Position numbers and translations under genes: made by a program. A DNA stretch of 40,062 nt from sequence record DRR723986_10657; one strand, given 5' to 3'. Each line of letters starts with the position of its first letter. Position 1 is the first letter of the stretch. This document shows positions 1 through 40,062 of the stretch, piece by piece. The notes under the pieces are model-generated. The model did not search any database. It worked only from the letters and a program-made list of their open reading frames with translations, and had not been told where the DNA came from.

Positions 1-77
1 GGAACTCTCCGCGGCAACAGGTTAAAGAGTTCAAGCAAGCAAATCTAGCAACCACAATTGTATGCCAGCATTCGACT

Positions 78-1754
78 TTACTCGATTCGTAGGGTATGGG
101 CGAATTTGCCTACCTTCTCTTCAGGCAGCGTGACGTGGAGAGCATCTTCTGCCCACTCAAACTCAAGTTCTTCCGTGCCGCCGAGCAGTCGGATTGAGTC
201 AATTTCTTTTGGTGCATGCTCAGCCCCCTTCGCAAACGACTTAATGGAAACCGACCCGTCTTCTGGCCATTCGAGGAGAATTGCATAGAGAGCTTCGGGC
301 TTCGAAGTGAAGCGAATGTCTTTCGACGTGAACGGCTTGTCTTTTTTCTCCGCTAAGTGACCCGTCGCCGTTCCAGTCGGCCCCTCGCCGTAGACGCTCC
401 AGTGCGTTGATTCGTAAATTGCCTCTCCATTGACTTTGAGCCAGGAGCCTATCTCGCGTAGGATCTCCTGATCCGCTTCAGGAATGGTGCCGTCGGATCG
501 AGGGCCAACGTTCAGGAGCAGGCAACCGTTCTTGGCGACAATATCCACCAAGTCATCGACCAAACGACCGGCGGTCTTGTATTTCTGATCCCGCGTGAAT
601 CCCCAAGAGCTGCTACTGATGGCGGTATCCGTCTGCCAGAAGGGCTTGCGAATCGCCGCCATTTTGGATCGTTCAAGATCAAGAACAGCCGCAGCTTCCG
701 GAAATGCCTTCCATTTGTAATTGATCACACCAGCTTCGCCGCCATTCTGACTCTTCTTGTTGTAATAGTAGGCAGCAAACTTCTGCAGGTACGGAGAGTA
801 GTGGTTGTCTTCGAAACTCGTTTCCTGCGTCGCTGTAATGCCAAAATCAAACCAGACTAGATCCGGATCATACTTGTCGACTATTTCGCAAGTCCTGGCC
901 AGCCAATCGCGCTTAAACTGTTCATCTTGCGGTTCGAAACGCTCCCGGTAATCAGCCGCGTCCTCCTTGAACAGGAACGGCATCGGGCGCCCGTAGAGGC
1001 CGCTGAGCTTTGGATCTGCGTTGTCAAAATCCGCCCGCCGAACGTAGTACTTCCAATTGAAAGCCCGGTGACTACTCAGCCCAACCCGCAAACCACGACT
1101 CCGCGCCGCAGCAGCCAACTCGGCGATGATATCTCGACGCGGCCCCATTTGAGTTGCGTCCCATTCGGTGAAACTGCAGTCGTACATGGGAAAACCGTCA
1201 TGGTGTTCAGCAACCGGCACGATGTATCGCGCACCGGCATCTTGGAAGAGCTGGATCCACTCTTGCGGATCGAACTTCTCGGCTTTGAACTGCGGAATGA
1301 AGTCCTTGTACCCAAACTCTGCATGTTTACCGTATGTCTTCAAATGATGCTCATAGAAGTTATCACCCCGACGCACCATATCGATATACATCTGCCGCGG
1401 ATACCACTCACTTCCGTACGCAGGAACGCTGTAAACGCCCCAGTGGATGAAGATGCCGAATTTCGCATCTTTGTACCACTGAGGAACTTTGTAGGACGAA
1501 AGCGATTCCCAACTCGGCTCAAACGGCCCCGCTGCGATTTCTTGATCTATTTCTTCAATTGCACCAGCGACGGCGGGATGTGGTGGCCATTTCGCATCTG
1601 AGGCCCGCGTGCCCGATTCCTGGGAATAGGCGGGTGTGCCAAAGAACGAGACGGCACACAGCACTGCGATGAGGACGTGCGAGCATGCCGCTTGCCGTTG
1701 ACGCCGGCCGAAAAGACAAGAGTTGCGTCGGAGCGGGAGTAGATTGTTCGGCAT
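78..1754 (-). CDS. Secreted GH29 glycoside hydrolase (alpha-L-fucosidase family; possibly an alpha-L-galactosidase)
   Basis: GH29 motifs WYKDAKFGIFIHWG, AEHHDGF, LVWFD (nucleophile Asp) and LLLNVGPRSDGTIP. Signal-peptide-like segment (VLIAVLCAVSFFGTPAYS). The ORF is open to 1823, but ATG 1754 avoids overlap with the upstream gene. Confidence 0.9.
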   Translation of the reverse strand: MPNNLLPLRRNSCLFGRRQRQAACSHVLIAVLCAVSFFGTPAYSQESGTRASDAKWPPHPAVAGAIEEIDQEIAAGPFEPSWESLSSYKVPQWYKDAKFGIFIHWGVYSVPAYGSEWYPRQMYIDMVRRGDNFYEHHLKTYGKHAEFGYKDFIPQFKAEKFDPQEWIQLFQDAGARYIVPVAEHHDGFPMYDCSFTEWDATQMGPRRDIIAELAAAARSRGLRVGLSSHRAFNWKYYVRRADFDNADPKLSGLYGRPMPFLFKEDAADYRERFEPQDEQFKRDWLARTCEIVDKYDPDLVWFDFGITATQETSFEDNHYSPYLQKFAAYYYNKKSQNGGEAGVINYKWKAFPEAAAVLDLERSKMAAIRKPFWQTDTAISSSSWGFTRDQKYKTAGRLVDDLVDIVAKNGCLLLNVGPRSDGTIPEADQEILREIGSWLKVNGEAIYESTHWSVYGEGPTGTATGHLAEKKDKPFTSKDIRFTSKPEALYAILLEWPEDGSVSIKSFAKGAEHAPKEIDSIRLLGGTEELEFEWAEDALHVTLPEEKVGKFAHTLRIE

Positions 1755-1809
1755 AGTCAGACTCGCAAAGCTGGATGGAAGGAAGAGGAAACCGAGGAAA
1801 CGCTGCCCG

Positions 1810-2838
1810 TCAATTGACCGCAATCATCGCTTTGAGAACACCTGAACTCGGCTCCAACCACTGATCAAAAACGCCAACGACATCGTCGAAGTCGGCGCGG
1901 TGGGTAATCCAAGGCTGAGTGTCAATCTTGCCCGTCTGAATCAACTCGATGATCCTACGAAAGTCACCGGGCAGGGCATTTCTACTTGCCAACAAACTCA
2001 GCTCACGACTGTGAAAAATTGGTGCGTGAAGAAACTCTAGCTTGTTCTGGGTAATCCCGACGTAGACAACTCTGCCAGTAAACGCGGCGAATTCGAATGC
2101 CCGCGTCATACTGTGATTGTTGCCCGTTGCATCAACGATCACGTCTGCCAACCGCCCACCGCCAGCACTGCGAACCAGGTCGATATCCTGTTCTTCGCCA
2201 GTGATCAAGACGGTGTGCTCAACGCCCATGGTTTCCCGAACGAACTGCAGCCGCTGTTCATTGACATCTGCGACGATCGTTCGAGCGCCGGAGAGCTTAG
2301 CAAACTCAACGGCCGACAACCCAATCGGTCCGGCTCCGATGATTAAGATGTTCTCTCCAGGCTGCGGGTTGCCTCGATTGACCGCGTGGCATCCAATTGC
2401 CAACGTCTCGACCAACGCCGCTTGCTCATAAGTCAAATCGCCGACCGGATGTAGTTTCCGCGCCGGCAAATTTACTTGGTCCGTTAGCCCGCCGTCACAC
2501 ATGACGCCAAAGGTCTGATTGTGTTCGCAGCAATTCGTGTTTCCACGCAGGCAAGAATCACACTTCTGGCAGTTTAAATATGGCTCGACGCAGCATTTTT
2601 GCCCCACGGAAAGTGAATCAACTCCCTCCCCGAGCTCCAGAATCTCTACGCCAAGTTCGTGCCCCGGAATTCGAGGGAATTCGAAAAAGGGAAAGCGACC
2701 CAAGTAACAGCCGACGTCTGTCCCGCAGACTCCCATGCTGTGAACACGCACACGGACTTCTCCAGGTCCCGGTTTAGGCGGTTCTGGAATATCGATCTGT
2801 GCCCAGGACTTCACGGCATTGATTTGCAGTGCCTTCAT
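1810..2838 (-). CDS. Zn-dependent medium-chain dehydrogenase, L-galactonate/L-gulonate 5-dehydrogenase-like (YjjN/LgoD-like)
   Basis: GVCGTD and GHE catalytic Zn motifs, structural Zn CxxCxxCx7C, Rossmann GAGPIG, and HSRELSLLASRNA typical of the YjjN-like group. Substrate inferred from context. Confidence 0.85.
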   Translation of the reverse strand: MKALQINAVKSWAQIDIPEPPKPGPGEVRVRVHSMGVCGTDVGCYLGRFPFFEFPRIPGHELGVEILELGEGVDSLSVGQKCCVEPYLNCQKCDSCLRGNTNCCEHNQTFGVMCDGGLTDQVNLPARKLHPVGDLTYEQAALVETLAIGCHAVNRGNPQPGENILIIGAGPIGLSAVEFAKLSGARTIVADVNEQRLQFVRETMGVEHTVLITGEEQDIDLVRSAGGGRLADVIVDATGNNHSMTRAFEFAAFTGRVVYVGITQNKLEFLHAPIFHSRELSLLASRNALPGDFRRIIELIQTGKIDTQPWITHRADFDDVVGVFDQWLEPSSGVLKAMIAVN

Positions 2839-2899
2839 ACTACTCGCTTCATACTGATTGATTCGGGTGCATTCGTCGCTGTAAGCGATGCTGACGATT

Positions 2900-3838
2900 C
2901 TAGTTGTTTTCCGCCAAGCCTTCTTGGTGGCTGACGTTGTGAACCGGCTTCAGGATCTCAAGTACCTCAGCCAGCAAAGTTCGGTCGATCGGCTGATCAA
3001 GCCAATGCGCCCATTTGCGAATATTGTCGGGATTTGCGCTTCCCGTAATCGTAGTCGCCAAGTCCGGATGCTCGCATGAAAACTGCAGTGCAAGCTGCGC
3101 GATGTCAACACCCTGCTTGTTGCAATGCTCAGCGGCACGTTTCGCCGTGGCCTGCACCTCAGGTGAATCTCGATGCCATTCCGGCAGCGTCGCGTTGGTT
3201 AGAAGCCGAGCAGCAAATGGCCCCGCATTCATCACACCGATTTGCTTTTCCTGCATCGCAGGCAGGACGTCATCGACCAGCCGGGTGTTCTGCAGTGTGT
3301 ATTGGTTGTAAGACAGAATGCAATCAATCTCTGCCTGTCGAGCGACTTCCGTGAAAATTTTCATCGGATATCCACTGATTCCAACATACCGCACCTTCCC
3401 AGACTCTTGAATCTTCCGAAGTGCGGGTAGCGTTTCGTTGATGATTTGATCCAGTGGAACAAATTCGATGTCGTGACACAGAATGATGTCCAGATGATCT
3501 GTCTTCAACCGATGCAAGCTAACGTCTACGCTCTCGGCAACACGCTTGGCCGAGAAATCAAAGTGATTTGCATCAAACCGCCCCAGCTTTGTGCACAGCA
3601 GATAATCATCGCGAGGCACATTCTTGAGCTCGACGCCCAATAAGACTTCTGACATTCCTCGACCATAGTATGGCGAAGTATCGATTAAGTTCATGCCTAG
3701 CTCGAGTGCCAGACGAACGCTTGCGAAAACCTCGTCTAGACTGACGTCGCGAAATTCTGCTCCTAGCGACGAAGCGCCGAAGCTCAAAACGGGAAGTTCT
3801 AAATCAGTTTTGCCAAGCTTACGTTTTGGAATGCTCAT
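2900..3838 (-). CDS. Aldo/keto reductase, L-galactose dehydrogenase / D-threo-aldose 1-dehydrogenase-like
   Basis: LSFGASSLG, IDTSPYYG, TKLGR, HDIEF and ETLPAL...GKVRYVGISGYP closely resemble the L-galactose dehydrogenase AKR subgroup. Confidence 0.85.
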   Translation of the reverse strand: MSIPKRKLGKTDLELPVLSFGASSLGAEFRDVSLDEVFASVRLALELGMNLIDTSPYYGRGMSEVLLGVELKNVPRDDYLLCTKLGRFDANHFDFSAKRVAESVDVSLHRLKTDHLDIILCHDIEFVPLDQIINETLPALRKIQESGKVRYVGISGYPMKIFTEVARQAEIDCILSYNQYTLQNTRLVDDVLPAMQEKQIGVMNAGPFAARLLTNATLPEWHRDSPEVQATAKRAAEHCNKQGVDIAQLALQFSCEHPDLATTITGSANPDNIRKWAHWLDQPIDRTLLAEVLEILKPVHNVSHQEGLAENN

Positions 3839-3895
3839 CAGTAATCTTTCTTGCGATCCGGAAGACGTGTGAATACGGAATGGTTGAGGAGCCGC

Positions 3896-5143
3896 CTAGC
3901 CCAAGAACAGTGGCTTCAAGTGACGGTCGAGGATATTCTTCGTCACTTGCTGTCCGACGATTTCTTCATTCGCCTTCAGCATGTTCAAGTACCGGTCACC
4001 GGCGTTGGCAGCAATCTTGAACGACACGTGCAAGAGCTGGCGCACATGTGCGTTGAAACGAGCATCACCAGGAATGTGTCGAATTGTTGCGGCCATCGTT
4101 TCGCCATCCCAACCGCCGACAGTTTCTGGTGTCGGTAGCTTGCTGGCATCAATGTCGATCACGCTTGCGTATGGAGCACACAGTTCATCAACATGTTCGA
4201 AAGCGTAAACGTAGATTTCTTTGGCGAGTGCCAAGCCATCTCCGCCGGCTTCCGACAAGCCAATTAACTCCTCCAACCAAGTCGTTCCGGCCGTCTTCAC
4301 GTGAACTCCCGCACCGGTTTTCTGAAGTGCGTCTCGAATTGCAGGATAGATACTGAATTTGTCACTTCCGGAGTGCACGCTCAACTTCAGTGTGTCAGGC
4401 AAGCCGTAACGCTTGACGGCGACATCGATGACCGCGATGTCTTCATTGAACTCCCGTGCGAACTGTTCAACGTCGCCGACGTAATCGACACCTTTGTTGA
4501 ATCGCCCGGTGAACTTTGGAGCAATTGTCTGGAGTTCGATCTTCTCGTCAGCAAGTGCGGCCAGAATAACCAGCAGCTCAGGAGGAGTCTGCGGCGAGTC
4601 TGTCTCATCCATGGAGACTTCTGCAGCGAAGTTATCTTCACCTTTTTCCGATGCAATGTGACGATAGATATCACCGGCTGACTGGCATGCCCCTAGGAAT
4701 TGCCGGGCCACCTTGATAACAAAGTCGCGATCGATTTCGTAGCTTGTTCCAGTGCCTTCAAGCTCGAGAGTACCGAGTAGTTCAGGGTGGGCATCTGCAA
4801 ACTTCTCAATTTCAGCCTCGTCAACACTGGTCCCGATCGCGTCGGCCACGTCGATTGTGAAAAAGTCGGAGCAGGGCAGGTAGGGCGCCACTGTCGCCAT
4901 CTGAATATGGTCCGCGTCCACGTGCCAAGACCGGGACCATCCCAGAGATTCGACCGCCTCCGCTGCTGCCGCCTTCACGCTAGGTGGCTCGGAACCGACA
5001 AACCCGTGCTCGCGATTCGACTTATTCCAGACTGGAGTCACTTCGACACCAAGTTTCTCAAGCTCTTGGAATGCGCGAAGTTGCGCACTGGCTTGATGAG
5101 CAAAACGGTCGCCAACGCCAAACGTAAATTTGTCGAGTTTCAT
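3896..5143 (-). CDS. uxaE: Tagaturonate/fructuronate epimerase
   Basis: Motifs FGVGDRF, DADH, EVSMDET, APKFTGRFNKGVDY, KLSVHSGSDKFSIY and HVKTAGTTWLEE. Start moved from 5179 to ATG 5143, which is preceded by GGAGAAACT (SD). Confidence 0.88.
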   Translation of the reverse strand: MKLDKFTFGVGDRFAHQASAQLRAFQELEKLGVEVTPVWNKSNREHGFVGSEPPSVKAAAAEAVESLGWSRSWHVDADHIQMATVAPYLPCSDFFTIDVADAIGTSVDEAEIEKFADAHPELLGTLELEGTGTSYEIDRDFVIKVARQFLGACQSAGDIYRHIASEKGEDNFAAEVSMDETDSPQTPPELLVILAALADEKIELQTIAPKFTGRFNKGVDYVGDVEQFAREFNEDIAVIDVAVKRYGLPDTLKLSVHSGSDKFSIYPAIRDALQKTGAGVHVKTAGTTWLEELIGLSEAGGDGLALAKEIYVYAFEHVDELCAPYASVIDIDASKLPTPETVGGWDGETMAATIRHIPGDARFNAHVRQLLHVSFKIAANAGDRYLNMLKANEEIVGQQVTKNILDRHLKPLFLG

Positions 5144-5297
5144 AGTTTCTCCGTCCAATTGTGTAATTTCCGACCACATTGTTAGCTACTGCAGTGCTAA
5201 AATCCATAGCCGATACCGACACGAGCATGTCTATTCTAAACCTGCATTGAAGTTAGCCTGTAGTTCCCACGAGAGGTCACCATGACTGATTGGACCA

Positions 5298-6254
5298 ATG
5301 CCTAGAAAACGGATCGCCTTAACAGAAAACCGCTCAGAAAATGAAGCCTTCGGTGCCAGCGGAACTGCCGAAGAACCGGACTTTGTCTCGCGGCAAACCT
5401 ATCAGACTCGCCGTTTTTACCTCAATCTTCGCCCAGATCCCGATGCCTTGATCGCACTGGTTTGCGGCGGCGTTGAGCGAATGCGACCGAACTACTTAGT
5501 AGATCGCACTGATTTTCCTTTTTACGCCCTGGAGTGGGTCACCGAAGGCCGCGGAACGATCCGATACGGAGCAACCGAATACGCGCTCCACCCCGGTGTG
5601 CTGTTCGCATACGGGCCGAACGTGCCACACACGATCAGCAATGATCCTGACGCAAGTATGCGCAAATACTACTTGGACATCTCCGGCAAGGACGTTGAAT
5701 CAACCCTACAAGAAGCTGGTTTGCTCGACCGGAAACCGATTCACGTTGGTCGGACAATTGAACTGGTCGAGTTGTGGAACTTGCTTGCCAGCGAAGCCCG
5801 CGAGAATACAAACTACTCGACGGCGATTTGCACCTCGCTCCTTCAAGTCCTGCTGATGAAAATTAAGCAGCAGAGCGTTGCGTCGGAGCGTTTCGACACA
5901 CAAGGCGCTGATACAACTTCGTTTCGTCGCTATGAAGCAATACGAAAATCGATTGAAGCAGACTTCCTCCAATTGAGAACAGTCGACGACGTCGCAAAAC
6001 AGCACGGCATTACACCAATTTACTTGTCGCGGCTATTTCGACGTTATAGCAACACCGGCGCTTACCGTTTCTTGCTCAGATTGCGTATGAACCATGCCGC
6101 TGAACTGCTCATGGAGCACGGCATGTTGGTTAAAGAAGTAGCGCAGGAATTGTCCTACTCTGACGCGTTTCAGTTTTCGCGGGCGTTCAAGCGCGTGTAC
6201 GGGGTTGCACCTTCACAACTAAATGCAACGTCCAAATACCTTGGTCACCACTGA
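5298..6254 (+). CDS. AraC/XylS-family transcriptional regulator, divergent from the uxaE operon
   Basis: N-terminal cupin-like domain and C-terminal double HTH (YLSRLFRR...LRMNHAAELL...VAQELSYSDAFQFSRAFKRVYGVAPS). Confidence 0.92.
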   Translation: MPRKRIALTENRSENEAFGASGTAEEPDFVSRQTYQTRRFYLNLRPDPDALIALVCGGVERMRPNYLVDRTDFPFYALEWVTEGRGTIRYGATEYALHPGVLFAYGPNVPHTISNDPDASMRKYYLDISGKDVESTLQEAGLLDRKPIHVGRTIELVELWNLLASEARENTNYSTAICTSLLQVLLMKIKQQSVASERFDTQGADTTSFRRYEAIRKSIEADFLQLRTVDDVAKQHGITPIYLSRLFRRYSNTGAYRFLLRLRMNHAAELLMEHGMLVKEVAQELSYSDAFQFSRAFKRVYGVAPSQLNATSKYLGHH

Positions 6255-6328
6255 GTGTCCAGCGTTTGCGATCGGCGATTGTGCGCGAAGCTGTGCGAAG
6301 ATTCCAGCAATAGATTCAGACAAGTAGC

Positions 6329-7186
6329 TTAGCCAAAGCGGCCAGTCACGTAGTCCTCGGTTTCCTTCAGACGCGGGTTGGTAAAAATCTGACTGGTCGG
6401 ACCGTATTCAATCAGTCGCCCAAGGTACATGAACGCGGTGTAGTCACTGATTCGGGATGCCTGCTGCATGTTGTGCGTGACAATCAGAACCGTGTATTCA
6501 CCTCGGAGATCGTCAATCAAGTCTTCAATTTTTCCAGTCGCCAGAGGATCCAACGCAGAACAAGGTTCATCCAAAAGCAAAACCTCTGGATCACTTGCGA
6601 TTGCACGAGCTATGCAAAGCCGTTGCTGTTGGCCGCCGGACAGCCCAAGCCCGCTCTCGTTCTGTCGCGTCCTAACTTCATCCCAAAGTGCCGCCCCCTT
6701 TAAGCTCTGCTCACAAACCTGACTGAGGACTTTCTTGTCTCTCTGGCCGTCGATTCGCAGCGGGTAAACGACGTTCTCAAAAATCGACATCGGGAATGGG
6801 TTTGGCTTTTGAAATACCATCCCCATTCGCTTGCGCAGTTCAATAACGTCGACACCAGGAGCAAAAATGGATTCGTCAGCGAGCCGAATATCGCCGCGTG
6901 TTGTAAGCCCATCAATCAAGTCGTTCATGCGATTGACGCTACGCAGCAGCGTGGATTTCCCACAACCACTGGGACCAATCAACGCGGTAACTTCCCCACG
7001 GGGAATCGGCATCGAGATGTTATAAAGAGCTTGTTTCTTACCATACCAAAGGCTGAAATCCTTCACCTCCAGTGCTGCATCCGCTTCGTACACTTCAGGA
7101 TGGATTTCGGCATCAACGGCCTTGCCAGATGCAATTGCCTCGAGCCGATTCTGCTCCGTCGCCTGGGTTTCGTTGTCGCCGGTCAT
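6329..7186 (-). CDS. pstB: Phosphate ABC transporter ATP-binding protein
   Basis: Walker [53 protein letters not shown] and C-terminal YVTGRFG. Confidence 0.97.
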
Positions 7187-7269
7187 GATGATTTCGCCGA
7201 TGTGTTATCTAAGTGTCAAGCTACTACGAATGCTTGCTCTAACGTTCAAGCACCGAGGCCGGCTAGACA

Positions 7270-10137
7270 TTAAAACTGGTTGCCTTGGAAGCGACGTTTC
7301 AGCCTAGAACGGAGCAGAATCGCCACTAAATTCAGAACCGCAACAATTGTGATTAACAACAAAGTACATGTGAAAACTAGTGGCACTGCCGCGTCACTGT
7401 TTTGACTTTGGAAGCCCATCACGTAAATCTGGTAACCCAGGTGCATGAAGCTTCGTGATAGGTGGAAGAATGGAAACTCGGTATCCACAGGTAGGTCGGG
7501 AGCCGATGGTAGGGCACCGACCAACATCAACGGTGCAACTTCGCCAGCACCGCGAGCCATCGCCAAGATCGCACCCGTAAGGATACCGGGGCGTGCGTGA
7601 GGCAGAATGATGCGTCGAATTGTCTGCCATTTGCTGGCACCGCAGGCAAGTGAGCCTTCTCGCAGTGAATTGGGCACCGCAGCAAGGGCTTCTTCAGTGG
7701 CGACGATCACAACAGGAAGTGTGAGCAAAGCCAGCGTCAAAGCTCCCCATAACAACCCACCTTTGCCGAACGTCGGATTGGGCAGGTAAGCCTGATAGAA
7801 TCCGTCAAAGAACGGACTCTTCAAAATCAAGGCAGCAAACAAACCAATACTTACTAACCACAGTCCCAAGCAAAAACGACTGATCAATCGTTTCGTTTTC
7901 GGAGTTTGTTGGGGTGAGCCAGTATAGAAGAAGCTGAAGAAGAAGGCGGCTGTTCCGGTGCAAGCCGTTACCGCAAGGAAGACGAACCAAATGTTCGGCG
8001 GCCAGGGATTGATGTCCGCATTCTTGGGGCCACCATCCACATACGCGCCGATGGTGTAACAGAAGAACGAGAAACCAAACACACCGTAAACAATCGAGGG
8101 CACTCCGGCCAAGTTGTTGATCGATATGCGGATGATGGAAACCAATGGCCCCGCACCGGCATACTCACGCAAATACAGGGCAGCCATAACTCCGAACGGG
8201 ACGACAGCAATCGTCATCAGCAGGGTCATAACAATCGTGCCCCAAATCACCGGGAACACACCGCCTTCGGAATTCGCTTCACGAGGATTCTCGGTCAGGA
8301 ATTCTTTCCATCGATCAAGATAGACCGACCACTTTTGACCGAAACTTAATTGATTGACCGAGACCAAGCGAACAATCTGCTCAGCAGGAATCGTCTCTAC
8401 CGTGTTGGAGACCAAGTTACGCGCAGTCGCTCCGACAGCCAGGGTGCTTGAAATCGAAATGGCTTGTCCGCTTTCGTCCAAAGCATCCAGCATTGCAAGG
8501 GAATCGGACACCACTGTTATGCTTACTGAGTCATCAACGACCGCGATCCCAGCCGCCTTTAATGCATCAAGGGAATCTTGCCCAACCTCTCCAGTCGCCA
8601 CCTCGTCAGCAACACTCGTCAACGTCGCATCCAAGACTGAGGAGCCATTCGGCACGGCAAAAGCAACACCGATTCGCGTTAGCTCTTCCTCGAGTTCCTC
8701 AATTCTCTCTTGAAGTGGTTGCTTCTGTTGGAAGACTTCTGAGTAGCCGTCACAATAGCTGCTGAGCGCGTCCTGAATCGGCTTTTCAGCCTCGGCGGAA
8801 AGCTGCAGCCACTGATCCACTTCGTTGTTAAGCGACTCCAAACGACTCGGCAAGGCTTCCTCGACTGCCAACTCGACGGCATCTTGCAAACCTTCAACCT
8901 CAAGATCCTTGTCACCGGAGTCCAAGTACTCGCTGAGCCGCTCGAGTTGTTCCTCCACTCGCACGCGTTCTTCGAGCTGGAAGTGGATTGCATCGGGTTG
9001 TTGTGATGAACGAGCGTCGGTGGACAACTCGGCGCGTCGAATATCCACTCGCAGTTCTGAAATCCTCAGATCCATGCGACTGACTTGGTACCGCAGATGC
9101 TCAAGCTCTCGCCGCGCATCAATCACTGCGGGGATGGCCCGTTGCAACCAGCGAGTCGAATTTTCCCTACCATGGTGAACGACGCGTGCGACCGAAAATC
9201 CATCCAGTAGAGTCTGTCGTGAATCTCCGTCTCCCCCGCCAGAGTCTCCCTCGTCGGCATCGGCAGCATCTTCTTCAGCCGATTCCTCTGCAGCATCTTG
9301 CCGTAAATCAGCGGCGGACACTTGCTGCCATGGACCAGACAATGAAGCTGCAACCTGGACGGCTTGATTCTCCTCCAGGTTTTCCGCGGCTTTGAGAGCC
9401 GAGGCTCTGGTGGCGGCCTGCTGTAAATCTGTGCGAACGGCATCCAACTGAGTCAACGCGTTGGAAATCGTTTCCCCATCCGCAGCTTGGTTGGCGGACT
9501 CAAGGGCTTCCTTCAGCTCATCTATCTGATCGATCGACGGATCGCCAAAGCCAATTTGCTCGGTGGCCAGGAGAGGGATACCGTAGAACCGCCCCCACTC
9601 AAGCCGCTCGACAACTGCCGCCCACGGGGGTGTGGAAATACTGCCCTCTTGTAGCAATGTCGAATCCATCCACCGATAATGGACCTGCGACAAGCGGTAA
9701 TTGCCCGTCCGATAGTAAGTACTGTACGTATCTTCGCCATCGGTTGAATCGGCGTCTGCAACAGGTTCGTTGGCTTCGGAACCATCGTCCTCGGAATCGG
9801 CTGAATCACCTTCCGCGGCATCATCGTCAGAAGCATCCTGCAAAACCATTTGGTTGGCATCGCCAGTGCGTCGTCCTTGTGGTTGCCCAATCTCTTGGGT
9901 GCCATCGCTGAGCACGAGCCAGTCAACTTGCTTTGGCCAAAAAGACGGCAGTCCTCGGTATAGCACCAATGTCAGCAGACTGATGATCATCGCCAAGCAG
10001 ACGACGAGCATTCCGCCAATCAGCCAAATCTGTGGCTCACCACGAGCGAGCAGCGAAAATCCGCTTTGCAGCGCCTTTCGCCGGTGCCGAGGTTTCTCTG
10101 CCTCTGAATTTGGAGCATCAGATGCTTGGGCAGTCAT
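7270..10137 (-). CDS. pstA: Phosphate ABC transporter permease PstA with a very large extracytoplasmic insertion
   Basis: PstA core NPREANSEGGVFPVIWGT, NLAGVPSIVYGVFG, EAA loop (EEALAAVPNSLREGSLACGASKWQTI) and ARGAGEVAPL. ATGA overlap with pstC. Confidence 0.92.
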   Translation of the reverse strand: MTAQASDAPNSEAEKPRHRRKALQSGFSLLARGEPQIWLIGGMLVVCLAMIISLLTLVLYRGLPSFWPKQVDWLVLSDGTQEIGQPQGRRTGDANQMVLQDASDDDAAEGDSADSEDDGSEANEPVADADSTDGEDTYSTYYRTGNYRLSQVHYRWMDSTLLQEGSISTPPWAAVVERLEWGRFYGIPLLATEQIGFGDPSIDQIDELKEALESANQAADGETISNALTQLDAVRTDLQQAATRASALKAAENLEENQAVQVAASLSGPWQQVSAADLRQDAAEESAEEDAADADEGDSGGGDGDSRQTLLDGFSVARVVHHGRENSTRWLQRAIPAVIDARRELEHLRYQVSRMDLRISELRVDIRRAELSTDARSSQQPDAIHFQLEERVRVEEQLERLSEYLDSGDKDLEVEGLQDAVELAVEEALPSRLESLNNEVDQWLQLSAEAEKPIQDALSSYCDGYSEVFQQKQPLQERIEELEEELTRIGVAFAVPNGSSVLDATLTSVADEVATGEVGQDSLDALKAAGIAVVDDSVSITVVSDSLAMLDALDESGQAISISSTLAVGATARNLVSNTVETIPAEQIVRLVSVNQLSFGQKWSVYLDRWKEFLTENPREANSEGGVFPVIWGTIVMTLLMTIAVVPFGVMAALYLREYAGAGPLVSIIRISINNLAGVPSIVYGVFGFSFFCYTIGAYVDGGPKNADINPWPPNIWFVFLAVTACTGTAAFFFSFFYTGSPQQTPKTKRLISRFCLGLWLVSIGLFAALILKSPFFDGFYQAYLPNPTFGKGGLLWGALTLALLTLPVVIVATEEALAAVPNSLREGSLACGASKWQTIRRIILPHARPGILTGAILAMARGAGEVAPLMLVGALPSAPDLPVDTEFPFFHLSRSFMHLGYQIYVMGFQSQNSDAAVPLVFTCTLLLITIVAVLNLVAILLRSRLKRRFQGNQF

Positions 10138-12788
10138 AGTTGGCTGGCCCTTTTTCGAAAGCGGATTCGCACAAATTCAGCCAAAGTGTTGGCAATCAAC
10201 GTAATGAAGAAGAGCACCAGAGCAGCGAGGAAGAGCGTGCGAAAGTGCGTACTCCCCTTTGCGGCCTCAGGCAACTCAGTGGCCAGTGCGGCACTCAGAG
10301 TCTTGAAGCCGTTAAAAATATTCCATTCCATGAGCGGTGTGTTCCCCGCGGCACAAAGCACCACCATCGTCTCCCCAACCGCTCGCCCGAGTCCGATCAT
10401 CACAGCACTAAACAATCCACTCATCGCACTCGGAACAACTACCCGCACCGTAGTCTGCCAGGGTGTCGCACCACATCCGAGTGAGGCACTTCGCAGTTGT
10501 TTTGGAACCGCTTGAAGCGCATCGTCGCTGATTGTGTAAATGATCGGAATCACGCAAAAGCCGAGGGCACCACCGACCAACAGGGCATTCTTATCTTGGT
10601 AGTCGTCAACGACGGTGCCGCGAAGGTCCAACCCGAACTGGGAAAGCATTAGCGAGATTCCCCACGCACCGGCCAGGACCGCGATGCTCGTCAGCAAAAA
10701 CCGACTGATGGAGAACAATGCAAATCCGCGTGGGCTTTTACCCGTTGCGTACTCTCGAATCCACGGAGCTAGCGGGCCACCGGTTAGCAAGACGGCAGCC
10801 AGGGTCAGAATGGGAATGAGTATCAGCATCCATCCACCAGTGCTTGAGGCTTCATCATCGCTCAGCCAAGCCACCAGATCACCAGAGAACATCCACGACT
10901 CAAAACCGTTGCCGAACCAATAGGCCAACAGGCACCCAAGTGGGAGGCAAACACACATCAGTGGCAAACGGAAGGCTTGCAAACGAACAAGCAGATCAAC
11001 CGGTAGCAGGCTCCACAAATGCCCTGCCAGCACGAATGTCACCGGGACGAGAACCAGGGCAGCGAGCACTGGCATCAAATGCTCTTGCAAATACGGGGCG
11101 ACAACCAATGCCGCGACGTACCCCAGCACAACGCTTGGCAGACTAGCCATCAACTCAACCAGCGGTTTGACGCGACCACGCATCTCGGAGCTTAGAAATT
11201 CACTGGTGTAGATTGCTGCCAGGATCGCCAGTGGGACACTAATCAGCATCGCGTAGACGGTGGCTTTCATCGTCCCAAAGATCAAAGGCATGAGGCTGAG
11301 CTTGATCTCCGCCTCCTCGGTCGCAGCGGACGATTGCCAGATATACTTCGGCGAGTCGTGCGCCTCGTACCACACCCGTCCAAAATATCCTTGAACGGAC
11401 GCCTCAGGGTGGCCAACATCAAAACTTGCCAGTTCGAGAGTTCCACTTGAGCTGGCGACCAGCATGTTTCCGTCCGGCCCTAGGCAAACGCTCGACAAAT
11501 CACCGCCGAGCGACGTCTCTCTGGAACCGAGAAAAGTGTTGTTGGTTACGTAAGCGAGCAATGCATTGCCACTGGAGTCGGCTGCGACCGCAACGTGCGA
11601 TTGCTTGCTGGACGCGACAGCAACAATCGGTGAACTGGAGATCTGGATGGAGTGAGTTTTCGCCAGCAGCAGACCGTCAGCGTTGATTGTGTTTTCGGTT
11701 TCTTCTCGAACAATGGCCCACCCCTGCAGTTCGCCAGATTCGGTGCCGCAGAGTAGCGTTTGGCGAGCCAGCAACATTCCAGCGCTGCGGAGTTCGCTGC
11801 CATCGGCGGTAGTACTCTGACTCTCCATCAGGGTGATCGAATCATCGCCGATTTCGAATCGATCGAGCGTTCCATTTGGCCAAGCAATGACGACTTGACC
11901 GCCACTGTTCATCGCCGCAAGCGTTAGCGGGCGACCATCCTGACTGCGAGCCGTAACCTCGGCTTCAATCAATTCCGTGCTCTCACGCACGCGGCCAAGG
12001 CGTTTGGACTTCGTTATCGTGCAGTGAACCAATTTGTTCTTCGTCAGGGCAACCGCATGATCGACTGTCGAACGCGCGAACCTGTTAGACGACGAACTAG
12101 GCAGGAAATCGACGGCGAGCACGGGCTCATCGGCAACCTCGTAAGCACTCGACCACTCCGGTTCTTCCAAACGCGTTTTTCTAGCGGTGTTGGAATCGAA
12201 CCACTGGTAGACCGTATCACCTGAGTGCGCGACCTTTTGCTCTTCGGTCACAAACTCCTCTTCAGGCAAATCGGCGTTTGCAATCAAGGCATCTTCAAAA
12301 GAGAGTTTTGCTACGCGAATTGTTCCATCGGAAAAACCGAGTGCAACAGTTTCACGGTCGATGGAAACATACGACGCAGTCACCTCAACTTCATCATCTT
12401 GATCAACGGGATACGTTGCGAGCAGTTCGCCGCCGATCGTCTCGCGGACTTCCACTGTCCCTTCGGCTGTTAGTCCCCAGGTCATTACTCCGTCAGCGTC
12501 GACACCAACAAAACTGTATTCTGGAACCTTGAGCGTGGTTGAGTCCTTGAAGTCAGGACCGTTGATCAAGGGCAGGGCGGTGCCGACCAAAACAAGCACG
12601 ACGAGAAGGATGGCGACAATGGTGCCAATGCCGCCGACGGCGATAACACGAGAAGCCAAGGCGTCGCCAAACTTAACGCTCCACGGCGTCTGTTTTCTGC
12701 GACTTTGTCCGGCATAAGATTTTCCGGCCACAATTCTTTTCCGCTCTTGGCAGTGCTTTCGCGTGTCGCGTTCACGTTCCGTGGACAT
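10134..12788 (-). CDS. pstC: Phosphate ABC transporter permease PstC with a large N-terminal beta-rich (propeller-like) extracytoplasmic domain
   Basis: WQSS...KLSLMPLIFGTMKA, ELMASLPSVVLG, DDALQAVPKQLRSASLGCGATPWQT and GRAVGETM. Lies between pstS and pstA. Confidence 0.92.
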   Translation of the reverse strand: MSTERERDTRKHCQERKRIVAGKSYAGQSRRKQTPWSVKFGDALASRVIAVGGIGTIVAILLVVLVLVGTALPLINGPDFKDSTTLKVPEYSFVGVDADGVMTWGLTAEGTVEVRETIGGELLATYPVDQDDEVEVTASYVSIDRETVALGFSDGTIRVAKLSFEDALIANADLPEEEFVTEEQKVAHSGDTVYQWFDSNTARKTRLEEPEWSSAYEVADEPVLAVDFLPSSSSNRFARSTVDHAVALTKNKLVHCTITKSKRLGRVRESTELIEAEVTARSQDGRPLTLAAMNSGGQVVIAWPNGTLDRFEIGDDSITLMESQSTTADGSELRSAGMLLARQTLLCGTESGELQGWAIVREETENTINADGLLLAKTHSIQISSSPIVAVASSKQSHVAVAADSSGNALLAYVTNNTFLGSRETSLGGDLSSVCLGPDGNMLVASSSGTLELASFDVGHPEASVQGYFGRVWYEAHDSPKYIWQSSAATEEAEIKLSLMPLIFGTMKATVYAMLISVPLAILAAIYTSEFLSSEMRGRVKPLVELMASLPSVVLGYVAALVVAPYLQEHLMPVLAALVLVPVTFVLAGHLWSLLPVDLLVRLQAFRLPLMCVCLPLGCLLAYWFGNGFESWMFSGDLVAWLSDDEASSTGGWMLILIPILTLAAVLLTGGPLAPWIREYATGKSPRGFALFSISRFLLTSIAVLAGAWGISLMLSQFGLDLRGTVVDDYQDKNALLVGGALGFCVIPIIYTISDDALQAVPKQLRSASLGCGATPWQTTVRVVVPSAMSGLFSAVMIGLGRAVGETMVVLCAAGNTPLMEWNIFNGFKTLSAALATELPEAAKGSTHFRTLFLAALVLFFITLIANTLAEFVRIRFRKRASQL

Positions 12789-13097
12789 TGTTTATACAAC
12801 GTCGAAAGAACGATGCTCGGTTGCTCAACCATTACAGAGGAAAAGCATCATCAAGGACGCGAGATCATAACATTTGGCTTCTAGCTTTGAACCCGCTTTT
12901 GGGCAGTTTGAACCAAATGAAACAGACTCTTAACGAACGGTAGGGAAAGTTTGTATCGATATCGCAAAGTCGACAAACCAACTCGCATCTAGCCAAGTTG
13001 CCCAACCATCAAAATCAAGGAGAATCGACAGCCATTGGACTCGCAAAGCCACCGATTAACGGCGATTCTGCGCTACCGTCGCGGCACCTGTATTTCT

Positions 13098-13139
13098 GGG
13101 AGCCAGCTATGCTTCCTCGATGGTAGGTAGCTGGCCCCC
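13098..13139 (-). other. GC-rich stem-loop 3' of pstS (mRNA stabiliser or attenuator candidate)
   Basis: On the - strand, GGGGGCCAGCUA pairs with UAGCUGGCUCCC (12 bp, one G-U). No U-tract follows, so it is not a classical terminator. Confidence 0.5.
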
Positions 13140-13191
13140 TTGTGTCTGACCGGGCGTCGAATAGCTGGCCGGCGATTCGGCCAAACTTAGG

Positions 13192-14154
13192 CTACTTTAG
13201 CCCAACAGAGGCCAAGGCTTCTTCAGCGATTTCGGCTGAGACTGGCAAGTAGCCATCTTTGACGACCTGGGCCTGACCTTGCTTGCTGTAGACATATTTG
13301 ATGAACTCAGCTCGCATAGGATCCAGCGGCTGGGTCGGGTTGTAGTTGACAGCCAGGTACAGGAAGCGCGAAAGTGGGTAATCACCGCTGTAGGCATTCT
13401 CTGGCACAGGAGCCACGGCGTCTTTTACATCGCCCTCAGAAACAGCAATCGCACGGACATCGGCAGTCTTGTAACCGATTCCGCTATAACCGATCCCGCC
13501 GCGATTTCCACCAACAGCTTGAACGACGCCAGCACTACCGGGCAACTCGCTCACCCACTTGCCGTAGTCGCCATCGCCTAGGACAACGTCTTTGAAATAG
13601 CCGTAAGTGCCACTTGCTGCATTACGTCCGTAACAAGTAATCGCCGGGCCGTTGGAGAAGAACGTCTTCCAACTATCCAGCCGCTGCTTTGAACCCATCT
13701 TCCGCGTGCTGGAGAAGATTGCGTCGATCTGCTCGAAGCTCAAGGCCTCGATCGGGTTATCCTTGTTGACGTAAACAGCCAGCATATCAATGCTCGTTGG
13801 CAAGATCGTGGGCTCGTAGCCGTACTTGTCCTTGAACTTTTTGATCTCAGCCGCCTTGGGCTCACGGCTCATTGGACCAAATGTTGCCTTGCCTTCGATA
13901 AGTGCTGGGATCGCATTTGAAGAGCCCTTGCCGTCCACCGCTGGCTTCACGCTGGGGTACATCTTCTTGAACTCTTCGGTCCAGAGCCCCATCATGTTGT
14001 TCATGGTGTCGGAGCCGACGGTTTCCAGGTTGGCCCCGGCGATGCCCGAAATTGCTTTGTATTTCGGCAGTTTGTCATCCACCGTCACTTTGTCCTGAGC
14101 CAAAACAGGACCTGACAGAAGCAGGAGGAGTGCGATCGCAGTTGACTTGTTCAT
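13192..14154 (-). CDS. pstS: Phosphate ABC transporter substrate-binding protein
   Basis: Signal peptide, VGSDTM, GKGSSNA, MSR, YGRNAASGTYGYF, GIGYSGIGY and YPLSRFLY. Confidence 0.96.
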   Translation of the reverse strand: MNKSTAIALLLLLSGPVLAQDKVTVDDKLPKYKAISGIAGANLETVGSDTMNNMMGLWTEEFKKMYPSVKPAVDGKGSSNAIPALIEGKATFGPMSREPKAAEIKKFKDKYGYEPTILPTSIDMLAVYVNKDNPIEALSFEQIDAIFSSTRKMGSKQRLDSWKTFFSNGPAITCYGRNAASGTYGYFKDVVLGDGDYGKWVSELPGSAGVVQAVGGNRGGIGYSGIGYKTADVRAIAVSEGDVKDAVAPVPENAYSGDYPLSRFLYLAVNYNPTQPLDPMRAEFIKYVYSKQGQAQVVKDGYLPVSAEIAEEALASVGLK

Positions 14155-14288
14155 CTTCTTAAACGCCTAAGATTTCTAATGGAGCGAAGGTCTCTCAGAA
14201 GGCTCTGCCGAAGCTTTCCCGCCGCTGAGAGGATCCGGATTCTCGCCCGATAGAATGGCATTTGCAAGTCAGCCCTGGAAACCCACTT

Positions 14289-14309
14289 TTGTTAAGAAAG
14301 CATTAACAA
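14289..14309. promoter_or_regulatory. Candidate operator / Pho-box-like site upstream of pstS
   Basis: TTGTTAA-gaaagca-TTAACAA is a perfect 7-bp inverted repeat whose TTAA cores (14292, 14303) are 11 bp apart. It is AT-rich in a GC-rich background and lies about 135 bp upstream of the pstS ATG. Confidence 0.45.
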
Positions 14310-14517
14310 TGGGCAGGCTAGGCCGCTGACGGGGCAATGCGAGGAGTCAAAATAGGGGATTTGGGCCTAAAGCAGTTTTCTGGCCTCGGCTCGCTTGTGC
14401 TCTCAACTGTACTTTGCATTGGCTGATAGTGTTCATCAAGTCGCTTCGCAGCATGCCTGGCGCACGGCGAAAAACTGCTCAAGCGCTGCATTTTGTAGGG
14501 CTACGGCCCGACCGCGC

Positions 14518-14555
14518 GTGCCTACTACCTTGAAAAGTGCCTACTACCTTGAAAG
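14518..14555. repeat. 19-bp tandem direct repeat (2 copies)
   Basis: GTGCCTACTACCTTGAAAA followed by GTGCCTACTACCTTGAAAG (18/19 identical), in intergenic DNA just past the DUF1501 stop. Confidence 0.85.
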
Positions 14556-14584
14556 CAGTGTGTTTGGGCTACTTGGGAAGGAAG

Positions 14585-15838
14585 TTAGATGTCGAAGAGA
14601 TCCAACGATTCATAGTCGCCGCCCAGCACTGGCCGGGGTTCTATTTCCAGCCATTCACGTAGCAAAGTGGCATAGAGCCGGCGGAAATCAACCGAGTACC
14701 TTACGTCACCGTCATCTAAGTCCTGAAGGTTTGGCGACTCGCCCAGAACTCCCCCTCGGACACGATTGCCGAGCATGAAGGCCGGAGCGGCAGCCCCATG
14801 GTCGGTCCCTTCACTGGCATTTTCACGAACTCGCCGCCCGAACTCGCTGAATGTGAACAGACACACTCGGTCCGCATCACCTGATGCCTCAAGCTGCCGC
14901 TGCAGCGCGGCCGTGGCTTCGGACCATGTCTGAAGTAGGCTGCGATGCGAATCCGCCTGGCGAGCATGAGTATCAAACCCATCCAATTGCACATAATAGA
15001 TTTGAGTATCCAAACCAGCGGCAATGAGCTGGCCAACAACCGACAACTTCTGCCCCAAGTCAGACTTCGGCGTTTGGGGCGACATCCCCTTCATATCAAT
15101 GGCCCCTCCGATCCGCTCGCTAGAAACCACAGCGCTGGAAGTGTTGGATTGAATGAAGCCAAGCAAATCATCGCTGGCTGGTTCCGCCACCGGTTCGCGA
15201 AGTAGCTTTTGCAAGTTCTCTCGTGCCTGACCGCGCAACTGAAACTCATCGACGCTTGCCAACGAGGGGAATGCTCGGCTGTTTGACGCCAAAGCCAGTG
15301 GTTGCTTCTGAGCACCTAAATGCATCGCAAAGGGATCACCTCCGCTCGATTCCAAGGTCTCTGCAGCTTGGCCAATCCATCCGCCGGTACGCCTATCCTT
15401 TGCAGCCGAACAGGTATGCCAGATATCCATGGATTCAAAATGGGATCGGTTGGGAGATTCATAACCAACGCCCTGGACAACCGCAAACTGCCCTGACTCA
15501 TAGCAATTTGCAAGCTCCTTCATCGCAGGATGCAACCCAGCCTCATCAGTCAGTCCCAGCACGTCGCCTTTGGGGATAGCAAGCTTTGGCCGCGAACTGT
15601 AGTATTCCTTGTCGGTAAATGGCACAACTGTATTCAGTCCGTCGTTGCCACCGCTGAGCTGCACGACAACAACGATTCGCTTGTCACCTCGACCACCGGC
15701 AGAATCCGCAGCTCCCTCCATCGACAGTGCTGCAGCACGAGCTAGAGAACTAGGAAGTGCAGCGTCGATTCCGAGAGCAGCGTATGCTCCGACACTACCA
15801 CCGAGCAAATTTCTGCGACTGAGCTTTTTGTTCAACAT
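14585..15838 (-). CDS. DUF1501 family protein (Tat-like signal)
   Basis: SRRNLLG, VVQLSGGNDGLNTVVP, PNRSHF, GFDTH, FSEFGRR and GTDHG. Start moved to MLNKK (15838) to avoid overlapping DUF1800; 15847 is also possible. Confidence 0.9.
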   Translation of the reverse strand: MLNKKLSRRNLLGGSVGAYAALGIDAALPSSLARAAALSMEGAADSAGGRGDKRIVVVVQLSGGNDGLNTVVPFTDKEYYSSRPKLAIPKGDVLGLTDEAGLHPAMKELANCYESGQFAVVQGVGYESPNRSHFESMDIWHTCSAAKDRRTGGWIGQAAETLESSGGDPFAMHLGAQKQPLALASNSRAFPSLASVDEFQLRGQARENLQKLLREPVAEPASDDLLGFIQSNTSSAVVSSERIGGAIDMKGMSPQTPKSDLGQKLSVVGQLIAAGLDTQIYYVQLDGFDTHARQADSHRSLLQTWSEATAALQRQLEASGDADRVCLFTFSEFGRRVRENASEGTDHGAAAPAFMLGNRVRGGVLGESPNLQDLDDGDVRYSVDFRRLYATLLREWLEIEPRPVLGGDYESLDLFDI

Positions 15839-15863
15839 ACTTCTCATCCAACCAAGAATTTTT

Positions 15864-17234
15864 CTAGCCCAACTGAAACTCGGGAAGCGTCGCCACTGCA
15901 TGCAACAGACGCTTGTATCGATTGTCGCCAGAGCCAGACAGTTCAATCAACTGTTGTCGACGCGCGTCGGTGATCGGTATTGCCAACAACTGACTCGCGA
16001 AGAATTCAACTGCCTCAACAGTTGAACGAACACCATGTGACTGGAGGTAATCATCGAGCGACGTGCCACCAAAACGCGTGTCGCCGGAAAATATTACTCG
16101 CTGCAGCATATTCGCGCGGGCGAGCAAGGTTGAAGAGTTGATCCATGCTCTTCCGCCATCCCAGCCCTTCACATTCGGTGGGAAGAACAGCGCCTGCCCT
16201 GAACGCTTTAGGTCCTTACCAAGTTCGACCATACTAGTTGTTACATCGAGACTTCGCAGAAAGGAAAACGCTAACTCAACAGGAGAACGCACCTTGCGAC
16301 CGACACTCTGTTCGCTGAAAAAAAGATTGGATTTCAACAGCATCGACACTGCGGGCCCGACATGCATCTTACTGTCGGCAATCTTGTCTGCGAGCGGTTT
16401 CAGGAGGCTATCCGGCGCACGAGGCTCGTCGCAAACAAAGGCGCGAAAAATCTTGCCGGCGATAAACATCGGGCACCTCGGCTGATCAACGACAATATCC
16501 ACCGCCTCCTCGCCGTCGAAATTCCCACTGGCCGCAAGTATTGTCTTTCGGCCACGGTCTTGTTGGTACTTATTTTTTCGAAATCGGTTGCTTCGGATAC
16601 TCCAACCGGTGAAGGTCCTTGCTAGCTCCTGAACGTCTTTTTCAGAGTAGTGGCCCTCGCCGAGACAAAATAACTCCATTAACTCTCGTGCAAAATTCTC
16701 GTTCGGATGCGCTTTTCGATTGGTTTCTGAGTCGAGGTAAATCAACATCGCAGGATCCTTTGCAACGGCTTGAGCCATTACACGGAAGTCCCCCAGGGCG
16801 TTGGTGCGAAAGAGCTGATTCTGCGCCCACATCATACCGACCTCTGACACTTTCTCTGCAGAAGTGGCGAAGTGGCCGTGCCACAGGAGCGTCATCTTTT
16901 CAACAAGCTGGCTCGGTGAATTCAGCAGTCGGTAAAGCCACGCGGAGGCAAGTCGCGAGGCATCGGAACTGGCAAGAACAGCTCTTGCAAGTTGCTCTGC
17001 CTGCCGATCAGCGTCCGATTCGGCGGCAGGGAATTCCGTGGCCTTGTCGACGTAGTCAGAGTAGTTCGACTGCGCAGACTCCTGCAGTTGTTCAGAATTC
17101 GCCCCGAAGCCGATCCGCCGCAGAGCGTGCTGCCAGAGTTCCCCGCTCAGCGTTCCGTTTGGTCCGAGTTTCTTGGGTCGCCAAGCCCAAGAGACGTCCA
17201 GGCTGTCCAGTCCCGCCATATTCGTCACTCTCAT
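15864..17234 (-). CDS. DUF1800 family protein
   Basis: EKMTLLWHGHFATS, PAMLIYLD, PNENFARELMELFCLG, ARTFTGW, PPNVKGW and PEFQL. Usual partner of DUF1501. Confidence 0.92.
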   Translation of the reverse strand: MRVTNMAGLDSLDVSWAWRPKKLGPNGTLSGELWQHALRRIGFGANSEQLQESAQSNYSDYVDKATEFPAAESDADRQAEQLARAVLASSDASRLASAWLYRLLNSPSQLVEKMTLLWHGHFATSAEKVSEVGMMWAQNQLFRTNALGDFRVMAQAVAKDPAMLIYLDSETNRKAHPNENFARELMELFCLGEGHYSEKDVQELARTFTGWSIRSNRFRKNKYQQDRGRKTILAASGNFDGEEAVDIVVDQPRCPMFIAGKIFRAFVCDEPRAPDSLLKPLADKIADSKMHVGPAVSMLLKSNLFFSEQSVGRKVRSPVELAFSFLRSLDVTTSMVELGKDLKRSGQALFFPPNVKGWDGGRAWINSSTLLARANMLQRVIFSGDTRFGGTSLDDYLQSHGVRSTVEAVEFFASQLLAIPITDARRQQLIELSGSGDNRYKRLLHAVATLPEFQLG

Positions 17235-17240
17235 TGCTAT

Positions 17241-18986
17241 TTAGTTCGGGCTATCGGGCGTCACGAAGCTCAATTCTGTGTCGATTGCCATACTCTCCGT
17301 CTGGTTCTCAACAGTCAACTCAAGCTGATCAAGCAAGCTCACAAGCTTCAGCAACAGGCCAATCTCTGTTTCTGCTTCTTCACGCGAGTGTCCTTTTTCG
17401 AGCATATTCTGAGCAAGCAGTTGCTCCAAGTTATCCTGCAAGAGTACGTGAACGGCTGTTAAGTCAATTGTCAAAAGCGTGTTGAGCCGCTCCTCAGAAG
17501 CATCCGACCGTTTTCCGCTGGCAAGCGATTCTGCCAGCGTCCGACTACTACTTACAATCAATCGATCTTCGGTGGTGATCAGAGTGGGTGTAAAGTTGTA
17601 ATTGATCGGAACCAAGTCCTCTCGTGGTGCAATATAAGACGCTCGCACCACAGATGCGCCATCGCTTCGAGATGTCTCGATATCGAACTGCGGCTGTCCT
17701 TCCATCGCTCCAACCACATTCAAGAATCCAAGCAGACTGATGAAGACACGTCTCATTTCGGGAGCGGTCGCCTCGGAATCCAGCATTTTGAATTCGAAGG
17801 CGAACCCCGGTAATTGTATCGCTGGCATCGGAGCGTCACCGAACTCCTGCCTTTGGACAACAATCTGCACGCGGGGATCCAACGCACCAAGAATGTCTTC
17901 ACCAAAATCCTTCCCCGAGAAGAAAATGCTAAGTTGACTGTCGGCCTGAGGCAATTCCTCGGTGGCTTTGTCGATCATCAAATCGCCGCTTCGCAACCAA
18001 GCCTCAGCCAGCCCGCGATAGGCACTCAGCGCTGCAACTCGACCAGCAACTTCCGGCGGCGCAGGGGCAGCATCTTCACCATCTGGTGCAAAGAAGTAGC
18101 TGCGATTCTCATCCGGATACCCGTCGGCGTGAACAATACTCGTTTGCAGTTCAATCGAATTCTCATTCAACTGCAACTGTGCAGTCGCTGCCGGCGATGT
18201 TGCCAAACCTCCGATGAGGCCGCCAACGAGAAACTCTGCCAAAATATTCTCGGTCTTGCCAGAGTACAACTCGGGTGCAACACCAAGATCTCGAATCGTT
18301 TCTACATCAAAGAATGCACGGGCGGCCGCTTCACCACTACGAGCTGATTTTGCAAACGATTCAAAACGGGCGTGTTCGGCAAGCGTTCCCGAGGTGGGTG
18401 AATCCAGGATTCGATCCAGAATGCCTCGACCATACTCCGGCTTGTTCGTAGCCAACACCCAGTTATCAACAGTCGCAACTGCGACATCGTCATTGCGGAA
18501 TGCGTTTACACCGCGATACTCACCTTCATCGATCTTGGATTTCCCTAGACGCAGTGTACTCAGCAGAACATTGCTAAACTTCTGGGCCGTATCCTCGTTT
18601 CTGCCCACCAGAATGACTGCGACGGCGTCTTCGCTTGGATCGACCGCTAAACAGAGACCTTCACCCGAAATTTCGCCGACCGCTTTCCGCCACTTCATTC
18701 CAAGTGCCGCTTCGAAGATCGCCACGCCGCCTCGAAATGCGGAGTATTCGCCGGACAGCTTAAACTGCTTAAATTCGGGGATTTGTTCAACAGAATCACG
18801 CAGTGGATGCGTCATCACATAGTCGACTACTTTCTCAGGTTCTGGCACATGGACCAGAATCGCAACCGATTGCGGCAGCTTCTGGGCGACGCGCAGAAGC
18901 GTTTCGTCCGCCGCGGCTGCTTGAGCCGCCCCGAAAAGGCTGGTAAGAACAACAAAGCAACCGGCAAGAAATGATTGACGCGGCAT
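17241..18986 (-). CDS. Exported hypothetical protein (possibly DUF3352-like)
   Basis: Long ORF with a signal peptide from ATG 18986 (MPRQSFLAGCFVVL...AQAAA). Its stop lies 6 bp from the DUF1800 start. Family assignment is tentative. Confidence 0.75.
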   Translation of the reverse strand: MPRQSFLAGCFVVLTSLFGAAQAAAADETLLRVAQKLPQSVAILVHVPEPEKVVDYVMTHPLRDSVEQIPEFKQFKLSGEYSAFRGGVAIFEAALGMKWRKAVGEISGEGLCLAVDPSEDAVAVILVGRNEDTAQKFSNVLLSTLRLGKSKIDEGEYRGVNAFRNDDVAVATVDNWVLATNKPEYGRGILDRILDSPTSGTLAEHARFESFAKSARSGEAAARAFFDVETIRDLGVAPELYSGKTENILAEFLVGGLIGGLATSPAATAQLQLNENSIELQTSIVHADGYPDENRSYFFAPDGEDAAPAPPEVAGRVAALSAYRGLAEAWLRSGDLMIDKATEELPQADSQLSIFFSGKDFGEDILGALDPRVQIVVQRQEFGDAPMPAIQLPGFAFEFKMLDSEATAPEMRRVFISLLGFLNVVGAMEGQPQFDIETSRSDGASVVRASYIAPREDLVPINYNFTPTLITTEDRLIVSSSRTLAESLASGKRSDASEERLNTLLTIDLTAVHVLLQDNLEQLLAQNMLEKGHSREEAETEIGLLLKLVSLLDQLELTVENQTESMAIDTELSFVTPDSPN

Positions 18987-19221
18987 TGGGTGGGACCGAA
19001 CAGAAAGAGCAATATTTTTGGTGAGGCACTTCGCCACTGTGATTGCATAGCACGGCAAAGCAATGCCATTGCAAAACAGCAGCACAGCGAAGCAGCAGCA
19101 CAGTGAGACCGGGTGTGGTGTGCTATTGTATACGAATCGCTAAAGTCGATCGTTACGCGGGCAAAGACCTAATCTCACCAAAATTGTGCTCACCCATCAC
19201 AACAGAGGACAAGCACTGCCA

Positions 19222-19680
19222 ATGCTGCGTTTTTCAAGTCGTGAATGGTTAACGCTCACCGCCGTAGCGGCCCTGCTCCTGGCATTGCTATTGCAATTTT
19301 CCGTTGCTGTTTGGAGTGGCTCGATGCGTTTGTCGCTGTCGCCATTCAACACGGCTGACGTCGATACAAACGCGATTTTGGTCGCTTACTGCTGGCGTGC
19401 AGAGGAACTAACGGACTCCGTCACGCCAGACACCTACAACTTCCGGCCACTAAAATGGGATGCAGGCTCTGCTTACATCGACCTGCCAACGTCGGGTCGT
19501 TCAGCAACGTGGCTTGCCGAAGACTCTTACAACCACCCGAAGTACTTGATCATCCTGTTTCACCGAGGTCCGAAAGGTTCGTCCCCTGTCCAACGAGGCG
19601 TCAAATATGCCATACAGCGAACACCGCGTGATTCGCATTCCAGAGGGACGCGGCGACAGAAGCTTGGCAGTCGACCTTAG
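19222..19680 (+). CDS. Small hypothetical membrane-anchored or exported protein
   Basis: Fills an otherwise empty gap. N-terminus MLRFSSREWLTLTAVAALLLALL, with GAGGA upstream. No recognisable domain. Confidence 0.5.
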   Translation: MLRFSSREWLTLTAVAALLLALLLQFSVAVWSGSMRLSLSPFNTADVDTNAILVAYCWRAEELTDSVTPDTYNFRPLKWDAGSAYIDLPTSGRSATWLAEDSYNHPKYLIILFHRGPKGSSPVQRGVKYAIQRTPRDSHSRGTRRQKLGSRP

Positions 19681-19828
19681 TCGATCAATGGACTGAAGAC
19701 GCTAAACTGATCCAGCCACTGATTGAGCAGGCCGAATTGCCTAGGTCTTTTCAATTCCCTGAGCCGCGACTCGAATCGCAACCGAACCACCAGAAAACCA
19801 ACCGGCCAACAAAATAGAGGTACCCGCA

Positions 19829-20548
19829 ATGCTCTCCCAACAACCGCTGCTGTCCCCACTCCGCTTGAGTGCCTTCGCCAAGGGTTGCTTAATTCTGACC
19901 GTAATCGCCATTGCCGGTCACTCTTCGGCGCTTGGTCAAGAAGAAATTCCAAAGGAGTTAGATGGGCTTCCACTGGTCTTTTCTGAAGACTTCGAGCAAG
20001 GAATGGACAAGTTCCAGACAACCGACAAGAAAGCGTGGAAGGTAACCAAGGAAGAAGGCGGCAATCATGTACTTTCGCTGCTTGTTCGCAAGAGTGACTA
20101 TCAACCAAAGGTACGAAGCCCCCACAATATCGCGCTGATCAAAGACCTGAAGTTAACCGAAGCAGTCATTACGTATCGGGTCCGCAGCACCAAAGACACC
20201 GGCAATCACCGCGACTGCTGTACGTTCTTTGCCCACCAGGACCCTCAGCATTTCTACTACGTGCACCTGGGTGCAAAACCTGATCCAGCAAGCGGACAAA
20301 TCATGATCGTCGATGGTGAACCACGTCGTCCGCTTACCGATAATAAGAAACTCGTCCCCTGGGACGACGATTGGCACCAGCTAAAGATAGTGCGGAGTGC
20401 CAAGTCAGGAGAAATCCGAGTTTACTTTGACGACATGAAGAAAGTTCACATGACGGCCAAAGACGCTACTTTTGGCAAAGGCGCGATTGGCATCGGATCT
20501 TTCGACGACATGAACGACTTCGATGATATCCGCATCTACGGAAAATAG
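19829..20548 (+). CDS. Secreted ConA/LamG-like beta-sandwich protein (DUF1080 / 3-keto-disaccharide hydrolase-like)
   Basis: Signal peptide, LVFSEDFE, WHQLKIVR and GAIGIGSFDDMNDFDDIRIY. Confidence 0.75.
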   Translation: MLSQQPLLSPLRLSAFAKGCLILTVIAIAGHSSALGQEEIPKELDGLPLVFSEDFEQGMDKFQTTDKKAWKVTKEEGGNHVLSLLVRKSDYQPKVRSPHNIALIKDLKLTEAVITYRVRSTKDTGNHRDCCTFFAHQDPQHFYYVHLGAKPDPASGQIMIVDGEPRRPLTDNKKLVPWDDDWHQLKIVRSAKSGEIRVYFDDMKKVHMTAKDATFGKGAIGIGSFDDMNDFDDIRIYGK

Positions 20549-20590
20549 TCCGACCAATCGCAAAGAAGCCTTGTCGCACTGGAGAAGCAA

Positions 20591-21907
20591 TTGATCTGGC
20601 GAGCCCTTGCAGGATTTTCACTATTGCTGCTTGTCGGCATGTTGCTTGGAACGAGCATGCTGGTCTACTCGGCCTATGTTCTCATTGCCGTGTTTTGGAT
20701 CAGCAGCTATCTCGCAAAGCGATGGACTGAGGCGTTGGTTGCAACGCGGACAATCTCGTCAACGGAAGTGGAAATTGGTGACGAAGTTTCAGTGCAAATC
20801 CGGCTCGACAATCGCGATTCAATCCCGATCGTTTGGGTGCTTGTCGAAGATCTGATTCCTCGCTTTTTAACCGATGGCGTGCACCAAGCGCTGGAAATTG
20901 AAGGAAATCATTTGCGGGTTACTGGATTGAAGGCGCGGAGCAGCCGCGTCATCGCCTACCGACTCAAGACACTTCGCCGAGGATACTTCCAGCTTGGCCC
21001 CGTCGTAGCCGAGACCGGCGATCTCCTTGGCCTCCATCGTCGTTTCCGTCGCATCACCGGTGCATCTCACTTACTTGTTCTTCCGAAGCTTATCCCATTG
21101 AGCGGATATGACGTTGCGTCCCGCCGCCCTGTTGGCGAGGTGAAGGTTAGCTATCGTCTCTTAGAAGACCCAACGATGATCTCAGGGATCAGAGATTATC
21201 GTCCTGGAGATCCGATTCGAAGCGTTCACTGGCGGGCATCAGCGCGCACTGGAAACCTGCAGTGCAAACAGTATGAACCGACCTGTGTTGCAGGAGCCAT
21301 GTTGATCGTTGACATGCACACCGAGTCCAATCCCAAGCAGCATGAACCGGTACGCACCGACCTTGCCGTAACGGCAGCCGCATCCATTTGTCATACTTTA
21401 ATGTTAATGCAGCAACAATTTGGCTTGGTATCCAATGGGCGAGATGCGGTCGACCGAATCCGAGATATTGCTTCTTCGAACAATGAATTTGATTCATTGG
21501 AAACCGCGGGAAGTAGTCTGGCAATGCACAAGCAAAGCGATCGGCTTCGCCCTGTGATAGTCGATTGCGACCGAGGCGAAGAGCACTTCCAAACCATACA
21601 CCGAACTCTCGCACGGCTAGAACGCAGCGATGCAATGGGACTTGAAGACCTACTGCAGCAAGCTCAGGATCGGCTCCCGCGAAGCGCGACCGTACTGGTG
21701 ATCCTACAAGAGGTTACCGATCGTGCAGCCCTGGCGCTTGGTCTATTGCGTCGGCAAGGATACAGCGTCTCGGCGATCGTCAACAACTTTGACGGCGAAC
21801 CGTATCGCGAAGCGGTTGGCAGGCTGCTGGCGAACCACATCGCTGTCTATCACCTGCAGAGTGAAGAGTCCGTGCACCAAATCTGTAAATCACTCGTGTT
21901 GCGTTAG
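20591..21907 (+). CDS. DUF58 domain-containing membrane protein
   Basis: Two N-terminal TM segments, RRGYFQLGP, GIRDYRPGDPIRSVHWRASAR and AAAS. Confidence 0.9.
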   Translation: MIWRALAGFSLLLLVGMLLGTSMLVYSAYVLIAVFWISSYLAKRWTEALVATRTISSTEVEIGDEVSVQIRLDNRDSIPIVWVLVEDLIPRFLTDGVHQALEIEGNHLRVTGLKARSSRVIAYRLKTLRRGYFQLGPVVAETGDLLGLHRRFRRITGASHLLVLPKLIPLSGYDVASRRPVGEVKVSYRLLEDPTMISGIRDYRPGDPIRSVHWRASARTGNLQCKQYEPTCVAGAMLIVDMHTESNPKQHEPVRTDLAVTAAASICHTLMLMQQQFGLVSNGRDAVDRIRDIASSNNEFDSLETAGSSLAMHKQSDRLRPVIVDCDRGEEHFQTIHRTLARLERSDAMGLEDLLQQAQDRLPRSATVLVILQEVTDRAALALGLLRRQGYSVSAIVNNFDGEPYREAVGRLLANHIAVYHLQSEESVHQICKSLVLR

Positions 21908-21985
21908 CGTAGCCATGCTTCGATCGCCATGCTTCGATTGCATTGCAGAGACAGTGATGCACCTGCGGAGTTGTAGAACCGCCCA

Positions 21986-23023
21986 TCATTCAGGCAGGCA
22001 CCATCCTAATCGCCTCGCGAAGTCCGCTTGAAACTCTGCTCGGTGGCGGCTGACCGTTGTTCTTGGATCAAATGAATCAGTCGACGGCAGATCGCGATAC
22101 CAACCATCGCTTTCCCGATGAAATCGTCCTCCCCAACCGGGTTTGGATGGATCGGCCGGATCATTGCCACCACGGGGCAGAAAGAAATGCCAAGCCGGCG
22201 TATCACCTTCTTTCATGCAGCTATGCGGATTTGGTGCCGTCCATGTCTTTGTCGGGTAGAGACTCCCCAGCGGACCTTTGCTGAGCACGTTTTGCTGAAT
22301 CCAATCCTTACTGGTCAGCTTTTCATCTCCCGTAAGATACATCCCACGATAGGTGCCACGGCGTTTGTCGGTGCCCTTGGGGGCCATCGCCAAAATGTAG
22401 TGCATTCCGCGAAACTCTGTCCGCATCCAGTCAGCTATGCCGTCTTGATCATTGATGTCATAGACTCGAAATTTGGAAACGAAATCGTCAAAGTCATCAG
22501 AGCTACGCTGCGTCTTCACACTCCACAGCGCCTGAGCGAGATCCGTCTGCCCACCCCAAACCGATATATTCAAGGGGTCATCAGGAGAACCACGGTCTAT
22601 GCACTTGACCAACCAACGCGACCCTTCCGTATCATGGCCGTCTCCGATAAATTTCCGTGATCGATACTTGTTGCCTGACTTGATTTTCGATGCCAGCTCT
22701 TTCTCGCTGGGCCAATTCTCTTCGTGGTGTTGCAGGTTTGGCAAAACCTTACCGTACGCCTCAACAACTTGACGAATCAGATCAGGGCGTGTGATCGACT
22801 CCTTCAACTCACCTCGCGTCCCAGATGCACTCGCTACAAAGGCTTCAATCCGAAACTTGTTGGCATAGACAAGGAGCCGAACGAGCGACTGCGTGTCGTC
22901 AGGGTCACCACCGATGTCAGTCAACACTGCCAGACGAGGGCGCTCATCAGCTGCGACCAAGATGCCTGGCAGCAAGAAAACGCCGACAACAAGAAACGCA
23001 CAATAATCTCTAGCTCGGCTCAT
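21986..23023 (-). CDS. Secreted DUF1593 (nucleoside-hydrolase-like fold) protein
   Basis: RPRLAVLTDIGGDPDDTQSLVRLLVYAN, WGG, EGDTP, WGGRF and QADFARR. Start moved to ATG 23023, which has GGAG upstream. Confidence 0.85.
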   Translation of the reverse strand: MSRARDYCAFLVVGVFLLPGILVAADERPRLAVLTDIGGDPDDTQSLVRLLVYANKFRIEAFVASASGTRGELKESITRPDLIRQVVEAYGKVLPNLQHHEENWPSEKELASKIKSGNKYRSRKFIGDGHDTEGSRWLVKCIDRGSPDDPLNISVWGGQTDLAQALWSVKTQRSSDDFDDFVSKFRVYDINDQDGIADWMRTEFRGMHYILAMAPKGTDKRRGTYRGMYLTGDEKLTSKDWIQQNVLSKGPLGSLYPTKTWTAPNPHSCMKEGDTPAWHFFLPRGGNDPADPSKPGWGGRFHRESDGWYRDLPSTDSFDPRTTVSRHRAEFQADFARRLGWCLPE

Positions 23024-23180
23024 CAAAATCACTCCATTGCTTGACTGACTCTTCACGACTTTACTGTCTCAGGACCGCTCAGTCAAAACTCGACCGAGCA
23101 GCGTCGTTAACCAGCATAGCGAAGCCCTGAATTCACGAACCAGCCGTGGGCTGCCAATAGTTCATCCAGTCGCGTGGCAA

Positions 23181-26100
23181 CTAAGAGTTCAATCGATAGT
23201 TATCCAGAATAAGCTGCAGTATAGCTTCTTCCTCGTCGACATCGCTCGGCTGGCTGAGGTCACCGAAGTAGGCATCACGGTTGCTCAATCCTTCACCTTC
23301 CGCCTCGGCGTTCAGATGGTTGATCACAATGAGCACGTCTGAGGCAGTGACGAAGTTGTCCGCGTTGATGTCCAACCAGCCTTGTTCTGGTGGCGTGTTA
23401 TTCGGCACCTGGCTGACATTGCCCGCATTGATGTAATTGATGATTACCAACGCATCAATTGGTGTTACCGCCGTATCGCCATTGGCATCCAGCGCTGAAC
23501 CCGCGTTGTGCCACGGAAACTGATTGTCGATGATGTTGATCGAGAATGTATCCGAGGCGAATGCAAGGTCGTCGTCGAAGGCAGAAATCCGGACTTGTAG
23601 TTCTCCGCTGTCTGAGGCAGATGGCGTGCCAGAAAGCGTTAGCGTTTCGACATCAAATGAGATCCACGTCGGCAGTGAAAATCCGTCGCCATCAACCGCA
23701 CGAAACTGCAACGAATCTCCCTCGTCTTCATCAATGAACGTACCGGATGGAATCGTGTAAACGAATTCTTCCCCGACTTCCGCTTCTTGATCGGCGATCG
23801 CGTTGGCAACCTGCGGTGCATCATTAAGATCTTGCACCGTCACCGTGAAGGTATGCTGATCGGCGGCTCCCTGTGCATCCTGAACTTCCACGACCACTTG
23901 GGCACTACTGGAAGCTTCAAAATTGATGTCTGCCCCGTCGCGGACGAGCAGTTGCCCGTTCTCGCCGAACACAAACCAATCCTCAGACTGCGACACGATG
24001 GAGAAAGTATGCGAATCACCGGCGTCTTGATCGTTTGCGACAATGGTTGCCACTACTGTTCCAGCGATACCATTTTCGTTGGCATCGATTGCAGCATCAA
24101 CCAACTCAGGTGCATCGTTTGCATCGTCCACTCGGATGGTAAGCGTTGCTTCGGCCGTTGCAGGCGGGCTGAATGAGTCGACGGCACGCACGACTACCTG
24201 ATAGGAATCGAGCAGTTCATAGTCGAGTTTCGCATCTTCCTCGAGCGAAATTTCGCCATCGCTACTAAGCTCGAACAGCGAATCTGGGCCGCTCACCCAC
24301 TCAAAGCTGATCTGTTGATCTGCATCTTCGTCACTTGCGGCGACTTTTGCCACAACTTCGCCGCTTGCGGTAGCCTCGGAAACGCCAAAGGTTTGATTCT
24401 CGATTTTCGGAGGGTCGTTAGCATCGACAACTTGCAGCGTCACCGTTTGTTCTGCTTGCAAGGCTGGTTCGCCCGAATCGGAGACGCGAATTACCATTTC
24501 ATAGCTTTGCGTCTCTTCGAAATTGAGGCTAGTCCCGGGAAGTAGTCGCAGTTCGCCACCAGGGTGGATCGTGAAGGCTGGTTCTGCTGGCTGAAGAATT
24601 TCCCAAGACAAGCTTTGCCCTGCATCAGGGTCTGAATGCGTGACGAAACCAACGGTTGCACCGGCCTCGAGCGCCTCCGACGAACGGACGGTTTGTTCAG
24701 GAATCGACGGCGCTTCGTTGACATCCTCCAAGTTGATGGTGATGCTACGCTGCCCAAAAACAGACGAATCGCGTCGATCGGTGGCCCTCAGGGCTAGTAC
24801 AAAAGACGGCATCGATTCGAAGTCAATCGGCCGAGGGTCGGCAACTGTAATGACACCCGTCTGGGCGTCGATTGCGAACGCGCCAGCTTCGTTGCCGGTC
24901 GCAAACGAGAAATCAAACTCGCCGTTTTCACCAGCGTCTTCGTCAGAGGCGGTCACAGTACCAACGACAGCACCTGTTCCGGGATTCTCAGCGATTGATG
25001 CACTGAAGAAATCAACGACGGGTGCATCGTTTGCGTCGGCAACATTGACCGTTACGGTTGCCTCAGCAAAAAGCTCGCTATCGGTCGTGTCGACGAGCTT
25101 CATAACAAGTTGATGCGATGTTGCAGTTTCGTAGTCCAGGCCCGCTCCGGTGAGAATCAGGCGGCGGTTCGTAAAGTCGAATTCGAAGAGCCCATCCTCG
25201 TTGCCCGACAAGAATTCTGCGGTTAACTTTTGGTGCGGATAGCCAAGTTCGAGATTAAGACCACCAATCGAAGTGCCAATATCATGCGCTTCGCTAGGAG
25301 TGAGCGTTGTGTCCTCGAACCGTGGCGGTTCGCCTCCGGCGAGTGCGAAGTGCTTATCCGTCAATTGGACTTCATCTGTCGTATTGAATTCGTGCCGCCC
25401 AGATACTGGCGTTTGTACTCGATATCCATCGGGCGGTGTAATCGAAACGAAGTGGCTTCCGCTGGGCACTCGGTCAAACGCGTAGCCGCCATCGGCGTTG
25501 GTAGTCGTAGTCTGTTGCGGTAGCTCAAATGCAATCGCGTCGATCCTGCCGAAGGGTGACGAATCGCGATAGGAATCGTTGGAATAGGCAACGGCAAAGG
25601 CAATGTCACCCGCAGCAGAACCGATGGTCAAAGTCTGCTCCTGGTCAGCCCGCAGTGCTTGAGTACGCAAAAACCCAAGCGACTGCCCTTCAGCGTTGTA
25701 AATCTCCAGTCGCCCGTATACGTCAGTCAAAGTCGAGTTGCCAATGAAGTTGGCACTCACCTCTCGGGCAGGCCGGTAGAAGTCCATTCGCAAACGCCGG
25801 TTCTCGCTGAAGAACCCAACGCCGGAATGCGCAAACTGCTGTCCACGTTCTGGCTCGGTGAAGACCTTGTCATCGATGGTGATATCAAATCCGTGGTGCT
25901 GATTGGAGTCTCCCGCAGTCGTCAAGGTAACGTTGCTCGAGATGTTATTGACAATGTCGCCTTCGTCATAATCATCAGCGATGATCGATTCGCGATGGAA
26001 ACTACCACCAAACAGTCCGTCGGAATCAAGAAATACGTCGACGTCAGCAAGTCCGACCTCGCCCGCGTCCTGAACTGCATTCAAGTTACTGTCTTGAAAA

Positions 26101-26954
26101 ACTGAGCCGCTAACCGTTGTGTACCAGTTCGGTTGCCCGACATGATCCAGAATTCGGCTGCTGTACGCTGGCGGCACTACTGTACCGAACACGCCATGTT
26201 GCAACTGAAACTCAAAGCTATTGTTGGGCCTGTCGGTTTCAACCGTATTGCCCGCCACCCACTGCTCGGCATCATAGCCTTCGGATGCACCAATACGTCC
26301 AACATATGCGAGCTGTTCTGTTACGACACGCGTGACCGCCGGATGTGAGTTTCCAACGTCATCTTCGGTGAACAAGATTGGTGCATAAGCGTGTTGCGGC
26401 CAAACATTTTCCACCCAAGGAAAAACGCTAACGCCGTCGAGCAATTCCCAGCCAAGGGCACCACCATCTGGCAAGCCGTCGTCATCGCCGTCAATATCCA
26501 TATTCAGAGATGGCTGAACATCTGATTGCACGATCAGATATGTGCTACTGCCTGCATGAATTGAGTTGCTTGCATCATCGGCAGAAAAACCGGGAACGCC
26601 GAGAAAGCCGTCGGCACCGACAAACGTCGTGGCGTCGCTGGAAATTGTAAAGCCGTTTCCAGCCTGAACAAAAACCATCAACCCGTTTTGCCCAAACTGC
26701 TTTCCACTTAGATCGATGATCGTGTGGACATCGCCCAACTCATCGACGCCATCGGCACTCTCGATACCGAGAAAATAAGTTCCTGCTGGCACCGTCGCGT
26801 TGGGTTCACCGCGAAGCTCAACGAACTGGTCCGTACTCGCGTCACCGAACAAAGGGTCATAGTGTATTTCGTTGATATACGCCGCAAGGAGACGTCGATC
26901 TTCAAGGCCCTCTACTCGAAGCCTGCGATTGGGCCTGCGGTTGGAACGAAACAT
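23181..26954 (-). CDS. Large extracellular protein: planctomycete signal, LTD-like domain, SdrD-B-like domain, 5 cadherin-like repeats, CADG/He_PIG Ig domain, dockerin-like tail
   Basis: RRLRVEGLEDRRLLA, YINEIHYDP, VSGSVFQDSNLNAVQDAGE, five (L/I)(D/N)(Y/F)E...DxN(D/E)xP units, LPTWISFD...LSGTP and twin DANGDTAVTPIDALVIINYIN / DINADNFVTASDVLIVINHLN. Start probably ATG 26954 (ORF open to 27005). Confidence 0.88.
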   Translation of the reverse strand: MFRSNRRPNRRLRVEGLEDRRLLAAYINEIHYDPLFGDASTDQFVELRGEPNATVPAGTYFLGIESADGVDELGDVHTIIDLSGKQFGQNGLMVFVQAGNGFTISSDATTFVGADGFLGVPGFSADDASNSIHAGSSTYLIVQSDVQPSLNMDIDGDDDGLPDGGALGWELLDGVSVFPWVENVWPQHAYAPILFTEDDVGNSHPAVTRVVTEQLAYVGRIGASEGYDAEQWVAGNTVETDRPNNSFEFQLQHGVFGTVVPPAYSSRILDHVGQPNWYTTVSGSVFQDSNLNAVQDAGEVGLADVDVFLDSDGLFGGSFHRESIIADDYDEGDIVNNISSNVTLTTAGDSNQHHGFDITIDDKVFTEPERGQQFAHSGVGFFSENRRLRMDFYRPAREVSANFIGNSTLTDVYGRLEIYNAEGQSLGFLRTQALRADQEQTLTIGSAAGDIAFAVAYSNDSYRDSSPFGRIDAIAFELPQQTTTTNADGGYAFDRVPSGSHFVSITPPDGYRVQTPVSGRHEFNTTDEVQLTDKHFALAGGEPPRFEDTTLTPSEAHDIGTSIGGLNLELGYPHQKLTAEFLSGNEDGLFEFDFTNRRLILTGAGLDYETATSHQLVMKLVDTTDSELFAEATVTVNVADANDAPVVDFFSASIAENPGTGAVVGTVTASDEDAGENGEFDFSFATGNEAGAFAIDAQTGVITVADPRPIDFESMPSFVLALRATDRRDSSVFGQRSITINLEDVNEAPSIPEQTVRSSEALEAGATVGFVTHSDPDAGQSLSWEILQPAEPAFTIHPGGELRLLPGTSLNFEETQSYEMVIRVSDSGEPALQAEQTVTLQVVDANDPPKIENQTFGVSEATASGEVVAKVAASDEDADQQISFEWVSGPDSLFELSSDGEISLEEDAKLDYELLDSYQVVVRAVDSFSPPATAEATLTIRVDDANDAPELVDAAIDANENGIAGTVVATIVANDQDAGDSHTFSIVSQSEDWFVFGENGQLLVRDGADINFEASSSAQVVVEVQDAQGAADQHTFTVTVQDLNDAPQVANAIADQEAEVGEEFVYTIPSGTFIDEDEGDSLQFRAVDGDGFSLPTWISFDVETLTLSGTPSASDSGELQVRISAFDDDLAFASDTFSINIIDNQFPWHNAGSALDANGDTAVTPIDALVIINYINAGNVSQVPNNTPPEQGWLDINADNFVTASDVLIVINHLNAEAEGEGLSNRDAYFGDLSQPSDVDEEEAILQLILDNYRLNS

Positions 26955-27234
26955 GGCGTGGTCTCGGTGGAAGTCGGGATTAACGTTAGCTTTTCGTAAT
27001 CCCACCTACGATAACAAGCTCCGTCCCGGATCGCAATTTGCCTAGACAATTTGTGCAAGTGCCAATTTGGTGTTTCCCACACAAGGGAGGGGCCATTTGA
27101 AACCAGTTGCTAGGAAAATCGCCGTTAGCGCCCAGGGACACTTTGACGTATAAGGAGACTCTTTGAAACGATCACCAAGCAATGAGGGCTACTAGGGCGC
27201 AAGCACCTAGCTCAACTAACGGGAATTAGCGACA

Positions 27235-27831
27235 GTGTTCTCAGAACTCGATTCACTCGTCAGCGTTACCTGCTCCATCCTGGCCCTGGGATCAACGGGC
27301 TATTTTTGGTGGGTGCGAAGCAACCAAGAACGACCGAGCATGTCCGTTTACTGCTGTAAGCCGATGGTCGGGGCTGTGCTGATGCCGCAGGAAGACTACT
27401 ATCCGTTTCAACAACTGGTCGAACTGAAGGACGGTCATTGGGCTCGATACTCAGCTCGATTGGTGGTCTGCAACCAGAGCATTCTTGCGAATTCAATTGT
27501 TGCTCTTCGAACCGAAGTCTGCTCGTCAGAAGGAAAGTGGGAGGCTGCTCATTTTCGGCTGCCCCCTGAGGGCCCGAACTCCGGCGAAGTACGAGATTTT
27601 CCAATCACCGTGGGCGGAACGTCAACGACGATCGTCGACGGCGTTCTTTACCTGCCAGTCTCTGAACGTGGCTCGACCAGAGACGACCGAGAACGCATCG
27701 CCGCTGCGAGACTCCACAAGAACCAGCGTCTCAGGATTGACTTGCACTGCACCGAAGGCGGCCGCTTTCAGTTGTCCGTCGACGTATCTCCAGTCGCCGC
27801 AGATCCACTCGTAAGGCCAATTAACGGCTAA
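27235..27831 (+). CDS. Hypothetical protein with N-terminal membrane anchor
   Basis: 198-aa GTG-start ORF filling the gap between two clear genes. One hydrophobic N-terminal helix; no recognisable family. Confidence 0.6.
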   Translation: MFSELDSLVSVTCSILALGSTGYFWWVRSNQERPSMSVYCCKPMVGAVLMPQEDYYPFQQLVELKDGHWARYSARLVVCNQSILANSIVALRTEVCSSEGKWEAAHFRLPPEGPNSGEVRDFPITVGGTSTTIVDGVLYLPVSERGSTRDDRERIAAARLHKNQRLRIDLHCTEGGRFQLSVDVSPVAADPLVRPING

Positions 27832-28027
27832 AAGTGGCTGCCCAAAGCCAGGGCAATTGCGAGAAAGCTTCGGGGGGCAGGGGATTTGCCAAGCAACATC
27901 ACTTCTCAAACGCCCCAATCGCACCTTTCAGCTATAATATGAGGTGCCGGAAAGCAGCCGAGGCTGAGCTACCGCGCAACGTCTTTTCTATACAGTTTGA
28001 ATTGTCACTGGCATCGATACTGTAAAT

Positions 28028-30360
<2,333 letters not shown>

Positions 30361-30364
<4 letters not shown>

Positions 30365-31686
30365 AGAAGCTCAGCAGAAGAACGGTTCTCAGGGGCGTCG
30401 GAACCGCCATAGCACTCCCGATGCTTGAAGCAATGGCCCCGGCGCACGCAGCGGCAAAGAAGGCACCATTGCGGACAGTATTCTTCTACGTTCCCAATGG
30501 CGTCCACATGCCGGATTGGCGTCCGGGCGGATTGGGTCGCGGCTACGAAATGCCAAAGACGCTGCAGCAGCTTGAAAAGCACCGTGACAAATTCAGCGTG
30601 CTCACTAACCTGGCCCTTGACGGAGCCAAAGCACACGGTGATGGACCTGGAGATCACGCGCGAAGCTGCGCTTCCTTCCTGACCGGTGCACATCCGAAGA
30701 AAACAAATGGAGCCGATATTCGTAACGGAATTTCTATTGATCAAGCATTGGCTCAGTCACTTAATGGTCAAACGCGGTTCCCATCACTGGAGCTCGGACT
30801 AGAAGCCGCAAAACAATCTGGCGGCTGCGATAGCGGGTATTCATGCGCATACCAGTACAATTTGTCGTGGCGGAATGCAACCAGCCCAGTTGCCCTGGAA
30901 CGGGATCCAGCCTCCGTCTTCGAACGACTATTTTCATCGGTGCAAGGTGAATCGGAGAACGCAAAGCAAAGCCGCCGCTCCTCGCGGAGAAGTGTTCTTG
31001 ATTTCGCACTCGAAGACGCAAAATCACTGAACCAAAAACTAGGCGCATCGGATCGTCGAAAGCTGGACGAATATCTTTATGCAGTTCGAGAAATCGAAAA
31101 TCGACTAGTCAATTCTGAGAAACTCTCGGTGGGCGAAGGCGGTGTGCCGAACTATCCCAAGCCATCGGGAGTCCCCAAAGACCGGACCGAGCACTGCCAA
31201 CTGATCCTGGACATGATGGTCCTGGCACTGCGTACAGACAGCACGCGAATTTCAACGATGATGTTCGCCAAGGAAGGCAGCAACTGGAACTATCCAAACC
31301 TCGGCATCCAAGAGGCGCACCACGGGCTAAGCCACCATGGCAAGAGCCCCGAGAAACAAGAGAAAATCGCCAAGATCAATCGCTATCACATCGAACAGTT
31401 GGATTACTTGCTCACGTCACTGGATAGCGTCAACGAAGGCGGCGAGTCGCTCCTGGACAATACTCTGGTAGTCTACGGGAGTGGCATCAGCGATGGCGAC
31501 CGCCACAATCATGATGATCTGCCCATCATCATGGCCGGCGGCAATTCTCGGATCAAACAAGGCAGACACATCGAATACAAACGACAAACGCCACTGTGCA
31601 ATCTTTACCTATGGCTGCTCCGGCAACACGGCAATCGTGCCGACAGCTTTGGCGATTCAAACGACGTACTTGATCAGCTAACCTAG
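30361..31686 (+). CDS. DUF1552 family protein (Tat-like signal)
   Basis: LSRRTVLRGVG...LPMLEAM, YVPNG, GPGDH, CDSGYSCAY, HHGLSHH and DGDRHNH. ATGA overlap with the DUF1592 gene. Confidence 0.93.
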
Positions 31687-31748
31687 CCCCAACAGACTCG
31701 GGGTACGCAGGACCCAAGGTGGCTGAGCACAGTGCCGGGCTTGGTCAG

Positions 31749-31781
31749 ATAAGCTCAGCAGGTGAATAAGCTCAGCCGTGA
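31749..31781. repeat. Imperfect 17/16-bp tandem repeat upstream of hemC
   Basis: ATAAGCTCAGCAGGTGA followed by ATAAGCTCAGCCGTGA, with an inverted core copy (GCTGAGC) at 31722-31728. Confidence 0.65.
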
Positions 31782-31908
31782 ATTGCCACTTTCACTGCCG
31801 CGAGGGCAACATTCATTTGTGACCGATTCTGAAAACGCTCTCAAGGGAGTACAATTCCGGCTTCAATAGCATGCCCGGAATATCCATTCCCCTCTCGGAG
31901 CAGAAACG

Positions 31909-32820
31909 TTGACAATTCGCATAGGCACGCGCGGAAGTAAGCTGGCGATGTGGCAGGCGGAGTGGGTCAAATCGCAACTTGAAACCCGCGGCCACGACGT
32001 CGAGCTTGAGATTATTTCTACTAAGGGCGATACGTCCACTGCGTCGCTTAGCCAGGTCGGTGGACAGGGCGTTTTCACGAAGGAGATTCAGCGTGCTCTG
32101 CTGGACAATCGTGTCGACGTCGCCGTGCATAGCCTGAAAGACCTGCCGACGGAAGTCATTGACGGTTTAGAGATTGCCGCGGTCCCAGAACGAGAGACAA
32201 CAAAAGACTGCTTGATCAGCCGCGAAGGCACCGCGTTTGCCGATTTGCCCTCTGGAGCGCGGGTTGGCACAGGAAGCTCTCGGCGCGGTGCACAGTTGAA
32301 GTCGTGGCGTCCTGACATCGAAATTGCCGACATCCGTGGGAACGTCGATTCCCGCCTCCGCAAACTCGACGAAGCCCAATTCGATGCGATCATCTTGGCC
32401 GCGGCTGGACTAACTCGGCTCAAGCTTCAAGAACGCATCACTGAATTTCTCCCGCAAGACCGCATTCTTCCCGCGATAGGGCAGGGGGCTTTGGGACTGG
32501 AATGCCGCTCTGAAGACACAGAGGCAAAACAAGCACTCCAAACACTGAACCATCCCGAGAGCATGGCTGCCGTCGTTGCGGAAAGGGCTTTCCTGGCGGC
32601 ACTCCTAGCAGGCTGCCTCGCACCGGTTGCTGCTGCAGCAAGTGTCAAAGAAGGGCAGCTTCATTTGCAAGGACGTGTTCTCAGTAAGGACGGAGAGCAA
32701 GTGCTAGATGGCACAAAGGATGGTTCCGCAGAAACAGCGGCGGACGTTGGCATTGCTCTGGCCGACGAACTCCGCAAGCAGGGTGCGGAAAAATTAATCG
32801 CAGAAGCTCGAGCTGATTAG
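31909..32820 (+). CDS. hemC: Hydroxymethylbilane synthase (porphobilinogen deaminase)
   Basis: IRIGTRGSKLAMWQA, GVFTKE, AVHSLKD, GTGSSRR, IRGNVDSRL, PAIGQGALG and cofactor Cys in AGCLAPV. TTG start with GGAG upstream. Confidence 0.97.
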   Translation: MTIRIGTRGSKLAMWQAEWVKSQLETRGHDVELEIISTKGDTSTASLSQVGGQGVFTKEIQRALLDNRVDVAVHSLKDLPTEVIDGLEIAAVPERETTKDCLISREGTAFADLPSGARVGTGSSRRGAQLKSWRPDIEIADIRGNVDSRLRKLDEAQFDAIILAAAGLTRLKLQERITEFLPQDRILPAIGQGALGLECRSEDTEAKQALQTLNHPESMAAVVAERAFLAALLAGCLAPVAAAASVKEGQLHLQGRVLSKDGEQVLDGTKDGSAETAADVGIALADELRKQGAEKLIAEARAD

Positions 32821-32890
32821 CCAGCCGCAAATAGTCAACCGTGAATAATCAGTCGTACACATCGAGGGCCTGCCGTCACGCGATGCCAAC

Positions 32891-33877
32891 TTACTCATAA
32901 ATTGGGTAAAAGCATCCAAACGCCTGCTCACAAAAATCGCCGGGATCGTTGAATCGACGATTCTGATTCAACGCACTGATCTGCGCCATTTGGTCATCGC
33001 TTAGCGAAAAATCGTACAGCGCGATATTCTCGGCCAGTCTCTTCGGGTTGGAGGTTTTTGGAATCACGGCCGTCCCGCGTTGTACGCCCCACCGCAAGAC
33101 CACCTGAGCAGGTGATTTTCCGTGTGCTGCCGCAATGTCTTTCACAACGGCCTGCTCCATAACAGAATCAGCGGCGGTTGCCATTCCCAACGGCACGTAG
33201 GATGGAGCACCTAAAGGCGAAAACGCCGTGTAGGCGATATTCTCTTGCTGGCAGTATCGCAAGAGCTTCTCTTGAGTCAGATACGGATGCGATTCAACCT
33301 GAAGAACAGCGGGCCGAACACTCGCATAGGACAGTAGGTCACGAATTAAAGACACACCAAAGTTACTAACTCCAATGTGCGCCGCTAAGCCCTCGGCGTG
33401 CAACTGCTGCATGGCTTCCCAGGTTTCTCGAATCGAAACCGTGTCCGTCTCCATCCGCGGCGATTCTCCGTCTGGATCGAAGAACCACCCGGGTGGATAC
33501 CTTTGCTCGATCGGGACATGCTTTAGCGCTATTGGAAAATGCACCAAGTACAAATCAAAACGCTCAATCCCCAAGTCATCTAAGGAGCGCTGAGCCGCAG
33601 GCCGCACATGTTCAGCGTGATGATAAGTGTTCCACAGTTTGCTCGTGATCCACAACTCATCGCGTGTACACAATCCATCAGCAAGTGCTCGCCGGATTCC
33701 TTCCCCGGCCTCTTTTTCATTTCCGTAGTCGCAAGCCGCGTCTAAGTGACGATATCCGGCCTTGATCGCTGCATAGACCATGTCTGCAGTTGCGGCATTG
33801 TCAATTTTCCAAAGACCAAGCCCAACTGTGGGAAGTTGTGCTCCGCCTGCAACCGTAATCGTGGCGTGTTCACTCAT
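32891..33877 (-). CDS. Aldo/keto reductase, xylose-reductase (AKR2)-like
   Basis: GLGLWK, YRHLDAACDYGNE, TSKLWNTYH, LVHFPIALKHVPIEQRYPPGW, VIPKT and RRFNDP. Confidence 0.9.
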   Translation of the reverse strand: MSEHATITVAGGAQLPTVGLGLWKIDNAATADMVYAAIKAGYRHLDAACDYGNEKEAGEGIRRALADGLCTRDELWITSKLWNTYHHAEHVRPAAQRSLDDLGIERFDLYLVHFPIALKHVPIEQRYPPGWFFDPDGESPRMETDTVSIRETWEAMQQLHAEGLAAHIGVSNFGVSLIRDLLSYASVRPAVLQVESHPYLTQEKLLRYCQQENIAYTAFSPLGAPSYVPLGMATAADSVMEQAVVKDIAAAHGKSPAQVVLRWGVQRGTAVIPKTSNPKRLAENIALYDFSLSDDQMAQISALNQNRRFNDPGDFCEQAFGCFYPIYE

Positions 33878-33937
33878 CTACGTGTTAGCTCTATGTCAGG
33901 GGAAAAGAGGCGTGCGCCGGCTCCATCGAGCCGGAAG

Positions 33938-35512
33938 CTATTTCTTCTTTTGGCGAATCTTGGCGCTAGTGGGGTTATCTCGTCCGCCACGCATCGACGC
34001 AGGCGGGTCTTGAGCGGGCACGTCATACATCGTCCTCAACCGTGCCATCTCCGCCAACAAACGAGCCTGCTCGGCAGCCAAAGCCGGCTGACCGTACTGG
34101 CTCTGCATTTCGCTCGGATCCTTGGCTAAGTCGAACAGCTCCCATTCGTCGACATCATTTTCATAATAGTGAATCAATTTGTATCGCCCGTCCGTAACGC
34201 CGTAGTGGCGACGAACATCGTGCCACCCAGGATACTCGTAGTAGTGGTAGTAGAACGTCTTACGCCAGTCGTCAGGGGTTTCACCGTTGAGCAAAGGGAC
34301 CAGACTGCTGCCATGCATGTCGCTCGGCACTTCACCGCCCGCGACATCGATGAACGTTTCAGCAAAATCAAGCGGTGAAACGATTAGATCGTTAACCGAG
34401 CCCTTCTCTGTAACTCCAGGCCACTTGACGATCAATGGCGTACGAAGCGACTCCTCATACATCCAACGCTTGTCGAACCATCCGTGATCTCCGAGATAGA
34501 ACCCCTGGTCCGAGCTGTAGATGACGATCGTATTGTCCGCCAAGCCCGATTCGTCCAGAAAATCAAGAACTCGTCCGATGTTGTCATCTACCGATGCAAC
34601 GCACCGCAAATAGTCTTTCACGTATCGTTGGTATTTCCACCGAACAAGATCCTTGCCCTGCAAATTGGCTGCTCGAAACGCCTCATTCTTCGGCCCATAA
34701 GCTGCGTTCCACGCCTCAAGCTGCTCCGCCGTTAGGTTCGTCGGTGCAACCAGTTTGAGGTCTTTCGGTGTCATCGTTTTTTCGATCGACATATCCTGAG
34801 TGCTAGCCGGGGAGGCGCGTCCGGAATAGTTGTCAAAAAGCGTCGCCGGTTCAGGAATCGTGACATCATCGTACATGGTTAGATGCTTCGGGCCCGGTTG
34901 CCAGTTTCGGTGCGGCGCCTTGTGCTGGTACATCAACATGAATGGCTTTTCTTTGTCACGCGATTCATCAAGCCATGTTAGTGCTAAATCAGTGATAATG
35001 TCCGTCGTATATCCTGTATGCGATGTACGCTGCCCATTCTTGAGCATCGGCGGGTTGTAGTAGGGCCCCTGACCGATGAGCACTTCTGAGTAGTCGTAGC
35101 CCTGCGGCGGCATGTGCTCGCCAAGGTGCCACTTGCCAATGACCGCGGTTTGGTACCCCAATCCTTGGAGCACCTTTGGAAACGTCTGTTGGTTTCCATC
35201 AAATTTGTTGCCGTTGACTAGAAACCCGTTGGAGTGCGAGTATTTTCCCGTCTGAATGACCGCTCGAACGGGACCGCAAATGGAATTCGGAACATAGCAT
35301 CGCCGAAACAGCATTCCTTCGCGAGCAATACGGTCGATGTTCGGCGTTTGATTGATCTTCGAACCGTACGCGCTGATGGAATGAGAAGCGTGATCGTCGG
35401 TGAAGATAAACAAGATGTTCGGCTGTGCCGCTTCCGCGTCCTTAGCCACAACAATACTAATGAATGCACCAACCAGAACGGCAAGCGTCCCGATATTGCT
35501 CTTAAGCTGCAT
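33938..35512 (-). CDS. Secreted Cys-type S1 sulfatase (GlcNAc-6-sulfatase-like)
   Basis: [17 protein letters not shown] (CxPxR), [25 protein letters not shown] and YYHYYEYP. Start moved to ATG 35512, ahead of the signal peptide. Confidence 0.92.
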
Positions 35513-35628
35513 TGGATTCCCCGCAAGGTATGACACAAGGCCCGCAGTTGCACGATCGTACAACCTATCTCGCGACGAATTCTAACCCAAAGCAGCTCAA
35601 GATTGGAGGCTACGCATAAACGTCGATA

Positions 35629-38310
35629 TCAACCAACCGTCTGAGGCTTTTCAATTCCTGGAAAGTCGACTTCGGGCAGATCCAACTCGGGTACCCCCAA
35701 GTGGCTTAAGTCCACTTCGGCAAGTTCTTTTTCCGGCACGGCAACACGCGGAACGTCGAACGGATTCAGCTCAGTCTCTTCGATCCCCTCGTGGGCAGCC
35801 GAGATCTCCTCTTCCGGAATACTTAGACTTGGCGTTTCTGGAGCAATTGCTTCGATGCGCGGTATTCCAAAGTCCTTTGCGTCGGGCACACTAGCATCAG
35901 ACAACGAAGAGTGAATGCTTCGGCAAGCACGCAACAGCTCGAAAGACTCGTGCGCCAACTCTTCGACTTCGACGTCTTCACTAGCAACGTTGACAGCGTG
36001 GGTCGCCGCAGCCGCAATGCCAGGGATATCGTTTTGTTCAGCCGTCTGCCGAATTCGATCTCCCAGTGCGATGAACGATTCACGATCTCGGTTCTCCACC
36101 GCCTCAACGACTCGTTCGATCTGCTCACCAAGATGAACAACGACTTCGGTCGGTATACGGCTAGCCGTCGTAGCATCCTTCACCGTAGAGTCGCCGCTGG
36201 ATGCGACAACGCGAATGAAGACTTCCACAACCTCTGGATCGAACTGCGTACCGGCACAGCGTCTCAGTTCCTCGATTGCCGCCGTGTTGGTCATCCGACG
36301 ACGGTACGGTCGATCTGTGATCATCGAATCGTAGGAATCTGCAATGGCAAGAATTCGAGCCCCGAGCGGAATCTCCTCTCCCTGTAGCCCAGCTCCCTTG
36401 CTGCCATCGAACCACGCTCTCTGGCTGCGAATGATCTCGGTCAGCCCCTCATGGTTGAAAGATTTGCGAACCAATTCAACACCAACGACGTCGTGCCGAT
36501 TCATGTCCTCCCATTCATCGGACGTCAACTGACCGGGCTTAAGAAGAATAGAATCAGCAACGCCAATCTTGCCGATATCGTGAAGCAGGCCCGCAATTTC
36601 GACGACATACGCGTCACCAGGGCTCAACATTTCTTGCGCAACCAAGGCTGCATAATTACTCACTCGGGTCGAGTGCGCCCCGGTCTGTGCGTCACGGAAC
36701 GACAGGGCAGATAACAATGCGGTGACCGCAGGGAAAGGAATCGCCGGTTTCGATCCATCGTCAAGTTTCTTGCGCGAAATCTTCGATTCGTCGACGATCA
36801 AGTCCTTCGGAACCGTATCGAAGCGAACAACTTGGTCACGACCGTTCCGCTTGGCAACATACAAGCACTTGTCAGCTTGATCGAGCATATCGCCGGGATC
36901 CGTCGCCCCCAATCCAAAGGCCGACACGCCGAGGCTCGCCGTCACATTGAAGCCACCGAATTCAATTTCGCCAAGTCGTACACGAATTCTATCGGCAAGG
37001 GCAGCCGCTTCCTCCAGGTTCTGATTGGGAACGAGAACCGCGAATTCTTCACCGCCGTAACGACATACAATGTCTTCTGGCCCCGCAGATTCCAACAGCA
37101 ATTTTGCAGTAGCCTTCAGAACGTCGTCGCCCACCTTGTGTCCATGAGTGTCATTGATCGATTTAAAGTAGTCGATGTCGACCATCATAACATTCAACTC
37201 CGCGCCGCCAGAGTCGCACGTACGCCACAACTTCTGAAAAGATTCGTAGAACGTGCGGCGGTTTATACAACCAGTCAACGGATCCCGTGTTGCCAGGTAG
37301 CGAAGTTCTTCGTTCTGGTTAGAGATTTCCTCTTTCGACTGATGAAGCGCGTCCAGTGTCGCAGCCAATTCCGCCCGCTTCTGCTCAAGCGACGTCACAT
37401 CCGCAAACGCAATCATCAATCCCTTAAAATTGCCTTCTTCGTCGAGAACCGGCGATGTATTCGCTGAGAACACAGCATTGCCACCGGTGACCGATTTCAT
37501 CGCGACCGACCGACCGTTAACTGCGCGATCTCGGCAGTTTTCGTCCTCCCACGGATAGACCTCCTGCTCGGCATCTTCATCGCCGCTGGAGTCGTCGCTC
37601 GAATCATCTTCTCGTTCACACGGAACCCAGGGCATGGAGTTGATGTGTTTGCCAACAAGATCTGGGAAATCAAGGTGTCGAGTAAATGCGTCGTTCGCCA
37701 GGACGATACGATTGTCGCAGTCAGTCAGCACTACGCCCTCAACAAAGCTATCGAGCGTTTGACGAACACGCCCCGGTACAACTCGTGATGGATCAAGGTA
37801 CTCGAAACTGCGTCGAAAATAGAGCCAGGTGGCTATGGCGACACACGGAACAAACAACAACAACATCTTCACCAAGCCAGGACTCACATAGCGTGCAAAC
37901 CCTGAATAGAGCGGCGCAAACTGGTATTCGATTTGCCCCCATTTGGATGTCGCGGATTGAATCGGCACGACAAAACAACCATCAATATTCGCTGCTACAA
38001 CCTGATCCCAGCGGGCCTGGTGGTCACCCGTGACGGCAACCAATTCACCACTTGACCTGCGGATTCCGGCGGATAACAGCATAGGATTCCGCTTGCTCAA
38101 GAATTGCAACTGCTTTTCCGCTTGGTCAATTTCTCCTCGCGAAACAAGATACGTCAACTGAGCCGAGGCTGATTCGCATAGCTTTGCTCGAGCCTCCGAC
38201 TGCATGCGTCGACCGTCGGGCATCACACCGATAAAACTGGTAAAGAACACCGATGTCACGCATAGTGCAACGACAACGATCGTCATTCGGCTTCGATTTG
38301 AAAGTTTCAT
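35629..38310 (-). CDS. Membrane signalling protein: 2 TM with periplasmic domain, PAS, GGDEF, degenerate HD-GYP, HPt-like bundle, acidic tail
   Basis: DPLTGCINRR, DIDYFKSIND, RYGGEEF, HSTRV, LHDIGKIG, EIPLGARILAIADSYD and GTQFDP. SD GGAGGAG upstream; ATGA overlap with the upstream gene. Confidence 0.92.
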   Translation of the reverse strand: MKLSNRSRMTIVVVALCVTSVFFTSFIGVMPDGRRMQSEARAKLCESASAQLTYLVSRGEIDQAEKQLQFLSKRNPMLLSAGIRRSSGELVAVTGDHQARWDQVVAANIDGCFVVPIQSATSKWGQIEYQFAPLYSGFARYVSPGLVKMLLLFVPCVAIATWLYFRRSFEYLDPSRVVPGRVRQTLDSFVEGVVLTDCDNRIVLANDAFTRHLDFPDLVGKHINSMPWVPCEREDDSSDDSSGDEDAEQEVYPWEDENCRDRAVNGRSVAMKSVTGGNAVFSANTSPVLDEEGNFKGLMIAFADVTSLEQKRAELAATLDALHQSKEEISNQNEELRYLATRDPLTGCINRRTFYESFQKLWRTCDSGGAELNVMMVDIDYFKSINDTHGHKVGDDVLKATAKLLLESAGPEDIVCRYGGEEFAVLVPNQNLEEAAALADRIRVRLGEIEFGGFNVTASLGVSAFGLGATDPGDMLDQADKCLYVAKRNGRDQVVRFDTVPKDLIVDESKISRKKLDDGSKPAIPFPAVTALLSALSFRDAQTGAHSTRVSNYAALVAQEMLSPGDAYVVEIAGLLHDIGKIGVADSILLKPGQLTSDEWEDMNRHDVVGVELVRKSFNHEGLTEIIRSQRAWFDGSKGAGLQGEEIPLGARILAIADSYDSMITDRPYRRRMTNTAAIEELRRCAGTQFDPEVVEVFIRVVASSGDSTVKDATTASRIPTEVVVHLGEQIERVVEAVENRDRESFIALGDRIRQTAEQNDIPGIAAAATHAVNVASEDVEVEELAHESFELLRACRSIHSSLSDASVPDAKDFGIPRIEAIAPETPSLSIPEEEISAAHEGIEETELNPFDVPRVAVPEKELAEVDLSHLGVPELDLPEVDFPGIEKPQTVG

Positions 38311-40062
38311 GATTCTCCTCCACTGGAGGCAGTATCCCCTTGTGTAATCAATTCAGCCACCGAAGTGTCCGACTCATCCTCCGACTTTCCTTGGTCTTGG
38401 AGAATGTAGATTGGATCAAAGCGGGCCCAAGCTGGAACAGAACTTGCCAACATACTTACCACGCTCGATGCACTGATTGTCCAGACCGCTGTTGCGGCCC
38501 CGGCAGCCAAGAATACGCCAGACGCGACGCCGTTGACCAATTCTAGGTCCTGTTGCTGCTCCTGCACGGTTTCTTGGAATGAATCTAAAGTCTGCACCAG
38601 CAACGGCTCCTGCGCGAAGCCTTGAAGGTCCGAGTCGAGCGAACCACCAAGCACGTCTCCACCCTGGCTAAACAGTGAAGCCTCGGTGGCGGCCTGAGCG
38701 GCGATCTGCACCGGTGTACTTGTTGCGGGCGATAGATCCAAGACCGCAGCCCCCACCGTTGCTAATGTCCGGCCAACCAGGCTACTGCTCTCGGTCTGAC
38801 CAGCAACTTGGCTTGACGCCGCAAATCCAACCCCTCCCGACGCTGGAGTTGGAGGAGTAGCTGCGGCAGTAGCTTGTCCGGCAGTGTCGGTATTATTCGT
38901 GTTTTCTGCCTGCACCGATTCCGATTCTTCAATCAGTTCCTCAGGTTCAGTTCCGGCAACATCGGTATCGGTGGAGTCACCTGGTCCAGAATCCGAGTTT
39001 GCTCCACCGGTCGCCGCTGCCTGCATCATCGGGACGTATCCATCGGAAACGACAGGCCCCTCAGAAGATCCTAATGCATCCGTGTAGCTGATCACGACCT
39101 GAACGAGGCTGCCGTTATCATCTGCTTGCACCGCGTAGGTTGCATCTGTCGCCCCTACTATCGCAACTCCGTCGCGGGTCCATTGATAAGTGAGTTCGCC
39201 CAAACCATCCGCGTCTTCCAGATCCGCTACGTTTACTTCCAAGAGAAGTGGGTCGGATGCCGAAGGTTGAACAGTCACCTGTCCCGTTGGTAGATCGTTG
39301 ACGTTGCCAATCGCGGCAGTCTCGGCGGAAACGACCGTTTCCGTGTTCGCGTTGCCGTCGGTGTAGGAAGTTTGAACGCTGATTTGCGATCCAACGTCTG
39401 CATCGCCAAGTGTGTAAGTCGATTCTGTAGCACCACTAGTTACAACTCCGTCCCGTAGCCATTGGTAGCTGAACGAGCCAAGGCCATCGCCGTCACTAAT
39501 GCCAGAAGTGTCAACCGTAAGAGTTTGATCTTCCGTCGCAGTGCCCGTTACCGTCGGCTGTCCGCTGGGAGCATCATTGAGGTTTGCGACAGCAGCAGTT
39601 TGGCTGGACGTCACACTCTCACTGGTACCATTGCCGTCAGTGTACGAAACCGCCACACTGATCTGCGAACCAACGTCTGCATCACCAAGCGTGTAAGTAG
39701 CCCCAGTTGCACCGGTAATCTCAGATCCGTCACGCAACCATTGGTAACTGAACGAGCCAAGGCCGTCGGCATCACTAATACCAGATGTGTCCGCCGTCAG
39801 CGTTTGATCCTCAGTCGCTGTCCCGGTAATGGTCGGTGTTCCCACGGGAGAGTCGTTAACATTGTTCACGACAGATGTCTGAGATGAAGTCAGCGGGCCT
39901 TCACTGGTACCGCCGTTATCAGTGTAGGCAACCTGCACACTGATCTGCGAGCCAACATCTGCATCGCTGAGCGTGTAGGTCGCCTCTGTCGCACCGGTGA
40001 TTTCCGAACCATCGCGTAGCCACTGATAACTGAGCGTGCCAAGTCCGTCACCATCGCTGATC
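38307..40062 (-). CDS. C-terminal part of a large repeat-containing adhesin-like protein (5' end beyond the window)
   Basis: The frame stays open to the window edge. It encodes Ig/cadherin-like repeats (GTATEDQTLT.DTSGISD.DGLGSFSYQWLRDG...YTLGDADVGSQISV..SYTD), then a low-complexity linker and a hydrophobic segment ending PAWARFDPIYIL. Confidence 0.88.
   Translation of the reverse strand, partial: ISDGDGLGTLSYQWLRDGSEITGATEATYTLSDADVGSQISVQVAYTDNGGTSEGPLTSSQTSVVNNVNDSPVGTPTITGTATEDQTLTADTSGISDADGLGSFSYQWLRDGSEITGATGATYTLGDADVGSQISVAVSYTDGNGTSESVTSSQTAAVANLNDAPSGQPTVTGTATEDQTLTVDTSGISDGDGLGSFSYQWLRDGVVTSGATESTYTLGDADVGSQISVQTSYTDGNANTETVVSAETAAIGNVNDLPTGQVTVQPSASDPLLLEVNVADLEDADGLGELTYQWTRDGVAIVGATDATYAVQADDNGSLVQVVISYTDALGSSEGPVVSDGYVPMMQAAATGGANSDSGPGDSTDTDVAGTEPEELIEESESVQAENTNNTDTAGQATAAATPPTPASGGVGFAASSQVAGQTESSSLVGRTLATVGAAVLDLSPATSTPVQIAAQAATEASLFSQGGDVLGGSLDSDLQGFAQEPLLVQTLDSFQETVQEQQQDLELVNGVASGVFLAAGAATAVWTISASSVVSMLASSVPAWARFDPIYILQDQGKSEDESDTSVAELITQGDTASSGGES
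39040..40062 (-). repeat. Intragenic tandem repeats of about 279-282 bp (93-94 aa)
   Basis: An equivalent CTGAT(C/T)TGCG anchor occurs at 39379, 39658 and 39940 (periods 279 and 282). A fourth, more diverged unit lies at about 39040-39310. Confidence 0.88.

Follow-up and report, generated by a model that had tools for sequence, protein, structure and literature searches.

The window, a stretch of 40,062 nucleotides from sequence record DRR723986_10657, carries an operon that we read as a system for the AraC-controlled release and oxidation of L-galactose, with a probability of about 0.78. The operon combines genes for a UxaE-family epimerase, an aldo-keto reductase (AKR), a zinc-dependent dehydrogenase and a GH29 glycosidase, and our reading draws on their order and family membership, on their closest characterised relatives, and on the conservation of catalytic residues and of synteny.

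Table 1. Features of the putative L-galactose operon and its regulator.
Feature	Position	Strand	Basis
GH29 glycosidase, predicted secreted exo-alpha-L-galactosidase	78..1754	-	Alpha_L_fucos 3e-108 and Fucosidase_C (Pfam)
Zn-MDR dehydrogenase, predicted NAD-dependent L-galactonate 5-dehydrogenase, LgoD-like	1810..2838	-	ADH_N and ADH_zinc_N (Pfam)
AKR, predicted NADP-dependent L-galactose 1-dehydrogenase	2900..3838	-	Aldo_ket_red 3e-51 (Pfam)
UxaE-family D-tagaturonate/D-fructuronate epimerase, predicted, short 415-aa form	3896..5143	-	PF16257 189 bits
Divergent intergenic region, presumed control region common to the operon and the AraC gene	5144..5297	.	Read from sequence
AraC-family regulator with cupin sugar-binding domain, presumed activator	5298..6254	+	AraC_binding and HTH_18 (Pfam)

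A preliminary description had proposed four co-directional minus-strand genes opposite an AraC gene, and open reading frames (ORFs) and Pfam matches bear out all positions of these five genes (Table 1). Its spacing of about 55–60 bp agrees with the 55–61 nt measured between the four minus-strand genes: 57 nt from UxaE to the AKR, 61 nt from the AKR to the Zn dehydrogenase and, with the GH29 start at the ATG at 1754, 55 nt from there to GH29. The longest GH29 ORF (78–1823, minus strand) has a TTG start at 1823 and would share 14 nt with the Zn dehydrogenase gene; a signal-peptide-like stretch lies directly after the ATG at 1754. The UxaE ORF extends to 5179 (3896–5179), with a start at 5143 most likely, giving the 415 aa that match nearly all homologs. 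UxaE is transcribed first and GH29 is the most distal gene within the window, so that the operon begins with UxaE, whereas it had been supposed to end there; and as only 77 nt of the window follow the stop codon of GH29, the operon may run on past its edge. The window cluster is without the lactonase, mutarotase and transporter found in fuller versions, which counts against the L-galactose reading, and there is no Mannitol_dh or UxaA-family ORF (the types of LguC and LguB) among window ORFs of at least 150 aa.

The GH29 catalytic domain is present (PF01120, 362.8 bits), and the best solved relatives of the protein are 7ljj and 7lnp, entitled ‘Exo-alpha-L-galactosidase’, together with 7snk, at 426–427 bits; the best solved fucosidase, 4ni3, reaches 286 bits, against 427 bits for the exo-alpha-L-galactosidase BpGH29. 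Equivalents of His68, Glu80, Val141 and Trp335, which are named as sugar-contact residues of BpGH29 in an excerpt of PMC9774334, are all four kept in the window protein, although His and Glu are, by the same excerpt, also present in fucosidases, so that Val and Trp alone could separate an L-galactosidase from a fucosidase. Being closest to the porphyran exo-alpha-L-galactosidase BpGH29, the window enzyme is predicted from its sequence to be an L-galactosidase rather than a fucosidase.

An AKR fold runs along the whole of the next enzyme (PF00248, 174.6 bits, residues 18–289), and L-galactose dehydrogenases fill the first five places among its solved relatives (E 1.2e-90 to 9.4e-71), with another family following at 1e-32; no NCBIfam model scores above its cut-off. 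The bacterial enzyme LguA prefers L-galactose 40-fold and does not use L-fucose (PMC12632266, in excerpt). We predict that the window AKR is an L-galactose dehydrogenase of the plant GalDH, BVU_0219 and LguA type. The Zn dehydrogenase adjoins it and, in pairwise comparison, shares 37% identity with E. coli LgoD over 329 aa (E 1e-75), a relative that outscores every solved MDR, the best of which reaches 150 bits. The Zn dehydrogenase and LgoD have their three best-scoring NCBIfam models in common, none above cut-off, and that no curated model in the NCBIfam search names the window protein counts against the L-galactose reading. Reading by eye revealed a Cys-His-Glu pattern, a four-Cys cluster and a GAGPIG nucleotide loop; we take the first two to be the catalytic and structural zinc ligands, following the textbook MDR assignment. 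The three known L-galactonate dehydrogenases, LgoD, BVU_0222 and LguD, are mutually only distantly related (PMC12632266, in excerpt), and the window protein is predicted to be an LgoD-like L-galactonate 5-dehydrogenase.

UxaE matches PF16257 at 189.3 bits (cut-off 27.1) over profile positions 74–474 of 475, so the N-terminal part of the profile is absent from the window protein, and solved UxaE proteins match it at E 7e-27. Its Glu57 and Asp90 align with Glu126 and Asp159, the catalytic residues of Cohnella UxaE (PMC11194214), and equivalents are invariant in 104/104 members of the UxaE clade. Clade members neighbour UxaC/GH28 in Acidobacteriota and AKR/Zn dehydrogenase in Planctomycetota and Verrucomicrobiota, with 17 loci beside UxaC, GH28 or a nickel-pincer hexonate epimerase and 46 beside AKR/Zn dehydrogenase. 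On a tree of 104 rows the L-galactose-type (46 and the window) and galacturonate-type (17) members interleave with at least five label changes, and both contexts yield D-tagaturonate. Two observations count against the L-galactose reading here: neither context is seen in 38 of 103 tree loci, and at the locus of the nearest UxaE (L088, 74%) neither an AKR nor a Zn dehydrogenase lies within about 9 kb.

Synteny, which had been put forward as a check, speaks for the operon, since the core of AKR, Zn dehydrogenase and UxaE recurs across two phyla. Of 80 related loci, 31 have an AKR and 22 a Zn dehydrogenase no more than 10 kb from the UxaE gene, frequencies showing that these genes are not side by side by chance; both are present together, the Zn gene after the AKR, in 21. 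Further genes across the 80 loci are an Amidohydro_2 lactonase (13), FucU (9) and an IolO-like epimerase (19). In a verrucomicrobial genus, 10 of 14 loci retrieved by way of the AKR show the same core, and in four of these an Eda homolog follows closely. Locus L135, whose products have LguA/LguD-like N-termini, shows only about 45% identity to the window in its AKR and about 49% in its Zn dehydrogenase. The nearest syntenic locus, L092, reads L-galactose-6-sulfatase homolog, AraC, then UxaE, AKR, Zn dehydrogenase, IolO-like, MFS, GH29 and sulfatase, and so differs from the window by an MFS transporter, an IolO-like epimerase and the exo-L-galactose-6-sulfatase homolog. The sulfatase of L092 and L002 is closest to BpS1_11 (507–549 bits, against 360–366 bits for GlcNAc-6-sulfatase), whereas no BpS1_11-type sulfatase occurs in the window, whose only S1_11 sulfatase lies 32 kb off and is closest to GlcNAc-6-sulfatase.

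Homologs of the AraC regulator, 44–48% identical, stand divergently beside UxaE in L009, L016, L032 and L092. LguR of Luteolibacter LG18 is also a divergent regulator, annotated ‘Btr’ by Prokka (PMC12632266, in excerpt), and the Btr model is among the NCBIfam matches of the window AraC gene. No sigma-70-like site was found in the intergenic region, which says little in a planctomycete.

The route already suggested, from L-galactoside through L-galactose, L-galactonate and D-tagaturonate to D-fructuronate, is supported at each step by closest characterised relatives and by conserved synteny; we infer every substrate, the lactone step, uptake and all steps past fructuronate. The secreted GH29 exo-alpha-L-galactosidase would cut terminal L-galactose off a glycan, which is probably an algal galactan that resembles porphyran and has been desulfated. 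After uptake, for which the visible part of the operon contains no transporter gene, the AKR would turn L-galactose into its lactone with NADP+, and the lactone would give L-galactonate, either spontaneously or by a lactonase encoded elsewhere. The Zn dehydrogenase would then oxidise L-galactonate at C5 to D-tagaturonate, which UxaE would epimerise to D-fructuronate. Reduction would yield D-mannonate, to be converted to KDG by UxuA or to D-gluconate by a nickel-pincer epimerase. The exit by UxuB and UxuA previously envisaged is borne out only in part, which counts against the L-galactose reading: among five related genomes a UxuB-like reductase gene occurs in four, UxuA in one and a UxaA-like gene in two, all below NCBIfam cut-offs. 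A nickel-pincer hexonate epimerase is present in four of the five.

The idea that the operon suits red-algal galactans gains support from the BpGH29-like glycosidase, from the exo-L-galactose-6-sulfatase homolog beside relatives’ clusters, and from matches in two ‘algae metagenome’ runs of two studies, where DNA 95–99% alike covers 29/30 and 23/30 bins; the host is a marine-type planctomycete. A complete dehydratase-free route in Pirellulaceae, from sulfated algal L-galactans to central metabolism, is a tentative extension that we consider rather doubtful. In it, an exo-L-galactose-6-sulfatase and the secreted GH29 exo-alpha-L-galactosidase would free L-galactose, the operon would carry it to D-fructuronate, a UxuB-like reductase would give D-mannonate, and the nickel-pincer (LarA group 18) hexonate epimerase would give D-gluconate, which would enter the pentose-phosphate or Entner-Doudoroff pathway. 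If true, porphyran-derived L-galactose would for the first time have a described fate outside Bacteroidota, and LarA group 18 would gain a physiological role.

It is improbable that the genes form a broader L-hexose operon, in which the AKR and Zn dehydrogenase would be promiscuous and the true substrate would be L-glucose, L-gulose or a mixture. LguA and LguD do take both L-glucose/L-gluconate and L-galactose/L-galactonate (PMC12632266, in excerpt), and the IolO-like gene of the related loci resembles a 5-keto-L-gluconate epimerase (212 bits, cut-off 300). However, the window cluster has no IolO-like gene, which would be needed to pass from 5-keto-L-gluconate to D-tagaturonate, the preference of LguA quoted above favours L-galactose, and the attached glycosidase resembles an L-galactosidase.

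Quite improbable, too, is an L-fucose route, with GH29 as a fucosidase, the AKR as an L-fucose dehydrogenase, and the Zn enzyme and UxaE acting on fuconate-derived acids. Their substrates would be L-fuconate and 5-keto-L-fuconate (6-deoxy-tagaturonate), an undescribed 6-deoxy branch. The enzymes of the oxidative fucose pathway are fuconate dehydratase, KDF dehydrogenase and a hydrolase, and all three are absent among window ORFs of at least 150 aa. GH29 is mainly a fucosidase family (PMC10154630, in excerpt), the lactonase of the fuller clusters best matches an L-fucono-1,5-lactonase model (193 bits, cut-off 400), and a FucU-family mutarotase occurs in them; yet BpGH29 is a much nearer relative of the window GH29 than any solved fucosidase is, the nearest characterised relatives of the AKR are L-galactose dehydrogenases, and LguA shows no activity with L-fucose (PMC12632266, in excerpt).

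It is very unlikely that the genes are neighbours without a common pathway, for example a fucosidase gene beside unrelated dehydrogenases. In the wide set of 80 loci GH29 never adjoins UxaE, and it does so in 2 of 14 Pirellulaceae loci, which also counts against the L-galactose reading. Yet GH29 belongs to the operon itself in L092 and immediately follows UxaE in L089, and the co-directional, closely spaced genes and the core shared by two phyla also argue for a common function. A UxaC-independent galacturonate bypass, in which, on the pattern of the fungal pathway, the AKR would reduce D-galacturonate to L-galactonate and the Zn enzyme would oxidise this again to D-tagaturonate for UxaE, has feasible chemistry and a UxaE clade that serves galacturonate loci in Acidobacteriota, but is scarcely credible, given that the AKR groups with L-galactose dehydrogenases, that the lactonase and mutarotase of fuller clusters fit sugar oxidation and not uronate reduction, and that GH29 would have no role in pectin backbone breakdown.

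Among known systems, the L-galactose pathway of B. vulgatus, attributed to Hobbs et al. 2014, reportedly joins the UxaB/UxaA hexuronate route. Genes BVU_0219 to BVU_0222 of Bacteroides (Phocaeicola) vulgatus supply an L-galactose dehydrogenase, a lactonase and an L-galactonate dehydrogenase leading to D-tagaturonate, a window-like sequence of steps (PMC12632266, in excerpt); unlike the window, the set as described there includes neither UxaE nor a glycosidase. The E. coli lgoRTD system, whose LgoD resembles the window Zn dehydrogenase, begins at L-galactonate, taken up by LgoT, and proceeds by UxaB/UxaA (PMC12632266, in excerpt); an L-galactose dehydrogenase and UxaE, both present in the window, are missing from it.

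UxaE of Thermotoga maritima and Cohnella laeviribosi is credited to Rodionova et al. 2012 in excerpts of PMC6353982 and PMC7583248, and structures exist (6IL9, 6ILA, 6ILB). These enzymes and the window protein have in common the Pfam family, the catalytic Glu and Asp and the proposed D-tagaturonate/D-fructuronate reaction, but the window UxaE is a distant short form of about 415 aa missing roughly the first 70 profile positions, and it would be fed by L-galactonate oxidation instead of UxaC. The porphyran exo-cycle of Bacteroides plebeius pairs the exo-L-galactose-6-sulfatase BpS1_11 with BpGH29 (10.1101/2023.03.30.534863 and PMC9774334, both in excerpt), the proteins to which the sulfatase of L002 and L092 and the window GH29 are respectively closest; the window differs in its planctomycete origin, in lacking SusC/SusD, and in having the glycosidase gene in one operon with cytoplasmic catabolic enzymes.

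The lgu cluster of Luteolibacter sp. LG18 encodes a dual L-glucose/L-galactose pathway (Yachida et al. 2025, PMC12632266, in excerpt). By that excerpt, LG18 and the window are alike in a divergent AraC-type regulator, an LguA-type AKR, a 5-keto-acid-forming dehydrogenase (LguD) and a D-tagaturonate hub. In LG18, D-tagaturonate is taken to KDG along the UxaB/UxaA route by a reductase (LguC) and an altronate dehydratase (LguB), whereas the window has UxaE in place of the LguC/LguB exit, no LguG/IolO-like epimerase, and an added GH29; the excerpted text of PMC12632266 contains no occurrence of UxaE. The combination had been described as uncharacterised, and it was indeed not found in the literature searched, but its parts have been published individually: the oxidative half for B. 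vulgatus and Luteolibacter LG18 (PMC12632266, in excerpt), and UxaE, BpGH29 and the exo-L-galactose-6-sulfatase each in their own right. Judged by sequence comparison, the operon is most likely the B. vulgatus/Luteolibacter L-galactose pathway with a UxaE exit, a recombination of published enzymes.

Homology and gene context support the route proposed in the preliminary description as far as D-fructuronate: L-galactose released from a glycoside would be oxidised through L-galactonate to D-tagaturonate, which a UxaE-family epimerase would convert to D-fructuronate. We infer all substrate assignments from these two lines of evidence. ORF calling gave five ORFs at the left end of the window, four on the minus strand and one on the plus strand; the window probably derives from a member of the Pirellulaceae, judging from the names of homologs. 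UxaE homologs retrieved by search are nearly all 415–417 aa long and the match begins at residue 12–13, so translation of the epimerase gene probably begins with the ATG at 5143. In the GH29 ORF, translation from an internal ATG at 1754 would give an N-terminus that resembles a signal peptide, in which basic residues precede a hydrophobic segment and an Ala-Tyr-Ser motif. With GH29 starting there, the intergenic gaps are 57, 61 and 55 nt, bearing out the sizes first estimated. The genes and their common direction were likewise correctly described, but UxaE, which had been placed at the end of the operon, is transcribed first and GH29 last. Only 77 nt separate the GH29 stop from the window end, and by analogy with a Pirellulaceae locus described below (L092) the operon may run on past position 1, into a predicted sulfatase or MFS gene. 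Scans for sigma-70-like promoters (none, against 3.7 expected) and terminator-like sites (7, against 7.5 expected) were uninformative. The genes to the right form an unrelated pst operon, in which the PstA-like (955 aa) and PstC-like (884 aa) proteins are about three times the usual length; their long N-terminal parts have no Pfam match except one weak beta-propeller hit.

Features of the window, with the evidence or remarks for each
Feature	Coordinates	Strand	Evidence or remark
GH29	78-1823	-	Pfam Alpha_L_fucos (3e-108) and Fucosidase_C
Zinc medium-chain dehydrogenase	1810-2838	-	Pfam
Aldo-keto reductase (AKR)	2900-3838	-	Pfam
UxaE family	3896-5179	-	Pfam, 189 bits (cut-off 27); covers positions 74-474 of the 475 in the profile
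AraC regulator with cupin sugar-binding domain	5298-6254	+	Pfam
pst phosphate-uptake operon	6329-14154	-	
DUF1501 and DUF1800	14585-17234	-	Typical planctomycete pair
1274-aa protein	23181-27005	-	Has cadherin, He_PIG and dockerin domains; probable adhesion or surface protein
PSD/PSCyt multi-domain protein (CBM60 match) and DUF1552	28028-31686	+	Typical planctomycete pair
S1_11-type sulfatase (33938-35563) and second AKR (328 aa)	32891-35563	-	AKR directly downstream of sulfatase
893-aa GGDEF and HD-domain (HD_5) protein	35629-38310	-	Probably cyclic-di-GMP turnover

The five top solved relatives of the AKR are all named L-galactose dehydrogenase (E 1.2e-90 to 9.4e-71), and the next family follows at 1e-32. 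The first of the five looks bacterial, and its N-terminus is a near match to that published for LguA, the L-galactose dehydrogenase of Luteolibacter sp. LG18, which is described as preferring L-galactose 40-fold over L-glucose, with undetectable activity on L-fucose (PMC12632266). Exact N-termini of LguA and of the L-galactonate dehydrogenase LguD were absent from 14 verrucomicrobial loci; locus L135 has near matches. The zinc dehydrogenase is 37% identical to E. coli LgoD over 329 residues (E 1e-75), and no solved medium-chain dehydrogenase scores above 150 bits against it. No NCBIfam model names either this protein or LgoD, and the same three models rank first for both.

The Cohnella enzyme of solved structure is a distant relative of the UxaE homolog (E 7e-27). 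Its catalytic residues according to PMC11194214, Glu126 and Asp159, align with Glu57 and Asp90 of the window protein, and both are invariant in all 104 aligned members of the window protein's clade of short UxaE proteins. An alignment of this clade, built from a search of representatives (1730 at E <= 0.001), was used to retrieve 80 loci belonging to Planctomycetota, Verrucomicrobiota and Acidobacteriota, whose ORFs were all clustered and annotated through one representative per cluster; two neighbourhoods recur among them. The first, in Planctomycetota and Verrucomicrobiota, places the AKR with UxaE in 31/80 loci and the zinc dehydrogenase in 22/80; an IolO-like xylose-isomerase-fold epimerase (19/80), an Amidohydro_2 lactonase (13/80) and a FucU-family mutarotase (9/80) also occur, and several of these loci have a divergent AraC gene. 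Among 14 loci of one verrucomicrobial genus, fetched around AKR matches, ten combine the IolO-like protein, AKR, zinc dehydrogenase and UxaE; nine of the ten include the lactonase, and in four an Eda homolog lies shortly after the cluster. Genes of the DUF1501 and PSD1 types are found repeatedly near the UxaE genes of relatives as well, and Allorhodopirellula solitaria has a second UxaE copy (L087, G001:C1:513718-514980) with one in-frame TGA within the match, which could mean that this paralog is broken or that a sequencing error occurred.

In the second neighbourhood, found in Acidobacteriota and some Verrucomicrobiota, UxaE accompanies UxaC, GH28, an MFS transporter, an SDR and a nickel-pincer hexonate epimerase (NF052594, 661 bits). 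This galacturonate locus, with GntR in addition, is kept in L052 (8619-9893) and eight others of the 80, mostly from Acidobacteriota (e.g. L048, L054, L056, L070, L075, L080, L081), and suggests a hexuronate route free of a dehydratase. In a FastTree phylogeny of 104 rows the L-galactose and galacturonate contexts interleave, with at least five label changes; for example, 15 proteins of the former type and nine of the latter share one well-supported group of 28; the counts lean towards the L-galactose context because of the 14 loci fetched around AKR matches, and 38 of 103 tree loci have neither context. As D-tagaturonate would be produced in both, the simplest reading is that UxaE has one function serving two pathways.

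Pectin RG-II and red-algal galactans contain L-galactose, which in porphyran takes the form of L-galactose-6-sulfate. The top solved relatives of the window GH29 (7LJJ, 7LNP and 7SNK, at 426–427 bits) are all BpGH29, the porphyran exo-alpha-L-galactosidase of Bacteroides plebeius, and the best fucosidase reaches 286 bits. All four contact residues of BpGH29 named in PMC9774334 are kept, two of which are also common to fucosidases. None of the 80 loci of the wider set has GH29 next to UxaE; a family-level search, which gave a UxaE match in 19 of 101 genomes, found the two together in 2 of 14 Pirellulaceae loci. In one of these, L092, a divergent AraC gene separates a sulfatase gene from an operon of UxaE, AKR, zinc dehydrogenase, IolO-like protein, MFS transporter, GH29 and a sulfatase. 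The sulfatase adjoining AraC is closest to BpS1_11, the B. plebeius exo-L-galactose-6-sulfatase (507 bits, against 366 for GlcNAc-6-sulfatase), as is a sulfatase adjoining a UxaE paralog in another locus, L002 (543–549 against 360 bits). The other, L089 (2107-10580), has in this order UxaE, GH29, a different AKR (347 aa, unmatched by that of the window), an MFS transporter, a sulfatase and an SDR, perhaps for alternative handling of the released sugar. L088, whose UxaE is nearest to that of the window (74%), has UxaE followed by a GH43-like gene and three sulfatases, and no AKR or zinc dehydrogenase near UxaE. From these four arrangements we conclude that UxaE genes of Pirellulaceae reside in sulfated-glycan loci, and homologs of both exo-enzymes of porphyran degradation accompany L-galactose enzymes in this family. 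The sulfatase within the window was considered as the missing L-galactose-6-sulfatase and rejected, since GlcNAc-6-sulfatase is closest (5g2v, 545 bits, against 334 for exo-L-galactose-6-sulfatase); its pairing with an AKR is reminiscent of the order in L089.

DNA 95–99% alike to the window covers 29 of 30 bins in one sequencing run and 23 of 30 in another, both labelled 'algae metagenome' and from two studies, while in a third run a contig matches 78-4915 at about 97.7%; runs X4 to X10 contributed small shares only and were left out of this comparison. These matches offer a modest hint of an algal habitat. Together with the BpGH29-type glycosidase and the BpS1_11-like sulfatases of L092 and L002, they strengthen the earlier suggestion that the operon serves the use of algal galactans.

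For the fate of D-fructuronate, exit genes were sought in five related genomes, four of Pirellulaceae and that of Haloferula rosea. The exit first envisaged, UxuB followed by UxuA, fared unevenly. Mannitol_dh-family proteins in 4/5 genomes match the fructuronate-reductase model at 381–410 bits and the tagaturonate-reductase model at 140–149, all below cut-off and with a D-arabinitol dehydrogenase model a close second, but UxuA was present in just one, in an operon with AraC, Eda and PfkB. A UxaA-like dehydratase occurs in two, its best model being galactarate dehydratase, below cut-off. The nickel-pincer epimerase NF052594 is above cut-off in all four Pirellulaceae (4/5 genomes); its relatives in LarA groups 19 and 20 are described as converting D-mannonate to D-gluconate, and a hexonate is the hypothesised substrate of group 18 (PMC7583248). 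Sugar genes were lacking around the UxuB-like genes in 3/4 genomes and the nickel-epimerase genes in 4/4, and hence these neighbourhoods do not settle the exit route. From the gene matches, reduction of D-fructuronate to D-mannonate is plausible, after which the product would be either dehydrated to KDG or epimerised to gluconate.

To our knowledge, bacterial catabolism of L-galactose has been demonstrated biochemically only in Bacteroides vulgatus and one Luteolibacter strain. The operon physically couples a BpGH29-type glycosidase with catabolic enzymes and with UxaE as the predicted exit, and so provides a testable account of the fate of algal-glycan L-galactose in marine planctomycetes. 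It also assigns a specific predicted function to genes of this cluster annotated as 'zinc alcohol dehydrogenase', 'aldo/keto reductase' or 'hypothetical' across Planctomycetota and Verrucomicrobiota, and the enzymes could be useful in converting L-galactose to tagaturonate or fructuronate.

The suggestion that the combination was uncharacterised seems to hold for the whole and not for its parts. No description of the combination was found in the literature searched, which included few subscription journals; among the best-ranked matches, UxaE and L-galactose occurred together only in two reviews (PMC6353982, PMC7700177), the first of which covers them as separate topics, and UxaE goes unmentioned in the LG18 paper (PMC12632266). 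The porphyran enzymes BpGH29 and BpS1_11 have published descriptions (bioRxiv 10.1101/2023.03.30.534863; PMC9774334), and Thermotoga UxaE is cited as a bridge from the galacturonate to the glucuronate branch (PMC6353982, PMC7583248). The oxidative half, from L-galactose through L-galactonate to D-tagaturonate, is described for B. vulgatus and Luteolibacter LG18 (PMC12632266); in both of these D-tagaturonate leaves by way of a reductase and a dehydratase, whereas in the window operon the predicted exit is UxaE.
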